Positions 1 through 64,000 of a DNA stretch of 64,000 nt are shown here, piece by piece. The DNA lies in contig CAYOOT010000004.1 of NCBI GenBank assembly GCA_964405665.1, positions 8,053 to 72,052 of the forward strand, in the 5' to 3' direction. This DNA comes from an uncultured Bdellovibrionales bacterium (GTDB lineage Bacteria; Bdellovibrionota_C; UBA2361; SZUA-149; CAZDWZ01). The notes below the pieces were generated by a model that saw nothing but the letters and a program-made list of their open reading frames with translations, did not search any database and was not told where the DNA came from. The translations under genes were made by a program, and so were the position numbers. The stretch's first letter is position 1, and every line of letters begins with the position of its first letter.

Positions 1-525
1 GCCATCGATCTCTTTTGAACCCAAAGAAGCAGCAGCATCAATCAGAACGGGAACTCCTGTTTTTTCTGATAGTTGCTCATACCAAGAAAGATCCAAATTT
101 GTCCCAAAAGTCGCATAAGGCATTATCAATGCCACTTCATCGCCATGCTTTTTAAGTAAGCTTTTAATCTGTTGCTTATCCATAGTCCAATCTTTTGGGT
201 CAACATCACAGAATAAGGGATTTAAACCATTCCAAGAGGCGGCATGTGCAGTCGCGGCAAAAGTAAATGATGGCATCAGACAAAGTGAGCCTTGACGCTT
301 ACTTTGCTCCAATAAAAGTCTAATGGCCACAATCAAACCCAAAGTGGCATTGCAGACTGTTAAACAAGTTTGCCCAGGACTTTCAAATAATGACGCAAAT
401 TCTGCTTCGAGCTGAGAATTTTTCGGACCATAGTTTGTAAATAAGCCGGAAAGTTCAATTTCTGTGAGCAGGTCTCTTGATTCTGATAATTTGGGAGAAT
501 TGGGAATGAGAAAAGGATATTTCAT
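1..525 (-). CDS. DegT/DnrJ/EryC1/StrS-family PLP-dependent aminotransferase, N-terminal part (gene continues beyond window start)
   Basis: Reverse-strand translation from ATG at 523-525 gives MKYPFLIPNSPKL...GVPVLIDAAASLGSKEIDG. Overall similarity to sugar aminotransferases of the DegT family; the ORF runs off the window edge. Confidence 0.5.
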   Translation of the reverse strand, partial: MKYPFLIPNSPKLSESRDLLTEIELSGLFTNYGPKNSQLEAEFASLFESPGQTCLTVCNATLGLIVAIRLLLEQSKRQGSLCLMPSFTFAATAHAASWNGLNPLFCDVDPKDWTMDKQQIKSLLKKHGDEVALIMPYATFGTNLDLSWYEQLSEKTGVPVLIDAAASLGSKEIDG

Positions 526-1010
526 GTCTACTCATCTTTTACTGTAATTATCAAGGACTACTAGCAAATACGTCTTTTTTTGGGAAAATCTTTAATAATT
601 TTAGCATTAAACTAAGACTTTGGTTTTTTTCAATAAATATTAAATTTGGCAGTACCTAGGAAATAATAAAGCTATCTAATAAAGTTTCTAGCAATTTATC
701 TGCTACATTAAAATTTTCATTTTTTCATACAAACATATTTTACTTCTTGTACCCAAGGGCCGGACATTTTCCTTAATTCGGCAAAGTTCTCTAAGATCTG
801 AGATATCTTCTGCAAGAAATTCCTGGATCTTTAATTAAAAACTCTTTTTTACAAATTTTGATCTGTCTAAATTATAGACACATTTGCATTAAATACTTAT
901 CTTTAAAGATAGATATTTAGGTCAAATGAGGATAAGGGAACACCAAGGGCACAAAGTTGAGTTTATTTAGAGGCCATTATATATATTTTAAGGAAATCTC
1001 ACGAGGGTAT

Positions 1011-2081
1011 ATGAAAAAAATTAGCCTAATTATTCTTTTTTCTTTTATTCTAATCAGCAATGCTTTTGCCGATGATCAATTTAAAATTGGTGTGTCGCTT
1101 GCTCTGACAGGAGAAGGAGCAAACGCAGGCAATGCTTGTAAAAATGGAATTACTCTTGCTTTGGAACATCTTCCGCAAGATCTAAGAAATAAAATTTCCG
1201 TAGAATTAGAAGACGATGGGATGGTTCCAAAAAATACAGTCAGTGTTTTTAATAAATTCGTTGATCTTTCTAAAATCAACGCCATGATATCTTTTACCTC
1301 CGGTTGTTCTAATTCTGTCGCCGCTCTTGCTGAAAAAAAGCAAATTCCCTTATTAGCCATAGCAACGGATCCGAAAGTGGTACAAGATAAAAAATTCGTT
1401 TTTAATATCTGGGTTACTCCGGAAACTGAATCAAAATTACTTGCCGAAGAAATTATCAAAAGAAAATACAAAAAAATAGCAAAAATTACGGCAATCCACG
1501 ATATGTATATTGCTGTCAACAAAACTTTGGACCAAACATTAGGCGATAAAGTTCAAACTGTTCTTAATGAAGAATATTCCTCTGATGCCAAAGATTTTAA
1601 ACCTTTTTTAACAAAGCTAAAATCATACAAGGATGTGGATGCAGTTTTTGTCGGTCTTTGGTTCGGTCAGGTAGGAATCTTTGCCAAACAAGCAAAAGAA
1701 CTGGGGATCAAGCTTCCTCTTTTTGGTTACGAATTATTTGAAGATCCTAATGAGGTCAAACTTTCTCAAGGGGGTTTGCTCGGTCAGTTTTATGTAAATA
1801 CTGATGATCCGGTAGATTCTTTTATGAAAGAATATAATACCCGTTTCCCCAATGCCGCAGGTTTAGGTTCGGCAAATTGTCATGATGCCATAATTTTATT
1901 TGCTAATGCCTATAAAAAAAATAATAGTAACAGCCCCGAAGGAATAGTTGAATATTTAGAGAATTTAAGAGATTTTTCCGGAGCTTTGGGGCTTTATTCC
2001 AGCACCGGGGATCATCGCTTCAGTATACCGGCAACGATGAAAGTTGTTACAAAAAATGGCTTCGAAAAGCTAAATAAATAA
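1011..2081 (+). CDS. Periplasmic substrate-binding protein, type I PBP (Leu/Ile/Val-binding-like, Peripla_BP_6) of an ABC transporter
   Basis: ORF 957..2081. Likely true start is MKKISLIILFSFILISNAFA (signal peptide) with GAGGG upstream. GVSLALTGEGANAGNACKNG motif typical of LivK-like binding proteins. Confidence 0.6.
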   Translation: MKKISLIILFSFILISNAFADDQFKIGVSLALTGEGANAGNACKNGITLALEHLPQDLRNKISVELEDDGMVPKNTVSVFNKFVDLSKINAMISFTSGCSNSVAALAEKKQIPLLAIATDPKVVQDKKFVFNIWVTPETESKLLAEEIIKRKYKKIAKITAIHDMYIAVNKTLDQTLGDKVQTVLNEEYSSDAKDFKPFLTKLKSYKDVDAVFVGLWFGQVGIFAKQAKELGIKLPLFGYELFEDPNEVKLSQGGLLGQFYVNTDDPVDSFMKEYNTRFPNAAGLGSANCHDAIILFANAYKKNNSNSPEGIVEYLENLRDFSGALGLYSSTGDHRFSIPATMKVVTKNGFEKLNK

Positions 2082-2090
2082 GGATCTAAG

Positions 2091-4046
2091 ATGTTAGAAA
2101 AAAACTTCAGTGAATTGTCGGAACATTGTTATCAAATTAGAACAAAAGCCCCCGGTAACCTTGGAGTACTTCCTTTGACCAAAGAAATGTTACTCCATAG
2201 CCCCAGCGGAGATGTTTTTGGTTACAGCCAAAATGCCGGAATGGGTTGGGACCCCCAAGCAATGCTGGGAGATCAGGTTTTAATTCTTAGCACCTCGGGA
2301 GGATTGCGGGCTGATGATGGAACTCCCATTGCTCTAGGAATGCATACCGGGCATTGGGAGCTAAATTTGCTGGTTAAAGAAGCGGCCCTAACTTGTAAAG
2401 AAATGGGGCAAGTTCCTTTTTCTGCTTTTTGTTCTGATCCTTGCGATGGAAGGACACAAGGCACAGATGGAATGATGGATTCTCTGCCTTATAGAAATAG
2501 CGCGGCAGAAGCTTTTGGAAGATTAATCAGATCGCTACCAACGAGAAAAGGAATAATCGGCATTGCCACTTGCGATAAGGGGCTCCCGGCAATGATGATG
2601 GCCCTTGCCGAAGCCCACAAGTTTCCAGGAATTTTAATTCCCGGCGGAGTAACTCTTCCTCCAGTTAGCGGAGAAGATGCCGGAGCGATTCAATCCATTG
2701 GAGTAAGATTTGCTCATAATGAAATTACGCTGGAAGATGCCGCAACTTTAGGCTGCACGGCTTGTGCTACTGCAGGAGGAGGCTGTCAATTTTTAGGAAC
2801 TGCCGCTTCTTCCCAAGTTATTGCGGAAGCCTTGGGAATATGCCTTCCCCACTCGGCTTTAGTTCCATCGGGTGAAAATATTTGGTTCGAACTGGCACGA
2901 CAATCAGCCGCTGCTTTAAGAAATTTAATTAAAAATAAAATTCCTTTAAATAAAATTTTAACGCACGGTGCTTTTAAAAATGCAATGGTTGTACATGCTG
3001 CATTTGGCGCCAGCACTAATTTACTTTTACATCTTCCGGCTATTGCTTATAACGTGGAAGTTCCTCGACCCACCGTTGAAGATTGGAATAAAATTAATCA
3101 AAAAACTCCGCGCTTAGTTGACGTTCTACCTAACGGTCCAAGGAATTTTAAAACAGTGCAATTATATTTAGCAGGCGGTGTTCCGGAAGTGATGCTGCAT
3201 TTAAGAGATTTAGGACTTTTAGATTTAAATGTTTTGACAGTTAGTGGTTGTTCTCTTGGTGAAAACTTAAATACTTGGGAAAAATCAGAAAGACGCAAGC
3301 GTTTTCAAGAGATTTTAAAAAGAGAGGATAATGTTGAATATACCGAGGTAATCATGTCCCCGGAAATGGCCAAAACCAAGGGACTTGCCCGTACAGCAAT
3401 TTTTCCTCTGGGAAACATCGCCCCTGAAGGTTCCGTAGTAAAATCCACATCGATTGATAATAGTCTTTGCCCGGAAAACTGTTACCATCATGTTGGTCGA
3501 GCAAGAGTATTCGTTACAGAAGATGCAGCTATTGCAGCCATCAAAAGTAGCGGCGAAAAACAACTGCTTCCCGGAGATATTGTTGTATTAATTTGCCGCG
3601 GCCCGCTAGGTGCGGGCATGCCTGAAACTGCCCAAATTACCATTGCTTTAAAATATACTAAAGCCTTAAAACACATGGCTTTGATCACCGACGGACGTTT
3701 CTCCGGTTTTTCCAGCGGTCCTTGTATTGGCCATGTCGGCCCGGAAGCTTTAGCTGATGGACCGATTGGTAAAATTCTCGATGGAGATATTATTGAAATC
3801 AATATCGACAGAAACAAAATGCAGGGGAGCATTAATCTTATCGGCAGCAAAGATTGTCCTAATGAAAAACTTTCCGTGGAAAATGGAAATGAAATTTTAA
3901 AAAGAAGATCCTTGCGCAGCGATTTAAAAGCAAACTCTGAGCTACCAAAAGCAACAAAACTCTGGGCTGCTCTCCAACAAACTGGAGGAGGAACTTGGGG
4001 TGGTTGTGTTTATGATGTTGATAAAATTATTGAGAAGTTGAAGTAA
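2091..4046 (+). CDS. IlvD/EDD-family dehydratase, YjhG/YagF (D-xylonate dehydratase)-like, 651 aa
   Basis: Family motifs CDKGLPAMMMALAE, SDPCDGR, ITDGRFSG. Length and N-terminus (LPLTKEMLLHSPSGDVFGYSQNAGMGWD) resemble YjhG/YagF-type sugar-acid dehydratases rather than canonical IlvD. Confidence 0.7.
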   Translation: MLEKNFSELSEHCYQIRTKAPGNLGVLPLTKEMLLHSPSGDVFGYSQNAGMGWDPQAMLGDQVLILSTSGGLRADDGTPIALGMHTGHWELNLLVKEAALTCKEMGQVPFSAFCSDPCDGRTQGTDGMMDSLPYRNSAAEAFGRLIRSLPTRKGIIGIATCDKGLPAMMMALAEAHKFPGILIPGGVTLPPVSGEDAGAIQSIGVRFAHNEITLEDAATLGCTACATAGGGCQFLGTAASSQVIAEALGICLPHSALVPSGENIWFELARQSAAALRNLIKNKIPLNKILTHGAFKNAMVVHAAFGASTNLLLHLPAIAYNVEVPRPTVEDWNKINQKTPRLVDVLPNGPRNFKTVQLYLAGGVPEVMLHLRDLGLLDLNVLTVSGCSLGENLNTWEKSERRKRFQEILKREDNVEYTEVIMSPEMAKTKGLARTAIFPLGNIAPEGSVVKSTSIDNSLCPENCYHHVGRARVFVTEDAAIAAIKSSGEKQLLPGDIVVLICRGPLGAGMPETAQITIALKYTKALKHMALITDGRFSGFSSGPCIGHVGPEALADGPIGKILDGDIIEINIDRNKMQGSINLIGSKDCPNEKLSVENGNEILKRRSLRSDLKANSELPKATKLWAALQQTGGGTWGGCVYDVDKIIEKLK

Positions 4047-4092
4047 CGGCTGGCAGAGAGAAAATACTGCTGATTAAGGCTATCTGCCAAAA

Positions 4093-4171
4093 GTAGGGGC
4101 ACCCTTTATGGGTGCCCGGTTGACCAATATATTATTTTGGAATTCCGGGCACCCATAAAGGGTGCCCCTAC
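4093..4171. repeat. Palindromic MITE-like element, family A (GTAGGGGCACCCTTTATGGGTGCCCGG ... CCGGGCACCCATAAAGGGTGCCCCTAC)
   Basis: Perfect ~27-bp terminal inverted repeats. Related copies at 21473-21548, 59889-55 and a half-copy at 42123-42150. Lies between convergent genes. Confidence 0.75.
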
Positions 4172-4453
4172 TATCATGATTTCATTAGATATTTTAATTA
4201 TAAAATTAAATGAGGCACCCTGCCTTCCAGAAGGGATTATATAAAGAAAACATTCTGGGAGGCTCAATGCGTAAATACGAAAAAAATCTTAGTTCCGAAA
4301 CAACAAAAAAATTTTCCAATCTTTTAGCAAATAATTTAAACGATCAAATGGAAGCAAGCAAAATTTGTCTGCCGACAAATGCTTACAAGATCAAAGATCC
4401 TCTCAATAAATCCAAAAATATAACTATTTTCCGATTAGATATTTTTTAATCGC

Positions 4454-5311
4454 TTAACCTTCGTAAGCAACTACATGCTGCTTGGATTCTCCTAGTCCTT
4501 CAATCCCCAGTTCAACTACATCTCCAGGTTTTAAATAGAGAGGCGGTTTAAATCCTAAACCCACTCCAGCAGGAGTTCCTGTACTGATAATATCTCCAGG
4601 AAGCAAACTCATGAACTGACTGAGATAACTGACCACATAAGAAACATTAAAAATAAAATTTTTAGTGCTGCCATTTTGTTTTAAGTCGCCATTAACTTTT
4701 AGCCACATCGCCAAATCATTAACATCTTTTATTTCATCGCGTGTTGCCAGATATGGTCCCAACGGTGCAAAGGTATCGCAGCTTTTTCCTTTGACCCATT
4801 GACCGCCTCTTTCTAATTGGAATTCTCTTTCACTATAATCATTATGCAAAATAAAACCAGCCACATAATCCATTGCTTTATCCATACTGACATAGGAAAC
4901 TTTTTTCTCAATCACTACTGCAAGCTCTACTTCCCAATCTGTTTTTTGTGAATTTTTTGGAATAACCAAATTATCGTTTGGTCCGACAATAGAAGAAGTG
5001 GCTTTAAAAAAGACCACCGGTTCTTTGGGCGGTTCTGCTCCGCTTTCTTTGGCGTGATCTTTAAAATTAAGGCCGATACAAATCAATTTACTTGGACGGC
5101 AAACTGCAGGAGCAAGGCGAACAGAATCTCCCACTTTTGCTGCAGCCGAAGCATTGGCTGCAAGCCAAGCTTTTAAGCGGCCAATTCCATTTGTTTCAAA
5201 AAATTTTTCGTTATAATCCTCCCCAAAAGCTGAAGTATCAATTTTCTGTCCATCAGCCAAAATTATTCCAGGTTTTTCTTTACCAACTTCACCGTGACGA
5301 AACAATTTCAT
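4454..5311 (-). CDS. Fumarylacetoacetate hydrolase (FAH)-family hydratase/hydrolase (2-keto-3-deoxy-sugar-acid dehydratase-like)
   Basis: 285 aa, FAH-fold C-terminal domain. Adjacent to a sugar-acid dehydratase, as in Weimberg-type pathways (XylX/KdaD are FAH family). Confidence 0.65.
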   Translation of the reverse strand: MKLFRHGEVGKEKPGIILADGQKIDTSAFGEDYNEKFFETNGIGRLKAWLAANASAAAKVGDSVRLAPAVCRPSKLICIGLNFKDHAKESGAEPPKEPVVFFKATSSIVGPNDNLVIPKNSQKTDWEVELAVVIEKKVSYVSMDKAMDYVAGFILHNDYSEREFQLERGGQWVKGKSCDTFAPLGPYLATRDEIKDVNDLAMWLKVNGDLKQNGSTKNFIFNVSYVVSYLSQFMSLLPGDIISTGTPAGVGLGFKPPLYLKPGDVVELGIEGLGESKQHVVAYEG

Positions 5312-5363
5312 AACTCACTCTCAATTAATTATTATTAAAAAATATTGAAAAAGCATCTATGTT

Positions 5364-6143
5364 TTAGCGAATATAGGACATGCCACCATCTATCGGATAA
5401 TAGCAACCTGTTAAAAAGGATGCTTCATCGGAACATAAATACAAAGCAAAGTTTGCCACTTCTTCCGGTTTTGCCATTCTGCCAATTGGAGCAGATTTAG
5501 ATAATTTTTCAAACATTTCTTGTTGATTATCCGGATAATTCTTTTTTAAATAATCATCGACAAAGGGAGTGTGCACTCTTGCCGGACAAATACAATTACA
5601 ACGAATGTGATCATTAATATAATCTTTTGCTACGGAAAGAGTCATTGTAAAAACTGCTCCTTTACTCATTGAATAAGCAAAACGATCTTGTAATCCGACA
5701 TAAGAAGCAATTGAGGCCAGATTTAAAATTACTCCGCCACCATGAGATTTCATCTTGGAAATGCCATACTTTAAACAATTATAAACTCCCTTAACATTTA
5801 CAGAAAATACCTTATCAAAATCTTCTTCGCTGGTATCTTCAGCTTTTCCGATATTGGAAATGCCGGCATTATTAACCAAAATATTTATTTTCGATGTTTT
5901 AGAACAAATTTCATCAAATACTTTTTTTACTTCAGCTTGATTACTCACATCACAACCTAGACAAAAAGCTTTTCCTCCTTTTTCTCTAATCCCCGCAGCA
6001 ACTTTTTCCCCTTCTTCTTTATTCCTTTCCACCACCACCACTTCTGCCCCATTGGTCGCAAAAACCTCAGCTATCGCTTTTCCAATCCCCGACCCCGCTC
6101 CTGTAACAACGGCAACTTTGTTATCAAGTCTAAAATTTGTCAT
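5364..6143 (-). CDS. Short-chain dehydrogenase/reductase (SDR), NAD(P)-dependent
   Basis: TGAGSGIGKAIA Rossmann motif, NNAG motif, catalytic YxxxK (YSMSK). Confidence 0.8.
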   Translation of the reverse strand: MTNFRLDNKVAVVTGAGSGIGKAIAEVFATNGAEVVVVERNKEEGEKVAAGIREKGGKAFCLGCDVSNQAEVKKVFDEICSKTSKINILVNNAGISNIGKAEDTSEEDFDKVFSVNVKGVYNCLKYGISKMKSHGGGVILNLASIASYVGLQDRFAYSMSKGAVFTMTLSVAKDYINDHIRCNCICPARVHTPFVDDYLKKNYPDNQQEMFEKLSKSAPIGRMAKPEEVANFALYLCSDEASFLTGCYYPIDGGMSYIR

Positions 6144-6350
6144 ATATCCAAATACTTAATGGTTATTAAATCGGCTTTTACTTCTACTTTATCTTTATCA
6201 AAGCATTCCACTTAATACAAACAACACAAAAAATTATCTGCAATTCTTACAGTTTTATGATTGACCAATTTGCCTATTAAGTTTATTCTCTTTAAAGTTT
6301 AAATCTAAAGATTTTTAGTACTTAAGAACCATATTAACAAGTCAGCGCTT

Positions 6351-6869
6351 ATGGAAGAAAATACTGTTAATTCCGAAAGAAGTGATAAAATCAGACCTTT
6401 TGAAAGAGAATTTACGGCAAAAGAAGTTCAATCTATTTTGCGATCTTTAACAGGGAATATTGAGAAAATCGGTCTGGCCTTATTGAATTACTATGCAAGA
6501 ACTGAACTTGTCGCTGCCAGCGGCAAAGCTAAGCATCGCGGAAGAGCAAAATATAACTATCCGGATATTGTGCTTCTTTGCTGGTTATTTAGAATGAAAA
6601 AAGAAGGATTGCCGGTTAATCGTTTTCGTCGGGGTATCGATTATTTGAGAAAGCGGATGCCGAAGCTCTATGAAAATCCCAAAGACATGATTCTTTTAAC
6701 TGATGGTAAAAATCTTTTCTTAAAACACCGCATTGAAGATAAAGATGATATCGCCGAAGCTTTAACAGGTTCAAGAGCCGGACAATATGTTTGGGCTTAT
6801 TCTATTGGTACTTTGATTGAAGAAGTAGATCGAGTGATCGAAAATCACAATCGCCGATTGGTTGCGTAA
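6351..6869 (+). CDS. Hypothetical protein (172 aa)
   Basis: ORF only; basic protein with no recognisable motifs. Its stop codon TAA lies inside the terminus of the MITE at 6868. Confidence 0.35.
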   Translation: MEENTVNSERSDKIRPFEREFTAKEVQSILRSLTGNIEKIGLALLNYYARTELVAASGKAKHRGRAKYNYPDIVLLCWLFRMKKEGLPVNRFRRGIDYLRKRMPKLYENPKDMILLTDGKNLFLKHRIEDKDDIAEALTGSRAGQYVWAYSIGTLIEEVDRVIENHNRRLVA

Positions 6870-6944
6870 TTCTCCCCTTTTTCCCACGCTGCAGATATTC
6901 TAGTACTATTTATAGTTTGATGTGGGAAAAAGGGGAGAATAATT
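6868..6944. repeat. Palindromic MITE-like element, family B (TAATTCTCCCCTTTTTCGCAC ... GTGCGAAAAAGGGGAGAATTA), copy 1 (inverted relative to copies 2 and 3)
   Basis: ~77 bp with ~20-bp terminal inverted repeats. Internal sequence is the reverse complement of the copies at 17561-17636 and 39294-39372. Confidence 0.75.
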
Positions 6945-6981
6945 TAATTATTTTTAATAGGCCCCCGAATTGAACTGCTGA

Positions 6982-8319
6982 CTAGTCAATCACATACTCT
7001 TTCAACTTATTCAACAAAGTCTTATAGCTCACTCCCAAAATTTTTGCTGCCTTAGATTTATTTCCTTTGGTCTGTTGCATAATTGTTAAAATAGCTTTTA
7101 TTTCTGCTTCTTTCGTTGCCAAAGCAGAAATATCATGAAGACTGGGTTGAAACACCTCTTCAAAGTTGGTTTTCTCTAAATTAAAAGCTTCAGGTAAAAG
7201 CTCCTTTGGAGAAAAAATCATTGCTCTTTCAATTGCATTTTCTAACTCTCGGACATTTCCGGGCCAATCATATTGCATTAAAAATTTCAGGGTTTCCTTG
7301 GAAATAATTGGCAAATCTACTTTCAATTCAGCAGCAAGAAGTTTTATGAAATAACTAAGCAATAAAGGAATATCGTCTTTTCTCTCTCTTAATGGAGGAA
7401 TTTCAAAAACCATTACACTTAAACGATAAAATAAATCTGCACGAAATTTGCCACTTTTAATGTCAGATTCTAAATTGGAATTTGTTGCGGAAATGACCCG
7501 AGAATTGATTTTTATTGTAGAATTTCCTCCCACTCTTTTTATTTCAGATTCCTGCAATGTTCTTAAAAGCTTTACCTGCAACTCCAGCGGCATGTTCCCG
7601 ATTTCATCGAGAAAAATTGAACCGTTACTGGATATTTCAAAAAGTCCAATTCTTCTTTCACTTGCTCCGGTAAATGCTCCCGGCTCATAGCCAAAAAACT
7701 CACTTTCTAAAAGATCCTTGGGAGTTGACCCACAATTAACGGCAACAAAAGCTTCTTCCGCCCTAATCCCTTGCTCATGAATAAAACGAGCAAGCATATC
7801 TTTCCCTACTCCGCTTTCTCCGAGAATCAAAACAGGAGTGCTCAGTGAAGCAACTTTTAAAGCCTGCTTCAGTATTCCCTCTAATTTATTATCTTGCGTA
7901 ATTAATCTCCTTTGCACTTTTCTTTTGCGAAGCATTAAATTTCGATCAATTACTCGATGATGCTCAATCACTTGAGCAATCATGTTGCATAAAGCCACAG
8001 GATCAAAAGGCTTAGTAACAAAATCAATTGCGCCATGCTTCATTGCTTGTACAGCAATCGGAATATCGCCATAGGCAGTCATCAAAACAATGGGCACTTT
8101 TTTATTAATCAGCTTGCTATCTTTGATAAAATCTATTCCACTTTTCTGGGGAAGTTTGAGATCGGTTAACACTAAGCTAAATTCATCGGTCTTGAATATA
8201 TCTAGCGCTTCTTCAGCAGAAGAAGTGGAAGTAACTAAATAGCCCTCAGAACTGAGAACTGTAGTGAGCACCTCTCTTAGGGAGTCAGTATCTTCGATTA
8301 AAAGGATATTATTGGACAT
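6982..8319 (-). CDS. Sigma-54-dependent two-component response regulator (NtrC/AtoC family: receiver + AAA+ sigma54-interaction + Fis-type HTH)
   Basis: Receiver LIEDTD...DLKLP. Walker A GESGVGKD, GAFTGA sigma-54 contact motif, C-terminal HTH AAKILGVSYKTLLNKLKEY. Confidence 0.85.
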   Translation of the reverse strand: MSNNILLIEDTDSLREVLTTVLSSEGYLVTSTSSAEEALDIFKTDEFSLVLTDLKLPQKSGIDFIKDSKLINKKVPIVLMTAYGDIPIAVQAMKHGAIDFVTKPFDPVALCNMIAQVIEHHRVIDRNLMLRKRKVQRRLITQDNKLEGILKQALKVASLSTPVLILGESGVGKDMLARFIHEQGIRAEEAFVAVNCGSTPKDLLESEFFGYEPGAFTGASERRIGLFEISSNGSIFLDEIGNMPLELQVKLLRTLQESEIKRVGGNSTIKINSRVISATNSNLESDIKSGKFRADLFYRLSVMVFEIPPLRERKDDIPLLLSYFIKLLAAELKVDLPIISKETLKFLMQYDWPGNVRELENAIERAMIFSPKELLPEAFNLEKTNFEEVFQPSLHDISALATKEAEIKAILTIMQQTKGNKSKAAKILGVSYKTLLNKLKEYVID

Positions 8320-8391
8320 ATCATATGTAACGACAAAAGCTCTGCAGATGTTGAGAGCTTATTTTAGCTTATAACTACTCGGAAAATTTAG

Positions 8392-8853
8392 TTATTTTAG
8401 TAATTTCGAAGCTTCTTGTAATGCTTCTTGATAGATGTTCTTTAAAGGCAAATTAAGTTTATTGGCAACTTCTTCACAACTTATATATTCTGGAGCGATA
8501 TTTAAGATTTTCCCCTGTAAATTTTTTCCCAATTTTACTTTTATCAAGCCATATTTGGTATTTACTTTAACTATTTCTCTTTGTAGTTCATAACGCGTTA
8601 CGGTCTGTCTCCTTAAACCAATTGTTGTTGTTTCTTGGAAAAAAATATCCATTAATTTTTCAACAAAATTTTCTTCACAGAGAGCATGAAGCGTATTTGC
8701 CGGACGTCCATGCTTCATAATTACAGGAGTAATCCAGGCATCTTTGGCTCCGGCAGCTAATAATTTGTTAATTGCATAAGGAAATTGCTCCGGATTCATA
8801 TCATCGATATTGCATTCTAAGAGCTCTAGAGTTATTCTATCGTAATTATTCAT
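8392..8853 (-). CDS. LarC-family (DUF111, nickel-pincer cofactor insertion protein) C-terminal-region homologue, stand-alone 153 aa
   Basis: ECNIDDMNPE...LLAAGAKDAWITPVIMKHGRPANTLHALC...FQETTTIGLRRQTVTRYELQREI resembles the middle/C-terminal part of LarC. No N-terminal part is nearby. Confidence 0.45.
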   Translation of the reverse strand: MNNYDRITLELLECNIDDMNPEQFPYAINKLLAAGAKDAWITPVIMKHGRPANTLHALCEENFVEKLMDIFFQETTTIGLRRQTVTRYELQREIVKVNTKYGLIKVKLGKNLQGKILNIAPEYISCEEVANKLNLPLKNIYQEALQEASKLLK

Positions 8854-8912
8854 TGAATAAATTTTAAAGACATTGGCATTAAATTAATTATTATATTTTT
8901 AAAAGGTTTAAG

Positions 8913-9782
8913 ATGCAAATTCGAAAAGCAGTAATCCCTGCCGCTGGTTTAGGAACACGTTTTTTACCAGCTACCAAAGCCGTTCCCAAAGAACTTTTAC
9001 CAATTGTTGATACGCCGACAGTACAATATATTGTAAAAGAAGCAGTCGATTCTGGAATTGAAGATATTATTTTTGTAACAGGTCGAGGCAAAAATGCCTT
9101 AATCGATCATTTTGATTCGTATCCAGAGCTAGAAGACAAACTCGAAAAAGAAGGGAAATACGATCTTCTTGCCGCCCTTAAAGAAACTTCCAATATGGCA
9201 AAAATAGTATCAGTAAGACAACCGGAACCTAAGGGCTTGGGAGATGCTGTGCTTTGTGCCAAAGATTTAATTGGCGATGAACCTTTTGCTGTTTTATTGG
9301 GCGATGATTTGGTTGATGCAACAGTACCTTGCACGAAACAAATGATTGATGTCTTTAACAAATATAATAAATCAGTTGTTGCACTAATGAGAGTTCCTGA
9401 TGATGAAGTACCGCGTTTTGGGATCTGTGGTGGACACTCTACGGAAGAAAGGGTGTTCATGCTAGACACAATGGTTGAAAAGCCTAGCCTACACGAAGCG
9501 CCCTCAAATCTGGCGATTGTCGGACGTTATATTTTAAAACCATCAATTTTTAAATATTTGCAAGAAACACAAGTCGGTAAAGGTGGCGAATTACAACTCA
9601 CCGATGCCATGGAAAGAATGATGAAAGTAGAAGGATTTATTGGCTATGAGTTTACCGGAAATCGTTATGATGCTGGAGACAAATTTGGCTTTATTCAAGC
9701 TTGCATTGCTTATGGCTTAAAACGTCGAGACATTGCTCCTCGCTTAAAAGCTTATATGGCTGAGCTCGTTGGTCAAAATTAA
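8913..9782 (+). CDS. galU: UTP--glucose-1-phosphate uridylyltransferase
   Basis: MQIRKAVIPAAGLGTRFLPATKAVPKELLPIVD is the canonical GalU N-terminus; length 289 aa. Confidence 0.85.
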   Translation: MQIRKAVIPAAGLGTRFLPATKAVPKELLPIVDTPTVQYIVKEAVDSGIEDIIFVTGRGKNALIDHFDSYPELEDKLEKEGKYDLLAALKETSNMAKIVSVRQPEPKGLGDAVLCAKDLIGDEPFAVLLGDDLVDATVPCTKQMIDVFNKYNKSVVALMRVPDDEVPRFGICGGHSTEERVFMLDTMVEKPSLHEAPSNLAIVGRYILKPSIFKYLQETQVGKGGELQLTDAMERMMKVEGFIGYEFTGNRYDAGDKFGFIQACIAYGLKRRDIAPRLKAYMAELVGQN

Positions 9783-9873
9783 TTTCAGCCAAAGGCTGAA
9801 ATTAATCACGGCTTTCCATTAGATTCTTTGGGTTTCTATGACTTATATTAAATCTGGAAAGACGGGTTAAAGA

Positions 9874-12800
9874 TTGGTTGACATACAAAATATTAAAGAA
9901 AAATTTGTCTGGATTCTTAGTGAAACAAAACTTCGTGCCTTTGAAGTAGAACTTTTTCTTAAAAAAAATAATAAAGATGCAGAGTGGCGCTCACTGACAG
10001 TTCTTGATGGCTTAAAAAATATTGCCAGTTCTTTAAATCAAGAAACTCGGACAAATAAACCACAACAAGCAGAACTAATTAATTCTCTGATTCTGGAAGA
10101 GATTTTAAATAATTCTGAATTCCCGGAATTAAAAGAAGAGCTTTCTCTTGTTTTTGAAGAAAGTAATCCAAACTTAAAATTAAAAAATCTCAATTACCTG
10201 CTAACTGCTTTTAGAAATTTTTCCAATGCTTTGCGTATTCAGCAAAATGTCGATTCCGTAATCAAAGAAATCATCGACGAATCGGGAAATACTTTAGAAA
10301 AAAAGCAAAAAATAGCGGAACTTATTCAATTAAGTAATAACCTGAATTTCAAACTAAAAGAGAGAAAAATAACTGACGATATCACCAGTCTTGATAACCT
10401 ATTGCTTGACCTCAACACTTCCAAAAAAACAAATTTAAAATTACCGGAACTGATTATTGTGGACGAGGCCTCCAGTTATTCCAAGCTGGAGCTGGAAATT
10501 CTCTCTCAAATATCAAAATACTGCAAAATAGAACTTTTAATTAAGGAACCTTTTTTGCAAATTGCGGAGCTCAAACAAAAATTCAGCTTTAAAGAACTGC
10601 TAAATTCCCTTCCGCCTTCTAAAAAACATTTTTGCAGTCTTATTTACAACATTAATCGCTACAAGAATCAGCTATCTTTTAAAGAAGTAAAAAACCATAA
10701 TCAAAATGCCGAAAAACTGATTGCTTATTTATTTGATTCCCAGCCGCTGGAAAATAAGGATTACAAATTTAAGCTTCCCTTGGCAATTTGGAAAAACAAA
10801 ACACCCCGCGAAGAAGTAACAAGACTGGCAAAAAGTTTGTCTAATATTTTAAAAAATAACTTGGCTAAACCCGAGGAACTTCATCTAATCTGTCTTGATC
10901 TCGATGAATACCAGCCACTATTTGAAGAAATTTTTACTGAATACCAAATTCCCTTTGTTGTTCCTCGAGGGAAAAGATTAGTAGAAACAACTTTGGGGAA
11001 TTTTTATTTAAGCTATCTTTCCTGGTTTTTTAAACCAACGCTTCTATCCCTGGAAAAACTTTGTCGTGAACCTTTATTTAAGATAAAAGATTTTGATCAG
11101 CCGGCAATTTTTAATTTTATCAGCCTTTGTAAAAATCTAGGCTGCGATAATAATATCTTCTTAGAAGACATTTGGGAAAATTATTTTTTAAGCAGCTTTA
11201 CTAAAAAAGGAGATTCTCAAAGTCTGGCGACAATCAATTGGATCAAATCCGAGTTGACAGAAAACTCAGAATTATTAAGAATTACGGGAAAAGATTTTTT
11301 TAGAAAAATCTTTAGAAAACTAAACCGTTTTCGCTGCAAATTTAAAAAGGGGCTTCTTGCTCAAAACCAAGTTCTCAAGGAAAGAGCCTTTTTGGCCGCT
11401 ACCGCCCAAAAAACAAAAATACTTTTAAAAGAATTAAGTGAAAATACTTATTTTGAAAGCTCCGACTTCAATAAATTGGGGATTGAAAAATCTGTTTTTA
11501 GTGAAAATTTGATTTTAGAAAAACTAAAATCCGAGTTTTTACCTCTGGTCTACGAAGAAGAAAAGATTATTGTTTCTGAAATGCTGGATAGCCGCGGGTT
11601 ATCGGGGAAATTGAATATTGTTTTAGCGCCAAGTTTCGAAAATTTTCCGGCAAAAAATTTAAAACAACAATTCAGCAACGAATATGATGAATTAAGTTAT
11701 AAAATTCAAGAAACAAGCGGAAACAATTCCTCGATCTATGAAAGTTATAGTCTGATTGCTAATTTGATCAGTAACTCCCGGGAGCTTGTTTTTAGTTTTT
11801 CCAGTTTAAGTAAAAATAAAGAAACTAAACCCGCTGATTTTTTATTTTTACTGGCCAAGCAAATTAAAGAAAATAAAAACTTAAATTCTCCGGAAATTTT
11901 AAAGGACTATTCCGTTGAATTTCCAAAAAAATTCAATAATAATCCTGATCAACAAAAATCAATCGAGCAATTACTTTCCAAACAAACAAATTATTTTACA
12001 GCTTACGATAGTTTTATCGGTGCAGAAAGCAGTTCGGAAAAGATCGTTAAACAATTAAATAAAAGATTCCTTCGTTCTTCTGCTGAGCCAGAGGATCAGA
12101 TTGCTCATTATTCCGTATCCTCTTTAGAAACATTTGCCGATTGTCCACAAAAATTCTTTTTTTCCTGTCTTCTCGGCTTGGAGGAGTCGATTGAGCCTGC
12201 AAAAATATTAGCGATCGAAACTGGAAACGTTGTGCATACTTGTCTTAAAAAAATTTTTAGCCTTGATTCTTATAAAACAATTACTGCAGAAAACTTCGGC
12301 CCAGCCTGTAAAGACTTGCTGGAAATCGCGGAAAGGGAATTTGAAAACAATCCTTATGATTGGAACCTTAATTACAAATGGCGGTATGCCAAAAACCTGA
12401 TTATTCAAGGTTTGGATCAAGACAGCGAAACTTCTAAAAGAGGCTATTTAAAAGCGGCACTTTTTTATAACAAACAATTAATTAAAAGTATTCCCGATCA
12501 ACTGGAATGGAATTTCGGTAAAGATTCGGAATCTCCGGCACTCAAAATAATTGAAGATCAACGAGAACTAAGGGTGCTGGGAAAAATTGATCGTATTGAC
12601 CGGACTGATCGCAATAAAAATTCTGAAGTTGCCGCAATTTGGGATTACAAAACAGGTGCAATCACTCCTTACAACAAAGTGGAAAAAGGGAAAAGTCTGC
12701 AAATTCCTTTGTATGCTTTAGCTGTTAAACAAAATATTGCGCCTTATACCTTACCTAAACGCGGAGCTATTTTTAGTTTAAAGCAAACAAACAGAAATGA

Positions 12801-15519
12801 TGAAGATTTGGCTTCATTTCATAAAGGCGTTTTAATGGAGCATTTGGCTATCAGCAGAAAGGGATCCCGCTTAGTCGAGGATTTTTCTGCAGTAGAAAAA
12901 CAATGCCAAAATGTCAAAGAAAATGTTTTAAAACTTGACGCCGCATTAAGAGCCGGAGAATTTCAACAAAAACCTGATAGCGAAGACTGCACTTATTGTA
13001 AATTTAAAAATATTTGTCAAAGAAATGAAACCTTAATTAAGATTAAAAGCAATCATCAAGAAATTAAAAAAGAACAGCGTATTTTCGAAAAAAGCGTTCT
13101 TGAATTTTTAGAGCATGAAAAAAACAATAAGGAACTTATCGCCTTGTCCGCTGAACAAGAAGCGGCCTGTGATATCAATCATAATATTGCTCTGATTGCC
13201 GCTGCCGGTTCCGGGAAAACAACCGTTCTGATCAGAAGAATCATTAAATTGATTTTGGCAGGAGAAAGTATTCTCTCAATTGTTGCAATTACCTATACAG
13301 AAAAAGCTGCAGAAGAAATCAAGCAACGACTGAGTTCGGCAATAAATACAATATTAGAATATAATTCCCTGGCGGGCCAACAAATTACTAACAGTGAAAG
13401 AGAGTTTTTAATTTCAGCAAAAAGTTTGCTGCCTTTAGCTCCGATTGGCACAATTCATTCTTTTGCCGGAATCCTTTTGGGACTTGATCCTTTGATCGCC
13501 AAAAGTCCATTTTCTTTTAAAATTGTTACTGGAGAAGAAAGAAAGAAAATTGCCCAAGCGGCCATTGAAAAAGTTCTTCAAAAAAATCCTAAAAATTTGT
13601 TAATTAAGTTATTAAACTTCGGCCTCTCCTGGAGAAATATCGAATCAGAGCTTGCTCATTTAATGCTTTTACCACGGGATTTATTTGCACTAAATAGAAC
13701 TTACAAGGATCCTCTAATATTAAAAAATATTTTAGAAAAACTGAGTACTGAAACTGAAAACCCGGAACTTAATAAACAAGGGCTGGAAATTGCAGAATGC
13801 TTTTGCGAGCTTGCAGAGTATACTTATCAAAAATACCTGGAGTTAAAGAAGGAAGAAGCTGTGCTGGATTTTGATGATTTGATAATTTCAGCAAAAGAAT
13901 GTTTAAGTAATAATAGTTCAAAACGAATTGCTTTACTTAAAGAAAGAAGCACGAAATTATTTCGACATTTCTTAGTTGATGAGTTTCAAGATACTGATTC
14001 TTATCAATGGGAAATTATTAAAAATATCGCTTCAGAAATTTTCTCTCAGAAAAAAACAAAACCCAAGGAAAATTTAAGGCAAACCATTTTAATTGTCGGC
14101 GATCCTCAACAGGCAATTTATGGATTTAGAGGAGGAGATTCCAGTATTTTTCAACAAGCAATTTCCGAGTTTAAATCAGTAGGCGGTAAATTGCTTTTTC
14201 TGAGAAATAATTATCGTTCGGAAGAAAACCTGATTAATTTTTACAATTCTTACTTTAGTGAGCTGTTTTCCTGCGATTTTTTTGAAGATGCTAGTTCTCG
14301 GGTCAGCACAGCCACTTCTTATGAAGAAATGTATACTTCGCAAAAAAGCGCCGATACTCAAATTAACAATGTCTCATTTCTTTTAAAAGATCCTGAAATG
14401 AATATTGACGAAGCCGCGTATCTTGCTAGTTTTTTAAAAAAATATCTTGCAGAAAACCCTGCTACAGAAAATATTGCTATTCTTTGTCGAAAAAATGATC
14501 ATCTGGAAAAGATTGCCAGTCAATTGGATTTACAAAATATTGATTATAATATCACCCAAAGTAATCGCACTCTGGAATTAAATGAAATTAAGCAATTAGA
14601 AAATTTGCTTAAGTATTTATATAATCCCCAAGATAGTATTGCCTTAGTCGGTCTTTTGCGTTCAACAATTTTTGGTTTTAGCGATCAAGACTTGTTCTTA
14701 TTTTATCAAGAACTGCAGGATTCTTGGGAAATTAAAGAAGAATATCTGAAAACGGCAATATTTCTTAATGCAGCCCAAAAACTGGCTCATTGGAAAAATC
14801 TTAACAAATATCTTAGCGCGTCCGATCTTTTAAAACATATTATCCAAGAACAAAATCTGGAAGATGTTTATCTACAAGCCAATGAAACCGCTGCTTATAA
14901 AAATATCACAATGTTTATCGATACACTTTCTCGTGAAGGAAAAAATGCTCTAGTTGGACCCGCCGTTAGCGATGTCTTAAGTTGGTTAGAATTAAAAAGC
15001 AGTAGTAATTTTCAACTTTTTGTCAATAAAGAAAATCAGAAAATTTCCTTAATGACAATTCACAATGCCAAAGGTTTAGAATTTGATTTAGTAATTCTTG
15101 CCTATATGAATTATCGTTTGCCACCGGAACATGATTTTGTAATTGGTGAATACGCAACAAACAAATTGTTGGGAATAAAAGTTGAAGATGATGAGGATAG
15201 TTTTAGCAGAGCAAAAACTCCTCTACAAAATCTGATTGAGCAATCTTCAACAGCCTTAATTTGTGCTGAAGAAAGACGTTTGTTTTATGTCGCTTGCACC
15301 AGAGCAAAGAAAAGTTTACTTTTCTCTTTTGATCAAAGGAAAGGATTTTTAGGTAATCAAAAAAAGGTAAAGGCACTTTCGCTAAGTAATCGAAAAACAA
15401 ATGCTTTTTTGAAATCCAACCCCTACTATTGGTTTGAACAGCTTCTAGACTATGAAAATCCCTCCTTTACCTTAGCTAACCCCTTGAAAAAACTTAATTT
15501 ACCTGTCATCGAATTATAA
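9874..15519 (+). CDS. Single-chain AddB::AddA-like helicase-nuclease (N-terminal AddB-like inactivated-helicase + RecB-family nuclease with 4-Cys Fe-S site; C-terminal UvrD/AddA-like SF1 helicase without nuclease domain), 1881 aa
   Basis: N-terminal half: IIVDEAS, nuclease motifs DRIDR and IWDYKTG, Cys pattern DCPQKFFFSC ... CTYCKFKNIC (C-x2-C-x5-C as in AddB). C-terminal half: UvrD motifs AAAGSGKTT (I), FLVDEFQDTD (II), IVGDPQQAIYGFRGGD (III), NYRS (IV), TIHNAKGLEFD (V), RRLFYVACTRAK (VI). Continuous ORF across the junction. Start is TTG/GTG-type and uncertain. Confidence 0.6.
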   Translation: MVDIQNIKEKFVWILSETKLRAFEVELFLKKNNKDAEWRSLTVLDGLKNIASSLNQETRTNKPQQAELINSLILEEILNNSEFPELKEELSLVFEESNPNLKLKNLNYLLTAFRNFSNALRIQQNVDSVIKEIIDESGNTLEKKQKIAELIQLSNNLNFKLKERKITDDITSLDNLLLDLNTSKKTNLKLPELIIVDEASSYSKLELEILSQISKYCKIELLIKEPFLQIAELKQKFSFKELLNSLPPSKKHFCSLIYNINRYKNQLSFKEVKNHNQNAEKLIAYLFDSQPLENKDYKFKLPLAIWKNKTPREEVTRLAKSLSNILKNNLAKPEELHLICLDLDEYQPLFEEIFTEYQIPFVVPRGKRLVETTLGNFYLSYLSWFFKPTLLSLEKLCREPLFKIKDFDQPAIFNFISLCKNLGCDNNIFLEDIWENYFLSSFTKKGDSQSLATINWIKSELTENSELLRITGKDFFRKIFRKLNRFRCKFKKGLLAQNQVLKERAFLAATAQKTKILLKELSENTYFESSDFNKLGIEKSVFSENLILEKLKSEFLPLVYEEEKIIVSEMLDSRGLSGKLNIVLAPSFENFPAKNLKQQFSNEYDELSYKIQETSGNNSSIYESYSLIANLISNSRELVFSFSSLSKNKETKPADFLFLLAKQIKENKNLNSPEILKDYSVEFPKKFNNNPDQQKSIEQLLSKQTNYFTAYDSFIGAESSSEKIVKQLNKRFLRSSAEPEDQIAHYSVSSLETFADCPQKFFFSCLLGLEESIEPAKILAIETGNVVHTCLKKIFSLDSYKTITAENFGPACKDLLEIAEREFENNPYDWNLNYKWRYAKNLIIQGLDQDSETSKRGYLKAALFYNKQLIKSIPDQLEWNFGKDSESPALKIIEDQRELRVLGKIDRIDRTDRNKNSEVAAIWDYKTGAITPYNKVEKGKSLQIPLYALAVKQNIAPYTLPKRGAIFSLKQTNRNDEDLASFHKGVLMEHLAISRKGSRLVEDFSAVEKQCQNVKENVLKLDAALRAGEFQQKPDSEDCTYCKFKNICQRNETLIKIKSNHQEIKKEQRIFEKSVLEFLEHEKNNKELIALSAEQEAACDINHNIALIAAAGSGKTTVLIRRIIKLILAGESILSIVAITYTEKAAEEIKQRLSSAINTILEYNSLAGQQITNSEREFLISAKSLLPLAPIGTIHSFAGILLGLDPLIAKSPFSFKIVTGEERKKIAQAAIEKVLQKNPKNLLIKLLNFGLSWRNIESELAHLMLLPRDLFALNRTYKDPLILKNILEKLSTETENPELNKQGLEIAECFCELAEYTYQKYLELKKEEAVLDFDDLIISAKECLSNNSSKRIALLKERSTKLFRHFLVDEFQDTDSYQWEIIKNIASEIFSQKKTKPKENLRQTILIVGDPQQAIYGFRGGDSSIFQQAISEFKSVGGKLLFLRNNYRSEENLINFYNSYFSELFSCDFFEDASSRVSTATSYEEMYTSQKSADTQINNVSFLLKDPEMNIDEAAYLASFLKKYLAENPATENIAILCRKNDHLEKIASQLDLQNIDYNITQSNRTLELNEIKQLENLLKYLYNPQDSIALVGLLRSTIFGFSDQDLFLFYQELQDSWEIKEEYLKTAIFLNAAQKLAHWKNLNKYLSASDLLKHIIQEQNLEDVYLQANETAAYKNITMFIDTLSREGKNALVGPAVSDVLSWLELKSSSNFQLFVNKENQKISLMTIHNAKGLEFDLVILAYMNYRLPPEHDFVIGEYATNKLLGIKVEDDEDSFSRAKTPLQNLIEQSSTALICAEERRLFYVACTRAKKSLLFSFDQRKGFLGNQKKVKALSLSNRKTNAFLKSNPYYWFEQLLDYENPSFTLANPLKKLNLPVIEL

Positions 15520-15604
15520 AGGTATCTTTTTTATTTTTTATCACCATAACAGAAGTAGAATGTAATCTGAATGGGATTATTATTTATAGATTATGGAGAA
15601 CACT

Positions 15605-15982
15605 ATGTTTACAAAAATTAAAAAAATATACAGTTCAGTTTGCTTAAAAAGTTTGGAATTAGTCCATGCACACTCTAGCTTATTAATGTTTTTAATAGGT
15701 GTTGGATTTTTGAATGCTGGAATGAATGAATTAGCTCATGCTCAGGTTCCCACTGGGGCAACTGGACCACTGATCGCCAGTGCCAGAGCAACACTAGCAT
15801 GTGGTTTCATACTTTCCTATCTGGAAGGCGGGTTTGGTGCATTGCTTGCCGCCGGTGCAGGAATTGGAGCAGTAGTCGCTTCCGCTCTTGGTGGGTTTAA
15901 AGCAGCATGGTGTTTAGTTGTAGTTTCTGTCGGAGCTTTTATTCTAAGATCATACATCACTTTATTTAATGGAGTATGTTAA
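15605..15982 (+). CDS. VirB2/TrbC-like T-pilin paralogue 1 (small 2-TM secreted membrane protein)
   Basis: ORF 15593..15982; ATG at 15605 preferred (GGAG 6 nt upstream). Signal peptide ending AHA|Q, Gly-rich start, conserved Cys then GGFGALL...SALGGF...AWCLVVVSVGAFIL, C-terminal Cys. Pattern parallels Agrobacterium VirB2 (ASA|QSAGGG...ICTFILGPFG...). Confidence 0.5.
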   Translation: MFTKIKKIYSSVCLKSLELVHAHSSLLMFLIGVGFLNAGMNELAHAQVPTGATGPLIASARATLACGFILSYLEGGFGALLAAGAGIGAVVASALGGFKAAWCLVVVSVGAFILRSYITLFNGVC

Positions 15983-15995
15983 TAAAGGTTTGACC

Positions 15996-16340
15996 ATGTC
16001 AATTAAATCAAAATGGCTTCATAATTTTTTATTTTTTGTTACCGTTTTAATCTTATTAATCGTATCGCAAGAATTTGCTTTGGCTCAAGCTGCCGGTGGC
16101 GGTGGCACAGAAGGCTATGATGATAGTAAATTTGGCGTAGCCTGTATTAGTGCTCTTAATTATCTGCAAGGAGGCTTTGGAGCATTGCTTTCAGCAATAG
16201 CAGGCTTTGCTGCAGTAATCGCTTCCGCAATGGGAGGATTTAGAATGGCTTGGGGCCTCCTTATCGTATCTATCGGATCGTTTATCCTGCAAGAATATAT
16301 GGAAATTTGGTTTGGAACATCAGCTTGTGTAGGTAGTTAA
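15996..16340 (+). CDS. VirB2/TrbC-like T-pilin paralogue 2
   Basis: ORF 15969..16340; start MSIKSKW at 15996 preferred (AAAGG upstream). Signal ALA|QAAGGGGTEG; core ACISALNYLQGGFGALLSAIAGFAAVIASAMGGF; C-terminal Cys. Confidence 0.5.
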   Translation: MSIKSKWLHNFLFFVTVLILLIVSQEFALAQAAGGGGTEGYDDSKFGVACISALNYLQGGFGALLSAIAGFAAVIASAMGGFRMAWGLLIVSIGSFILQEYMEIWFGTSACVGS

Positions 16341-16702
16341 TGAATAAGATTGCTGTTAAGATAATTTTTATTGCAGAATCCCTTCAGGAATTCACAAAAA
16401 AAAATTCCGATCTAATTCTTATTTTTCTTGGCATATTAATTCTCAGTGGTGGTTTGCTTGATGTTTCTTTCGCACAAACCGGCGGAGAAGTTTTTAAAAG
16501 TGCCGCTTCCAATATCGCTTGCAAAGTAATAACCGGGAAATTTGGCGCAATGTTAACTATTTTTTCCGGAATATTTGCCATTGTTGCAGCAGCTACTGGT
16601 TCCTATAAAGGCGCCTGGGCCTTGCTCTTTGTTTCTATTGGAGCTTTTATTTTTAAAGAATTCGTCTCGATTTTATTCAGCGGGTCGATAGCATGTACAT
16701 AA
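16340..16702 (+). CDS. VirB2/TrbC-like T-pilin paralogue 3
   Basis: Start overlaps stop of paralogue 2 (TAATG). Signal SFA|QTGGEV; core IACKVITGKFGAMLTIFSGIFAIVAAATG; C-terminal IACT. Confidence 0.5.
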   Translation: MNKIAVKIIFIAESLQEFTKKNSDLILIFLGILILSGGLLDVSFAQTGGEVFKSAASNIACKVITGKFGAMLTIFSGIFAIVAAATGSYKGAWALLFVSIGAFIFKEFVSILFSGSIACT

Positions 16703-17196
16703 AGAAAGATAAATATTTTTTTGAAATTTTACTGTTAATGTCAATATTAAGTTTATTGCCTTCAATAGCTTATGCTCAAGAAGGAGGAGGAACTGCTGCT
16801 GCTGGATTTGATACCAGTGTAATTGATTGGGCGATTGAAGAACTATGTGGACACATCACAGGAAATCTTGGTGGCTTACTGGTAACTGTAGCAGCTTTCG
16901 GCGCAATAGTTTCAGCAGCTCTTGGTTCATTTAGAGTAACTTATAGTGCAATAATTGTTGCCGTTGGTGCTTATGCGATCAGTTCAATTGAAAGTTTGTA
17001 TTTTCCTAGCGCGGCAACTGTTTGTGCCTCAGGAGCTTCTGCCGATGTTGACGGAGGAGATGCCGGACCCGCTACAGGAGGACCAGTTGCACCCCCGAGA
17101 TTGTCTACTTCTGCTCAACAAACGGCTGTTTCAGAGAGAAATACTTTATATAAAGACAAAGTTGAAGAAAACGATCCTTTTGCAAAATTAGATTAA
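16693..17196 (+). CDS. VirB2/TrbC-like T-pilin paralogue 4 with Gly/Pro-rich C-terminal extension
   Basis: Start overlaps end of paralogue 3. Signal AYA|QEGGGTAAAG; core ELCGHITGNLGGLLVTVAAFGAIVSAALGSF; extra ~55-aa tail ASGASADVDGGDAGPATGGPVAPP... Confidence 0.45.
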   Translation: MYIKKDKYFFEILLLMSILSLLPSIAYAQEGGGTAAAGFDTSVIDWAIEELCGHITGNLGGLLVTVAAFGAIVSAALGSFRVTYSAIIVAVGAYAISSIESLYFPSAATVCASGASADVDGGDAGPATGGPVAPPRLSTSAQQTAVSERNTLYKDKVEENDPFAKLD

Positions 17197-17200
17197 ATCA

Positions 17201-17563
17201 ATGTCCAGGTATAATTTTAAATTTTTTATTGGCGCTACTCTTAGTTTATTTTCCTTTCTTTTTGTATTCCTAAATTTCGCCTTAGCTGATGCCTTTGAAG
17301 AACTGGGAGCTTATTCCAGTCAAGGCTTGGCGGGAGGAAGTGCAGGTTTTGCTGATGGTGCATTCAAAGAAGCAATTTGCGATATTGTTGGTTTAATGGG
17401 TAATGAGTTGGGGGGATTTTTAACTGCTTCAGCTTTATTAATGGCTTTGGTCTATGCCGCTGTTGGTGGCTTATCGCAAACCACAGCGGCAGTTATTGTT
17501 GCTGTTTCCGCTTTTTCTTTAACTTCGATTGTTAGTTTGTATTTCGGGAGTTTTAGTTGCTAA
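17201..17563 (+). CDS. VirB2/TrbC-like T-pilin paralogue 5 (most divergent)
   Basis: Signal-like N-terminus ending ALADA; core AICDIVGLMGNELGGFLTASALLMALVYAAVGG; C-terminal SFSC. Stop TAA is supplied by the family-B MITE terminus. Confidence 0.45.
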   Translation: MSRYNFKFFIGATLSLFSFLFVFLNFALADAFEELGAYSSQGLAGGSAGFADGAFKEAICDIVGLMGNELGGFLTASALLMALVYAAVGGLSQTTAAVIVAVSAFSLTSIVSLYFGSFSC

Positions 17564-17636
17564 TTCTCCCCTTTTTCGCACATCAAACTATAAATAGTAC
17601 TAGAATATATGCAGCGTGCGAAAAAGGGGAGAATTA
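17561..17636. repeat. Palindromic MITE-like element, family B, copy 2
   Basis: TAATTCTCCCCTTTTTCGCACATCAAACTATAAATAGTACTAGAATATATGCAGCGTGCGAAAAAGGGGAGAATTA. Its two TAA termini are the stop codons of the + strand pilin gene and the - strand SNF2 gene. Confidence 0.8.
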
Positions 17637-20105
17637 CCTCACCGCCTTAATAAACTCCTCTCTTTCTATCTCTAAAGACTCTTCCAAAATTCCTTCCATT
17701 TTTAATACTTCATTTTGAAACCTTGTCTTGCGATTCAAATTCCTGGCAATCAATTCATCAACCTTGCTCGCCTGTAAAGAAATAATTCTAACCGTTCCTG
17801 TTTGGCCAATCCTATGCAAACGATCAATTGATTGCATCCAATGCTCGGCATTCCATGTTTTATCGAGATAAATTGCAGTTTGAGCGGCGGTCAGCGTGAT
17901 TCCCACACCACCGGCAGCAGGAACAGCTACTAATATTTTTACTTCATTGGAATTTTGAAATTTTTTTATTGTTTCATCCCGTTCTTTTGTGGAAACTTCT
18001 CCGGAAAATGCCTTGGCTCCATACTTTTCGTAACGTTTTGTCAGTTCCCGAATATTTCCCAAATAATTTGTCCAGATTACTAGCTTTTCTTCTCTTTCAG
18101 AAACAATATCTTCCACTAATAAATCCAATTCTTTGAATTTTGCCGGTTCTCCTTTCCAAGTTTCATCAATCAATCTGGGGTTAGAGGCCACCTGAACGGC
18201 TCTTAAATATTCTTCCAGAATATTGTTAATTTCTCGGATAAAAGTTTTACCATTGGTAGAAGTAACCCTTAACAAAAGCTCTTTCCTGATTTCTTCGTAG
18301 CGCTTGCGTTGTTCTCCAGTTAAATCAATATCTCTGGTAATAAATATTTTCTCCGGTAAATCCACAACATCTTCTTTTTTTCTGCGCAGTAAAACCTCAT
18401 GCAGCCGAGAAATAGTTTCTTTAATCATTTGCGGCTTAAACTTTTTTACAGCAAAATCGCTATATTTTGTTCCCAGTTCCGCTACTTGTTCCAACCAACG
18501 ATAGTAACTTTTTCCAAATCTCTCTCCACCATCTAACAAATACATTTGTGACCAGATATCAGAAATATCTTTCGGCGTGGGAGTTCCACTAAGTAATACT
18601 CGGCGCTGACAAAGCGGCGCAAGCTGAGAAATAGCCTGAAAAGTCTGAGCATTGGGACTTTTTACGCGTTGTGATTCGTCAAGGCATAACAAAGTGTTTT
18701 TGGTTTGCAGTAAATCTATTATCTCCGGTAAAACATAATCCAGTCTGATTGCTTCGTAATTAATTACCAGACCATTTATTTTATAATCGCCCCAGGAAAG
18801 CTTTTTCAAAAAACTGATTTTCTCCTTTTTTTCTTGGGGCAACATCAACAGACGTAATTCTGGAAACCAATTTGCTGCTTCTCGCAACCAATTCCTGGTT
18901 AAGGAATTAGGACAAATTACCAAGAGAAAATCGCTTTGTGCTGTTTTTTGTAGGGCAACAAAAGAGCTAAGCACACTTAATGTTTTTCCTAATCCCATAT
19001 CGTCTCCCAAAAACGAAAATGGAGTTTCCAATAGCCATTTCATTGCCACTCGTTGATGAGGGTATAATCTTTGTTCTAAGCTTTGATCTGAGAAAATAGA
19101 CTGATTCAAATTGACATCTTTTAGTGCATTAAAATGCTTCGATCTCTCTAAAAGCAATTGTTGCGCTTCTCTTTCCTTGGCTGAAATTTCGGCAAAAGCT
19201 TCACCTCTTTGGCGGATCATTTCTTGCACTTTGTCACTTAACCAAAGCTTCCATTTCAAATCTTTTAGTCTTTGCACAACTTTAAACAAAGTATTTTGAT
19301 CAAACATTTTTGCAAGATTTTTTCGTTGATCAAAGGAAGAAATGTTAGGGAAAATTTCTCTTAGCTGTGTTGTCGTATAATTTTTTAAGCAAAAATATGT
19401 TTCACTGCCGCTTTCATCGAAATAGTCTAAAACTTCAATGAAGGGACAAAGTAAAGCTGCACTTAAATTATTTTCATTAATAATTGTTTCCTGGTTTAAA
19501 ATCTCCGCTCTTAATTTGGCACTGGCACTTAAAATTTTACCAGCAGTGGCTTCTACTGCAAAAAGTAAATTCAGATCTCTTAGTTTTTTTAAAAGTGCAG
19601 TTAATTCTTCCGTAGGTAGAAAATAAGATTTTTCCGTTTTGATATAATGTGCTCCCGGAATTTTTTCTAAAATTTTTCTGGCCTTAGAGCTAAAACTAGG
19701 GAGTGCCCGCAATGACGTCTGTTTGAAATCCAATCTGATTACTAAATCCAGCCTTAAATTTTTAAGATCCTCTTCAGCAACAGAAAATGGATTTTCTTTA
19801 ACTCGAGAAAGAATCTCTTCTAAATCAACTTTTTCCGATTTTAGTTCAATCGGCAGATCTTCAGCAGAAAAACTATAAACTAAATTATCCCTGCTAAATG
19901 ATTTGGAATTTTCCAAATAAGAACAATTTTTAAGCTGAACAGTCCAATGCTTTCTTTCTTTATTAAAACGGGCTGAGGGTATTTTTTTTATTTCCTGTAC
20001 TTTGTCAGGGGAATAAGAAAATTCAACTATTAACTGATCTCCAGAAAGAGACACTTGACCCAGAGGCTGATTATATGATTTCTCTTGTCTATGATTAATA
20101 CCCAT
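17634..20105 (-). CDS. SNF2/RapA-family DEAD-like helicase (uncharacterised ~330-aa N-terminal region + SNF2 ATPase + helicase-C)
   Basis: LGDDMGLGKT (Walker A), LCLDESQRVKSP (DExx box), helicase-C block ...GGVGITLTAAQTAIYLDKTWN...QSIDRLHRIGQ (motif VI). Confidence 0.8.
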   Translation of the reverse strand: MGINHRQEKSYNQPLGQVSLSGDQLIVEFSYSPDKVQEIKKIPSARFNKERKHWTVQLKNCSYLENSKSFSRDNLVYSFSAEDLPIELKSEKVDLEEILSRVKENPFSVAEEDLKNLRLDLVIRLDFKQTSLRALPSFSSKARKILEKIPGAHYIKTEKSYFLPTEELTALLKKLRDLNLLFAVEATAGKILSASAKLRAEILNQETIINENNLSAALLCPFIEVLDYFDESGSETYFCLKNYTTTQLREIFPNISSFDQRKNLAKMFDQNTLFKVVQRLKDLKWKLWLSDKVQEMIRQRGEAFAEISAKEREAQQLLLERSKHFNALKDVNLNQSIFSDQSLEQRLYPHQRVAMKWLLETPFSFLGDDMGLGKTLSVLSSFVALQKTAQSDFLLVICPNSLTRNWLREAANWFPELRLLMLPQEKKEKISFLKKLSWGDYKINGLVINYEAIRLDYVLPEIIDLLQTKNTLLCLDESQRVKSPNAQTFQAISQLAPLCQRRVLLSGTPTPKDISDIWSQMYLLDGGERFGKSYYRWLEQVAELGTKYSDFAVKKFKPQMIKETISRLHEVLLRRKKEDVVDLPEKIFITRDIDLTGEQRKRYEEIRKELLLRVTSTNGKTFIREINNILEEYLRAVQVASNPRLIDETWKGEPAKFKELDLLVEDIVSEREEKLVIWTNYLGNIRELTKRYEKYGAKAFSGEVSTKERDETIKKFQNSNEVKILVAVPAAGGVGITLTAAQTAIYLDKTWNAEHWMQSIDRLHRIGQTGTVRIISLQASKVDELIARNLNRKTRFQNEVLKMEGILEESLEIEREEFIKAVR

Positions 20106-20243
20106 CGTACTTTAGATTTTTAGATTAACTTTTGTTTACTAAGGTTTAATAAAACTCTTTGGCGATAGGTATGATGCTTTATTATTGGTTTGTGCTTTGC
20201 ACAAACTATGTAGTTTTTATCCACAACAAAATACATATTTTTC

Positions 20244-21476
20244 ATGCCAAATAATGATGTTGATTATTTAATTATCGGTGCCGGTATCATTGGCTTAAGT
20301 CTGGCTAAGACTTTACGCCAAAAAGACCCCAGTTGTAAAATCGTTATCGTCGAAAAAGAACCACATGTTGCCGAACACGCTTCCGGAAGAAATAGTGGTG
20401 TTTTGCATGCCGGTTTTTATTATAGTGCCGATACTCTCAAAGCAAAACTTTCTATCGCCGGCAATAAGGCACTTCGAGATTATTGTAAAACAAGAAATCT
20501 TCCTCTTAAAGAAACTGGAAAATTAGTTGTCGCTACTTCCGAAAAAGAAGTGGAACAACTCTATGAACTGGAAAAAAGGGGGAAATCAAATGGCTCGCAG
20601 GTTGAAATTATTTCTGAAGAACAGGCTAGAAAAATTGAACCTAATATTAAAACTTGCGGCCAAGCACTCTGGTCTCCTTTAACGGCGACAGTGGATCCCA
20701 AAGCGATTTGTAATTCGCTGCACAAAGAATTGGCTGCTGATGGTGTTAAATTTCTTTTCAATCAGACCTTTCAAAAATGCCAAAACAATTTAGTAAAAAC
20801 TAGTCAAAACTATTATTGGGCAAATCACATTATTAATTGCGCCGGTCTGTATGCCGATAAAATTGCCCAAGGTTTTGGTTTTGGAACAAATTATACAATT
20901 ATTCCTTTTAAGGGTCTTTATTTAAAATATGTAAAAAATAGCACTGATATTCGAACAAATATTTATCCTGTTCCCGATTTGAAACAAACATTTCTGGGAG
21001 TACATTTTACAAAAACCGTAAATGACATAATAAAAATCGGCCCCACGGCCATTCCAGCTTTTTGGAGAGAGAACTATAATTTTCATCAAAGATTTAAATT
21101 GGATGAATTCTTAACAATTCTTTTTTACGAAGCTAAACTTTTTATCAATAATTCTTTTGGTTTTCGTTCTTTAGCTTTTGAAGAAATGAAAAAATATTCA
21201 AAAAGTTATTTGATTCGCCTCTCTTCCAAACTGGCACAAAATGTTGACCCTGATGGTTTTGGCGAATTTGCTCCACCGGGAATCAGGGCGCAATTAATCA
21301 ATAAACAAACTCTGCAATTGGTAATGGATTTTATGATCGAAGGAGACGAAAGAAGTACGCATATTCTAAATGCAATTTCTCCCGGGTTTACTTGTAGTTT
21401 GCCTTTTGCGGAGTATGTGGTGGATAATTATATTTTAGAGAGATCCGCGTCAAAGAAAGAAGTTGTTGTAATGTAG
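20244..21476 (+). CDS. FAD-dependent L-2-hydroxyglutarate oxidase/dehydrogenase family protein
   Basis: DYLIIGAGIIGLSLA dinucleotide fold; SGRNSGVLHAGFYYSADTLKAKL closely parallels E. coli LhgO (GHNSGVIHAGVYYTPGSLKAQ). Stop TAG lies in the MITE terminus GTAGGGG. Confidence 0.65.
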   Translation: MPNNDVDYLIIGAGIIGLSLAKTLRQKDPSCKIVIVEKEPHVAEHASGRNSGVLHAGFYYSADTLKAKLSIAGNKALRDYCKTRNLPLKETGKLVVATSEKEVEQLYELEKRGKSNGSQVEIISEEQARKIEPNIKTCGQALWSPLTATVDPKAICNSLHKELAADGVKFLFNQTFQKCQNNLVKTSQNYYWANHIINCAGLYADKIAQGFGFGTNYTIIPFKGLYLKYVKNSTDIRTNIYPVPDLKQTFLGVHFTKTVNDIIKIGPTAIPAFWRENYNFHQRFKLDEFLTILFYEAKLFINNSFGFRSLAFEEMKKYSKSYLIRLSSKLAQNVDPDGFGEFAPPGIRAQLINKQTLQLVMDFMIEGDERSTHILNAISPGFTCSLPFAEYVVDNYILERSASKKEVVVM

Positions 21477-21548
21477 GGGCACCCTTTATGAGTGCCCGGT
21501 TGGGCAATATATTTTGGAATTCCGGGCACTCATAAAGGGTGCCCCTAC
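21473..21548. repeat. Palindromic MITE-like element, family A, copy 2
   Basis: GTAGGGGCACCCTTTATGAGTGCCCGG ... CCGGGCACTCATAAAGGGTGCCCCTAC. The TAG within each terminus is the stop codon of a convergent flanking gene (20244..21476 + and 21545..22351 -). Confidence 0.8.
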
Positions 21549-22351
21549 ATAAAAAAATCTCTCATCTCTTTTAATTGCTGCTCAATACTTTTATTAGAAA
21601 CAAGCTGATTCAATTCATACTCAGAAACCAACCTCCGATCACAAGCTACTTCCGCTTCAACAGGATTAACTTTTATTCCCAGATTATAAGTTTCATTAAT
21701 CAAAGAAAGCAGCTGATACTTAGTAACCGCTTCTTTGGAAAAAATATGAAAAACTCCATTTTGATAAAGATTATTTTTGAAAATATTATCGATAATTTCA
21801 GCTAAAAATAAACTCGTAACTCCATTCCAAAAATGATTTACAAAGCCATTAATCTCTTTTCCCTGATTACTTCTCACCCATTCCAGTAAAGACCTTCCTT
21901 CTCCCGTTTCTTCTCCTACGATCGAAGTGCGCAAATACATACAATCATCGCATTCTCCGGCAACTTTGCTGATACTGTATAAATCAAAAGAATCAAAATA
22001 ACTTTTTTCTGAATAGGGTCCGGCATTACCTGAAAAAACTCCATCACTAGTGATATTAAAACATGGAATATTATTTTGTTTGGAATATTTCGCCAAATTT
22101 CTCGGAAAAATTGCATTGACTTGAAAAATTTCTTCCGTTGAAAAATTTGCAAATCGGGATTTAATGATACAAGCAGCATTAAGAATCAAATCTGCCTGGG
22201 ATAAATTTTGCACAGCTTTTGAAAATGGATCTTTTACGATATCAAAGTTTTCTCTACTTAGCTCGATCACTCTATATCCTTGTGCTCTAAAATAAAGAAC
22301 TGCCGCATAACCGAGCATTCCTTTGGAGCCAAAAATAAGAATTGTTTTCAT
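21545..22351 (-). CDS. RmlD-like NAD(P)H-dependent sugar-nucleotide reductase (dTDP-4-dehydrorhamnose reductase family)
   Basis: MKTILIFGSKGMLGY Rossmann start; SDGVF..YSISKVAGE resembles RmlD STDYVF..YGKTKLAGE. Confidence 0.55.
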   Translation of the reverse strand: MKTILIFGSKGMLGYAAVLYFRAQGYRVIELSRENFDIVKDPFSKAVQNLSQADLILNAACIIKSRFANFSTEEIFQVNAIFPRNLAKYSKQNNIPCFNITSDGVFSGNAGPYSEKSYFDSFDLYSISKVAGECDDCMYLRTSIVGEETGEGRSLLEWVRSNQGKEINGFVNHFWNGVTSLFLAEIIDNIFKNNLYQNGVFHIFSKEAVTKYQLLSLINETYNLGIKVNPVEAEVACDRRLVSEYELNQLVSNKSIEQQLKEMRDFFM

Positions 22352-22354
22352 TGA

Positions 22355-23080
22355 TTATCTGGGAACTAAAGCGGCGCGCAAAGCATACTTTAAATAAGAC
22401 CAAAGCATTGTCGGTGTATATTGGAATTTGGAAACTCCTTCTCCTTGATCTCTTGAGGTAAGAATATAAGGAACTTCTATTGTTCTGACCTTTTTCTTTT
22501 TTAGAATATAAAGTTCTTCTAACAAAAATGAAAAACCCTTTTCCCGAAAAACTTCATCCACTAAAAGCGAGAGGCGTACCGCATGAAAACCGTTGGTGCA
22601 ATCTTTTATTCCCATTCTAAAAAGTTTGGAAGCAACGAAATTTCCGATAATGGTATAAAGCTGTCGATAATAAGGAACTCCTTTCATTCCCCCACCCGAA
22701 ACGTAGCGCGATGCTTTGACTACATCATATTTTCCGGTAGAAAGTAATTTTGCAAAATTAGGAATTAAAATCGGATCATTGGTTAAATCAGAATCCATAA
22801 ACAAGCCGAAAACAAAACCATCTTCGTAGGCTCTTTTCATTCCGGCAACTAATGCCCCGCCAAAACCTCTATTCGGATAATGCGAAACTAAAGTAAAAGG
22901 AAGATCCTTATTTAATAAAGTTTGCAGAAATTTTTCTGTGCGATCTCTGCTCCCATCATTAACAACATACAATCTAGTTCCAGGAAGTAAATCTTTAATT
23001 ACAGAACAAACAGCGCGCACACATTTTTCCGCGTTATCTTCCTCGTTATACATTGGGATAATAACAGCAAGTTCTTTCAT
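22355..23080 (-). CDS. Family-2 glycosyltransferase, polyprenyl-phosphate sugar transferase (DPM1/ArnC/GtrB-like)
   Basis: IIPMYNEEDNA ... VVNDGSRDRT ... D-x-D-containing GT-A fold signature. Confidence 0.75.
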   Translation of the reverse strand: MKELAVIIPMYNEEDNAEKCVRAVCSVIKDLLPGTRLYVVNDGSRDRTEKFLQTLLNKDLPFTLVSHYPNRGFGGALVAGMKRAYEDGFVFGLFMDSDLTNDPILIPNFAKLLSTGKYDVVKASRYVSGGGMKGVPYYRQLYTIIGNFVASKLFRMGIKDCTNGFHAVRLSLLVDEVFREKGFSFLLEELYILKKKKVRTIEVPYILTSRDQGEGVSKFQYTPTMLWSYLKYALRAALVPR

Positions 23081-23278
23081 GAAATTTATCTTACAATTTT
23101 GCTAATATCCCTAAAATTATAGCTAAATTACTTAGGAATTACAAAAAAATCTTTTTGAGCATCTAATAACTCGTGTAACCACTTGCTATTACTATATTTT
23201 ATTTATCCCCCCAGGGCTTTTAAAAAAAATTTTCCTCCTGTATAGAATTAGCTACAAATTTTAAAAAATTGGAGTCTG

Positions 23279-24295
23279 ATGGACAGTTTATTTCGTGGCA
23301 AAAATATCTTAATTACCGGAGGAACGGGAGCATTTGGGACCAAGTTTGTCCAATATCTCAAGAGCTGTGCTCCGAATAAAGTTCTTGTATTTTCCCGAGA
23401 TGAAATGAAACATGCCGCCATGAAAAGAACATTCTCTGGAAGCAATGCTCTTAGTTGCTTAAAATACCAAATTGGCGATATCTGCCGCAAAGATGATTTA
23501 GAAACGGCAATGTTAGATGCTGATATTGTAGTTCATGCCGCAGCGATGAAACATCTTCCGGAATGTGAATGTCATCCTCTGGCCAGTAATTTAACTAATG
23601 TCAGCGGAACACAAAATGTAGTTAGTATTTTTAACAAATCAAAAGCTGACACCTTAATTTTCTTATCGACTGACAAAGCCCCCTATGCTTCATCAATTTA
23701 TGGGGCACAAAAATATATCGGAGAAAAATTAATTACTCATTGTAGTTCAGAGAATCCTCAAAAAAAAGCTTTTAGTTTGCGATATTCCAATGTCATTGAT
23801 AGCACCGGAGCAGTTTTTAATATTTTTGGCAATATGCTCTCCGCAGGGAAAAAAGTTACCGTCAATGGCACAAGTACGATTCGAGGATTCGTCACTCAAT
23901 CTACTGTTATTTCTTGTATTGAAACAGCAATGAAATATGCGCAAGGCGGAGAAACTATTGTCCTTCGTCCGAAAATTATTCGAATTGCTGAATTAGCTAG
24001 CACAATGCATAGTTTGTTGGGAAAAGGAGAAGTAGAGATCCTGGAAACCACAAGTTTTCAGGGAGAAAAAGATTCTGCAACATTAATTATGGAAGAAGAA
24101 CTGGCGATTACAAAAGACTTTCCTGAAGCGGAAACCCAATCCTATATTCTGGATCATACGAATAAACATCCTCAAAGAAAAAAAATAACATTTGGTCATG
24201 AGGGAAGCTTAACTTTGGAAAATTGTGAAATACTATCCGGAACAGCTTTAAAAGAATTTCTCATTCCAGTAATGAAAAGTAATAATTTATATTAA
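23279..24295 (+). CDS. NDP-sugar 4,6-dehydratase/epimerase of the PseB/CapD/FlaA1 family (extended SDR)
   Basis: KNILITGGTGAFGTKFVQYL matches the PseB-type N-terminus; GGAG RBS upstream. Confidence 0.6.
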   Translation: MDSLFRGKNILITGGTGAFGTKFVQYLKSCAPNKVLVFSRDEMKHAAMKRTFSGSNALSCLKYQIGDICRKDDLETAMLDADIVVHAAAMKHLPECECHPLASNLTNVSGTQNVVSIFNKSKADTLIFLSTDKAPYASSIYGAQKYIGEKLITHCSSENPQKKAFSLRYSNVIDSTGAVFNIFGNMLSAGKKVTVNGTSTIRGFVTQSTVISCIETAMKYAQGGETIVLRPKIIRIAELASTMHSLLGKGEVEILETTSFQGEKDSATLIMEEELAITKDFPEAETQSYILDHTNKHPQRKKITFGHEGSLTLENCEILSGTALKEFLIPVMKSNNLY

Positions 24296-24310
24296 TAAAC
24301 ATGTGCTACA

Positions 24311-25522
24311 ATGGAGGCAGAAGTGAGAAGAGATAATTGCCGCGGCTGCGGAAGTAAAAAACTTTTACAATTCCTAGATTTAGGGATGATGCCTCTTGCC
24401 GGCGGATTCTTAGCTAATAAAGAAGCGGCGGCTAAAGAACAACTTTATCCTTTACCAATTCATATCTGCCAAGATTGCAGTTTAGTGCAAATTTTAGAAG
24501 TGGTTGATCCAGAAATATTATTTCAAGATTATAGTTTTTCTTCCAGCACCATCGCACCTTTGGTTAAACATTTTGAAGAATACGCCGACTGGATTCATAA
24601 TCGATTAAATCCGCAAACTGTTTTGGAATTCGGTTGTAATGATGGAGTTCTTCTAGCCCCTTTAGAAAAATTGGGAATTAAAGCTATCGGTATTGACCCT
24701 TCCGGAAACATCACAGAAGTAGGCCGACAAAAAGGCTTAAATATTATCACCGGATATTTTAATGATCTTTCCGCCCAAGACATCGTCGCCAAATTCGGCC
24801 CGGTTGATGTGGTAACCGGGAGCAATGTTTTTGCTCACAATAACGAACCGGAAAAAATTCTAAAAGGTGCCAAAACAGTTTTAAAACCAAATGGTCATTT
24901 ATCTCTGGAAGTAATGTATGCCGGTGATATGTTGGAAACCCTGCAATGGGATACTTTATATCATGAGCATTTAACATTTTATAGTTTACATTCAATCTCA
25001 AAACTTTTTAATAAATTTGGTTTTAAAGTCGTTGATGCCGTAAGAATTCCGATGCATGGGGGATCACTTCGTGTAGTGGCCACACAAAATCAAAATCAAC
25101 AAACATCGACGGATTATCAAGCAATTGTCGCTTATGAAGAAAAAATGCGCATTAGCGACCCAGAAACTTGGAACACCTTCGGTCAATTATCTTTTAGAAA
25201 AATCAATATTGTAAAAGAAACTTTCGGTGCCCTTAGTAAAACAAAGAAAATTTGGGCTTATGGTGCAGCCGGTAAAGCAACAATGTGGATTAACGCTTGC
25301 GGAATGAATTATCTAGGAGCAGTAGTTGATGCTTCTCCTTTTCGTGCCGGGAAATTAATCGCCGGAACTCATACACCAGTAGTCTTCCCGGAAGAATTTA
25401 AAAACAATCCGCCGGATCATATGTTTGTAACCGCCTGGAATTATGCCGATCATATTAAAACCAAAGAAAATTGGTTCAAAGGAATTTGGTCAGTGCCGCT
25501 TCCGGATTTGAGGTTTTTTTAA
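24311..25522 (+). CDS. NDP-hexose C-methyltransferase-like class I SAM methyltransferase (zinc-ribbon N-domain + MTase + C-methyltransferase C-domain)
   Basis: N-terminal CRGCGS...C..C zinc-binding motif typical of TylCIII-like sugar C-methyltransferases; central LEFGCNDG MTase motif I. Confidence 0.55.
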   Translation: MEAEVRRDNCRGCGSKKLLQFLDLGMMPLAGGFLANKEAAAKEQLYPLPIHICQDCSLVQILEVVDPEILFQDYSFSSSTIAPLVKHFEEYADWIHNRLNPQTVLEFGCNDGVLLAPLEKLGIKAIGIDPSGNITEVGRQKGLNIITGYFNDLSAQDIVAKFGPVDVVTGSNVFAHNNEPEKILKGAKTVLKPNGHLSLEVMYAGDMLETLQWDTLYHEHLTFYSLHSISKLFNKFGFKVVDAVRIPMHGGSLRVVATQNQNQQTSTDYQAIVAYEEKMRISDPETWNTFGQLSFRKINIVKETFGALSKTKKIWAYGAAGKATMWINACGMNYLGAVVDASPFRAGKLIAGTHTPVVFPEEFKNNPPDHMFVTAWNYADHIKTKENWFKGIWSVPLPDLRFF

Positions 25523-25527
25523 AAAAC

Positions 25528-26079
25528 CTATCGGGGATGAATCCCTTCGGCAAATTCTTCCAACATTTTTTCAATAAACATCGGTAAATCCTTGGGGGAT
25601 CTGCTGGTCACCAGCCCGTTATCAACAACAACTTCTCGATCCACCCATTTTGCTCCGGCATTTTCTAAATCTTTTCTGATCGCCGAATAAGAAGTCATTG
25701 CCAATCCATCAACAAGATCAGCCTCAATTAGGAGCTGAGGTCCATGACAAATAGCAGCAATCGGTTTACCATCATGAAAAAACGAGGAAACAAAGTCAAC
25801 AGCTTCCTGATTCGTCCGAAGTTTATCGCAATTTAATGTTCCTCCGGGAATTAACAATGCATGATAATCTGTAGCGGAAGTTTCACTAAATATTTTGTCT
25901 ACAGGTATTGCTTTACTCCAATTACTTTCCGACCAACCCTTAATAGTTCCATAAGCAGGAGCAATAACTTCACACAATGCTCCATTGTTTAATAAAGCTT
26001 TTAAGGGTTCTTCCAATTCAGATTGTTCAAAACCATTTGTTGCAATTATTGCAATTTTTTTTCCTTTAATATTTTCCAT
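25528..26079 (-). CDS. DJ-1/PfpI-family protein (class I glutamine amidotransferase-like)
   Basis: KKIAIIATNGFEQSELEEP ... nucleophile elbow AICHGPQLL. Confidence 0.8.
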   Translation of the reverse strand: MENIKGKKIAIIATNGFEQSELEEPLKALLNNGALCEVIAPAYGTIKGWSESNWSKAIPVDKIFSETSATDYHALLIPGGTLNCDKLRTNQEAVDFVSSFFHDGKPIAAICHGPQLLIEADLVDGLAMTSYSAIRKDLENAGAKWVDREVVVDNGLVTSRSPKDLPMFIEKMLEEFAEGIHPR

Positions 26080-26217
26080 AATTTTTCCTATTTAGTTTTA
26101 GAGGAGTATTATAAAAAATAATTATTATCTCCCGGCATGATCATCATCAGTCGAATAGACATTCAATTTGTCCTGTTATAAATGTAGATCTTACTAATTA
26201 CGGAAAATATTGAATAA

Positions 26218-26991
26218 ATGGAAGCTTCAAACATCTCAAATTTTACTCGCTTTAATCAGCGAGTGGAGGATTATGCCAAATATCGTCCTACTTATCCCCA
26301 AGAAGCTATTCAATATTTAGCTGAATTTTGTAATCTTTCTTCTCAAGCAGAGATCGCCGATATCGGCTCAGGTACTGGTCTGCTTACAGAACTGTTACTT
26401 CCCTTGGTAAAACAGGTTTTTGCGGTAGAACCAAATACAGAAATGCGTGAATATTGCGAAAGTAAACTTTCCCAATTCAAAAATTATAAGAGTATTCCCG
26501 GTTGCGCAGAAAATTCTCTACTGCAAAATACTTCAGTGGATTTAATAACAGTTGCTCAAGCATTTCATTGGTTTGATCGTTTGAAAACCCAGAAAGAGTT
26601 TCGTCGAATTTTACGTGGCGAAAAATTTGTCGCCCTGCTTTGGAACGAAAGACAAAATGAATCAAGCGAATTTATGCTTGCTTATGAAAAACTCCTTCAA
26701 AAATATGGCGCTGATTACTCCAAAGTCAAACATACAAATCTTACAGCTAAAGATTTCATAGAATTTTTTGGTTCTGATAATATTCAAGAAAGAATTTATA
26801 AAAATTTTACACATTTAGAATGGGAAGAACTTCTTGGAAGAGCTGCCTCTCAAAGTTTTTTACCGGCGCGAAACGAACCAACATTTAATTCTATGTCTAC
26901 GAATTTAGAAACTATTTTTGAAGAACATCAACAACAAAATAAAGTAGAGTTCCAATACTTTACTCGAGTAATTATTGGTTGTATTAAATAA
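26218..26991 (+). CDS. Class I SAM-dependent methyltransferase
   Basis: Motif I IADIGSGTGLLTELL and acidic residue VFAVEPNTEM. Confidence 0.7.
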   Translation: MEASNISNFTRFNQRVEDYAKYRPTYPQEAIQYLAEFCNLSSQAEIADIGSGTGLLTELLLPLVKQVFAVEPNTEMREYCESKLSQFKNYKSIPGCAENSLLQNTSVDLITVAQAFHWFDRLKTQKEFRRILRGEKFVALLWNERQNESSEFMLAYEKLLQKYGADYSKVKHTNLTAKDFIEFFGSDNIQERIYKNFTHLEWEELLGRAASQSFLPARNEPTFNSMSTNLETIFEEHQQQNKVEFQYFTRVIIGCIK

Positions 26992-26994
26992 GTC

Positions 26995-27663
26995 ATGTTA
27001 GAAGAAAAATTTTCACAAAGCCAAGAAAATGGTCTTTCCTTAGTAAAAGATTCAGATCAGTTGATCCTTTCAGTCGGTATCAGCACCGCAGGATACGCTG
27101 AAATCAAACTTGCTCAGGCAAGCCCTGGAAGAAAAGTTATTGGGACCACAATTGACGAAGCAGGTCTGAAACAAACGAAAGAGCTGATCGAGAATTCCAG
27201 CCTTTCCCAACAAATAGAACTTCGCCTGGAAGATATCAGGAAGCCAACAAATTATCCCACTGAATATTTTGATTTTATTTATGCCAGATTGATCCTTCAT
27301 TATTTGACTAAAGATGAACTTGACTTTGCCTTGTTGGAACTTCAAAGAATACTTAAAAAAGGCGGGCGTTTGTTTGTTGTGGTTCGCTCTACTGCCGATT
27401 GGGAAGCTCAACTGGAAAATAATTCCTTTGATGAAAAAAGCCGGTTTACAAGTTATCCTCGGTTTGATCTTAATGCTGTAAAGACAGGAGAAATTATATC
27501 CCGGTATTTCCATAGCTGTGATTCACTACGGACACATTGTGAACAAGCCGGGTTTCAAGCTCTTTATTTCAAAGAATATGATGAGCAATTATTTTTTGAT
27601 TACGCCAGAACAATACCGACTTTGCGACCGACTTCTTTGATTGAAGCACTTTTTGTGAAGTGA
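26995..27663 (+). CDS. Putative methyltransferase-fold protein
   Basis: ILSVGISTAGYAEI ... FDFIYARLILHYL ... KKGGRLFVVV resemble degenerate MTase motifs I-III. Weak call. Confidence 0.35.
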   Translation: MLEEKFSQSQENGLSLVKDSDQLILSVGISTAGYAEIKLAQASPGRKVIGTTIDEAGLKQTKELIENSSLSQQIELRLEDIRKPTNYPTEYFDFIYARLILHYLTKDELDFALLELQRILKKGGRLFVVVRSTADWEAQLENNSFDEKSRFTSYPRFDLNAVKTGEIISRYFHSCDSLRTHCEQAGFQALYFKEYDEQLFFDYARTIPTLRPTSLIEALFVK

Positions 27664-27715
27664 TCTACAAAAACTGTATATTGACAATCTGTATCTACCT
27701 GGATACAGTGAGAAA

Positions 27716-28009
27716 ATGCCGCTAAAAAATTTCAAGGATAACCCGATAGCAAAAGATCTTCAGGACCCTAGCTTTGCTGTAGAATATCTAGAAGAAGCTT
27801 TAAATGAAGATGTACAAGATTTTCTGATTGCTCTTCGAAATGTTGCCGATGCCAACGGTGGATTAAGTAAGCTCTCAAAGGTCTCTAAACTTGGAAGAGA
27901 AAGTCTTTACAAAACTCTTGCTCAAGATAGAAATACCAGTCCTTATTTTGCTACAATTTATCAAATACTTAATGCCTTAGGGATGAAATTTTCTATTCAA
28001 ATAAAATAA
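27716..28009 (+). CDS. Putative addiction-module antidote protein (HTH, HigA-like); apparently orphan
   Basis: 97 aa; FAVEYLEEALNEDVQDFLIALRNVADANGGLSKLSKVSKLGRESLYKTL matches the 'probable addiction module antidote' family. No killer gene immediately upstream. Confidence 0.5.
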   Translation: MPLKNFKDNPIAKDLQDPSFAVEYLEEALNEDVQDFLIALRNVADANGGLSKLSKVSKLGRESLYKTLAQDRNTSPYFATIYQILNALGMKFSIQIK

Positions 28010-28194
28010 AACTCCCTCATAGTGACAGTAAACTCCAATATATTCTGATCCTTATATTTTTCAGATAATCTGAACGTATCAAAAAAAATCAGCGAATATA
28101 ACGTTTATCAAGATTTAATTTAACAAAATTGAATTTTTATAAAATATCTTGACAATACATATAGGAATAATTACTATAGGAATTATTACCATAG

Positions 28195-28566
28195 ATGGAA
28201 AAATATAAGCTTAAGGACTTTCATAGGTGGGCAAAAAAAGAAGGGCTTTCTAATAACGATCTCCTCCGAACTTCAGAAGAAATGTCTAAAGGATTATTGG
28301 GAGATAGATTAGGAGCTTACATATTTAAGAAAAGAATTGGTATTGCAAATAAAGGAAAGCGAAGTGGATTAAGAACCATCATAGTTTATAGAGACAATGA
28401 ATTTGCTATATTTATTTATGGATATGCAAAAAACGAAAAAAGCGACCTCGAACCAAAAGAACAAGCAGCTCTTAGAATTTTTGCAAAAGAACTGATTAAA
28501 TTATCGAAGGTAGAAAGAATGAAAAAAGAACAAGAAGGAATATTAATTAAGATAGTGGAAGAATAA
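28195..28566 (+). CDS. Type II toxin, RelE/HigB-like (DUF1044-type)
   Basis: 123 aa, basic; LKDFHRWAKKEGLS...GKRSGLRTII...AIFIYGYAKNEKSDL pattern. Immediately followed (3-nt gap) by an HTH antitoxin gene. Confidence 0.5.
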   Translation: MEKYKLKDFHRWAKKEGLSNNDLLRTSEEMSKGLLGDRLGAYIFKKRIGIANKGKRSGLRTIIVYRDNEFAIFIYGYAKNEKSDLEPKEQAALRIFAKELIKLSKVERMKKEQEGILIKIVEE

Positions 28567-28568
28567 AC

Positions 28569-28883
28569 ATGAAACGTAAATCACTTTCTCAAACATTAGT
28601 AATGGCTGCCAAAGATTTGGGCTTTCAAAAAGCAACCATTGATAAATTGGAATCTTTAAATGTTCCCGAAGTTAGGCGTTTAACTGCAAAAGATATAAGG
28701 CGTATCAGAAAAAAAATGAATGCTAGTCAGGGAGTGTTTGCTAAGTATCTAAATGTAAATCCTTCAACTTTACAAAAATGGGAACAAGGTGCAATTAGTC
28801 CGCAAAATACAGCATTAAAACTTCTTAATTTGATAGATGATTTAGGGGTTGAAATATTGTTAGCTGCCAAAATTTCAAGATAA
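28569..28883 (+). CDS. HTH XRE-family antitoxin (HigA/NadS-like)
   Basis: 104 aa; ...ASQGVFAKYLNVNPSTLQKWEQGAISPQNTALKLL helix-turn-helix. Translationally coupled to the upstream toxin. Confidence 0.6.
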   Translation: MKRKSLSQTLVMAAKDLGFQKATIDKLESLNVPEVRRLTAKDIRRIRKKMNASQGVFAKYLNVNPSTLQKWEQGAISPQNTALKLLNLIDDLGVEILLAAKISR

Positions 28884-28923
28884 GCAGCTTGCCAATTCCA
28901 AAATTGGTGCTTAAGTTGAACCT

Positions 28924-29163
28924 ATGGACACCAAACTAAATCAATATTGTTCTGATAAACTAGATGCAACTTCTGAAAAACGTGAGGCAAATAGCTGTGT
29001 TGCACTTGGTGCAGGGGTTGGTGCTTTAGGAATAGGCGCAGCTCTTATTACGGGTGCAATTTGTCCTCTTTGTTATGTAATAGCTCCAGGTCTTATTGGA
29101 GCAGGTCTTTTAAAACGTCGGAATATTACTAAGAAAGAAAAAAAGAGAGGTTCAAATGAGTGA
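28924..29163 (+). CDS. Small hydrophobic protein (79 aa), Gly/Ala-rich TM segment
   Basis: ORF only; CVALGAGVGALGIGAALITGAICPLCYVIAPGLIGAGLL is a predicted TM hairpin. Confidence 0.3.
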   Translation: MDTKLNQYCSDKLDATSEKREANSCVALGAGVGALGIGAALITGAICPLCYVIAPGLIGAGLLKRRNITKKEKKRGSNE

Positions 29164-29299
29164 AAATACACAGTCAAATAATTCTTGTTCTTCAGAGAAA
29201 AGTAAAAGTTGTTGTTCGGCATTGAGCTGTAGTCCCTGTCTGATACTTTGGGGAATTGTCGCAGTATTTTTTATTGGGAAATATCTATTAGGATATTAG
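29156..29299 (+). CDS. Small Cys-rich peptide (47 aa) with C-terminal TM helix, overlapping previous gene by 8 nt
   Basis: Manual translation: MSENTQSNNSCSSEKSKSCCSALSCSPCLILWGIVAVFFIGKYLLGY. Below the ORF-track cutoff; ATGAGTGA overlap suggests coupling. Confidence 0.25.
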   Translation: MSENTQSNNSCSSEKSKSCCSALSCSPCLILWGIVAVFFIGKYLLGY

Positions 29300-29346
29300 T
29301 TCTTTGAAAAGGTACTTTTAAAAAATTAAAACTAAACTTCTTCTAA

Positions 29347-29373
29347 GTAAGCGGACTTTAGTCCGCTTATTAC
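29347..29373. terminator. Perfect palindrome AAGCGGACTTTAGTCCGCTT (repeat-family half-site) acting as a bidirectional hairpin terminator
   Basis: 9-bp stem with 2-nt loop, followed by A/T-rich sequence. Sits between convergent gene ends (29299 + and 29382 -). Same motif recurs at 41951-41978. Confidence 0.5.
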
Positions 29374-29381
29374 CAAAATCT

Positions 29382-30506
29382 TCACACCATCTCCAAATTC
29401 GCCCTGGGAATTAAAACTTCTTCCTTATTTTCCAATCTGATTTTTGCGACCCGCACTTCCGCTCCGGTGGCAATTACTTGTGGTTCATGCGGCAGATCCA
29501 ATACTTCAGCAAACATTCCAAAATAAGGAACTCTGATTACCCGGACTTTGGAACCAACATTAAGTAAACCAATTTCATCTTTTGTTTGATCTCTTAATGA
29601 AGAATCGTTATGGGGAATAATTAATTCCGGACGCATTGCGCCGGCACGAATTTGAGTAGCACCACTAACGGAAGCAAATTTCCCGTTAAATTTCTTAGCA
29701 AGTTCGGTAATTCTTTGAGAAATTGCAAGCGATCCGAAGCCTTCCGTAATAATTAAAGTAAAGGGAAGAACTTCATCTCCGGTAATGGAAACTCCGATTT
29801 CATAACCTAAAAATTCATGCAGAGTATCTGCCTCAATGGAACCGGTAATTACAGCACTGATTTCTTGTTCAGCGCAAAATTTTAGTGCTGCTTTGGAAAA
29901 ACCCATTCCCCCAATTAAAATTTTATTTTTTAGTTTTCCTTGATATTTTTCCAAATCCGTCTTTTCAATTAAATCAGTAACCGCTTTTTCCAAAACAAAA
30001 ACCTCACCACTTTTTTCAGAGCCCACACCAAATATCCCTTGAATAAAAGTTCCTGTTGTTTGAATGCTCACTGTTTTTTCTTCCTCCAACTCCAAGACTT
30101 CTCCCCCAATATAAGCATTAACTGACAATTGTTCCGACTTTTGTCTGATTCCCAAGTGGGCATTGGATTCCGTAAAAAATTCCACCTTTCCTGCAGAGCT
30201 GGATTTTAATTCCTCTTTGAACCAGGAAAAAAGCCCGGATACTTCGCAGAGAAGATCTCCTACTTTGACTTCGTCTCCCACCTTCACTTTCATTCCTTCT
30301 AGCACTCGCTCTACATCATAACCTAAACGATCGGCTATTCGGATAATATCAAGTTCTCCGGGAAGTTCCGCAGAAAGAACGATGGTAGAAGATTGGACCT
30401 GCTCACCTTTTTTAACCAGGACTTTACCTTTTAAAGGAAGTTCTCTTGTTTTAAGAATTGTTTTATAGGCCGATATTTCAAGTCCTGGAGTGTATGCTTT
30501 ACTCAT
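29382..30506 (-). CDS. Hypothetical protein of operon 29382-36143 (375 aa from MSKAYTPG start; possible barrel-sandwich/lipoyl-like segment KVKVGDEVKVGDLLCE)
   Basis: ORF 29382..30551. The internal ATG at 30504-30506 overlaps the upstream gene stop by 8 nt (ATGAGTAA), suggesting coupling. Confidence 0.45.
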   Translation of the reverse strand: MSKAYTPGLEISAYKTILKTRELPLKGKVLVKKGEQVQSSTIVLSAELPGELDIIRIADRLGYDVERVLEGMKVKVGDEVKVGDLLCEVSGLFSWFKEELKSSSAGKVEFFTESNAHLGIRQKSEQLSVNAYIGGEVLELEEEKTVSIQTTGTFIQGIFGVGSEKSGEVFVLEKAVTDLIEKTDLEKYQGKLKNKILIGGMGFSKAALKFCAEQEISAVITGSIEADTLHEFLGYEIGVSITGDEVLPFTLIITEGFGSLAISQRITELAKKFNGKFASVSGATQIRAGAMRPELIIPHNDSSLRDQTKDEIGLLNVGSKVRVIRVPYFGMFAEVLDLPHEPQVIATGAEVRVAKIRLENKEEVLIPRANLEMV

Positions 30507-32322
30507 AAACCATGCCCATTTGTTTATACCAAGATTTAATTGCTTCTTCACCCGGGATATCTAGCGGTCGTCCTCTTCCATCAAAAATCAAACCAACCAA
30601 GCCGCCTGATAAAACAGTTTCTACTTCTTTGCCTATCCCTGCTCCAATATTAACTGAGGAATGAAGAGGTTTTAGTTTTGCTTTTATTTCTTTTCCAGTT
30701 TCTAGATCTATTTTTAATAATTCACCAGAATGTAAAATAATTTCCTTAGAATTTTCTAAAGTAATCAGACATAATTCTTTTCCCGGACCTACTTTGCCAG
30801 TCGGTGCAATTACCGTTCCCAATGAAACTAAACAATCTCTAAAAAGTATTTCTGAGGCAGCTTCCAAATGGACATCAGAAAAAACTCCCAAATGAGGCAT
30901 CATAAAAATTGAATCTACTGCTAGTTTAGTTACACCAGTTGGTTGATAACTATCAATCAACATCAATGCGGCGCTGTTTCTGTTAGGAGCATGACTTAAA
31001 ACTCCACCGGAACCGATAATTAAATCAAGTTTCATCATATCAACCAGAGAGTTATTTTCCTGTTTGAACAAATCTCCGATTGCCCGTTGTTTTTTTGCTC
31101 CCTTTAAACCAACGGCTAAGCGTTTATGATGTTCAAAAGCGAGTCTTAATGCTTCCCGACAAATTGCTTGTTCCAAGATTAAATCTTCCATCGTCTGGGG
31201 AATACTGGTCGGACGAATCATCTTGTTGCGCAAACGATCACGCAGTTCATTTTCTGATATTTTAAAAGGCAGCCATCTTAGAATATTTTTCTCTCCCGCT
31301 TCCAACATCACATTGGCTACGGAATAACTCATTCCCAAATTGGCACTGACTGTTCGATTAAAAATCGGTTCTCGATTTTCTTCCTCATTAAAAAAAACGG
31401 AAAAAACATCGGTCGTTGCACCCCCGATATCAACAGCAAGTATTTGCAGTCCGGTTTTTTTGGAAGCATTTAAAACCATTTGCCCTACAGCTGCCGGAGT
31501 GGGAATAATTGGCACCGGGGACCAAGTTAATAATTTTTTATATCCCGGAGCATGGCTCATCACATGATGTAAGAACAATTCATGGATCGCTTCTCTTGCC
31601 GGAGCTAAATTTTCTTTTTCCAAAGTTGGTCTTAAATTGTCCACGGCATGAAAAGAAAATCTTTTTTCTAAAATCCTTTTCGCATCTTCTCTAGCTAAGG
31701 AATTTGCCGCATAAATAATTGGCAATTTCAATGTGTCACCAAATCTAGGTTTAGGATCGGCTTGTAAAATTATTTCAGCAAGTTCCAAAGGATGATTAAC
31801 TGTTCCTCCTTCTGTTCCACCGGCAAGGAGCACAATATCCGGCCTTAAATGTCTAATTCTTTGCACCCGCTCATAAGCTTCCCGGCCATCATCAATAGAA
31901 ATTGCATCTAAAACTATCGCTCCTGCTCCGAGCGCCGCCCGCTCAGCAGACTCTGTCGTCATATTTTTTACAACACCGGCAACTACAATCTGTAATCCTC
32001 CGCCAGCAGAACTAGTAGAGACATACAAATCTATACCGTCTTTATCCTCAGCATTTTTTTTAAAACAAAAAGGAATTTCATCTTCCTTTGCCTTTTCATT
32101 TAAAATTTTTCTTCCGGATAATTCCTGAACTTCTAAAAAAGCATTGATCGCACCGATAGTCACATCAGCAACTGGTTTTTCCACAGTAGTCGGAGCTTCT
32201 CCGCGAAAAGTTTGCCTCCAGCCTTGATCCGTTTTTTCAAAAAGCACGGCCTTTGTCGTGGTGGAACCACAATCTGTTGCCAAGACTACTGTCAAATCAT
32301 TGAGATTAATATTTTCTTTCAT
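30499..32322 (-). CDS. ASKHA-superfamily (actin/Hsp70-fold) ATPase, 607 aa (MutL/EutA/hydantoinase-A-like)
   Basis: Phosphate-1 motif VVLATDCGSTTTKAVLF near N-terminus and phosphate-2 motif ILAVDIGGATTDVFSV (D-x-G-G-x-T-T-D) mid-protein. Confidence 0.55.
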   Translation of the reverse strand: MKENINLNDLTVVLATDCGSTTTKAVLFEKTDQGWRQTFRGEAPTTVEKPVADVTIGAINAFLEVQELSGRKILNEKAKEDEIPFCFKKNAEDKDGIDLYVSTSSAGGGLQIVVAGVVKNMTTESAERAALGAGAIVLDAISIDDGREAYERVQRIRHLRPDIVLLAGGTEGGTVNHPLELAEIILQADPKPRFGDTLKLPIIYAANSLAREDAKRILEKRFSFHAVDNLRPTLEKENLAPAREAIHELFLHHVMSHAPGYKKLLTWSPVPIIPTPAAVGQMVLNASKKTGLQILAVDIGGATTDVFSVFFNEEENREPIFNRTVSANLGMSYSVANVMLEAGEKNILRWLPFKISENELRDRLRNKMIRPTSIPQTMEDLILEQAICREALRLAFEHHKRLAVGLKGAKKQRAIGDLFKQENNSLVDMMKLDLIIGSGGVLSHAPNRNSAALMLIDSYQPTGVTKLAVDSIFMMPHLGVFSDVHLEAASEILFRDCLVSLGTVIAPTGKVGPGKELCLITLENSKEIILHSGELLKIDLETGKEIKAKLKPLHSSVNIGAGIGKEVETVLSGGLVGLIFDGRGRPLDIPGEEAIKSWYKQMGMVYE

Positions 32323-32326
32323 CAGA

Positions 32327-33022
32327 TCAACTTATGAATAATGCGACCCACTTATTAATTAAAAAATCCAAACGCTCCACTAACAGAGCCATCCGCGCCA
32401 TTACTGTAGAACCGAAAAAAGCACCGAAACACCCCATCATCATCCATCTTCCGGCATAGGAAACTTTTGTCACCAGGCCATTTTCCTTGCGCTTAAAGGT
32501 AAAAAAGAAATAACTCATCGCTGAAATCATCGTGAACATAAAAACCAGATTACTAAAAGTTTCAAAACTAGAAGCAGGCACATATAGAGGCTTAAATGAA
32601 GCTGTAATCTGCGGCAATAATTCCACAAACATCCCTCTAATTGCCGCTCCGGCAGAAGCACCAAAGGAAAAACCGATTACTAATTGAGCCAGCCAATTAT
32701 ATTTCCGCGACAAAACAAAATAATAAAGTGATCCAAAGAGCATTGGTAAAATTATCAGTAACCTTTGTTTATTATAAGGTTCCAAATAAGTCCCATCGGG
32801 AAATACCACCAAATCTAAACCAAAAAGTGGAACTATCGCTTTTGGCCAAAAAGATTCCTTGAAAACAACAATAATTCCCCAGGAAGTGGCAATCCCAATA
32901 AAGAAATGTTCAAAAAATCTGAAAAAAGCATTCTCTTTATAAAGGAATGAAAATATTGCCAGCGAGCAAATGCCGCCTAAGAAAATTTCAAAAAATTCAA
33001 ATGTGAAATATTGCGTTTCCAT
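32327..33022 (-). CDS. Polytopic membrane protein (231 aa), operon member
   Basis: ORF with ~6 hydrophobic segments; 4-nt gap to upstream gene. Confidence 0.45.
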   Translation of the reverse strand: METQYFTFEFFEIFLGGICSLAIFSFLYKENAFFRFFEHFFIGIATSWGIIVVFKESFWPKAIVPLFGLDLVVFPDGTYLEPYNKQRLLIILPMLFGSLYYFVLSRKYNWLAQLVIGFSFGASAGAAIRGMFVELLPQITASFKPLYVPASSFETFSNLVFMFTMISAMSYFFFTFKRKENGLVTKVSYAGRWMMMGCFGAFFGSTVMARMALLVERLDFLINKWVALFIS

Positions 33023-33922
33023 CTAGGTTTGTTTATTCCTGCGCTCAATTAGATAAGTAATATTTCCTAAAACTATAAATAATAAAATTAGCAGCTGCGC
33101 CACTGCCAGACCGGTATTAGTTGCCGTAGCTAATTCTTCTCTTTGAGGATAATCTTTATTCATTAATTGGTCATACCAAGCTGCGCCAGCAACTCCTTCA
33201 AAGAAACCCAGAATTTGTTTGGAATTGTAATATAAATAAGCTTCAGGAATTGTAATTGAAGTACAGCCATGAAGCATTGGAGGAATATAAGAATCGGTTC
33301 TAAAAAACTGTAGCCAAGTATTAAATGTTCCTACTAAACTTGTGATTTGCACCAAGAGAGAAATATCTTTTAAGGTATGCACCTTTTGCATTAGGGGGAT
33401 TTCTGAAAGAGGAGTTCCCTTATAATCGCTTTTTACTACTTTATGCAGATCTTCGGAGCGGGCAATCGCTTGAATTGACTGCCAACCTCCGGCTTGAAAA
33501 CCAAGATTGACCCAATCCACTCCATATTGCCAATTCTTTTCCGGATTTTCTTTTTTTAAAGTTTTAATTAATTCTAAAGGGAATTCTTGTAAAATCGGAG
33601 CTGCTTGCACATAAATTGTCATCAAGATAAAAGGAATTTTTTTTCTGAATAAATGCTCCATAATGATCTTAGATTGCGGTTCATTTTCAGCCATTGTTCC
33701 TGGTCCAAAATCTAAAGCAATCACCACTGGTTTTTGAGAATTATCCGGTAGAGCTTCCATTACTTTGAAAACATCAGCCGCCGCTTTCATCGGCACTGGT
33801 TTGAAATTAGTTTTAAGAATCATCGGTATTGCCAGGGCCAAGGCCACAAAAAGATAAACTAGCCGGGGATGAATGTTCAATAAATATTTCATTTCGATAA
33901 CAATCCATAAAACATTAAACAT
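33023..33922 (-). CDS. N-terminally anchored, probably periplasmic protein (299 aa), operon member
   Basis: ORF abutting next gene; single N-terminal hydrophobic segment LVYLFVALALAIPMIL then a soluble domain; C-terminal TM. Confidence 0.4.
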   Translation of the reverse strand: MFNVLWIVIEMKYLLNIHPRLVYLFVALALAIPMILKTNFKPVPMKAAADVFKVMEALPDNSQKPVVIALDFGPGTMAENEPQSKIIMEHLFRKKIPFILMTIYVQAAPILQEFPLELIKTLKKENPEKNWQYGVDWVNLGFQAGGWQSIQAIARSEDLHKVVKSDYKGTPLSEIPLMQKVHTLKDISLLVQITSLVGTFNTWLQFFRTDSYIPPMLHGCTSITIPEAYLYYNSKQILGFFEGVAGAAWYDQLMNKDYPQREELATATNTGLAVAQLLILLFIVLGNITYLIERRNKQT

Positions 33923-34040
33923 TCAGAATTATTCCGCAATCGAGGCGTTAAGTTTGTCGAAAAGCGGAGTGTATACTTCGAAACATGAGCATTCTCGACA
34001 AACTTAACAACAAAGAGTGCGGAAAATTGTGAACGTTTAA

Positions 34041-35072
34041 TCATTCTTTTTCCTGTAAGGGAGATCTTTCTAGTGACAACCACATTCTTATCGCCATCGC
34101 TAAACCGGCAATTGCAGCACCAAAGTAAATAGCCCTATTTCCAGGAGTGTTGATATTTTCCATCAGCCAACCACGAATTGCCGGCATCTGCTCGGAAATC
34201 AGCCTTCCTTGAGGAATTTGACCTAAAATTACCAGTATCGCTGTAAGCATCATAATCCCGGCTTCTACAGATTTTACTCTAAAGGAGCGGTAAGCCGCAT
34301 AGGCAATATAAAAAGCAAGAAGTGAAAACATCGAAGTGCTTAAAGGGACAAAAAAACCTTGATACATTAATTTAGAAGATTTTTTAATTGTCAGGTTTTC
34401 ATAATTGAGTTGCAGTAAATCTTTTACTGTAACTGTAAGATCTCTTATCGCCTGCACCAGAATTTCACTTTGTTTCTTTATTTCATCATTATTCTTTTCT
34501 TGAAATTTTGTTTTTAAAAAAGTGGAATATTCTAATAGTTCTTTTTCCTCTTTATTCAATTCATTTTGCAATTTCTGATAAATGATAATTTGTTCAGAAG
34601 TATAATTTTTATTTTGCTGAGGAAGAGAATGGATTTTTTTAACAACAAAATCTTGCAGTAAACTTATTTTTTCAATTTTCTGTTCGGAACTTAAACTGCT
34701 ATCGGAATTTATTTTATTTAAAAATAATTCCTGATCGGCAATCGGTTTCCATTTATTAAGATTGCTTAAAGAGAGGTACATGTCTGTGCCCTGAATAAAA
34801 AGCATCACAAAAAGCCCCAAAATAAGGGCAAAAGAGTTAATCCAAGCTTTTTGCAACTTCAATAATCTGCCGCCATGCACAAAAAGAATATTGATAATTC
34901 CCAAGCCGATGGCCATGTTACCGAGGATTACCAAACCATCCAGGATTTCTTCATGATAATTACCGAATTTGAAACTTCCAATTTCTTTAGGAAGCAGAAA
35001 TTCTAGGAGAAAATATGTCCCTGGAATAAAAGTGATCAAAGCAATTAATTTTCTTCTAAATTTTAAATTCAT
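34041..35072 (-). CDS. Membrane protein with central coiled-coil (343 aa), operon member
   Basis: N-terminal and C-terminal TM clusters. Central region rich in E/K/Q/L heptads (NKEEKELLEYSTFLKTKFQEKNNDEIKKQSEILVQAIRDLT). ATGA overlap with upstream gene. Confidence 0.4.
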   Translation of the reverse strand: MNLKFRRKLIALITFIPGTYFLLEFLLPKEIGSFKFGNYHEEILDGLVILGNMAIGLGIINILFVHGGRLLKLQKAWINSFALILGLFVMLFIQGTDMYLSLSNLNKWKPIADQELFLNKINSDSSLSSEQKIEKISLLQDFVVKKIHSLPQQNKNYTSEQIIIYQKLQNELNKEEKELLEYSTFLKTKFQEKNNDEIKKQSEILVQAIRDLTVTVKDLLQLNYENLTIKKSSKLMYQGFFVPLSTSMFSLLAFYIAYAAYRSFRVKSVEAGIMMLTAILVILGQIPQGRLISEQMPAIRGWLMENINTPGNRAIYFGAAIAGLAMAIRMWLSLERSPLQEKE

Positions 35073-35854
35073 TTTTCAAGTAAGGCTTCAATATGAAGTT
35101 TTTCCAGTTTTTGTTCTTTGATGCTGTAATAAGTAGCTTCTAAAACCCCAATCAAAACCAAAAATAAAACAATTAATTTGGCAAAGTCTTGTCCGCGAAG
35201 ACTTCCTTGCTGCACCGGATCCTTTGATAAATAAGAACTGGCAGCAAATAACTCTTCTCCAATTAAAGTATAATCACAAGAAGCGATAAAAAATGGAATT
35301 TGATGAGTATCGGTAGTGGCGGCAATTTGAACGGCATTAGCCTTTTGTCCGGCTTCTGCCAGGATTAAAGATTCAGCAGCAAAGGAACCAAACAAAAATG
35401 CCGCTCCCACCTTTTCTCTTTCCACTATTCCCATATAACCGGAGGCAAATGCGAATTGCTCACTGGACAAAAATCTAAGGGAAGTGGGATCGTAGACGGC
35501 ATATTTTTTTACTTCCCGGTAAGCATTTTGCAATGTGACGTCGGCAAGGGCCACCGCTTCTGGATCCCCTAAAGGAACAAAAAGTCGGCTGCCATAGTTG
35601 GCAGTTTTTTTGGCGATGTAACTCAAAACCCCAAGACAAGCTGCCAAGAGAGGTCCGATTGAAGTCATTGCCGTAGTAAAAGAAAGTGGCCGTCCTAACT
35701 CTACAGAACGCCCAATTGCCTCATCAATGGCATTGACACCGGGGATTTTTCGAACAAAAATGTCAGTCCCTTTTTTCGCCTTAAAAATAAAATAAAGAAT
35801 CGGGCTTGAAAATAAGGCCAATAAAACCATTACCGAATATGTGGCATGTTCCAT
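35069..35854 (-). CDS. Polytopic membrane protein (261 aa), operon member
   Basis: ORF with N-terminal TM, central amphipathic region and C-terminal TM (LIVLFLVLIGVL). Confidence 0.4.
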   Translation of the reverse strand: MEHATYSVMVLLALFSSPILYFIFKAKKGTDIFVRKIPGVNAIDEAIGRSVELGRPLSFTTAMTSIGPLLAACLGVLSYIAKKTANYGSRLFVPLGDPEAVALADVTLQNAYREVKKYAVYDPTSLRFLSSEQFAFASGYMGIVEREKVGAAFLFGSFAAESLILAEAGQKANAVQIAATTDTHQIPFFIASCDYTLIGEELFAASSYLSKDPVQQGSLRGQDFAKLIVLFLVLIGVLEATYYSIKEQKLEKLHIEALLEK

Positions 35855-35891
35855 AAATTAACCAGTCTTTCTAAATAACTTTCCCATATGG

Positions 35892-36143
35892 TTAAGAACT
35901 CAAACTAGGTGTTTCTATCAATTTGATTAAATGTTGGATATTTTCTCGATTCGCAAGTAAATTTTTATAATCATTAAGTTTTTCGAGACCAAAGAAAGGA
36001 GTAAGAAAAGGTTCAAAGACTAAAAATCCCGTATGAAATAAACTAAGCACCGGCAAATGCATTTGTAAAAATAACAAAGCAGGAAATTCTAATTTTTTTT
36101 CCTTAATTTTTGTTGCTAAATTTTCAATTAAGTCTTCTTTCAA
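35892..36143 (-). CDS. Small hydrophobic protein (83 aa), first gene of operon
   Basis: ORF 37 nt upstream of the next gene on the same strand; preceded by a ~280-bp AT-rich non-coding region. Confidence 0.3.
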   Translation of the reverse strand: MKEDLIENLATKIKEKKLEFPALLFLQMHLPVLSLFHTGFLVFEPFLTPFFGLEKLNDYKNLLANRENIQHLIKLIETPSLSS

Positions 36144-36424
36144 ATTACACCATAATCTGCTCGGAACTTTGCCTGCTTAACTAACAAAATCTATTTCCTA
36201 GCACTACAATAAACAATACTTTTGATAGAAATTATAAAAATATCCTATGGTAGAAAAATTACTAAGATGTTAATATTACAAGTAACTTATACTTGTTGCA
36301 TCAAATAAATTGAAACCCTTGTAAACTATGCTTTTTTTGTTGTAAGGGGCAAACAAGTAGCATGGTTTTTTAGCTCTAAATTTGAACTCAATATACTGAT
36401 TAAATAGACAAAGGCAGCAAAATT

Positions 36425-37432
36425 ATGATTTTTGGCAAAAAAAATAATTCATTAGATGAAGATACTCTCCGAAATGAAACCCATGAACGCTATCGACAAA
36501 CTACTTCTTCAGCTTATAAATCTCCACTGCCTGATCCTTTGGAAAAAGTTGGTGAAGTGAAAATCAAAGGTCAAGCTGAATCAACACCCCAGTGGCCAAA
36601 TCCCCGCGCTAGTATTAAGCCTGAGCAAGAAATAGATCTGCAATCAAACAATCTCCTCTCTGAGGAAGCAGCAATAGAGCCTCTTTACAAACCGATAGTG
36701 AACAGCACGTCTTCCAAACTGGCACAGTTTGTTGCCACAGGTTTAAGTAACGTTGGACTTAAACAACAAAATAAAGTTGCCGAAAACATTAAGCCGCTAG
36801 AAACACCTAAGGTTAATGATTCTTATAAAGCTGCAATCAGCACTGCTTTTGCCAACACCAATGAAAATATCAAATTAACACCGGAAGATGAAATCAAGAA
36901 AAAATACGGATCAAATTTAAAATCAGCACTAGGACTAGGAACTATTATTGAAGGAACTTTTAGTTTTGAAACACCGGTATGCATTGAAGGAACTTTACTT
37001 GGTGAAATTCGCTCCAATAGTTTATTGATTGTTGGTCCGGAAGCCAGTGTCCAAGCAAAAATTAAAGTCGGAAGTTTAGTAGTGTATGGCGTTGTTCGGG
37101 GAGATGTTGAAGCTCAAGAACTGGTTAATATCAAAGAAAACGGAACTTTAGAGGGAAATGTGTTGGCAGAAAAACTTGCCATTGAAGAAGGTGGTTGGTT
37201 TCAAGGTCGTTGCATCCCTAGTGCTCCCTCAAAAATTTTAGAACAATTTAGCCGCAAAAGAAATAAAGAGAATGAGTCTGTGGAATCTCCCAATAACAAT
37301 AAGATCAGTTCCGAAACTAAAGCGACGCAACAAGAATTAAATATTCAAAAACTGCAAACGACTGAAGAAGATAACTTGCTGTTGCCTGAGGATCAAATTG
37401 AATTATCGTCTTTGGAAAAATGGAGCTTATAG
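36425..37432 (+). CDS. Bactofilin-domain (DUF583, CcmA-like) cytoskeletal protein with long disordered N- and C-terminal extensions
   Basis: Core GTIIEGTFSFETPVCIEGTLLGEIRSNSLLIVGPEASVQAKIKVGSLVVYGVVRGDVEAQELVNIKENGTLEGNVLAEKLAIEEGGWFQGRC shows the repetitive beta-helix pattern of bactofilins. Confidence 0.7.
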   Translation: MIFGKKNNSLDEDTLRNETHERYRQTTSSAYKSPLPDPLEKVGEVKIKGQAESTPQWPNPRASIKPEQEIDLQSNNLLSEEAAIEPLYKPIVNSTSSKLAQFVATGLSNVGLKQQNKVAENIKPLETPKVNDSYKAAISTAFANTNENIKLTPEDEIKKKYGSNLKSALGLGTIIEGTFSFETPVCIEGTLLGEIRSNSLLIVGPEASVQAKIKVGSLVVYGVVRGDVEAQELVNIKENGTLEGNVLAEKLAIEEGGWFQGRCIPSAPSKILEQFSRKRNKENESVESPNNNKISSETKATQQELNIQKLQTTEEDNLLLPEDQIELSSLEKWSL

Positions 37433-37480
37433 GTTCTTATTGCTGAGTTCTTAATCTAGCAAACTTTATTAGAAAGATTC

Positions 37481-37879
37481 TTACTCAGCAGCCACTTCTT
37501 GCTTCTCATTAGAAACAATCGCAGTACTTAAATCTTGAAACTTAGCTTGTTTAATTTTAGCAGCTTTTCCTCTTAATGAACGTAAGTAGTAAAGTTTAGC
37601 TTTACGAACATGTCCTCGTTGTTTAATTTCAATTTTTGCAACACGTGGAGAATGTAAGGGGAAAATCCTTTCGACGCCGACGTTATAGGAAACTTTTCTG
37701 ACGGTAACTGTCTCTGTAATTTTTCCACGATTGCGGCCAATCACTACACCTTCAAAAATCTGTGTTCTTTCTTTTTCGCCTTCAACAATTAGAAAGTGAA
37801 CTCTAACGGTATCCCCCACTCTAAAATCTGGAATGTCTTTTTTTAAATTCTCTGCGTTAATTTCTTCAATAATACTCAT
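37481..37879 (-). CDS. rplS: 50S ribosomal protein L19
   Basis: [59 protein letters not shown] is canonical L19. ORF-track start (38062) is too far upstream; ATG MSIIEE with GGTGGA RBS chosen. Confidence 0.85.
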
Positions 37880-38036
37880 CTCTTCCACCATTATTTTTGT
37901 TGCAAATCGGCCTAACTCTTTAAACCTATTGAAAATAAAAGTCAACTCTAGAACAATTTTCAAGATAGTAATATGCTTAAGAAGAAAAGTGTATTCATTG
38001 ATTAAGATATTATTTTTATTATACTTTATATAAAAA

Positions 38037-39296
38037 ATGCCATATTTAAGCATAGTTGCCATAGGAAATGAATTGGTTTCGGGGACAATCCTCGATAGTA
38101 ACAGTCAATTTTTATGTGCTGAATTAACTGCACTGGGCTTTCAGATTAAAAAAGTTCTTCTAGTGGGAGACAATATCAAAGAAATCTCTGCAGCAATTAA
38201 CGGAGAACTTGCGCAGTCTCAGTTAATAATTACTACTGGAGGTCTCGGACCAACTACAGACGATTTAACCCGCCAGGCGATAGCTCAAGTTGCCAACGTT
38301 GCGCTAAAGCTTAATCAAAAGGCCAAAGAGAAATTAATTGAACTTCTTGTTAAAAGAGGAAGAATTGCCAATGAAAATAATCTGCGGCAAGTAGAATTCC
38401 CCGAAGGTGCAGAAGTTATCAATAATGAACTGGGAACTGCTGATTCTTTTATCACCAAAATAAATAATGTTCCTATTATTTCTCTTCCCGGTGTTCCCCG
38501 AGAAATGAAACATATTTTTGTAAACAAACTTAAATTTTACTTGGAAAAAAATTTTAATTTAAAGCAAAAACCAGTTTCTTTAAGTTTCAGGGTCTTTGGT
38601 ATGGCTGAAGCAACTTTAGGAGAAAAAATTGAAGGGTTTAATTTGCCTGATTATATTGAAGTAGCTTATCGCCCGAATTTTCCTGACATTATTATTACTT
38701 TAAAAAATCTGGCAACCACAGATAATCAAGAAAGAACCTCTGAACTAGAAAAAATTTACCCCAGCTTAATCAGGCATCTTGGCGAAAATTTCGTTTACTC
38801 CAGAAAAGAAAAAGATTCTCTGGCTAATGTTGTTGCTAATTTACTAATTGCCAAAAAACAAACTCTGGCACTTGCTGAATCCTGCAGTGGCGGTTTGCTT
38901 GCAGATTCTTTGATCTCCATTCCCGGTGCTTCAGAATTCTTACTTTCTTCGATAGTCTCTTACAGTAACGAGGCAAAAATAAAACTACTTGGCGTGAATC
39001 CGGAAACAATAAAAACTTGCGGTGCAGTAAGCAAGGAAACAGCTCTAGAAATGGTTAAGGGGATCAAAGCAAAATTAGCTTCTGATTTTGCTCTTTCCAT
39101 AACAGGTATTGCCGGCCCCGATGGTGCTAGTGTCGAAAAACCGATAGGAACTTTTTGGGTAGGTTTAGCCACAGCTGATTCCGCAGTTGCTTTTAAATAT
39201 TGTTACCCTCAAGAAAGAAATATTTTCCGGATAATGACTGTAGCAACTGCTCTTAATTTGCTAAGAAAACAATTATTAGGCTTAGAGTTGGAATAA
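38037..39296 (+). CDS. cinA: CinA-family competence/damage-inducible protein (MoCF-type domain + PncC-like NMN deamidase domain)
   Basis: [30 protein letters not shown]...[15 protein letters not shown]-terminal signature; C-terminal CinA domain [13 protein letters not shown]. Stop TAA lies in the MITE terminus. Confidence 0.85.
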
Positions 39297-39372
39297 TTCT
39301 CCTTTTTTTTCGCATATCACTATAAGTATTACTGGAATTTATGCAGCGTGCGAATAAGGGGAGAATTAATTA
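39294..39372. repeat. Palindromic MITE-like element, family B, copy 3
   Basis: TAATTCTCC(T)9CGCATATCACTATAAGTATTACTGGAATTTATGCAGCGTGCGAATAAGGGGAGAATTAATT. Both TAA termini serve as stop codons of convergent flanking genes (cinA + and 39366..39839 -). Confidence 0.75.
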
Positions 39373-39839
39373 TAGGCTTGGATTTTTGGCTCCACAGTTT
39401 CTTCTTCGGGGGCTTTTAATAAACTACTAAAAGAACTATTTTTCTTGATATTTCCTTTGAAATAAATTGCTCCTTTTTGTTCTGCTTCCCCTTCCGGAAC
39501 CTCTATACCCTGACTGATCATTTCATCTTCCAAAGGATGTAAAGTTTTTAGACTACAAACATGTTTACCAAAAAAACTTTCTGTCGATCGCTGAAAACCT
39601 CTACAAAAAAGAGATTGGTACCAAGTTAATTTGGGATTTTCATACCGGGTTTCCACATTGTTTGTTTCTCCGGTCATTTCATCATAACTGGAAGTATATA
39701 CTTTGGTCTCTCCTTGTGCTTCCTTTTCCCGACTACTTGCCTTAAAATACATAATCATATTCAAAGCAAATATCGCTCCCCCAATAGTCATGATAAAAAT
39801 ATGTTGGGGAGTAAGATCCGTTGCTAATTTTAACTTCAT
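39366..39839 (-). CDS. Hypothetical N-terminally anchored protein (157 aa)
   Basis: ORF with TM IFIMTIGGAIFALNMIMYF, acidic C-terminus. Confidence 0.35.
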   Translation of the reverse strand: MKLKLATDLTPQHIFIMTIGGAIFALNMIMYFKASSREKEAQGETKVYTSSYDEMTGETNNVETRYENPKLTWYQSLFCRGFQRSTESFFGKHVCSLKTLHPLEDEMISQGIEVPEGEAEQKGAIYFKGNIKKNSSFSSLLKAPEEETVEPKIQAYN

Positions 39840-39851
39840 AAAAGCTCCTGA

Positions 39852-40454
39852 TTAAAATCTATTATCCAGAGTTACCTTATTATTAATTGCTGGATTATTT
39901 GTGGATTTATAAACATTATAATCCGCCGTTTTTTCAGTTTGCATGTTAACTTGATCGACCAATGTCTTATAGTATTCTGGGGACATTGCACCTTTATTTA
40001 ATTGGGCTGCCGGGTTTTCTGCAACAGTTGCTTGTTGTTGTTTTTGTTGTTCTTCTTTGATTGCTTCTAATTGTAATTGTTGCTCGATATCTTGAGTTTC
40101 CTTGGGTTCGATACTGGGAGCAGTTGCCTGAGTTTGACTATTGGAGGTGCTTTGTTGATCCGTAGAAGCTGTAAAATCAGACCCTGATTGTTCCGAAGAA
40201 ACATTTTCTTGATTAGAAGGAACAATTAATGAGCTTTTTTTCTTTTTATCGTCAGTGTTTTTTTGAATTTGACTATAATCAAATTCATTTGTTTTTTGAG
40301 TATTTTTTTTCCTTGCTCCTCCCACCTCTAAACCGGCAAATGTACTTCCGGCAGCTGCATTTTTATCAAACAGAGAATCTGCTGCATTCTGAGCAAAAAC
40401 AAAAGCAGGTGCGAAAAAGACAATTGATAAAAATAAAAAAAATAGTTTTTGCAT
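39852..40454 (-). CDS. Secreted low-complexity (Q/S/T/K-rich) protein (200 aa)
   Basis: Signal peptide MQKLFFLFLSIVFFAPAFVFA|QNA; compositionally biased remainder. Confidence 0.4.
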   Translation of the reverse strand: MQKLFFLFLSIVFFAPAFVFAQNAADSLFDKNAAAGSTFAGLEVGGARKKNTQKTNEFDYSQIQKNTDDKKKKSSLIVPSNQENVSSEQSGSDFTASTDQQSTSNSQTQATAPSIEPKETQDIEQQLQLEAIKEEQQKQQQATVAENPAAQLNKGAMSPEYYKTLVDQVNMQTEKTADYNVYKSTNNPAINNKVTLDNRF

Positions 40455-40559
40455 AAATCCTGATTTTGGAACCTTTAAGATGTTATGCTGAAATTTAGAC
40501 TTGCTGTAGCATAGCTTTTGAGAACCAAAAAAATTGGATAACTACCTTATTTTATTGCT

Positions 40560-41327
40560 TTATTTAAAGTTGGCTTTCCAGAGTAATTCAAAAATAGCTC
40601 GCAAATTTGCCGATAAAATCGCATCTTTCATTTGAATTACATAATGTGGTTTTTGGTTGGTAATCCCCATGATAATATATTCCCCATAAAGCCAAATACT
40701 ACTGGAAAATACAATGCCTTCCGGCAAAGTTTTAATTTCTCGATTTGATACTTTTCTGCTTCGTTCTTTTTTCAAATCTATTTTATTAGAAAAAAGACAA
40801 ATTTTTTCTTCTTCATTTTTTTGTGTCCAAACATATTGATGCCATTCCGGATATCCGTCGACAAAACTTGAATCTTGATAACCAAGAACTGTCTTGTTCC
40901 CATCTTTGGCGCAACTCTCCCTCCAAAGTGGCAAATTACGATAGAGCATTTGTTCAATTGATTGTTTGCCTTCGAAAATTTGCACTTTGGGAATGCTATA
41001 ATGGGTGTTTTTAATATAGCCTTGGAGCAAATCCATTAGATTGGCAGCAATTTTTTTCTTTGATTGGGCTTCATATTCTTGTTTTTCAAAAATGCGCAAA
41101 AACGATTCCGGATTGCTGATCACAAAAAAACTACTGGTTTGAGTTTGTTCCTTAATGACGACACCCTTTTCAATTAATGAATCAAGAATACCATAGAGAG
41201 TTGCTCTGGGGATTCCAGTTCGTTTGCAAAGAGTAGTTGCAACAGCTCTGCCAATTTCTGCAAGAGCAACATAAACTGTCGCTTCTTTTTCAGTTAACCC
41301 CAGTTCCTTTAATTGATTTTTCAACAT
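40560..41327 (-). CDS. TrmB-like HTH transcriptional regulator
   Basis: N-terminal LTEKEATVYVALAEIGRAVATTLCKRTGIPRATLYGILDSLIEKGVV winged-helix of TrmB type. Confidence 0.5.
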   Translation of the reverse strand: MLKNQLKELGLTEKEATVYVALAEIGRAVATTLCKRTGIPRATLYGILDSLIEKGVVIKEQTQTSSFFVISNPESFLRIFEKQEYEAQSKKKIAANLMDLLQGYIKNTHYSIPKVQIFEGKQSIEQMLYRNLPLWRESCAKDGNKTVLGYQDSSFVDGYPEWHQYVWTQKNEEEKICLFSNKIDLKKERSRKVSNREIKTLPEGIVFSSSIWLYGEYIIMGITNQKPHYVIQMKDAILSANLRAIFELLWKANFK

Positions 41328-41537
41328 AAATCCCTCTAAAGAAATATTGTCGAATTATGTCGACATTATAACTCTATATTTTTCTTATTTATTTTGCATA
41401 AAAATACATTGTTGTCAAAAAACTATAGATTAAACATTTCTTTAGGTTTATAATGCAAAATAAGATTGAATAAACTTAAGGGTCTGTAACCAAAGACATC
41501 TGTCAGCAAAAACAGACTCTCAAACAGGAGAAAAATA

Positions 41538-41867
41538 ATGAGACAAGCAATAGCTTATCCATTAGAAAAAGAGAGTTCCAATCTATTAAAGTTATTGTCA
41601 CAACTAATTGCGGCAAATGAACAAATCTCTCAATCTCCAATAAAGAAAAAAACTGAATATTGCTATCTACGTCTTAAACTTACGAAAGAATTTTTTAATG
41701 ACGAAGCAAAAAAACGCCTCTCAAAAATAGGCTTAGAATGCATCGACCAGATAAAACCTTTTGAAGCTTACGGAATTATCAGAAATGAAGCTAAACTTCT
41801 AATTGATATCCAAAGAGATCCCATAATATTTAAGGTCGAAGAAGAAGAACCAGCTTCGGCTAAATGA
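41538..41867 (+). CDS. Hypothetical protein (109 aa)
   Basis: ORF with AGGAGA RBS (ACAGGAGAAAAATAATG). No recognisable domain. Confidence 0.35.
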   Translation: MRQAIAYPLEKESSNLLKLLSQLIAANEQISQSPIKKKTEYCYLRLKLTKEFFNDEAKKRLSKIGLECIDQIKPFEAYGIIRNEAKLLIDIQRDPIIFKVEEEEPASAK

Positions 41868-41944
41868 TAAATGTAACGGAATATCTGTAGGGGCAAGGCT
41901 TGTCCCTACAATCTAAAGAGCAAACTTTAATGTAAGGCAAGATA

Positions 41945-42242
41945 CGTTCGGAGCGCGGACTTTAGTCCGCTTATTACCAAAACTCTAAGACTATCTTTAT
42001 TTGGCTTCTCTAAATTTCTTTTTTCTTTTTAAAAATCTATTTGATAATAAGCGGACTAAAGGGCATCTCTAAAAATTAGGTAGAATAATTGTTTGGGATG
42101 TTTAAATTACGAAAATTTAATTTGTAGGGGCACCCTTTATGTGTGCCCGGCGGACCAAATAGCCAAAATAAAATATTTGTAAGAAACGGATGTTTGTTTT
42201 GTCGAATTTTTAGAGATGCCCTAAAGTCCGCGCTCCGCGTAT
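41945..42242. repeat. Composite/nested palindromic repeat cluster (outer ACGTTCGGAGCGCGGACTTT...AAAGTCCGCGCTCCGCGTAT; inner AATAAGCGGACTAAAGGGCATCTCTAAAAATT...AATTTTTAGAGATGCCCTAAAGTCCGC; half family-A element at 42123-42150)
   Basis: Direct reading of inverted repeats. Three repeat families are nested within ~300 bp of non-coding DNA. Confidence 0.65.
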
Positions 42243-42447
42243 CTGCTTAAGAACAAAACTTAATATGTAAAAAAAGCGTTTCTTTATTTAAAACAGCAAT
42301 TTTCAGTCTTTTGCTTTTAAAAGTAATTAGTTATCACACAAAATTTTGAATTTTTATCTTTCCATCTTAACCGGCATAACTTTTGAAAAAGGCTATACAT
42401 TCTAAATTAATCAGGTAAAATATAAAAAGTTTTCAAGGGAAAAACAG

Positions 42448-43446
42448 ATGTTAGAATTGAATATTGAAAATAAAGATCAATTACAAAAATATCTCGTTGA
42501 AAAGGGCTATCTTGAAGTCAAGCAAAATGCCGAAATAAAAATTCTCAATGCCGGTTTTTCCAGTCGGATAGTTTCAGTGGAACTTCCTAACGGTTTAACT
42601 TGGGTGATTAAACAACCATTAGCCAAATTACGTCTGGATGTTGATTTGTTTTGTAGTACGGAGAGAGTCCATAATGAAGCCTTAGGTATAAAATGGCTTT
42701 CAGAATTAGCTCCTGCCGGCACAATTCCTGCTTTAATTTTTGAAGATTTTTCCAATAATCTTTTGGTAATGAATGCTGTTCCCGAACCGTATTCTATCTG
42801 GAAGACACTCTTTCTTACAGAATCTCTTAAACCCGATCATCTCATCCAATATGCAAAAATTATAGCAGCAATTCATAAAAATAGTTTTGAACTAAGTAGC
42901 AATCTTTCAAAAATATTTTATGATCGCGGTTTTTTTGAATCTCTAGTGATTGAACCATATTATATTTATACTGCTGCAAAGATTCCTGCAGCAGCAAAAT
43001 TTCTCAATAATTTAATTAGCGAAACAAGAAATGTGCGTTTATGCCTAGTCCATGGCGATTATTGTCCAGAAAATATTTTAATTCATAAAGATCGTTTAAT
43101 TTTAGTTGATCAAGAAGTAGTTCATTGGGGAGATCCCGCCTTTGACCTTGGTTTTTCTTTGTCTCATTTTTTAAACAAAAATTATAGAGAAGATTTGATT
43201 GAGGGAATAAGATTATATTGGAAAGTTTATTCTAGTAATCTTGTTGATATTTTTCCTGCTTCTTTTGAAGCGCGAATAGTAAAACATATCCTGGCTTGCT
43301 TATTAGCAAGAGTGACGGGACCTTTTAAACCAGAAATTTTAAGTAATGAAGAAAAAATTTCACAAAAAAATATGATTTTATCGATGATGGCCCATCCGGC
43401 AAATTCCATTGAGGATCTGTTACTGGATTTGAGTAAAAATAAATAA
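42448..43446 (+). CDS. Phosphotransferase-family kinase (APH/ChoK/MTR-kinase-like)
   Basis: Catalytic loop LVHGDYCPENILI and D-x-E motif LVDQEVVHWGDPAFDLG. Confidence 0.65.
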   Translation: MLELNIENKDQLQKYLVEKGYLEVKQNAEIKILNAGFSSRIVSVELPNGLTWVIKQPLAKLRLDVDLFCSTERVHNEALGIKWLSELAPAGTIPALIFEDFSNNLLVMNAVPEPYSIWKTLFLTESLKPDHLIQYAKIIAAIHKNSFELSSNLSKIFYDRGFFESLVIEPYYIYTAAKIPAAAKFLNNLISETRNVRLCLVHGDYCPENILIHKDRLILVDQEVVHWGDPAFDLGFSLSHFLNKNYREDLIEGIRLYWKVYSSNLVDIFPASFEARIVKHILACLLARVTGPFKPEILSNEEKISQKNMILSMMAHPANSIEDLLLDLSKNK

Positions 43447-43494
43447 TTCAGACGTTAAATGGCTGCAAAATTATCTAACGCTATTAGCGAAATC

Positions 43495-43690
43495 AAAATT
43501 ACCTATCATTGTGAGCGAAGCGAAATAAAACCACCCGTCTTGCGAGAAAAGCGAAGACAGAATAACCTGTCGTTGCGAGCGAAGCGAAGCAATCTCCTAG
43601 TGTTTACCCAAATTAGTCCTGCATGAATACAAGGAGATTGCTTCAGTCGCTTCGCTCCTTCGCAACGACAGGTAGTTTCAAAGTTCAACT
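43495..43690. repeat. Palindromic repeat family C (GTCGTTGCGAGCGAAGCGAAGCAATCTCC ... GGAGATTGCTTCAGTCGCTTCGCTCCTTCGCAACGACAGG)
   Basis: Long imperfect inverted repeats. A related copy is embedded in the composite element at 48710-48870. Confidence 0.65.
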
Positions 43691-44178
43691 TTAATTGGGA
43701 ACAGAACAACTATGAACCTTTTGATATTCAACCTTAGCACTTGGCTCAAAAAGCAAAACATTTCCTTTGATTTTTTCCAAATGATCCTCAACTAAAGCAG
43801 CTTCAATTCCTGGGGGAACATAGGCCACATAAAGGGCTCGTTTAGTTTTTGCTGAAATTGGTGTTCGTTGGTCTTGTCCATAAATAATAGTACAAACCAC
43901 ACCAGCAAGGTCTTTCATCATCATATCGTTTGCTTTAAGCGTTCTTGGAGTTCCATTCATCTGCGTAAACTCTTCGTTACCAACAGTTACATCAATGGAA
44001 ATTGGCATATTTAATAAATCAGCATCATGACCGGCAGTTAAAATCATAGTTTCCAATTCTGCAGCAAAGTTCGCATCAACAAGTGGATTTACATTGGGCA
44101 ATGGAAATACCCTTCATTGGTGCCCGTAACTAAGGTTCCATCGAAATCAAAAATAACTGCAGGGATAATAGATTTCAT
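43691..44178 (-). pseudogene. HAD-superfamily hydrolase-like gene interrupted by a frameshift
   Basis: Reverse strand from ATG at ~44176-44178 encodes MKSIIPAVIFDFDGTLVTGTNEGYFHCPM* (HAD motif I DFDGTL) and stops at TAA. The 136-aa ORF 43691..44101 continues in the +1 frame from a TTG. Confidence 0.35.
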
Positions 44179-44234
44179 ATATTCATAATATGATAAAGAC
44201 TATAGAAAAGGCTAGTTCAAAAATATAGAATAAG

Positions 44235-45644
44235 TTGATGAAATTTTCTAAAAAAACATCTGGTTCAAAAATTAAACTTCTCCTGGAAGGGATTGCACTC
44301 TTTGTTAGTTTGATCTTCTTATTAGTTCTTTGTCTGCCCTTTTTTTCTCCTCAATTACTGAATTTTTTTCTACGCAATAAAGGAATTGAATTTGGAGAAT
44401 GTCCTATTAATAAGACCAAGTCATTGAAACTTCAAAGTCCTGAATGTACTTTTTCTTTTCCTCTAGCAGAAGGTCGGGTTCAAGTAATGGCTAAGGAAAT
44501 CGAAATTAGTTATATAAACAATACGACATTTCCCGTTCTGAATGTAGATTCTGTGGTGATCGAATTGCCTGATGTCATAAAAAAAATGGATTCAAACAAA
44601 AAGAGTTCTTTTAAAGATCTTAATTTCCCTTTTTCTGAGTTTCATCTTAAAAAAGGTTATTTGCATATTGAAAAAAATCCAGTTGCCGAATTTAATACCG
44701 ATCTATTTGATTTATCAGGAAGTAATCATGGTTCGGCAAAAGTAAATCTCCATCCTATTAATTTGCAAAAAGATACTTTATTAAAGCCCTATCTTGAAAA
44801 ATTAAAATTACCTTTGCAAATAAATGAAGGAACGATTGATCTTGATGCCGATTTATCGATCAAAGATTTGGATTTGGATAAAAATTCTACTGTTACAATC
44901 ACAGCTCATAAAGTATCCGGGCAATACAATGAATTTGAATTCAATAACTTAAACTTCAATAACCTTACATTTACGAATTATCCCCTTTGGGAAATTAAAA
45001 AACCTACACCGGTTAGTATTCAAAGTATTGATACTAATACAGGTATCTCTGTAGAAAAAATTCAACTTAGACTAGGCATGAACAAAAAGACAGAAGAAAC
45101 GTCGAAGCTGCTAATGGAAGCAGTAAAAGCAGATATATTTGGAGGACAAATTTCCTCAGAACATATTGTTATTGAGGATTCTAAACCGCAACCCTTTATT
45201 CTTGATTTAACTGCAGTTGATCTTTCGCTTCTTCTGGGACTAAGTGGAAAATCAATCACTGGTACAGGAAAAATATCGGGGAAATTACCTATAAATTTTG
45301 AAGATCAAAAGCTCAGTGTAAAAAACGGATTTTTGCAGGCATTGGCCCCCGGTGGTGAAATTCATTATACTCCTACCACTGAAGCCTTAGAAACAGTAAA
45401 GCAAGATCAAAATACAAGTTCCGCCTTAAAAGCTTTAGAAGAGTTTTATTACGATCAGATGGAAATAAAATTGCAGTATGATCAAAAAGGAATTTTACTG
45501 GCCAATATTTCTCTGCAAGGAAAAAATCCCAAAATCTTTAATGGACGAAAAATACAGTTTAATATTAATGTAGAGGAAAACATTCTTTCTCTCTTAAAAA
45601 GCCTTCGTTTAGCAACGCAGGTAAAAAAAAGAGGATTGGGTTAA
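44235..45644 (+). CDS. YdbH-like (AsmA-family) inner-membrane-anchored protein, short form (469 aa)
   Basis: N-terminal TM LLLEGIALFVSLIFLLVLCLPFF. Gene order with the following ynbE- and ydbL-like genes mirrors E. coli ydbH-ynbE-ydbL. Confidence 0.45.
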   Translation: MMKFSKKTSGSKIKLLLEGIALFVSLIFLLVLCLPFFSPQLLNFFLRNKGIEFGECPINKTKSLKLQSPECTFSFPLAEGRVQVMAKEIEISYINNTTFPVLNVDSVVIELPDVIKKMDSNKKSSFKDLNFPFSEFHLKKGYLHIEKNPVAEFNTDLFDLSGSNHGSAKVNLHPINLQKDTLLKPYLEKLKLPLQINEGTIDLDADLSIKDLDLDKNSTVTITAHKVSGQYNEFEFNNLNFNNLTFTNYPLWEIKKPTPVSIQSIDTNTGISVEKIQLRLGMNKKTEETSKLLMEAVKADIFGGQISSEHIVIEDSKPQPFILDLTAVDLSLLLGLSGKSITGTGKISGKLPINFEDQKLSVKNGFLQALAPGGEIHYTPTTEALETVKQDQNTSSALKALEEFYYDQMEIKLQYDQKGILLANISLQGKNPKIFNGRKIQFNINVEENILSLLKSLRLATQVKKRGLG

Positions 45645-45676
45645 TTAACATCAATAATATTTATATAACAAAATTT

Positions 45677-45862
45677 ATGAAAATTTTTATTTTAATATCC
45701 TTCTTAATGATCGGAGTTAGTTGTAGTCCTACGGTTAGAGTAGAACCTTCTGACAAACCAATTACTATCAATTTAAATGTTAAAATCGAACATGAAGTCA
45801 GAGTAAAGATTGATAAACAATTAGAAAACGAAGTTTTTAGCAAAGACAGTAAATTATTTTAG
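45677..45862 (+). CDS. YnbE-like small lipoprotein (61 aa)
   Basis: Lipobox IGVSC|S; PTVRVEPSDKPITINLNVKIEHEVRVKIDKQLE resembles the YnbE family. Confidence 0.55.
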   Translation: MKIFILISFLMIGVSCSPTVRVEPSDKPITINLNVKIEHEVRVKIDKQLENEVFSKDSKLF

Positions 45863-45879
45863 TAAGTTAGGAGAAAAAC

Positions 45880-46218
45880 ATGAATACAAAATTTAAAGCA
45901 ATTTTTTTGTTTATCTTAATAAGTTTTTTCGGATTAATTTCTCAAGCTCAAGCTTTAGAACTCGATCAAGCAAAAGCTCAGGGACTTGTTGGAGAAACTG
46001 TAGCTGGCTATATTGCCGCAGTTAAGGCGCCTAGTGCTGAAGTCCAACAATTAATCAACAAAGTTAACGCTGAAAGAAAAGAACGCTATCAAAAAATTGC
46101 TGGTAAGAACCAAACTCCAGTAGCTGCTGTGGAGGCACTTGCCGGCCAAAAAGCACTTGAGTTAACTCAAAGTGGACAATATATCCAAAATCAAAATGGT
46201 AAGTGGGTTAAGAAATAG
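45880..46218 (+). CDS. YdbL-like periplasmic protein (DUF1318)
   Basis: Signal peptide then LELDQAKAQGLVGETVAGYIAAVKAPSAEVQQLINKVNAERKERYQKIA, typical of DUF1318/YdbL. GGAG RBS upstream. Confidence 0.65.
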   Translation: MNTKFKAIFLFILISFFGLISQAQALELDQAKAQGLVGETVAGYIAAVKAPSAEVQQLINKVNAERKERYQKIAGKNQTPVAAVEALAGQKALELTQSGQYIQNQNGKWVKK

Positions 46219-46234
46219 ATTCATAAATAAGAAG

Positions 46235-46289
46235 ATCCTGTGTTCACTTTCTCAACATTGAGGAAATGAACACAGGATTTAATATTTTC
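46235..46289 (+). terminator. Rho-independent terminator hairpin after the ydbH-ynbE-ydbL operon
   Basis: ATCCTGTGTTCA-(loop)-TGAACACAGGAT, a 12-bp stem, followed by TTAATATTTTC. Confidence 0.6.
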
Positions 46290-46404
46290 TAAAAGTTATG
46301 TTCGTAGTAACAAACACAACTTTTGAAAATATTAAAAAACTAGGGGCCTACATCCAACAACAAACAACGAATGTAAACCCCTAGAACTAACGGAGACCTT
46401 TTAC

Positions 46405-47136
46405 TTAATTTGGAAGAATATTATATAACTCATTAGCTACAGCGGGTTGGGCAGTAGTATCATAAGTTATTAAAATACGAGAAAAAGCATCTGGTTTGCT
46501 ATAAGCATTCTTTAATAAATCATCATCAGGAGAAATTCTAACTCCATTTAATGAAGCACCGGCAAACAATCCGCTTTCTGAAGCAAAAGCAAGGACATCA
46601 GAAGCGGTATTAATATTTGCTTCGGCATCTTTTGAGCCTAAAGCGGCACTAAGATCTGCACCGAAAGCTAATGAACCACGACTTAAAGTTTCCTTTGCTT
46701 TCTCATTCATAAACAATAAAACAAGATCAGTATGTTTAACACCAGCTTGTGCACCGATACTTGCCCCAGTGAAATCTAAAAACCCAAGTCTACTCCATTT
46801 ATTTTCTCCACCACGACAAGTAACTACTCCTTCTCCATGTTGTCCACCAACAGCTAAAGCTGCACTGGTAATTTTTGGAAACACGGCAATACATTTTGCT
46901 TTGGCAAAATTGGAATCAGGAATTTTATTTTCTCCTGATTTAAATTGTTTAAGAGTGTTGGCAGAATCTCGAATAAGTTGATTAACATCTTGCGCCGTAC
47001 CAGGCTTCATCATTGCTCTGGCACTGGCATCTATAGCTTTATCTTTGTCACTGCGATCCGCTTGCACAGCAAAGGGCGAACTAATCACTGAAGCCGCTGT
47101 AAGCATTAGTGCGATAAGATGATATTTATATTTCAT
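46405..47136 (-). CDS. SYLF (Ysc84/DUF500)-domain secreted protein/lipoprotein
   Basis: Signal peptide, then IAVFPKITSAALAVGGQHGEGVVTCRGGENKWS...GASIGAQAG...GADLSAALGS...GLFAGASLNGVRI, the Gly-rich beta-sandwich pattern of SYLF domains. Confidence 0.55.
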   Translation of the reverse strand: MKYKYHLIALMLTAASVISSPFAVQADRSDKDKAIDASARAMMKPGTAQDVNQLIRDSANTLKQFKSGENKIPDSNFAKAKCIAVFPKITSAALAVGGQHGEGVVTCRGGENKWSRLGFLDFTGASIGAQAGVKHTDLVLLFMNEKAKETLSRGSLAFGADLSAALGSKDAEANINTASDVLAFASESGLFAGASLNGVRISPDDDLLKNAYSKPDAFSRILITYDTTAQPAVANELYNILPN

Positions 47137-47327
47137 AAAAATTCTCCTTGGATTATTTGCATTAAAAAATATTCAAAGTGAGGCTGTAGGATAAGTCAGT
47201 AAGCCTAATGAGCATATGACAAGGCACATACTCTACAAAGGCTAAATCAACATAGATTTAGAGTTAATTCATAATAGAACAAACACAAATCCATAATCTT
47301 ATTAAACAAAAGAGAAATAATACCGAC

Positions 47328-48674
47328 ATGAAAATTCCCAATAAAATATTAATCTTACTTAAAACTTATTATTTAAATACATTAAAGCGAATTATACTTT
47401 TTTTATTAAGCGGCACTCTGATTAGTTGCAGTTTTCCAATTGTTGGCAATATTCCTCTACTTGAACCGGAACATAAAAATTTTGAAATCAAACATCTTTA
47501 CTCCGTTAGCGATCCTCAGTTTGAAAGAACAGTGGGTAATTTATTAGGCCCTGCTGTTTTCGACGGTAATAAGATTACTACCTTACTAAATGGTGTAGAA
47601 ATTTTCCCTGCTATGTTAGAGGCAATTAAAAATGCAAAAAAAACAATAACTTTTGAAACTTATATTTATTGGAGTGGAGATTATGGAAAACAATTTGCTG
47701 AAGCCTTAGCAGAACGAGCAAAATCCGGGATCAAAGTTCATGTAGTAATTGATTGGTATGGAATTGATCGTTTGGATCAAAGTTTTCTTGGAATCATGCG
47801 CCAAGCTGGTGCCGAGGTATTAGTTTTTCGTACTCCGAAGTGGTACGACCCCAGACGTTGGAAAAGTATTGCTGATGTAAACAATCGCACTCATCGAAAA
47901 ATATTAGTTGTCGATGGAAAAATTGGATTTACTGGAGGGGTTGGTATTGCTGACGAATGGAGAGGAAATGCTGAGTCCCCCGAACATTGGCGGGATACTC
48001 ATTATAAAATTGAAGGTCCGGTAGTAGGAGAATTACAATCAGCTTTTGAAGACAATTGGTTGGAATCAGGTGGCGCTGTATTACATGGAAATGAATATTT
48101 TCCAGCATTACCCAATAAAGGAAATGTTAAGGCCCAAGCCTTTAAAGGTTCAATTGGGGAAGCAACTGCTAATATTGAGTTAATGTATCGCTTGGCCATC
48201 GCCTCAGCGCAACACTCCATAAAAATTTCTAATGCTTATTTTCTTCCTGATAAAGGGATTGTTAAAAGCTTAATTGACGCGGCAAATCGTGGTGTAAAAA
48301 TCGAAATTATAGTTCCTGGTACAAAAACAGATCAAAATATTCTTCGCCTGGGGTCTCGTGCTATTTGGGGTGATTTGCTTAAAGCCGGAATAAAAATTTA
48401 TGAATACCAGCCAACAATGTATCATTGCAAAGTAATGATGATCGATGATTATTTTGTCTCTGTAGGCTCGGCAAATTTTGACAATCGATCTTTTAGATTA
48501 AACGACGAAGTAAACCTAAACATTTTCGATGCAATAGTAGCTAAAGAACAAGTGAAAAATTTTGAACGGGATAAGACACAATCTCAAGAAGTCACATTGA
48601 AAATCTGGCAAAATCGATCTTTTGCGGAAAAAATCTCTAATCAATTTATTCTGCTTTTTCGAAATGATTTATAG
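47328..48674 (+). CDS. Phospholipase D-family protein (cardiolipin synthase ClsB-like), two HKD motifs
   Basis: HKD1 THRKILVVDGKIGFTGG; HKD2 YHCKVMMIDDYFVSVGSANFDNRS. Confidence 0.8.
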   Translation: MKIPNKILILLKTYYLNTLKRIILFLLSGTLISCSFPIVGNIPLLEPEHKNFEIKHLYSVSDPQFERTVGNLLGPAVFDGNKITTLLNGVEIFPAMLEAIKNAKKTITFETYIYWSGDYGKQFAEALAERAKSGIKVHVVIDWYGIDRLDQSFLGIMRQAGAEVLVFRTPKWYDPRRWKSIADVNNRTHRKILVVDGKIGFTGGVGIADEWRGNAESPEHWRDTHYKIEGPVVGELQSAFEDNWLESGGAVLHGNEYFPALPNKGNVKAQAFKGSIGEATANIELMYRLAIASAQHSIKISNAYFLPDKGIVKSLIDAANRGVKIEIIVPGTKTDQNILRLGSRAIWGDLLKAGIKIYEYQPTMYHCKVMMIDDYFVSVGSANFDNRSFRLNDEVNLNIFDAIVAKEQVKNFERDKTQSQEVTLKIWQNRSFAEKISNQFILLFRNDL

Positions 48675-48907
48675 GTAATAAGCGGACTAAAGGGCATCTT
48701 TAAAAATTAACATTAATTGTCATTGCGAAGCGAAAATAGAATTATCTGTCGTTGCGAAGGCGACTGAAGCAATCTCCCTGTGTTTACGTAGAAACTAATT
48801 TGGGTAAACACTGGGAGATTGCTTCGCTTCGCTCGCAACGACAGGCTATTTTATCTTCGCTTCGCAATGACAATCTCTAAAGATTCCCTTTAGTTCGTTT
48901 ATTACCG
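48675..48907. repeat. Composite palindromic element: termini GGTAATAAGCGGACTAAAGGGCATCTTTAAAAATT / CTCTAAAGATTCCCTTTAGTTCGTTTATTACC enclosing a family-C palindrome
   Basis: Direct reading. Termini match repeats at 42046-42077 and 29347-29373; the internal part matches 43495-43690. Confidence 0.65.
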
Positions 48908-49039
48908 ATTTTTTAAATTAATTTAAATATGAACCAAAAAAAAATCCGGAACTAGAAATGCTTTTGCATGACTAATCCCGGAAGTAAATCTCTCGATAGC
49001 TCAAGAGATATTTACCAATACGAATAGTAATAGCTTACT

Positions 49040-49279
49040 TTATCTATCGTACTCTTCTGTAGTAGTTTCACTACGATGTACAATTGGTCGGCCAAATTCA
49101 TCAATATTTTCATGAACGACACGTTTTTTATTAATTACATGCTCACTAGGCACATTACGTTGCTCAATAACCACTCTTTGCGGTGGATGTTCTACTACTG
49201 TTGTTTCTACTCTCTTAGTACAAGCAGAGATAGCTAACAAAGAAACTATCACTGAATAAGAAAAAATTTGCTTTTTCAT
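49040..49279 (-). CDS. Small lipoprotein (79 aa)
   Basis: Signal peptide with lipobox LAISAC; basic/acidic soluble part. Confidence 0.4.
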   Translation of the reverse strand: MKKQIFSYSVIVSLLAISACTKRVETTVVEHPPQRVVIEQRNVPSEHVINKKRVVHENIDEFGRPIVHRSETTTEEYDR

Positions 49280-49378
49280 ATTAATCCTCCATATTGGTAA
49301 TAAAATTGAAAAGTAGCGTGAGGGAAATATTAAAGATATGATCCTTGTCAGCTATAACATTTTTAATATTTATTTTAT

Positions 49379-49609
49379 TTAGTCATTGTCTCTTTCTCTT
49401 CTGTCTTCAGCGTCATCATCCTGTCTGACTCGATTTTTTACATCACGGCCCATTTCTTTTAAATTCTCTTTGCTTCTTACAGCAGAATCATGCACAGAAT
49501 CAGCAGCTTCATCAATGTGTCTTCCTGCTCTTTCCGCCGTACCTTCACGATCATGATGAGCATTACAAGCACAAAATCCTAATAAACCAAAAAATAAAAT
49601 AGTTTTCAT
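49379..49609 (-). CDS. Small secreted charged protein (76 aa), Asp/Arg-rich C-terminus
   Basis: N-terminal signal MKTILFFGLLGFCAC; DDDAEDRRERDND tail. Confidence 0.35.
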   Translation of the reverse strand: MKTILFFGLLGFCACNAHHDREGTAERAGRHIDEAADSVHDSAVRSKENLKEMGRDVKNRVRQDDDAEDRRERDND

Positions 49610-49707
49610 ATATTCTCTCTCCCTATTTGATTGTTATAATTGACGAAAAATAGCAATTGCACTTTGTTACAGGTATGATTCCTGTCATTATTCAATTATC
49701 TGGTTTT

Positions 49708-51378
49708 TTAATTAAAAAAATTCTTACGATAACATTCTTCGCAGAGAATAATATTTTCTTTATTTGCTAAAACAGAATTAAACGTTACCTGACATTGTGA
49801 ACATTCTGTTTCAGCAATCGATAGGGGGCGCGTTTGATTGATTCGCTGATCATGCCTGCAAAAGAAACATTTTTTTGGAGCAGGCGTTTGAAGTTTACGA
49901 TATAAATTCAATTCGGCCTTAGTAATTCTATAGTTTCTGGAACATTTTTCGCAGGAGAACAATTCATTAACGATTTCATCTTTAGTCTGGGCTATTGTAT
50001 CGGGAATAATTGCCGAAGTAATAAGATATTCATCAGAGTTTTTATCTTTCCATTTGTAACAGCTTTTCTTTGCTTCTTCTTCAGTAAGTGGATGCAATTG
50101 ATTAGCCAAAGTTTCGTTATAAGCAAAAGGAGAAATATGAGCCGGAAAAAAATTACCCCACTCTTTTGTCTCTTGTAAATGAGCAATAATTTTTGGAAGT
50201 AATTTTTGATATTCTTCTTTTGAGTATTGTTTATTCAAAATACAATACTGCTGTTTTTTCATTCCCGAACAGCCAAAAAGATTTTTACTGTAAAAAGAAT
50301 TAACTGAATAAGAAACTTCCTGGCTGTACCAAACCAAAAAACTAAAAATCACTCGATAATTTTTTTCTAGATTTGTACTAAAGTATTGCAATTCGGAATT
50401 ATCAAAACAATTTGCATCAAAACAATCCTTATTACCATCTCCCAAATAGCAATAAGCACAATCTTCGGAGTTCTTTAAAGAATACGCAGCAAAACTATTT
50501 TTGCAGTTAAATAGCATATCGCCAAAAGAATTTTCGCAATTAGTAATTAAAGAGCCTCTTTTTGCCTGTTGAAAATAAAAATTATGAAATTGAGTGAATA
50601 TCTCTTTTTGCTTACTAAGATTTAAAAAATCTTCCCGCAGGCTTTTAATTTGCAAATGATATTCTTCTTTGCTTAGTTGCTGATTATAAATACAATATTG
50701 CGAATTATGAAGATTTACACAGCCAAAACAATCTCTGCAACTGTAACAATAGGCACAAAGTGTTAGATTGGAAGAGTTCTGACAATATTCACAATTCAAA
50801 CAAGAATAAAGATTTTCAGACTGAATACAATCTTTACAAAGTTCACATTTATAAACATCAAAACAATCCACTGAATCTTTGGAATAAAAAATCCTGTAAC
50901 TATAGTAACAATCTTCTGCTCCTAAACCGCCAACAACCATATAACAATTTTTATTTTCAGAGGAATAGTTCGTATATTCAGAATTTTCACTTTTCGAATT
51001 TTGAATGGCCACTTTCGGAACTCTTAAATTAAGTTCAGCAAATTGTTCAAAAAAAGTTTTTGAAAAATCAAACGGTTGACCATAAGATAAGGGATCATAT
51101 TGATCACTCCACCAAACATTTTGATCATATACTTGATAAGTAGAATCAGGGGAATAAACTGATATTAAATTTTTTCCGGAAAAATCACATTTTCTTTTAT
51201 AAAAAGAGAATTCATTGCGAAAAGCTAATCGGGATTTTTGCCGGCAATTGGGGCATAATTTAGGAAGTGGTAACTGATAGGAAATAGAATCGAGGACAGG
51301 AGAAACTTTTTTGATGAATTCAATCTCTTCTTTTCGAATTAAAAAATTTTTATTGCATTCTAAGCAGACTGAATTCAT
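49708..51378 (-). CDS. Cysteine-rich repeat protein, paralogue 1 (~556 aa, ~10% Cys)
   Basis: ORF 49708..51384 (TTG); ATG MNSVCLEC preferred. N-terminal CxxC...CPNC, conserved WWSDQYD...FDFSKTFFEQF block, central run of C-x2-C-x2-C repeats (CAYCYSCRDCFGCVNL...), C-terminal CEKC...CFFC. Confidence 0.5.
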   Translation of the reverse strand: MNSVCLECNKNFLIRKEEIEFIKKVSPVLDSISYQLPLPKLCPNCRQKSRLAFRNEFSFYKRKCDFSGKNLISVYSPDSTYQVYDQNVWWSDQYDPLSYGQPFDFSKTFFEQFAELNLRVPKVAIQNSKSENSEYTNYSSENKNCYMVVGGLGAEDCYYSYRIFYSKDSVDCFDVYKCELCKDCIQSENLYSCLNCEYCQNSSNLTLCAYCYSCRDCFGCVNLHNSQYCIYNQQLSKEEYHLQIKSLREDFLNLSKQKEIFTQFHNFYFQQAKRGSLITNCENSFGDMLFNCKNSFAAYSLKNSEDCAYCYLGDGNKDCFDANCFDNSELQYFSTNLEKNYRVIFSFLVWYSQEVSYSVNSFYSKNLFGCSGMKKQQYCILNKQYSKEEYQKLLPKIIAHLQETKEWGNFFPAHISPFAYNETLANQLHPLTEEEAKKSCYKWKDKNSDEYLITSAIIPDTIAQTKDEIVNELFSCEKCSRNYRITKAELNLYRKLQTPAPKKCFFCRHDQRINQTRPLSIAETECSQCQVTFNSVLANKENIILCEECYRKNFFN

Positions 51379-51471
51379 ATACAATTATAACAATTTTGGA
51401 ATAATATAGCATATCTTTTAAATAATAATATTCTGTTATATAGTTTAATTCTTTAATAAACGGAGTTAATC

Positions 51472-52086
51472 TTGCAAAAATATTCTGTTAAAATTTTAAT
51501 ATTTTTCCTTTTTTATTTAATTGAAGGATTTAATTATAGCGCCATGAGTCAAAACTTAGAAACAACAACTTTAGGTGGAGGATGCTTTTGGTGTATGGAA
51601 GCAGTCTATCAAGACTTAAAAGGAGTGGAGAAAGTAGTTTCCGGTTATAGCGGAGGAAATTTGGAAAACCCAACATATGAACAAGTCGCCACCGGCAGAA
51701 CCAATCATGCTGAGGTTGTGCAAATTACTTTTAATCCGCAAGTTATTACTTATCAAAAACTTTTAGAAATATTTTTCCACTTGCACGATCCGACAACATT
51801 AAATCGTCAAGGTGCCGATATTGGAACAGAGTATCGTTCCGTTATTTTTTATCATAATGAAAATCAGCATACATTAGCCCTTGAAACAATCAAGGAAATT
51901 GAAAAGCAAAAACTCTATCTCAATCAAATAGTAACTCAAGTTGTTCCTTTGGAAAAATTTTATCCGGGAGAAGACTATCAACAAAATTATTATAAAAGTA
52001 ATCCTACTAACAGATATTGTCAGTTGGTAGTTGCTGAAAAAGTGAATAAAGCGCGTAAGCTTTATCATGATCTATTTAAGAATTAA
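51472..52086 (+). CDS. msrA: Peptide-methionine (S)-S-oxide reductase
   Basis: Active-site GGGCFWCMEAVYQ and downstream GYSGGNLENPTYEQV...HAEVVQITFNP. Hydrophobic N-terminal 24 aa may be a signal/anchor or the start may be the internal MSQNLE. Confidence 0.85.
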   Translation: MQKYSVKILIFFLFYLIEGFNYSAMSQNLETTTLGGGCFWCMEAVYQDLKGVEKVVSGYSGGNLENPTYEQVATGRTNHAEVVQITFNPQVITYQKLLEIFFHLHDPTTLNRQGADIGTEYRSVIFYHNENQHTLALETIKEIEKQKLYLNQIVTQVVPLEKFYPGEDYQQNYYKSNPTNRYCQLVVAEKVNKARKLYHDLFKN

Positions 52087-52632
52087 TTGCCTGATAAAAA
52101 TCAAAAAGGAAATAATTATATGGATGATCTATATGTCAATTTATTAAGTGCGATACTGGGTGCTTTTGCCAGCGGTCTTTTTGGCATTATTTCGGAAAAA
52201 AGCCGCCATCGCCAAGAAGTGCTCAGTATTGCCAATGCTTTTTATGGCGAAGTCAAGGCAATTTTAGAAAAAGTAGAACGTAGAGGATATATACAAATTC
52301 TTCGTCAAGCGGAGAAAGACAAAAAATTTATTCATATTGATGCCAAGCAAAATTATTTTGAAGTATTTGCAAATAACTGCGAACGGATTGGCCTCGTTCC
52401 CGCTGATTTGACTTTTGAAATCACAAAATTTTATATTTTTGCCAAAGCCTTTGTAGAAGATACTGATAGTTATTGTTCCTTGAGCGCACAAAACATCAAT
52501 AATTCTGCAAATTATACTGAGATGGCCGACATTCTAGAAGAAATTAGAAGTACCGGAAATAAAATTATTGAAAAAGTTGAAACAATGAATGGCACTGAAA
52601 AAAGACGGTCAAAACTTTTTAGTTTTTCTTAA
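52087..52632 (+). CDS. Hypothetical protein (181 aa)
   Basis: ORF starting 1 nt after msrA stop; N-terminal hydrophobic segment LLSAILGAFASGLFGII. Confidence 0.3.
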   Translation: MPDKNQKGNNYMDDLYVNLLSAILGAFASGLFGIISEKSRHRQEVLSIANAFYGEVKAILEKVERRGYIQILRQAEKDKKFIHIDAKQNYFEVFANNCERIGLVPADLTFEITKFYIFAKAFVEDTDSYCSLSAQNINNSANYTEMADILEEIRSTGNKIIEKVETMNGTEKRRSKLFSFS

Positions 52633-52642
52633 TATTAAATTT

Positions 52643-54193
52643 TTAAAAAATGCCAATTCTGGTTTTCTTTTGCATTTCTATCAGTAAAATAGACCAATGT
52701 TTTCTGGGAATCGGACAATTTTGTCGAAGAAATGCTTTGAGTTCTTGTTTGCTAATTTTATAGGGCTTTGCACTGCTTTCGCAGAATAACTCTTTTTCAC
52801 AAAGTTCTTCTGAAAATAAAAGAAGATCATCGGGTAATTCTGTTTTTTCATTTGTATTTACCGTTTGCTCTTTTTTTAAAGAGAGTAAACCTCGATCTTT
52901 TATTTGCTGATCGGTTAATTCCACTAAAGCATAATTTGCCCAAGAATCTTGATAACAACCTTGATATAGCTCAGGAGGAAACCATTTCCCCCACTCTCCG
53001 GTTGATTGCAGATGTTTAATGACTCGCGGCAATAGATCTTCATATTCTTCTTTTGAATATTCTTTATTTAAAATACAGTAATTTTTCGTTTTCAGGAAAA
53101 AACAACCGAAAACATCATGACAACCATTATAACAACAAAAAGAATAAAAGTTGTTGCGGGCATTGCCAATTGCTCCGTCACAAAAGAAACAATTATAGGC
53201 ATTTAAGACCCCGGTCACGAAATAACAGCGCTCAGAATTCCTTGCCCAAAGGGCCGTATAACAATCACGAGCATTGTTTGAAAAAATTATATCCTTACAA
53301 TCCTCACAATTGCTGGAATAAAAAACGTTATTACAATTTTTAGAATTGGAAACATGATAGACATCCGAACAATTTTCATTTTTAAAATTTGTATTATAAT
53401 CGCGTTTATCTTTAAAAAATTCTTCCGCTGCTGCAGTTATTTCTAATTGTTGATGATATGAACCTAAATTTAAGGATTTAAAATGTCTTTCCCAGACCTC
53501 GGCTGTGACTTTTTCATTTCTAATATAGTAGCCATCTTGTGCTTGCCTTAGTCCCACACATTGAAAGCAATTTTTGCAACCGATACAATCCAAGCACCAA
53601 AAACAATCATTGCAATTTTGACAATCTTGGAGAAAACGAGAATTATAAATATTATTGCAATCAAGACAAGAATAACAAAGCTCGGAATTACTCACGCCAC
53701 TACAAAGCAGTAAATCTGTAGATGTAGAACAAAGAGCACAGTAAATACTTTCTCTAAGATTTTCACAGGCAAAACAAAGATGACAATCTTTTAGTTGTAC
53801 GCAGGCATTGACATAAGGAGAATTTTCACAATTAACTCGATTAATTGAAGGCGCATAGGATTTTCTGGCAACTTCGATAAATTGATCAAAAAATGGTCGA
53901 GAAAAATCATATTCTTGCCCGGCTCTGGTGTTGTCACATTGATCACTCCAAAACCATTCTGGAGCAACCCCAATAATCGCACCGTTCATCGACCAACGAG
54001 TAAGAATCGGAGTTTTGGTAACAGGACAAATTGTTTTTTGAAAATTAAAAGGTCCAGCTTGACCGGCAGAATAAATCCAATTCTCTAGAGCGGACTTGTC
54101 TGGAAGCGGCAGTTGAAATTCCTTAAGCAGTTGCTCTTCTCGCTCCAATACCAAAAAATCTTGTCCACTAATCGAACATTTAAGCTTTTTCAC
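52643..54193 (-). CDS. Cysteine-rich repeat protein, paralogue 2 (516 aa)
   Basis: Shares with 49708..51378 the blocks FWSDQCD...YDFSRPFFDQF, the C-x2-C-rich core (CLDCNNIY...CQNCNDCFWCLDCIGCKNCFQCVGL), and KNYCILNKEYSKEEYEDLLP / EWGKWFP. Confidence 0.5.
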   Translation of the reverse strand: MKKLKCSISGQDFLVLEREEQLLKEFQLPLPDKSALENWIYSAGQAGPFNFQKTICPVTKTPILTRWSMNGAIIGVAPEWFWSDQCDNTRAGQEYDFSRPFFDQFIEVARKSYAPSINRVNCENSPYVNACVQLKDCHLCFACENLRESIYCALCSTSTDLLLCSGVSNSELCYSCLDCNNIYNSRFLQDCQNCNDCFWCLDCIGCKNCFQCVGLRQAQDGYYIRNEKVTAEVWERHFKSLNLGSYHQQLEITAAAEEFFKDKRDYNTNFKNENCSDVYHVSNSKNCNNVFYSSNCEDCKDIIFSNNARDCYTALWARNSERCYFVTGVLNAYNCFFCDGAIGNARNNFYSFCCYNGCHDVFGCFFLKTKNYCILNKEYSKEEYEDLLPRVIKHLQSTGEWGKWFPPELYQGCYQDSWANYALVELTDQQIKDRGLLSLKKEQTVNTNEKTELPDDLLLFSEELCEKELFCESSAKPYKISKQELKAFLRQNCPIPRKHWSILLIEMQKKTRIGIF

Positions 54194-54302
54194 AGTTCTT
54201 CCATACTCAAAATACTTAATATTTACAAAAAGTTATCTTTTTAGAACAAATTTTTAGCTAAAGATTAAATGATTTCAGACACTTGTATTCCCTACTAGAA
54301 TA

Positions 54303-57300
54303 TTGTATTATCTGGGATTTTGTAAATTAATAATAGCAGCTCTGATAATGACATTTTATCAAAATGATCCCAAGACAATAGAAATAAAAAATGCTGGGAA
54401 AATACCAGCCAACTTACCCGCACCGGCTGCAGAAATCGAAAAAGCTATCTTACAACGTAATAATCAAAAAAAAGAATTAGTTTTAGAAAACAAAAATCTT
54501 CAGCAGCAGGCAGAAAAATATCAATGGTGGGAATGTCGGATGAGAGTCGGACTAATGGTCTGCGCTTCTATTCTGATTTTTTCCATTGGAGGCTATGTTG
54601 CAGTAGCTTTGGCTTCTAAAGTTGTTCTGGGATATTTAGGAACAGCTGCATTAACAACAATCGGTTCAAAGCTGGCCGTCGCCGGTTTGGCCTCAATTGT
54701 TGGTGCTGCCGCTACTCCCTTAATAGGAGCAACCACAAGAACTATTTTAAATGTTGTGGAAAATTTCAGCTTTTTTAATAGCAAAAGTTACTCTCAAGCT
54801 TATCTAGACAGCAAAGATCATTTTACCAAGGAAACTCTTTCTAAAAATCAAATTGCAGAAGATTCAATAAGTGGTTTAGGAGCGGGAGCAGCCGGGGGAA
54901 TCGGTAAATTATTTAAACCTTTTCAAGAAGTGCTGGCAAAATCCAGAAGTTTATATGCTGTTACTAGTGGTGGAGCTACAGCCTCAGTTAGTCAAGGGAT
55001 TTCTTCTCCGCTGCGGCAACTTTATCAAAGAAATGAATTGGAAAATAACTTAATTCAGGAATGTGAAGAAAATAATATTCAAGGAAAAGCCCGGGAAGAA
55101 TTAATTTTAGAAAAAATCAAAGAAAGATCTCTTGATCTGCAAGGAATGAGTACAACTTTTACTAAAGACGTTACTCAAGCATTTCTTAGCGGCGGCATTG
55201 GCGGACGATTTGAATTATCTCGTCTTAACGGAGCACAAGCTGCTTCTAAATTTGCCTGCTTAAAAGTAGATGTTGGAGATTTTGTCAGCGCTAGCGCGAT
55301 CGGACTTTTTCGTGCCCGGTGGGACACGCCGGAGATGAATTTCGATCAATTAATCGATACAACAATTCAAGAAACAGGAAATAATTTTAAAAGTGTGATT
55401 CAAGCTCGATATGCGGTGAATCCAGAAAGTGCGAGAAGACGAGGGGAAAGGACTATTGCAAAAAACCTCGATCAGCCCACTGCGGTAGAAAGCCCTGCTC
55501 GTGTTTTTGATGATACTCAAACATTTAGGTCGCAAAATGCTGATGATTTTTCTGTAATTGCAACGTTAACAGTAATTACTCATTATTTGAATCTTATACC
55601 CTCCCGCTATGTCAGGGATCCGCGAACATTTCTGAATCAAAATGAAGTACAACAAATTAACAGAATTGCTGCAGTTAAAGATTGTCCCTATCCCGAACAA
55701 TCTCTTCGGATGTTAGCAATGTTAGAAAAAGCAGCTGAAGTCTATTTAGTAGATCATCCTCCTGAAATGGCAGTTACTCAAAGGGAAATACATATCAGTG
55801 ATATATTTGGAACAATGACTCATACAATCTCCCTTGCCTTCTTACATTTATCTGCTGGGGATCTGTCTTTGGGCAAAAATATAAGAAATGTTGGAGACGT
55901 GCCTCATTTAAGAAAACCCCTGGAGAATGCAATTGCCTTGGTAGCAGAAGTTAATACTGCAAATGGGAGAAAAGTTATCGGATGCATCCATAGTCATGCC
56001 TACGATACTACACCGGGCAATCATATTGCTGTTAATCAGGCTCAAAATAAAATTTCTGGTATTCATATTGATAATATAACAATGCTTCCTCCATATGACT
56101 CCCGATTATTGGTTAAAGAATGGTGTCAAAGGATAGTTACAGAAATATTTTCTTCCCCGTTAAACATAAATACCGAAATCACCGCAACAGTTACAAGGCA
56201 TACTGCTTATACAACTGCATTTCCAATAATCTTTGGGGAATTAAGAAAACTTCGTCCTGATTTAAATTTTGTTTTGGAAGAAGTAAGTCATAAGGGGGTT
56301 ATCAAGATAAAAATAAAACCTTCTATTATCTTTGATTATCAGCCTTTGATTGAATCATTAAGCCTGATACCAGAATCTAGCTCTAGAAAGCGGGCTATTG
56401 ATTCCTTACTGCAGAGTAAAAATATACCAGATAGTAAAACAAGAAGACTCTTGCGGGAGGCAGTCACTGATTCTCTAATAACTATTTTAGAAAATCCCAA
56501 TCGCTGGCTCATTGATATGTATTTGCCTGATGTGAAAAAATTGCTGCCGATTATGGGAGATGATATTTTTAAAAATCCTCCTCTCAAAGAAGCTCTAAAA
56601 AAGAGCTTAGTTACCGCAATAAAAAATTTAAAGGGAGATGCCGCCTGGTGTATTTTTCAATTAATGCAAGTAAATGAGATAGAAATAGATCTGGAATTAA
56701 GAAACCGTATTGCTAAAGTGACAGATCAAGCTTTGAAAAACGCCAAATCCAAACGTGCACAATTTAATCATTCTAATGTAGATCTCGATAATACTCTAGA
56801 TTTCATAGAATTTGATCTTGCTTGGTGCAATTTAATTAGAACAATTGCCCTAGGCGAAGAAAGGCTTGCTAAAAATCAAATTTCGCATCTCTACATTTGG
56901 GTTCATCCTGAATATAGGGATTTTGGAATTTGCGACAATGAACATCATTGGCAACGTACTTATAAATTTTTGGATGAGTTAACTGAAAATCCTCAATGTG
57001 CCTTAGCTGTTTGTTCCTGGTTGCCTCAAAGAGATATTGCTTCTGTTCGTCGTCGAGCCAAAGAAGAATGGTTTACTAAAGACAAAACTGAGCGTTATCT
57101 TAAATTTGTGGAAAAGCAAGAAGAGTTTTATCGGGAAGCTCAGAAAAGATTGGGAAATAGATTTATCTTCTGGCCTACTGGAATGATTGACTTAAATAAC
57201 CCCTCTAATCATTACTATGAAGTTGATTATCTAGGTAATATTTTTAATATAGATCCTCGGTGCTTTGATAATTATAATCAGCCATTACTATTGCAATACG

Positions 57301-57431
57301 CTGATTGTTTCGGGCTCTTACCTACTGCTTGCGTTGCAGTGCAAGCTCAAGATTGCGGATTACAGCAGTATGTATTGGAAACAAATAATCATGGCACGAT
57401 GGCTCCTCCACCTGATTATCGTGGTGAATAA
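54303..57431 (+). CDS. Large hypothetical protein (1042 aa): N-terminal coiled-coil, two TM helices (~aa 80-145), ~890-aa soluble domain of unknown function
   Basis: ORF; hydrophobic stretches VGLMVCASILIFSIGGYVAVALA and LAVAGLASIVGAAATPLIGA. No recognisable catalytic motifs. Confidence 0.45.
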   Translation: MYYLGFCKLIIAALIMTFYQNDPKTIEIKNAGKIPANLPAPAAEIEKAILQRNNQKKELVLENKNLQQQAEKYQWWECRMRVGLMVCASILIFSIGGYVAVALASKVVLGYLGTAALTTIGSKLAVAGLASIVGAAATPLIGATTRTILNVVENFSFFNSKSYSQAYLDSKDHFTKETLSKNQIAEDSISGLGAGAAGGIGKLFKPFQEVLAKSRSLYAVTSGGATASVSQGISSPLRQLYQRNELENNLIQECEENNIQGKAREELILEKIKERSLDLQGMSTTFTKDVTQAFLSGGIGGRFELSRLNGAQAASKFACLKVDVGDFVSASAIGLFRARWDTPEMNFDQLIDTTIQETGNNFKSVIQARYAVNPESARRRGERTIAKNLDQPTAVESPARVFDDTQTFRSQNADDFSVIATLTVITHYLNLIPSRYVRDPRTFLNQNEVQQINRIAAVKDCPYPEQSLRMLAMLEKAAEVYLVDHPPEMAVTQREIHISDIFGTMTHTISLAFLHLSAGDLSLGKNIRNVGDVPHLRKPLENAIALVAEVNTANGRKVIGCIHSHAYDTTPGNHIAVNQAQNKISGIHIDNITMLPPYDSRLLVKEWCQRIVTEIFSSPLNINTEITATVTRHTAYTTAFPIIFGELRKLRPDLNFVLEEVSHKGVIKIKIKPSIIFDYQPLIESLSLIPESSSRKRAIDSLLQSKNIPDSKTRRLLREAVTDSLITILENPNRWLIDMYLPDVKKLLPIMGDDIFKNPPLKEALKKSLVTAIKNLKGDAAWCIFQLMQVNEIEIDLELRNRIAKVTDQALKNAKSKRAQFNHSNVDLDNTLDFIEFDLAWCNLIRTIALGEERLAKNQISHLYIWVHPEYRDFGICDNEHHWQRTYKFLDELTENPQCALAVCSWLPQRDIASVRRRAKEEWFTKDKTERYLKFVEKQEEFYREAQKRLGNRFIFWPTGMIDLNNPSNHYYEVDYLGNIFNIDPRCFDNYNQPLLLQYADCFGLLPTACVAVQAQDCGLQQYVLETNNHGTMAPPPDYRGE

Positions 57432-57486
57432 ACTAAAATCGTATATTATAATTATAAAAAACTGAACCGCTTAATAAATTTTAACA

Positions 57487-57930
57487 ATGAAAAAAGAAGA
57501 CTTTTTAAATGCTTTTGTTCCTCCAGATGGTCCACCCCAAGGCTCAGGCCCTAGTAAAGAAATCTATCGGCTAATGGGCGAAGAAAATATTTACAAAATG
57601 CTGAGGGATTTTTATTCGGAACTGGAAAAATCCTCTATTCGCCCGATGTTTCCCGGAAATATGATGCTTGCTTCAGAAAAATCAGCAAAATTTTTTATTG
57701 GACTCTGTGGAGGCCCGCCTTTATATCAAGAGCTTTATGGTTCCCCTCGAATGCGCTCCCGGCATTTGCCTTTTAAAATTGATGAAGCTGCGAGAAACAC
57801 CTGGTTACAATGCTTTGAAACTATTTTAGAAAAAGCGGAAGAAAATTATAATTTCCCCAAAGAACATTTACAAGGATTTAAGGATTTTTTAAGAGATTTT
57901 TCTGCCTGGATGGTCAATACTCAATCTTAG
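57487..57930 (+). CDS. Truncated (2/2) hemoglobin, group II-like
   Basis: LRDFYSEL...F.IGLCGGPPLYQELYGSPRMRSRHLPFKIDEAARNTWLQCF matches trHb motifs including the proximal His in R-x-R-H-L-P-F. Confidence 0.65.
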   Translation: MKKEDFLNAFVPPDGPPQGSGPSKEIYRLMGEENIYKMLRDFYSELEKSSIRPMFPGNMMLASEKSAKFFIGLCGGPPLYQELYGSPRMRSRHLPFKIDEAARNTWLQCFETILEKAEENYNFPKEHLQGFKDFLRDFSAWMVNTQS

Positions 57931-57932
57931 TT

Positions 57933-58976
57933 TTAGATCGGAATCAATACTTGATATCGGCTAGAAAGTTCTTCTTGAACTTTGACTGCTTTTTTGCGGA
58001 TATTTGGATGAGAACAAAGAGCAAGCGCCATGCGCAAATCAAAACAAGAAGCAGCAGGTTCTTTATGGGTTGCTAAGTAATGAGAACGTTCTAAGTAAAG
58101 TAAAGCAAGAACCGGACGCAAAGTATCGAGGTAAAGGGCATGAGAACGCAGTTTATCAATTGCTTTATTTAAATTGTTTAAGCCTTCTTCTGCTTCACCG
58201 GTCCAAAGTTTAGTGGCGGCAAGCCCCGCTTCAGCTAACTCTGCTGCTTTTTCCCCGCAAAAATGGGTTTCTTCCTGCATTTCATCGACTACTTTTTTAA
58301 ATTGTTTTTTTGCTTTCCAAAGATCTTGATGTTCTTCCAATAAAAGCAAGCCTTCTTCCAGACAAATTATCGCTGTCTCACCGTGAGCTTCTTTGGCATT
58401 TTGTAAAAAATTTAAGGCTCCTGCGGGAGAATTCTCCGGAGAAAGCAAACGATTGAATTTTGCTCTTAGGGCAATTAGTTGTTCCTTGGGAGCTTTGTAA
58501 TTTTCTGCAAATTTAATTTCTCTCTCCGCCGCTAAAAAGCTTTCTGAAAGCATTAAAATCTCCGCTCGAAGGAGATGATAATACACCTCGGGACAACAAA
58601 AAAACTTAGAATTATAAGGAGATACTTGATCTAAAAGTAATAATGCTTTTTGATAAGCTCCGACAAGACTTAGTTGATAGGCTTTCCTAAAAGTATAAAT
58701 CGAGCGGCTTAAAATAAATTGATCAAGCAAAACTACCGTGAGACATGAAGCGAGCCAGGAAAAGAGCGAATACCAGTCTTTGGAAATACCAAAATTCCCC
58801 CAGGGGATAAACAACTGAAAAACTATATAAATACTAAAACAACTTGCTATTTCCACTCCAATTCGAAGTGGCTGGCTATTAAATGAAAGGTAGGTTAAAA
58901 AACTACTACATAAGTTTTTGTTATTAAATTTATAATTTATTATATTTTCTGACATAAAATTTATGGGCTTAGTCAT
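57933..58976 (-). CDS. Membrane-anchored TPR-like repeat protein
   Basis: Two N-terminal hydrophobic segments, then alpha-helical repeats (LLLDQVSPYNSKFFCCPEVYYHLLRAEIL...). Confidence 0.4.
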   Translation of the reverse strand: MTKPINFMSENIINYKFNNKNLCSSFLTYLSFNSQPLRIGVEIASCFSIYIVFQLFIPWGNFGISKDWYSLFSWLASCLTVVLLDQFILSRSIYTFRKAYQLSLVGAYQKALLLLDQVSPYNSKFFCCPEVYYHLLRAEILMLSESFLAAEREIKFAENYKAPKEQLIALRAKFNRLLSPENSPAGALNFLQNAKEAHGETAIICLEEGLLLLEEHQDLWKAKKQFKKVVDEMQEETHFCGEKAAELAEAGLAATKLWTGEAEEGLNNLNKAIDKLRSHALYLDTLRPVLALLYLERSHYLATHKEPAASCFDLRMALALCSHPNIRKKAVKVQEELSSRYQVLIPI

Positions 58977-59021
58977 TATATCGACTAAGTTTTTAGATTT
59001 AATGAGCTTTTATTATGCTTT

Positions 59022-59873
59022 ATGAAAACAGAATGGGATAAATTAGCTTACCCCAGGCTTTGTGGATTACTTGCGGAAAATCCCAGTCGCTTAGGACAAG
59101 CGATGCATAATGCTGGTTTCAAATCGCTAGAATTACCTTTTGTTTACGTGGCTTTTCCTACAAAAAACCCAGAAACAGCTTTTAAAAGCATGAAAGACAT
59201 GGGTCTGAGAGGCTTTAGTATTACCATCCCCTATAAAGAAACTTGTCTTAGTCTGGTTGATGAATTGGATTCCAATGCCCAAAAAATTGCGGCAATCAAT
59301 ACAGCAATCAATGATGGTTCAAAAATAGTTGGCTACAATACCGATTATTTGGGAATTATCGAGGCCTTCAAGGAACAAAATATTAGTACTCTCCAGGGAA
59401 AAACTGTTCTCATTATCGGTGCCGGAGGTGCAGCCAATGCCGGAATTTTTGCTTTCCAACTATTGAGGGCGGAAAGAATCATCGTTAGCAATAGAAATCC
59501 GGAAAGAGCAAAAAATTTAGCAAAACAATTTGGAATTGAAAGTTGCACTTTTGAAGGGATCTCTTCTTTAAAAGGCTCCAAGATTGATATTGTTGTAAAT
59601 TCAACTCCAATCGGCTCTCATCTTCAACCCTTAAGTATCCACTTAGAAAATATGCTTTCTCCTCTACTTTCCAAAGATATTTTAGTGTTTGATATGGCAA
59701 CTCGCGAAACTAATTTAATACAAATTGCCAAGAAAAAAGGCTGTCAAACCATTTTAGGAACTAGAATGCTAATTTATCAGGCTGTAGAACAATTTCATTT
59801 ATTTACAGAACAGCAAATCGCTAGCTCAGTATTGGAGCAAGCTTTGCAGACAGAATTAAATAAAAAATTGTAA
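59022..59873 (+). CDS. aroE: Shikimate dehydrogenase
   Basis: SITIPYKE substrate motif, GAGGAANAG NADP-binding glycine-rich loop, 283 aa. Confidence 0.8.
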   Translation: MKTEWDKLAYPRLCGLLAENPSRLGQAMHNAGFKSLELPFVYVAFPTKNPETAFKSMKDMGLRGFSITIPYKETCLSLVDELDSNAQKIAAINTAINDGSKIVGYNTDYLGIIEAFKEQNISTLQGKTVLIIGAGGAANAGIFAFQLLRAERIIVSNRNPERAKNLAKQFGIESCTFEGISSLKGSKIDIVVNSTPIGSHLQPLSIHLENMLSPLLSKDILVFDMATRETNLIQIAKKKGCQTILGTRMLIYQAVEQFHLFTEQQIASSVLEQALQTELNKKL

Positions 59874-59888
59874 ATTTTGTGTAGGGGC

Positions 59889-59955
59889 AGCCTTTATGGC
59901 TGCCCGTTTTAGCACAATATTCGGTAATTCCGGGCAGGCATAAAACCTGCCCCTA
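59889..59955. repeat. Palindromic MITE-like element, family A, divergent copy (GTAGGGGCAGCCTTTATGGCTGCCCG ... CCGGGCAGGCATAAAACCTGCCCCTAC)
   Basis: Terminal inverted repeats with compensatory changes relative to other copies. Lies between convergent aroE and the polyprenyl synthase gene. Confidence 0.7.
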
Positions 59956-59977
59956 CATTAATAATTTCAGATCCTAA

Positions 59978-60817
59978 TTAGGATTTTCTATACCGAATTA
60001 ACTTGGCCAGTTCCTTTAATTGCTCTCCCCTACTTTCAAATACTTTTAGGCTATTTTCACAAGCTAATAACAACTGATCAGCAAGTGCTTCCACCTCATT
60101 TTGCTTGAAAAAACTCATATAATTGGGGCCTTCTTTATCCTTATCTTGCACACCATCAATCAAGTCGTCTGTTACTTGAAAAAGCAATCCCAAGTTCTGA
60201 CCATATTGCTTTAAGGATTGATAAAATTTCTCTTGAGAATTTTCTTCCAAAAGATAAAGCGGTCCTAAGACTGAAGCTGTAATTAAAGCTGCTGTTTTTT
60301 GTAAATCCAGATTTTCTAATTGATCTTTTTGATTAGCATAGGATTTAAAATTCAAATCCATCATCTGACCATCACAGAGAGAAACTGTAGCCTGGGATAC
60401 TAATTTAACCCAGGCAGATTGGGCCATGAAATCAATTTTTGAGTCTGAGGTTAAAAGATCAAAAGCTTTGGCAATTAAAAAATCCCCTGTAATTATTGCC
60501 GTAGCCTCACTAAATTTTTTATGACAGCTCAACTGTCCCCGGCGATAATCATCATTATCCAGAGCTGGCAAATCGTCATGGATTAAGGATGCGGTGTGAA
60601 TCAGCTCCAGAGCAAGACAAAAACTCTTAAGCTGCTCCTTTTCCAATTGCAGCATTTCCGCTGTCAGCAGACTTAAAATGGGCCTGATTCTTTTAGCCGC
60701 ACTCAGCAAGCTATAAGAGCTCGCCTCCTGTAGGGAGTTTTCTAAATTAAAATTGGCAACTTCATTCTCTAGCCAAGAATCAACTAACAAAGCTAACTCT
60801 TTGATTTTATTAATCAT
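59978..60817 (-). CDS. Polyprenyl diphosphate synthase (IspA/GGPP synthase family)
   Basis: First Asp-rich motif LIHDDLPALDNDDYRRG and second motif FQVTDDLID. Confidence 0.8.
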   Translation of the reverse strand: MINKIKELALLVDSWLENEVANFNLENSLQEASSYSLLSAAKRIRPILSLLTAEMLQLEKEQLKSFCLALELIHTASLIHDDLPALDNDDYRRGQLSCHKKFSEATAIITGDFLIAKAFDLLTSDSKIDFMAQSAWVKLVSQATVSLCDGQMMDLNFKSYANQKDQLENLDLQKTAALITASVLGPLYLLEENSQEKFYQSLKQYGQNLGLLFQVTDDLIDGVQDKDKEGPNYMSFFKQNEVEALADQLLLACENSLKVFESRGEQLKELAKLIRYRKS

Positions 60818-60823
60818 TTTAAC

Positions 60824-61729
60824 CTAGTGATTTACTAATCTTTTGTGCATTTCTCCTAGGTCGGCGGGACTATAAAACTCAAGGATCAATTTGCCCTGCC
60901 CTTTTTTACTGGAATTTCTTTGCAGTTGAATCTTTGTTCCTAAAGCTCGTTGAATTTCATCAACTAGTCTTTTGTCTTCTGGACTAAGTTTTTTGTTATT
61001 GGGACTGATCCGGGTTTTGGCAACTGTCCCACTGTGGGACACACCAGCAGAGTCATCCTCACCTAGAAGCTCCTTAATTTTAACTTCTAAAGCATTGCGA
61101 GAATAGTCTTCTAGTTTTTCTAGTAAGTCTTTTCTCAATGCACGATCTTCAATTTTAGCTAAAAGCAAAATTTTTGTTTCTGCAGCTCCGCTGAGTAAAG
61201 CTGCTTGCAGGTCATCAGGTAAATCCAAGAGATCAAAACTGCGCTGCACCAAACTCTTGGATGTTCCTAGCTTTCTGGCAATTTCACGTACACTCCAAGA
61301 ATAGCGATCTCGAAGCTGCCCTACGGCAGTTGCTCTTTCAAAAGGACTTAAATCTTGTCTTTGAATATTTTCTACAAGTTGTTTAGCTAAAGTGTTTTTT
61401 TCTTCATTGTCTTCAACATCAATAATCGCTGGTATTGTATCTAGCCCTAAAAGCCGACAAGCCCGCAGCCTTCTTTCTCCAGCTATAACTCTGTATGTCC
61501 CTCCAGCAGTTACCCGAACTAAAATTGGATTTAAAACACCATATTCTTTAATTGAGGCAGCTAGTTCTGCTAAGGCTTCGGTATCAAAGGAGCGGCGAGG
61601 TTGATCGGGGTCAACATCTACCTCAGACAAGGAGATTACCCGGTAAGGACTTCCCGCCTTCGTTCTTGCTTCCAAACTAGGGCCGGCCAAGAGTGGATTA
61701 ATCTCAAATTTCAAATTTTTACGCGCCAT
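60824..61729 (-). CDS. parB: ParB/Spo0J-family partition protein
   Basis: ParB box GERRLRACRLLGLDTIPAII, HTH VREIARKLGTSKSLVQRS. Overlaps parA by 11 nt. Confidence 0.85.
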   Translation of the reverse strand: MARKNLKFEINPLLAGPSLEARTKAGSPYRVISLSEVDVDPDQPRRSFDTEALAELAASIKEYGVLNPILVRVTAGGTYRVIAGERRLRACRLLGLDTIPAIIDVEDNEEKNTLAKQLVENIQRQDLSPFERATAVGQLRDRYSWSVREIARKLGTSKSLVQRSFDLLDLPDDLQAALLSGAAETKILLLAKIEDRALRKDLLEKLEDYSRNALEVKIKELLGEDDSAGVSHSGTVAKTRISPNNKKLSPEDKRLVDEIQRALGTKIQLQRNSSKKGQGKLILEFYSPADLGEMHKRLVNH

Positions 61730-62552
61730 TTAAAATCTCCTTCGCTAAATTTAAATAATCCTCTGCACCAAAAGATTTGTTATCGTATTTAAAAATAGAA
61801 ACTCCTTGAGCAGGAGCTTCAGCCAGAGCAACATTAGTTCTGACTATTGTTTTAAAAACCAAATCTCCAAAATACTCTCTTACTGTATCAGCCACACTAC
61901 GGGCTAAGCGTCTTCTAGCATCATGAAGACAAAGCAAAACTCCACCTACAGATAACGCTGGATTATAAGCACTGCGCACTTGATCAATTGTATCTAAGAG
62001 CTGCCTTACACCATGTAGTGCTAAAAATTCACTTTGTACAGGAACAATTACTTTAGTTGAAGCAACCAAACCATTTAAGGAAAGAAGTCCAAGAGATGGT
62101 GGGCAATCAATTATAATAAAATCATAATCATCAATTACTTCCTGCAAAGCTTTCCTCATCAACTGTTCCCGACCAATCATTCCTCCTAGTTCTAGATCTG
62201 CGGCGCTAAGCAATAAACCAGCTGGTGCTAAAGAAAGATTATCTTCTATCGGGACAATGATATTTTTCATTTTCTCCCCATAGCGTAGGACATCATACAT
62301 TGTGGGAGAACTGCCCTGCTCATCATTAGGATAACCCATATGGGCAGATAAATTTGCTTGAGCATCGGTATCGACAAGCAAAACTTTTTTTCCTAAATAA
62401 GCTAGGCCCGCTCCTAGATTAGCAGAAGTAGTGGTTTTCCCTACTCCGCCCTTTTGATTTACTACGGCAAATACTTTATGTTTCACTAGATATTGGCTAA
62501 ATTTTGAAGGATTAATAAGTAAAAAATATTGCTTTTCAATAGCATACTGCAA
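61719..62552 (-). CDS. parA: ParA/Soj-family partition ATPase
   Basis: Deviant Walker A NQKGGVGKTTTSANLG. True start may be the internal GTG (VKHKVFAV...), which gives a typical ~255-aa ParA. Confidence 0.85.
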   Translation of the reverse strand: MQYAIEKQYFLLINPSKFSQYLVKHKVFAVVNQKGGVGKTTTSANLGAGLAYLGKKVLLVDTDAQANLSAHMGYPNDEQGSSPTMYDVLRYGEKMKNIIVPIEDNLSLAPAGLLLSAADLELGGMIGREQLMRKALQEVIDDYDFIIIDCPPSLGLLSLNGLVASTKVIVPVQSEFLALHGVRQLLDTIDQVRSAYNPALSVGGVLLCLHDARRRLARSVADTVREYFGDLVFKTIVRTNVALAEAPAQGVSIFKYDNKSFGAEDYLNLAKEILNGA

Positions 62553-62699
62553 TTTTAATTACGAGAAGAAGTCCCAATTATCACTAAAATTTAGTTTAAG
62601 TTAGATAAAGTTTCTAATATTTTTGCAGATTAGCACTAGATCTACCAAAAAAACCTTTATATAAATTAATTAGTTAGCCCAATGCACGATTCTTGGTTG

Positions 62700-63020
62700 G
62701 CAATCATAGTGAAATGAACTAAATTAGCTATAGTGTTTTGAAATAAGTATCTCTTTCGTGCTTTGAAATAAGCAGATTGCAGGATCAAATTCTTTACTTA
62801 ATATAGCTGGAGACTCAAAACTATAGTGTTTTGAAATAATAAAGGTTTCTTATCGTGAAACAAGATAAGAAAGGTATTTTCCAACTAAGAACTATAGTGC
62901 TTTTAGTTAAGTCTATCGTGCTTAAGCTTAAGCAATACCGGGTAACAAAATAAGTGCTCAAGTGTTTTGAGATAAAGGGTATCGTGTTCTGAGTCAAATT
63001 ATATCGTGTTTTGAAAGAAA
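62700..63020. repeat. Iteron array: ~9-10 direct copies of an 18-19-bp motif (consensus approx. ATMGTGTTTTGAAATAAG), followed by an AT-rich stretch; plasmid-type origin (oriV-like)
   Basis: Read directly: ATAGTGTTTTGAAATAAG (62729), TCGTGCTTTGAAATAAG, ATAGTGTTTTGAAATAAT, ATCGTGAAACAAGATAAG, ATAGTGCTTTTAGTTAAG, ATCGTGCTTAAGCTTAAG, CAAGTGTTTTGAGATAAAG, ATCGTGTTCTGAGTCAAAT, ATCGTGTTTTGAAAGAAAT. Located between parA and a rep-like gene. Confidence 0.6.
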
Positions 63021-63189
63021 TTTTACGGCTTAAGTATCTATTTTTATTGCTATTTTTTCCTCTGTACTCATATACTTAGATATAAAACTTTTGTTGTTAA
63101 AACTAATAGTACCTTGTAATAAAATAATCAAACGAAAGTTGATATTTTAAGTAAATTAAAGTTGAATAGAGAAAAGCAAAATAGGATCG

Positions 63190-64000
63190 ATGCCGGAACT
63201 TAGAGAAAAAAATTTTCAAGAACAAGAGAAGCCTTTAAACGCAGCGCTCTTAGAACGGGATAAAATCCCAATGTTTTCTCCTGCCAAAACATCAGGCAGC
63301 GTAAACTTTGGTTTTTCTCGCGATGAAATGAATTTGGCAGAGTTTCCGCTTACAGTGCTCTCAACGAGATCCGATCCTAAAATTAAAACTCTGGAATTCT
63401 CTGATCAGCTAAGAAACAAAGATGGAGAGTTGATTGAAAGAAAATGGATTATCACCGGCGCCGATAAATTCGGGCTTCCTACTGCAACAGATGATGATGT
63501 TATTTTGGGGCTGATTCGCCTGAGTATGGACGAAGGTTTTCGCGACCGTAAAATATACTTTACACGTTATGAATTGCTAAAAGCCTTGCAGTGGACCACC
63601 GAAGGAAGAAATTATGGGCGATTGACTAAAAGCTTAGATCGCCTCAGCGGAGTGAGAATTCGTGCCACCAATTCCTTTTATGATAATAGCTCCAAGTCTT
63701 ATCAAACCTGCAATTTTGGCATTATCGATGCTTATGAAATCAACGATAATCGCGGGAAGAAAGAAGGAGAAAATTCCGGAAGTTTTTTCATCTGGAGCGA
63801 GATGATCTTTGATTCTTTTAAATCCGGCTTTATTAAAAAAATAGATTTGGATCTTTATTTTTCCTTAAATAGTGCCGTGAGCAGGCGTTTATATCGTTAT
63901 TTGGATAAACATTTTTATTATCGCTCGGTGATTGAAAAGCCATTGATGGAATTTGCTTTTGAAAAATTGGGACTTTCTCGCACGTATCGCTATGTTTCTT
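63190..64000 (+). CDS. Plasmid-type replication initiator protein (RepA/RPA-like), 5' part; gene continues beyond window end
   Basis: Manual translation from ATG 63190: MPELREKNFQ...NLAEFPLTVLSTRSDPKIKTLEFS... with no stop to position 64000. The N-terminal NLAEFPL motif and position downstream of iterons suggest a Rep initiator. Confidence 0.5.
   Translation, partial: MPELREKNFQEQEKPLNAALLERDKIPMFSPAKTSGSVNFGFSRDEMNLAEFPLTVLSTRSDPKIKTLEFSDQLRNKDGELIERKWIITGADKFGLPTATDDDVILGLIRLSMDEGFRDRKIYFTRYELLKALQWTTEGRNYGRLTKSLDRLSGVRIRATNSFYDNSSKSYQTCNFGIIDAYEINDNRGKKEGENSGSFFIWSEMIFDSFKSGFIKKIDLDLYFSLNSAVSRRLYRYLDKHFYYRSVIEKPLMEFAFEKLGLSRTYRYVS

Follow-up and report, generated by a model that had tools for sequence, protein, structure and literature searches.

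A compact operon of seven genes (g1-g7) in the 64,000-nucleotide stretch of DNA analysed here (the window) probably encodes an undescribed cell-envelope machine, since the gene set is conserved together across genomes and has no characterised match. The sequence-only reading had proposed a new envelope-associated machine as a candidate, and these two results support it. The arrangement that we prefer, at roughly an even chance, is a single complex in the inner membrane that acts on the envelope, with the cytoplasmic ASKHA ATPase g6 and its partner g7 driving or gating it. Its physical assembly, the direction of energy coupling and the envelope substrate are what we infer.

Organization of the locus

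All seven open reading frames are located on the minus strand between positions 29382 and 36143 (Table 1). The AT-rich region of ~280 bp and the perfect hairpin that had been noted on either side are both present. The spacer, presumed to be the promoter region of the operon, contains consensus promoter-like sites on the plus strand only and no Rfam match. The hairpin (RNA fold -17.3 kcal/mol, z = -2.9) is the probable end of the transcript; it is absent from the terminator-scan list because no T-run follows it. The genes had been described as joined by short or overlapping junctions, which holds for g2/g3 (4-nt overlap, ATGA), g4/g5 (abutting), g5/g6 (4 nt apart) and g6/g7 (8-nt overlap, ATGAGTAA), but not for g3 and g4, which are separated by 118 nt, or by 148 nt if g4 starts at M11. 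Unlike in the window, g3 and g4 overlap in orthologous loci, and the median junctions in related loci range from -1 to -11 nt.

Table 1. Genes and flanking elements of the operon (window coordinates).
Feature	Position	Strand	Description
g1	35892..36143	-	83 aa, TTG start; small conserved protein
g2	35069..35854	-	261 aa; DUF6754 (PF20539, E 1.7e-80)
g3	34041..35072	-	343 aa, six TM helices; ~140-aa helical insert between TM3 and TM4, predicted periplasmic
g4	33023..33922	-	299 aa; more likely 289 aa, from M11 at 33892
g5	32327..33022	-	231 aa, probably six TM helices; conserved charged residues
g6	30499..32322	-	607 aa, ASKHA-fold (Hsp70/actin-fold) ATPase, MutL/GlmL family
g7	29382..30506	-	374 aa, cytoplasmic partner; start overlaps g6 stop
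Upstream spacer	36144..36424		281 bp, AT-rich, divergent, between g1 and the bactofilin gene; GC ~27-29%
Hairpin	29348..29369	-	perfect 9-bp stem TAAGCGGAC-TAAA-GTCCGCTTA, 4-nt loop, 13 nt past the g7 stop codon

The ATPase and its partner

Only two of the seven products have family matches, g6 (MutL/GlmL, PF13941) and g2 (DUF6754). The g6 protein matches Pfam MutL over residues 13-496 of 607 (E 2.5e-121) and carries invariant phosphate-1 (D17-K24), phosphate-2 (D298-D305) and adenosine (G437-G440) motifs; the motifs quoted in the sequence-only reading (LATDCGSTTTKA, DIGGATTD and KVKVGDEVKVGDLLCE) were all found in the products. Among 58 orthologues, 199 of the 607 positions are at least 97% conserved, with a C-terminal extension of ~110 aa conserved less than the rest. 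No relative of g6 was found in the PDB by sequence and profile searches.

All relatives of g6 known to be characterised are soluble proteins that assist B12 enzymes, and for these, too, the activity has been deduced, not proven. The Pfam match, together with the name 'glutamate mutase L' that g6 orthologues bear in public annotations, would fit a GlmL/MutL-type protein of the usual kind, a reactivase or chaperone that assists a B12-dependent mutase and whose neighbours are unrelated to it. This explanation, already disfavoured, is very improbable, as g6 scores below the cut-offs of all three NCBIfam GlmL-type models compared (GlmL, Or-4 and TIGR01319; 220.8 vs 475, 207.7 vs 600 and 165.9 vs 204), reaching less than half of the GlmL equivalog cut-off. 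It is also ~150 aa longer than GlmL (~460 aa), the extension being the less conserved part. Furthermore, g6 is strictly co-conserved with six other proteins; g7 always accompanies it, and four membrane proteins usually do. No B12 enzyme or cobalamin riboswitch lies near it: apart from antisense shadow ORFs, only the seven families exceed 40 of the 84 clustered loci, neighbourhoods with listed Pfam matches contain no B12-mutase family, and no riboswitch, cobalamin type included, was found in the window or in seven loci. The operon is not a B12-mutase reactivase locus.

The actin/Hsp70 fold of g6, with a conservation across loci comparable with that of MreB or DnaK, could also suit a membrane-tethered cytoskeleton, in which g6 would polymerise like MreB, ParM or FtsA and the membrane proteins would anchor the filament, perhaps with the neighbouring bactofilin, whose gene diverges from the shared spacer both in the window and at nine related loci. 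However, this adjacency is limited to one Bdellovibrionota clade, the MreB-like_C score of g6 (16.9) is far under the cut-off of 27.8, and PMC5597319 counts the MutL/GlmL family with those actin-superfamily enzymes that do not polymerise, which makes a filament distinctly unlikely.

The gene for g7 adjoins that of g6 in 83 of the 84 loci. Counted from the overlapping ATG, the protein is one residue shorter than the 375 aa first given. Its AlphaFold model (pLDDT 87.9) comprises a barrel-sandwich-hybrid-like domain, a beta-barrel, a Rossmann-like domain (motifs TEGFG and GATQxRAG, both invariant), and a KOW/SH3-like domain; a Foldseek search of the PDB returned single-domain matches only (NusG domain II, 2xhc, E 3.5e-6, and Spt5 KOW). 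The lipoyl/barrel-sandwich-like segment suspected earlier thus corresponds to a predicted domain, but one without a conserved modifiable lysine, and the Biotin_lipoyl score is 21.9 bits (cut-off 22.1). Faint matches to RnfC_N and NQRA_N lie below their cut-offs, and that to NqrA (8acw_A) in Foldseek is weak (probability 0.12).

The membrane proteins

The description of the five remaining products as polytopic or anchored membrane proteins requires correction: g2 and g4 are not polytopic, each having a soluble domain between two TM helices, and g1 may not span the membrane, because its hydrophobic stretch holds conserved charged residues. Homologues of g1, with the motif PA..FLE..KPL...P...PLFG...R.N.E.LI..IE, occur in 45 related loci, and at varying positions in distant versions of the operon (L086, L089 and L091). 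The topologies were derived from hydropathy and positive-inside analysis (30 orthologues for g3).

The g2 protein is predicted to have its N-terminus outside, followed by a TM helix, a cytoplasmic Rossmann-like alpha/beta domain and a C-terminal TM helix; its AlphaFold model (pLDDT 88.5) gave only generic Rossmann matches in Foldseek against the PDB. In total 44 positions, many of them polar, are shared by no less than 90% of the near set and by 9 of 9 distant homologues, including R35, E52, R146, E147, E161, C193-D194-Y195-T196, E200, E201, D223 and K226. One relative has a signal peptide, and in others the termini that face outward are extended by fused beta-propeller or PKD/Ig domains (PQQ-type beta-propeller, PKD and He_PIG; extensions of 150-1000 aa), which supports the predicted topology.

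Such fusions of variable extracellular domains to a strongly conserved cytoplasmic domain, and the OmpA-like, pilin-like and two-component genes adjoining some distant versions, are compatible with a transmembrane sensing or anchoring device, in which g2 and g3-g5 would sense or hold an external structure and g6/g7 would be an ATP-dependent switch or regulator, not a transport motor. We consider this improbable, given that the g2 of the window itself lacks an ectodomain (only ~5 N-terminal and 16 C-terminal residues lie outside), that Pfam and NCBIfam recognise no signalling output domain in the seven proteins, and that the adjoining envelope genes change from lineage to lineage.

The helical insert of g3 (137-165 aa) contains no cysteine, is poorly conserved in sequence and is missing from distant homologues (208-275 aa). 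The match of g3 to LptF_LptG (E 0.0042; 16.6 bits, below the cut-off of 27.9) lies mostly over the low-complexity insert. Between its terminal TM helices g4 has a predicted periplasmic domain of ~225 aa; D71, G73, E79, H90, W137, N139, H218-G219 and T221-S222 are invariant in orthologues, and no match was found in Pfam, NCBIfam or PDB. For g5 the hydropathy scan gave five TM segments, and the sixth (~residues 108-130) was read by eye; its invariant residues are E30, N31, R35, E38, H39, D76, R192, R210, E216 and R217.

Conservation across genomes

Co-conservation had been named as a test of the sequence-only reading, and synteny of g2-g7 was seen at almost all loci whose flanking DNA was long enough, the genome scan showing their order kept in nearly all of 80 related loci with sufficient upstream DNA. 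These belong to Bdellovibrionota, Binatia, Dadabacteria, Desulfobacterota and one Planctomycetota; several poorly studied phyla keep the set together. Chance is excluded because the set recurs in 80+ independent loci. Identity across the 80 loci is 57-71% for g6, 51-65% for g2, 48-64% for g5, 38-54% for g7, 36-58% for g4 and 30-46% for g3. Parts predicted to be cytoplasmic are highly conserved, whereas those predicted to be extracytoplasmic vary widely: the coiled-coil insert of g3 from 0 to 150 aa, g5 by 500 aa inserted into a putative periplasmic loop (one distant homologue), and g2 by its extensions.

The distant versions have the same components in permuted order, g2-g3-g4-g5-x-g1-g6-g7 in L086, g1-g2-g3-g4-g5-g6 in L091 and g6-x-g7-g2-g3-g4-g5 in L092; their DUF6754 proteins are labelled Brocadiia (that of L092, by a source), Vulcanimicrobiota or Abditibacteriales. 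The modules are also sometimes unlinked, which counts against one complex. The g6-g7 pair occurs without membrane genes nearby in L053 (~4 kb of upstream DNA) and in L003/L004, L040 and L072, where the upstream DNA extends for ~8 kb or more in each case. The g2-g5 genes have neither g6 nor g7 less than 10 kb away in L093 and L094, nor anywhere on the shorter contig L088.

This separation would suit an enzyme and a transporter with a metabolic link only: g6/g7 would be a soluble ATP-dependent enzyme or small-molecule-activating system, modelled on the hydantoinase/oxoprolinase/acetone-carboxylase branch of ASKHA proteins, and g1-g5 a distinct system to import or export the substrate or product of g6/g7. 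The faint Hydantoinase_A match of g6 (E 0.044) points the same way, and the TEGFG and GATQxRAG motifs of g7 could be catalytic. By contrast, a membrane module of four or five subunits whose cytoplasmic and periplasmic domains are conserved does not look like a simple secondary carrier, in L090 and L092 g7 immediately adjoins membrane genes, the set has no co-conserved metabolic genes, and the large variable beta-propeller/PKD ectodomains of g2 relatives suggest interaction with surface macromolecules over small-molecule uptake. We therefore regard this explanation as unlikely, albeit the strongest of the alternatives.

Comparison with known systems

Clear homology to a known system had been the other test, and none was found in Pfam, NCBIfam, PADLOC, PHROGs, PDB profiles or Foldseek. 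The six non-ATPase proteins have no significant match in Pfam (except DUF6754), NCBIfam, PADLOC, PHROGs or PDB sequence profiles; for the two modelled proteins (g2 and g7) Foldseek returned nothing beyond generic domain-level matches in the PDB, and no description of the system was found in the literature searched.

With GlmL/MutL, the accessory of coenzyme-B12-dependent glutamate mutase (PF13941, NF040745, TIGR01319), g6 shares the Pfam family and intact ASKHA motifs; like it and the ASKHA reactivases EutA and DdrA, g6 is probably a conformational switch that is driven by ATP and works on a partner protein. The layout resembles that of ABC-type envelope machines (LptB2FGC, MlaFEDB, LolCDE, MacAB), with a cytoplasmic ATPase and accessory, two six-TM subunits and a further subunit whose periplasmic domain is TM-anchored, to which the lineage of the window adds a long predicted periplasmic helical element. 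However, the set has no ABC ATPase, the energising protein being ASKHA-fold, and homology is not significant, the LptF_LptG match of g3 being the only hit. To our knowledge no ASKHA ATPase energises a transporter, and the analogy is thus without precedent.

RnfC/NqrA and g7 both begin with a barrel-sandwich hybrid followed by a Rossmann-like domain, and Rnf and Na+-NQR have a similar inventory of a peripheral cytoplasmic subunit, TM-anchored cytoplasmic and periplasmic domains, and polytopic subunits. By contrast, the g7 matches to these complexes are all below cut-offs, no Fe-S, flavin or NADH-binding motifs were recognised here, and an ATPase takes the place of redox input. In MreB-MreC-MreD, FtsA, PilM-PilN-PilO and GspL a cytoplasmic ASKHA-fold protein likewise has genetically linked membrane partners, bitopic as well as polytopic, of which one carries a coiled coil in the periplasm, but g6 belongs to another ASKHA family, the membrane partners are not homologous, and pilin-like genes were seen next to a single distant locus only.

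Proposed mechanism

The preferred complex would consist of two modules, a cytoplasmic one of g6 and its translationally coupled partner g7, probably also g1, and a membrane one of g2 (Rossmann-like domain at the cytoplasmic face), the six-TM proteins g3 and g5, and g4 with its periplasmic domain. ATP binding and hydrolysis would switch the conformation of g6, as in Hsp70-type and reactivase-type ASKHA proteins, and g7 and the cytoplasmic domain of g2 would relay this switch to the membrane subunits g3 and g5. They would also relay it to g4 and to the helical insert of g3 on the periplasmic side, where the complex may move, insert or remodel an envelope or surface component. That g7 directly neighbours the membrane genes of L090 and L092 is as expected for a bridging subunit.

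The operon

The operon comprises seven consecutive genes, g1 to g7 in the direction of transcription, which encode proteins of 83, 261, 343, 299, 231, 607 and 374 aa, respectively. The sequence-only reading had placed seven minus-strand genes here, and this arrangement was borne out with minor corrections; all the peptide motifs that it quoted are found in the window proteins. The 374-aa count for g7 starts at the ATG inside ATGAGTAA, in the overlap with the g6 stop. The description of the junctions as short or overlapping holds for g2/g3 (ATGA) and g6/g7, which overlap, for g4/g5, which abut, and for g5/g6, which are 4 nt apart, but not for g3 and g4, which are separated by a spacer of 118 nt. 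Because g3 and g4 overlap in the orthologous loci, this spacer, with its inverted repeat, may have arisen by local insertion, or it may form a regulatory hairpin within the operon. The AT-rich region noticed upstream is a spacer of about 27-29% GC, common to the operon and a divergent bactofilin gene, and the perfect hairpin noticed downstream lies 13 nt past the g7 stop (-17.3 kcal/mol, z = -2.9). No Rfam elements were found.

Features of the operon, its surroundings and related loci in other genomes (L numbers; primes mark distant homologues of the window genes)
Sequence	Feature	Position	Strand	Remarks
Window	HI1420-type antidote protein	27716-28009	+	
Window	RelE-family toxin	28195-28566	+	
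Window	HTH_3/MqsA-like antitoxin	28569-28883	+	
Window	Perfect hairpin	29348-29369		9 bp
Window	g1-g7	29382-36143	-	Consecutive ORFs (ORF calls in window)
Window	g3-g4 spacer	33923-34040	-	9-bp inverted repeat GTTTGTCGA...TCGACAAAC
Window	g2 codons upstream of the P0241 start	35831-35854	-	8 codons
Window	Bactofilin gene	36425-37432	+	PF04519, E 3.5e-24; divergent from operon across 281-bp AT-rich spacer
L034	Opp/Dpp-type ABC peptide transporter	11275-17079	+	Directly after g7
L042	Insertion between g5 and g6	7460-7981	+	173-aa protein
L072	Genes upstream of g6-g7	1918-6255	-	1445-aa ORF and unrelated genes
L085	Insertion between g5 and g6	14061-15311	+	Three small genes
L086	Two tandem 141-aa genes	8753-9763	+	Prepilin-type N-terminal methylation domains (PF07963)
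L086	Distant version			g2'-g3'-g4'-g5'-x-g1'-g6'-g7'
L088, L093, L094	Distant versions			g2'-g3'-g4'-g5' alone
L090	Distant version			g7'-g2'-g3'-g4'-g5'
L091	Distant version			g1'-g2'-g3'-g4'-g5'-g6'; 500-aa insertion in g5 loop, predicted periplasmic
L092	Distant version			g6'-x-g7'-g2'-g3'-g4'-g5'-OmpA-like-g2''; DUF6754 protein labelled Brocadiia

The ATPase and its cytoplasmic partner

The ATPase g6 belongs to the ASKHA (Hsp70/actin-fold) group and matches the Pfam MutL/GlmL family (PF13941) over residues 13-496 (E 2.5e-121; 406 bits, cut-off 27). It falls well under the NCBIfam cut-offs for GlmL (NF040745, 220.8 vs 475), for the ornithine-pathway protein Or-4 (NF040744, 207.7 vs 600) and for TIGR01319 (165.9 vs 204.05), and on these profile scores it is a distinct subfamily rather than a GlmL equivalog. 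The nucleotide-binding motifs phosphate-1 (D17-C-G-S-T-T-T-K24), phosphate-2 (D298-I-G-G-A-T-T-D305) and adenosine (G437-S-G-G440) are invariant in sets of 58 and 29 orthologues. In the larger set, conservation reaches at least 97% at 199 of the 607 positions; the last ~100 residues, past the Pfam domain, are poorly conserved. Searches of the PDB by sequence or profile found no relatives of g6, and its assignment to the ASKHA fold is by these motifs. The score against MreB-like_C is 16.9 (cut-off 27.8).

In ATPase fold the system is like GlmL, EutA and DdrA. The reading of g6 as a conventional B12-mutase accessory protein is very improbable and was rejected: g6 scores under the NCBIfam cut-offs, no B12-binding or mutase domains occur in the Pfam-annotated neighbourhoods of the loci, and searches of the window and of seven loci found no cobalamin riboswitch.

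The model of g7 (AlphaFold, pLDDT 87.9) consists of four domains: barrel-sandwich-hybrid-like, β-barrel, Rossmann-like and KOW/SH3-like. Foldseek and profile searches returned single-domain matches only, to Thermotoga NusG domain II and the Spt5 KOW, with weak matches to NqrA and V-ATPase A as well. The lipoyl/barrel-sandwich-like segment proposed from sequence is present as a domain of the model, but its lipoyl character did not stand: the Pfam Biotin_lipoyl score is 21.9 bits against a cut-off of 22.1, and the position after LLCE, which is K in most orthologues and S in the window protein, is not invariant. A role as biotin or lipoyl carrier was rejected on this score and because the tip of the hairpin has no modifiable lysine that is conserved.

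The membrane subunits

The g2 protein is a member of DUF6754 (PF20539, E 1.7e-80; 270.3 bits, cut-off 27), a family that to our knowledge has no assigned function. Its model (AlphaFold, pLDDT 88.5) contains an N-terminal TM helix, a Rossmann-like α/β domain, for which Foldseek returned generic Rossmann folds only, and a long C-terminal TM helix. Alignment hydropathy and positive-inside analysis, which were also applied to g3, g4 and g5, predict that both termini are outside and the domain is cytoplasmic. Independent support for this topology comes from one relative with a cleavable-looking signal peptide before TM1, and from many others in which PQQ-type β-propellers precede the domain or PKD/Ig domains follow it. 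Near and distant homologues share 44 conserved positions in the domain, and many of these are polar. A sensing or anchoring device, which the ectodomains on these relatives would favour, is considered unlikely.

The publicly called DUF6754 product, P0241, is 253 aa long, with a start placed 8 codons after the ATG at 35854. This call leaves off the N-terminus MEHATP, a sequence conserved across 36 homologues, and the true product is therefore probably the 261-aa protein.

The proteins g1, g3, g4 and g5 had no significant match in any library scanned. For g3, six TM helices and a periplasm-facing helical insert are predicted; the insert (137-165 aa, Cys-free) is conserved in length and not in sequence. 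The g4 protein is predicted to have both termini inside and a periplasmic domain of ~225 aa. The g5 protein, which carries conserved charged residues, probably has six TM helices (five called by scan and one read by eye). Internal homology was not found by hhalign for the pairs g7/g2, g4/g2 and g5/g3.

Conservation of the gene set

The g7 alignment, run against one genome from each GTDB species, recovered 80 loci, all from metagenome-assembled genomes, which are labelled Bdellovibrionota/Oligoflexia, Binatia, Dadabacteria, Thermodesulfobacteriota, Syntrophobacterales, unclassified Deltaproteobacteria or Pseudomonadota, and one Planctomycetota. By tblastn, g2-g7 keep their order in essentially all loci whose upstream DNA is long enough, and g1 was detected in 45. 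Identity to the window proteins is highest for g6 (57-71%), followed by g2 (51-65%), g5 (48-64%), g7 (38-54%), g4 (36-58%), g3 (30-46%) and g1 (26-46%). Between neighbouring genes the distance has a median of -1 to -11 nt, depending on the junction. ORF clustering of 84 loci gave, beyond the seven, no family in more than 40 loci except antisense shadows.

Lineage-specific insertions occur between g5 and g6 in L042, where the inserted protein has a hydrophobic N-terminal segment, and in L085, so this junction tolerates insertions. A comparable g5-g6 gap of 0.6-0.9 kb is seen in four more loci labelled Binatia.

The wider family was reached by an exhaustive DUF6754 profile search, which gave 2357 representative clusters (50% identity), 916 of them at E up to 1e-30. 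Many representatives are proteins of 400-1300 aa, and some of the proteins found carry the source label Vulcanimicrobiota, Candidatus Brocadiia or Abditibacteriales. The neighbourhoods of distant relatives, scanned with HMMs of all seven families, contain the same components in other gene orders. In L086, identity to the window proteins is 52% for g6' and 39% for g7', and the g3' protein has no helical insert. The conserved parts are cytoplasmic elements, and the parts outside the membrane are hypervariable. Co-conservation in other genomes, on which the sequence-only proposal of an envelope-associated machine turned, was found in both forms: the same order of g2-g7, and a set kept through permutation. 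A set that survives permutation of gene order argues for functional linkage more strongly than synteny by itself.

On gene order, the permuted versions resolve two modules, one of the membrane (g2-g5) and one cytoplasmic (g6-g7, with g1); g7 adjoins either, depending on the locus. The pair g6-g7 occurs without nearby membrane genes in L003/L004, L040, L053 and L072. The last of these is a complete Binatia chromosome, and since unrelated genes replace the membrane genes upstream of g6-g7, a rearrangement that split the two modules is suggested. Such unlinked modules favour the reading in which g6/g7 are a soluble enzyme and the transporter is linked to it, a reading that is held to be doubtful.

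Comparison with known systems and proposed function

The earlier statement that the set matches no characterised system has stood: Pfam, NCBIfam, PADLOC and PHROGs gave MutL and DUF6754 only for the seven proteins, and PDB sequence and profile searches with g2-g7 and the C-terminal half of g7 gave nothing significant. The ABC-type envelope transporters (Lpt, Mla, Lol, MacB) are alike in subunit layout; however, ABC_tran is matched by none of the seven, the LptF_LptG match of g3 is under cut-off, and PDB profile searches were empty or returned coiled-coil noise only. Rnf/Na+-NQR is also alike in layout, but g7 is under the cut-offs of RnfC_N (13.8 vs 25.6) and NQRA_N (13.4 vs 25), the Foldseek probability for NqrA is 0.12, and the profile of the g7 C-terminal half did not find RnfC, NqrA or NuoF. 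A defence or mobile-element origin was rejected: none of the seven proteins matched a PADLOC model at E up to 0.1, no relatives were found in viral contigs, and the operon is flanked by housekeeping genes. No papers naming DUF6754, PF13941 or TIGR01319 were found in the full-text literature searched, and no description of the operon in that on GlmL/ASKHA, EutA/MutL/actin/reactivase or the Kuenenia complexome. Since the set could be placed in none of the systems that it resembles in layout or ATPase fold (except for the broad Pfam MutL and DUF6754 families), with no Rfam, defence or viral match and with nothing on it in the literature searched, the operon, whose function is a proposal, is rated as outside every known kind of system.

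Gene linkage, domain architecture, intact ATPase motifs and a predicted topology that fusions corroborate have been shown, and metabolic partners are absent. The chances are about even that the proteins form a single inner-membrane complex in which the ASKHA ATPase acts on an envelope or surface component; its assembly, its energy coupling and the nature of its substrate are what we infer. Through g7 and the cytoplasmic domain of g2, cytoplasmic g6 would act both on g3 and g5 in the membrane and on g4 and the insert of g3 in the periplasm, and thereby on the envelope or surface component. A more specific proposal is made tentatively: a new class of primary-active envelope machine, in which the ATPase and its barrel-sandwich-hybrid partner would power an inner-membrane complex of four subunits, whose task would be the export, insertion or remodelling of a cell-surface component. 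Its motor would be an ASKHA ATPase in place of an ABC, AAA+, P-type or rotary ATPase, and its spread would include Bdellovibrionota, Binatia, Dadabacteria, Desulfobacterota, Planctomycetota, Vulcanimicrobiota and Abditibacteriota.

If the seven proteins are one machine, an Hsp70/actin-fold ATPase would energise or gate a dedicated multi-subunit membrane complex. We know of no earlier case of such an ATPase driving a complex of this kind, and a new motor type would join the short list of those that drive bacterial envelope processes. The operon extends beyond one genome, lying among housekeeping genes in several phyla, and DUF6754 alone is as widespread as its 916 clusters indicate. Several of the phyla that carry it are known almost only from metagenomes. 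The machine would also provide the first functional context for DUF6754, for four unnamed protein families and for hundreds of genes misleadingly annotated 'glutamate mutase L'.

Flanking genes

The bactofilin gene adjoins the operon together with rplS and cinA in the window, where these two lie beyond it, and in L001 and L085; it occurs by itself beside the operon in L005, L007, L008, L010-L012 and L016, and was not detected there in other lineages. Since this adjacency is limited to one Bdellovibrionota clade, bactofilin was rejected as a partner and is placed outside the conserved system. A membrane-tethered filament, which an actin-fold ATPase beside a bactofilin gene might suggest, is quite unlikely: the adjacency is clade-specific, and the MutL family has been placed among the non-polymerising members of the actin superfamily (PMC5597319).

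In L034 and about 20 other loci, mostly Binatia-labelled, g7 is directly followed by Opp/Dpp-type genes for an SBP_bac_5 protein, a permease and a permease fused to an ATPase. This linkage is confined to the Binatia group, and the transporter is therefore considered to be outside the system. Toxin-antitoxin genes (27716-28883, plus strand) lie just downstream of the operon in the window. Among the distant versions, that of L094 has a MacB/FtsX ABC pair upstream, and the two prepilin-type genes of L086 lie directly upstream of its version.

Follow-up and report, generated by a model that had tools for sequence, protein, structure and literature searches.

A plasmid-type Rep/iteron and ParAB locus as the probable replication origin of a chromosome-scale replicon in uncultured Bdellovibrionota

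Bacterial chromosomes are taken to replicate almost universally from DnaA-oriC, with reduced symbionts and some cyanobacteria as the known exceptions, and plasmid-type initiators run chromids, for which RctB of Vibrio is the model. The stretch of DNA analysed here (64 kb from an uncultured Bdellovibrionales bacterium, hereafter the window) ends on its right with parB, parA, a 703-bp spacer and the 5′ part of a rep gene, and the same contig carries the housekeeping genes rplS, aroE and msrA and a galU-like gene (Table 1). What kind of replicon would begin its replication at such a locus? A sequence-only reading had described a ParA/ParB pair, about ten iteron-like repeats, an AT-rich tract and a partial rep gene, all four of which were recovered where it had placed them, and had offered a megaplasmid or chromid, a chromosome that had absorbed a plasmid, or a chromosome with a plasmid-like initiator.

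Table 1. Positions of the locus elements and of housekeeping genes in the 64-kb window.
Feature	Position	Strand	Basis or remarks
galU-like gene	8913-9782		same contig
rplS	37481-38062		TIGR01024, 151 bits; same contig
msrA	51472-52086		same contig
aroE	59022-59873		same contig
parB	60824-61729	-	Pfam ParB_N (94 bits), HTH_ParB, ParB_C; TIGR00180 (152 bits)
Outlying iteron-like site GATCGTGCATTGAGAAAAGA	61128-61147, inside parB CDS	-	21.5 bits, matrix from other species
parA	61719-62486	-	Pfam AAA_31 (186 bits) and CbiA; small Walker-type partition ATPase, 255 aa from GTG at 62486
AT-rich leader, parA side of spacer	62487-62671	none	GC 0.23-0.30, composition profile
Inverted iteron copy AATCGTGCATTGGGCTAACT	62672-62691	-	11.6 bits
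Direct iteron array	62705-63021	+	8 matrix-supported copies: 62705-62724, 62729-62748, 62754-62773, 62822-62841, 62851-62870, 62958-62977, 62980-62999, 63002-63021
Degenerate direct iteron copies	62892-62911, 62913-62932	+	repeat finding only, without matrix support
AT-rich tract, rep side	63022-63189	none	GC 0.20-0.27, composition profile (measured over 63020-63170)
rep	63190-64000	+	ATG at 63190; first 270 codons, ORF cut by window end; Pfam RPA PF10134

The ParA/ParB pair was confirmed by Pfam and TIGRFAM matches. The GTG of parA is its likely start, the mechanical ORF extending to 62552. Among relatives parA is 59–83% identical and lies directly upstream of parB in every case, and parB (45–69% identity) is conserved wherever the left flank of a related locus is long enough. 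As in chromosomal ParABS systems, a Soj-type ParA is paired with a ParB that has an N-terminal CTP-binding domain with the GERRxRA box (here GERRLRA), a helix-turn-helix and a C-terminal dimerisation domain. Among PDB sequences it matches Spo0J, ParB and Noc best, and on domain content and these matches ParB classes with the chromosomal Spo0J type rather than the typical plasmid type. The plasmid-type reading proposed earlier holds for the module as a whole and not for ParB itself, although the latter has no canonical parS nearby. A count of parS sites, which had been suggested as a check, gave none for TGTTNCACGTGAAACA in the 64-kb window with up to three mismatches, and sites with up to two mismatches lie within 10 kb in only 2 of 77 species. 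The ParB centromere was looked for at the locus and in relatives and was not found.

The spacer contains eight clear and two degenerate direct copies of a repeat of ∼20 bp, plus one inverted copy, and the earlier count of about ten repeats was therefore right. A weight matrix trained only on the spacers of other species and then run on the window identified the eight direct copies, the inverted copy and one strong outlier in parB, with only three weak matches (7–8 bits) in the remaining ∼63 kb. Repeat finding gave families of 5–6 copies of ∼20 nt between 62727 and 63022. The last three matrix-supported iterons are spaced at 22 bp. The sequence-only reading had allowed that the repeats might be just another family found also at unrelated loci; a dispersed family was rejected since the degenerate pattern WMGTGNTTTKRRA has five occurrences in the window, all in 62731–63016, where shuffled sequences are expected to give 0.76 and never reach five.

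The same architecture is conserved throughout the clade, whose iteron consensus is TATCGTGAATTGAAATAA (listed as TATCGTGAATTGAAATAAAA for the direct array). In 77 spacers the iteron core [AC]GTG-N3-[CT]GA occurs on the plus strand at 6.1 per kb versus 0.23 per kb outside, a 27-fold enrichment, with a modal spacing of 22 bp (63 pairs) and further peaks at 44/45 and 66/67 bp. In the spacers of relatives, minus-strand copies are 7-fold enriched and occur between the direct array and parA. The iteron-like site inside parB, at codon ∼200, also occurs in four relatives (L007, L008, L018 and L020), and strong sites are present within 2.5 kb past the 3′ end of parB in 54 of 73 species. Helix-phased direct repeats of about 17–22 bp that adjoin rep and are flanked by an AT-rich element are the hallmarks of iteron-type origins, and both are present here, with unwinding of that element as a prediction.

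The AT-rich tract named in the earlier reading was likewise confirmed, and in 66 of the 77 species the 80 bp of lowest GC content are found past the last iteron, towards rep. This tract is a candidate DNA-unwinding element and rep promoter, and the AT-rich leader on the other side of the spacer is presumed to be the parAB promoter region. Promoter-like hexamers at 63047–63076 and 63097–63125 are no more numerous than expected by chance.

The partial gene had been called Rep-initiator-like, and comparison with the profile proposed for checking it bore this out. The window Rep matches Pfam RPA (PF10134) at 71.6 bits against a cutoff of 27, with residues 44–241 aligned to profile positions 1–182 of 228, and has an additional weak TrfA match. 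PF10134 is present in all Rep homologues, and full-length relatives have about 430–470 residues. Because the rep ORF is incomplete in the window, structure was assessed with a homologue (P0005) that is 75% identical to the window fragment. Its AF2 model (mean pLDDT 80.9) matched RctB domains 2–3 in Foldseek at E 1e-8 and RepE54 at E about 1e-4, with a target-normalised TM of 0.61–0.69. Rep is thus predicted to be an RPA-family initiator with a RepE/RctB-like winged-helix fold and, together with the phased iterons and the rep-side AT-rich tract, it agrees with the plasmid-type oriV-rep-par module originally described. Judged by mean p-distances (Rep 0.27, ParA 0.29 and ParB 0.44), Rep is as conserved as ParA, more so than ParB, and is under strong constraint.

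RepE of the F plasmid is one of several dual winged-helix iteron initiators, as are pi of R6K and RepA of pPS10. The predicted Rep would share its tandem winged-helix fold, and RepE-type systems also resemble the locus in their direct repeats with a phase of about 22 bp, their neighbouring AT-rich element and an inverted repeat copy, possibly for autorepression. However, identity to RepE is 10–14%, and Rep is larger (about 450 residues) with an extra C-terminal helical domain predicted at residues ∼366–445 of P0005.

Strand composition changes sign at the locus. GC skew averages −0.080 to its left and +0.038 to its right, and the GC-skew analysis suggested earlier gave a sign change in the spacer, the left value being the lower, in 46 of 48 species. 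On the plus strand, third-codon-position skew goes from −0.08/−0.09 left of the locus to +0.05/+0.06 right of it, whichever strand the genes occupy. The genes themselves are oriented outwards, with 411 minus and 105 plus on the left and 279 plus and 175 minus on the right. When 40 species were divided into 500-bp bins, all 16 left bins were negative and 15 of 16 right bins positive, and cumulative skew reached its minimum in the bin that directly precedes the conserved portion of rep. An independent set of metagenome contigs behaved similarly (left skew negative in 11 of 11 with enough flank, right positive in 8 of 9). The window, which gives one side only, has a negative plus-strand GC3 skew over its 64 kb for genes of both strands; in the closest relative (L007, GC 58%) skew is absent both left and right of the locus. 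In the phylum of Bdellovibrio, oriC lies at the cumulative-skew minimum (PMC5124646). Since the sign change in the spacer is independent of gene strand and the genes diverge from it, the pattern is the signature of an origin, one that is common to any bidirectional origin and not specific to DnaA. The call of an origin is made from composition and gene orientation alone and belongs to an explanation that, taken as a whole, we consider likely.

The locus was earlier said not to be a chromosomal oriC, and indeed no dnaA, dnaN or DnaA-box cluster is nearby. The E. coli proteins DnaA, DnaN, RecF, RpmH and RnpA gave no tblastn match in 1.41 Mb (window plus related loci), and none of the corresponding genes lies within 10 kb of the locus in about 80 species. 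A canonical DnaA-dependent oriC has a cluster of DnaA boxes, usually beside dnaA and dnaN. The window spacer has no box with up to one mismatch, and boxes are not clustered in the spacers generally, the densities being 0.28 versus 0.20 per kb for the strict box and 2.1 versus 1.4 per kb for the relaxed box, with at most one relaxed box in 46 of 77 spacers. DnaA boxes are common but not universal in the origins of proteobacterial iteron plasmids, and many iteron plasmids need host DnaA. The origins of F, pSC101, P1 and RK2 contain them, unlike the spacer here, where a degenerate DnaA contribution may nevertheless occur.

Rep relatives at 58% identity or more were found in 80 GTDB species genomes and on 17 metagenome contigs, all Bdellovibrionota-type; these loci are from related species and their counts are not independent events. 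With relatives' flanks read to 10 kb, the order parB-parA-iterons-rep is kept in every one of the about 97 loci with enough flank. The related loci span 32–61% GC and lie among ordinary chromosomal genes, on contigs of 0.1–1.87 Mb (the largest being 1.87 Mb, 709 kb and 412 kb). Annotated flanks contain SMC, FtsY, S18, flagellin, a Mur-ligase-like gene and an SLT gene, and no integrase, transposase or conjugation genes were found among them. Among the core genes, those for L19, S18, FtsY, SMC and AroE are found up to about 25 kb from the origin in one member or another. Pairwise Rep distances correlate with those of ParA (r 0.92), ParB (r 0.89) and the neighbouring polyprenyl synthase (r 0.74), and in permutation tests of Rep against ParB and against polyprenyl synthase none of 999 reached the observed value. 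The GC content of rep follows that of its flanks (r 0.92) over the same 32–61% range. At 51% identity or below the synteny is absent, and the distant relatives examined lie in an integrase/toxin-antitoxin/restriction island, on a jumbo-phage-like contig or on plasmids.

We propose that a chromosome-scale replicon of this uncultured Bdellovibrionota clade starts its replication and is partitioned at the locus, which has been inherited vertically by the clade as a whole, and hold this explanation to be likely. Monomers of Rep, the putative tandem winged-helix initiator of the plasmid RPA family, would bind the ∼20-bp iterons of the parA-rep spacer, 22 bp or two helical turns apart. The resulting nucleoprotein array would melt the AT-rich tract on the rep side, where the replicative helicase would be loaded and from where forks would depart both ways, and the divergent parAB operon would segregate the origin region once it has been copied. 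A role in autoregulation, in copy control by pairing (handcuffing) or in both is probable for the inverted iteron and for the outlying sites in and beyond parB.

The replicon so described would be either the chromosome itself or a clade-wide chromid. Were it the sole chromosome, a plasmid-derived Rep/iteron system would have replaced DnaA-oriC, with dnaA lost or kept for other roles, which we regard as quite conceivable if somewhat short of likely. This agrees with a skew minimum and a divergence of genes that coincide with the iteron spacer in nearly all species, with parAB genes that adjoin the spacer as at ordinary chromosomal origins, with the nearby core genes, the contig of 1.87 Mb and a conservation of Rep equal to that of ParA and above that of ParB. 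In the cultured relatives B. bacteriovorus, B. exovorus and Halobacteriovorax marinus the order is rnpA-rpmH-dnaA-oriC-dnaN-recF-gyrB, and of the eight DnaA boxes that B. bacteriovorus has in and beside a 232-bp spacer, two fall within the 3′ end of dnaA (PMC5124646). Their oriC, too, coincides with the minimum of cumulative GC skew and has parAB not far off (about 6.5 kb), but dnaA, dnaN, recF, rpmH and rnpA (over 10 kb), a DnaA-box cluster and canonical parS are all missing from the locus described here. On the other hand, the absence of dnaA covers only about 1.4 Mb around the locus, and the missing canonical parS fits an imported partition system equally well. The prior is also very low because, to our knowledge, no natural bacterial lineage has a main chromosome documented to run on a plasmid-type Rep. 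Only tentatively would we suggest that a whole widespread clade fires its one chromosome from a plasmid-derived origin with 22-bp-phased iterons, an RPA winged-helix Rep and an imported or re-specified ParABS, DnaA having been displaced and perhaps lost.

A chromid, the origin then being that of a large plasmid-derived secondary replicon with some core genes beside a main chromosome with dnaA-oriC, is a sub-case of the same explanation and a possibility of real weight, although not one that we would assume. About 10% of bacteria are multipartite, whereas free-living bacteria without DnaA are extremely rare (cf. PMC7198777). Chromids typically rely on Rep, iterons and parAB, and here an RPA Rep and iterons of plasmid type occur on a replicon with core genes (rplS in the window; S18, FtsY and SMC in relatives' flanks). 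Cultured Bdellovibrio and Halobacteriovorax use dnaA-oriC (PMC5124646), and the lack of canonical parS near ParB is as expected if ParB had to be orthogonal to a main-chromosome ParABS. RPA/TrfA-type RepA proteins identify the replication proteins of Azospirillum secondary replicons, and initiators with these profiles accompany parAB on large replicons there and in other Alphaproteobacteria (10.64898/2026.09.14.751567). However, these bacteria are of another phylum, their genomes include a DnaA chromosome that is recognised as such, and strains differ in their sets of replicons, whereas the locus here is fixed and syntenic across a deep clade. The predicted Rep core has its best structural match in RctB of Vibrio cholerae chromosome 2 (PDB 5tbf and 5ubf), which is likewise a plasmid-like initiator acting with iterons (ori2) and its own parAB on a large replicon with essential genes, with extra initiator-binding sites beyond the minimal origin that have putative counterparts here. 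Sequence identity is only 13%, the Pfam family differs, and RctB has extra domains, 39-mer regulatory sites and a dependence on crtS of chromosome 1. Furthermore, the DnaA-driven chromosome 1 of Vibrio is demonstrated, whereas its equivalent in this clade would be a prediction, and no multipartite Bdellovibrionota were found in the literature searched. One contig of at least 1.87 Mb, the core genes close to the origin, and the deeply conserved synteny with annotated flanks free of mobile genes also speak against a chromid, but are not decisive.

Under the proposed explanation, a plasmid-family Rep/iteron origin is fixed at a strand-composition switch in about a hundred species-level lineages of a phylum whose cultured members use a textbook dnaA-oriC. 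For a sole chromosome this would be a natural and ancient initiator replacement, or 'integrative suppression' made permanent, and the rewiring of the cell cycle around Rep would become testable. For a chromid it would be the first multipartite Bdellovibrionota architecture in the literature searched and a new RPA-based counterpart to Vibrio chromosome 2. In either case, pipelines anchored on dnaA and DnaA boxes would misplace the origin in genomes of this clade.

The idea of an absorbed plasmid fared less well than the chromosome or chromid options offered beside it. Distant RPA homologues do sit in integrated islands, as in the Bryobacterales F-183 chromosome, where one lies beside integrase, toxin-antitoxin and restriction-modification genes, and a plasmid or ICE remnant with silent or accessory iterons and rep would leave the real origin at a canonical oriC elsewhere. 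This is very improbable and largely refuted by the strand-composition switch in the spacer regardless of gene orientation, the synteny of locus and neighbours over about 97 loci of 32–61% GC, the strong constraint on Rep, a distribution that is not patchy and annotated flanks without integrase, transposase or conjugation genes. Recent absorption in particular is effectively excluded by these features and by a Rep divergence that tracks that of a housekeeping neighbour.

An ordinary plasmid or small megaplasmid is scarcely credible, even though rep and par are laid out as in a classic plasmid module and no replicase is commoner than RPA on Planctomycetes plasmids (10.1101/2024.01.22.576637), given relatives on contigs of up to 1.87 Mb, a window that encodes an AddAB-like helicase-nuclease and bactofilin besides rplS, aroE and msrA with no transfer genes among the ORFs scanned, and no PLSDB record with a Rep above 40% identity. 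The RPA initiators of such plasmids and of pBTK45 from Tetrathiobacter kashmirensis (the latter reported to support replication from the linked origin) are of the same Pfam family, above the gathering threshold, and iterons and a low-GC stretch adjoin their genes with ParA/ParB nearby, as here (10.1101/2024.01.22.576637). They differ from the Rep of this clade, which lies among housekeeping genes on Mb-scale contigs at a GC-skew switch and is fixed in the whole clade. In pPL62-2, parAB are downstream of rep and co-directional with it, whereas here they diverge from it.

The ParA/ParB pair, the repeats, the AT-rich tract and the partial rep gene that a sequence-only reading had placed at the window edge are all present, and the genes were identified with Pfam and NCBIfam profiles. 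The partial open reading frame, previously suspected to encode a Rep-type initiator, matches the RPA family (PF10134) well above the cutoff and gives a weak match to the Pfam TrfA profile. A GTG codon is the likely start of parA, the mechanical ORF reaching 62552. RPA initiators are plasmid proteins of the winged-helix type. The family was functionally identified on pBTK45, and in Planctomycetes plasmids it is the main replicase and adjoins putative iterons (10.1101/2024.01.22.576637, 10.1101/2024.09.03.610885). The housekeeping genes said to share the contig were also recovered in the window (rplS, TIGR01024, 151 bits; aroE; msrA; a galU-like gene), together with genes for a bactofilin and an AddAB-like helicase-nuclease of 1881 residues.

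Features of the parB-parA-rep locus (window coordinates)
Feature	Position	Strand	Basis or property
parB	60824-61729	-	ParB_N, HTH_ParB, ParB_C (Pfam); TIGR00180, 152 bits
Outlying iteron-like site	61128-61147	-	inside parB, ParB codon ~200; strong weight-matrix match
parA	61719-62486	-	small Walker ATPase; AAA_31, 186 bits (Pfam); overlaps parB
parA-rep spacer			703 bp, non-coding
Inverted iteron	62672-62691	-	weight matrix
Direct iterons (eight copies)	62705-63021	+	weight matrix
AT-rich tract	between iteron array and rep		composition; GC 0.20-0.27
rep, 5' part	ATG at 63190, 270 codons to window end	+	PF10134, 71.6 bits (cutoff 27)

Comparative sequence analysis marks this locus out as a conserved origin, defined by its skew, that serves a large replicon in a clade of uncultured Bdellovibrionota and relies on an initiator of a plasmid family. 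Screening a single genome for each GTDB species recovered 455 genomes with a Rep relative. The best 80 of these, with identities of 58-79%, are MAGs without exception and carry the labels Bdellovibrionota, Bdellovibrionales, Oligoflexia or 'Deltaproteobacteria'; their contigs reach 1.87 Mb, 709 kb and 412 kb. The closest relatives attain 79% identity in genomes and 78% in metagenomes, and among the protein records searched none is identical to the ParA or ParB of the window. The order and orientation parB-parA-spacer-rep were found by tblastn in every locus with enough left flank, and a polyprenyl synthase gene mostly adjoins parB, as in the window. Metagenomes contributed 17 more loci with Rep identities of at least 61%, all of them syntenic, and loci with Rep identities of 51% or less are without this synteny. 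The annotated flanks of the relatives contain genes for SMC, FtsY, an RRM-S18 fusion, flagellin, an SLT transglycosylase, a Mur-ligase-like protein, inositol monophosphatase and a sigma-54 regulator, and no integrase, transposase or transfer genes were among them.

The spacer between parA and rep carries direct repeats, as had been noticed earlier, and these were evaluated with a weight matrix trained solely on sequences of other species. The repeats of the window are written as TATCGTGAATTGAAATAA, and the final three direct copies have an exact 22-bp spacing. A repeat search found families of 5-6 copies of ~20 nt within 62727-63022, and all five instances of the degenerate pattern WMGTGNTTTKRRA (0.76 expected) fall within 62731-63016. 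Only three weak matrix matches were found in the rest of the 64 kb, and the repeats do not form a dispersed family. A 45-mer of the array, searched as an exact string, had no match among metagenome contigs. Across the clade, the core [AC]GTG-N3-[CT]GA is present on the plus strand (taking rep as plus) of 77 spacers at 6.1 per kb, compared with 0.23 per kb elsewhere, and its minus-strand copies (1.7 per kb) are located towards parA. A core spacing of 22 bp is the most common (63 pairs); 23 bp comes next (15), ahead of the multiples at 44/45 and 66/67 bp, and in the clade consensus, TATCGTGAATTGAAATAAAA, conservation extends to positions outside the search pattern. In 66 of the 77 species the 80-bp stretch with the least GC is found beyond the last iteron, towards rep.

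The outlying site at ParB codon ~200 is common to the window and four close relatives (loci L007, L008, L018 and L020). It is accompanied across species by a second, looser set of iteron-like sites (13-24 bits) inside or just past parB, many of them in coding sequence, and one or more strong sites no more than 2.5 kb from the parB 3' end (zone -4000 to -2000 relative to rep) occur in 54 of 73 species. The parAB operon is thus bracketed by Rep-type sites. The same iteron core is also enriched ~6-fold (1.3 per kb) upstream of rep in 42 loci from outside the clade (L118-L173; Rep identity 51% or less), and the DNA recognition code may be partly shared across the wider Rep subfamily.

A GC-skew analysis of the loci, a check of the kind that had been suggested, places a sign switch at the spacer. 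When rep is set on the plus strand throughout, the mean bulk skew is -0.080 to the left of the locus and +0.038 to the right; the left value is below the right in 46 of 48 species, with a negative-to-positive sign change in 40. When averaged over 40 species in 500-bp bins, 16/16 bins are negative on the left and 15/16 positive on the right, and the cumulative skew has its minimum at the iteron spacer, in the bin that directly precedes the conserved part of rep. The metagenome loci, which are independent, have the same pattern. Genes are mostly oriented away from the locus (left, 411 minus and 105 plus; right, 279 plus and 175 minus). Divergent transcription is ruled out as the mere cause of the skew because plus-strand third-codon-position skew has the same sign on each side for genes of either strand (plus- and minus-strand genes, respectively: left, -0.079 and -0.093; right, +0.051 and +0.062). 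In the 64 kb of the window this skew is negative in all four quarters, again for genes of either strand. In the same phylum, B. bacteriovorus has its experimentally supported oriC where the cumulative skew is lowest (PMC5124646), so the sign observed here argues for an origin and against a terminus. The terminus reading is also rejected by a plus strand that is C-rich on the left and G-rich on the right, with genes diverging from the locus.

The view that the region is unlike a chromosomal oriC was borne out. No DnaA, DnaN, RecF, RpmH or RnpA was found by tblastn with E. coli queries in the window and 86 loci of relatives (1.41 Mb), and the window spacer is without a DnaA box at one mismatch or fewer. 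Strict DnaA boxes occur at 0.28 per kb in clade spacers versus 0.20 outside (relaxed boxes, 2.1 versus 1.4 per kb), with at most one relaxed box in 46 of 77 spacers. In contrast, the B. bacteriovorus oriC has eight DnaA boxes within or beside a 232-bp spacer, the dnaA 3' end holding two of these, and lies in the order rnpA-rpmH-dnaA-oriC-dnaN-recF-gyrB with parAB ~6.5 kb away. Assemblies of Silvanigrellaceae (Pigmentibacter) are reported as rotated to dnaA.

Counting of parS sites, which had also been suggested, gave no canonical parS at three mismatches or fewer in the 64-kb window, and only 2 of 77 species have one within 10 kb at two mismatches or fewer. The best PDB matches of ParB are Spo0J, ParB and Noc, and its scores of ~100 bits against chromosomal ParBs in the PDB are equalled by that against the ParB of plasmid pPL62-2, which fits a chromosomal as well as a plasmid source of the par genes. 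A search of perfect 12-16-bp palindromes and repeated near-palindromes gave no alternative parS motif shared between species. The 16-bp palindrome GCGGACTTTAGTCCGC was also rejected, since it is not kept in relatives; two identical copies lie 12.6 kb apart in the window (29351-29366 and 41955-41970) and may be hairpin terminators or protein-binding sites.

Rep homologues are ~430-470 residues long and, among the matches listed, all metagenomic. A profile from the Rep alignment had no significant match among PDB sequences. An AlphaFold2 model of the homologue P0005 (468 residues, 75% identical to the window fragment; mean pLDDT 80.9) has a well-defined core (~34-310) and a separate helical domain (~366-445). 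In a Foldseek search of the PDB with this model, the predicted core resembles domains 2-3 of RctB, the initiator of Vibrio chromosome 2 (E 1e-8), and many RepE54-iteron complexes were matched (E ~1e-4, target-normalised TM 0.61-0.69), with nothing else significant.

Flank GC content ranges from 0.32 to 0.61 across loci and is tracked by that of rep (r = 0.92). Pairwise Rep distances are correlated with ParA distances (r = 0.92), with ParB distances (0.89) and with distances of the polyprenyl synthase encoded alongside (0.74), and in permutations of Rep against ParB and against the synthase, 0 of 999 reached the observed correlation. Rep has the lowest mean p-distance in the module (0.27; ParA 0.29, ParB 0.44). 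These comparisons indicate that the locus is old and vertically inherited in the clade. Among more distant homologues, P0118 (43% identity) is encoded in an island of the Bryobacterales F-183 chromosome (L089, 2.43-2.46 Mb) with integrase, toxin-antitoxin, restriction-modification and transposase genes, and P0114 (45%) on a jumbo-phage-like contig (L090, JGI Ga0558066_0000302, 195 kb) with genes for T4 baseplate, Gp23, RNR and CTP synthase. In PLSDB the nearest matches reach no more than 40% identity and come from plasmids of Planctomycetes, Rubrobacter and Deinococcus. The RPA homologues on the phage-like contig and in the island reveal a mobile reservoir of the family, and the overall picture is of initiators belonging to mobile elements, one branch of which has become fixed in a Bdellovibrionota clade on a replicon of chromosome scale.

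The designation as a plasmid-type module is supported and made more precise: the locus is no stray plasmid module but the conserved origin of a large replicon, a Rep/iteron origin of the kind known from chromids and here fixed in a Bdellovibrionota clade. We rate two identities of this replicon about equally. It could be the sole chromosome with DnaA displaced, as favoured by the 1.87-Mb contig, the dense core genes by the origin and the deep synteny, and by the fact that no multipartite Bdellovibrionota are on record; our literature search on Bdellovibrionota/Oligoflexia with dnaA, dnaA loss and chromids found nothing on the clade. It could equally be a clade-wide chromid, a reading favoured by the non-canonical centromere and by the very low prior probability that a free-living bacterium lacks DnaA. 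That DnaA-oriC was replaced naturally on the main chromosome is a serious possibility, though less likely than not. Recent plasmid integration is very unlikely given the vertical inheritance, synteny and skew switch, as is a small plasmid given contigs to 1.87 Mb and ordinary cellular genes.

The identities of the genes, the conserved architecture of the sites and the switch in composition were computed; binding, melting, helicase loading and control are deduced from what is established for RepE, pi, TrfA and RctB-type systems. Rep monomers would bind the phased iterons, and the array, probably with host architectural proteins, would open the AT-rich tract on the rep side. The replicative helicase would then be recruited, possibly via the extra C-terminal domain, replication forks would depart bidirectionally and the origin region would be segregated by ParAB. 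The inverted and outlying iterons may serve in autorepression and/or handcuffing, as iterons do in P1, F and Vibrio chromosome 2.

Several further features of the flanks and the window were observed. In 11 related loci (L084:16447-17007; L004:16459-17022) an ORF that joins an RRM_1 RNA-recognition motif to ribosomal protein S18 lies to the right, ~6-7 kb from the origin. An ankyrin-repeat protein of 323 residues, ~6.3 kb to the left of rep, is kept in a subclade (L062:3046-4014 and 12 other loci), and its presence by the origin hints at interaction with eukaryotic hosts. The window rplS ORF (37481-38062, minus strand, 193 residues) is separate from the usual rpsP-rimM-trmD-rplS cluster, and its TIGR01024 match covers residues 63-173, reflecting either an over-called start or an N-terminal extension of ~60 residues. 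A RelE-family toxin gene (PF06296, 107 bits) is located at 28195-28566 on the plus strand, ~34 kb from the origin. Five successive, close-packed small ORFs (15593-17563, plus strand; 120-167 residues) have no Pfam match at E<=1e-5, and nor do three larger ones (54303-57431, 1042 residues; 49708-51384, 558 residues; 52643-54193, 516 residues). A block of four genes, encoding a sigma-54 response regulator, a LarC2-like protein, an NTP-transferase and the AddAB-like PDDEXK-UvrD fusion (1881 residues in the window, 2101 in L001), is common to window positions 6982-15519 and a related locus (L001:1-6615). In L001 the block adjoins the polyprenyl synthase gene and parB, and the window copy is inverted and ~45 kb farther from the origin, which points to a rearrangement near the origin.
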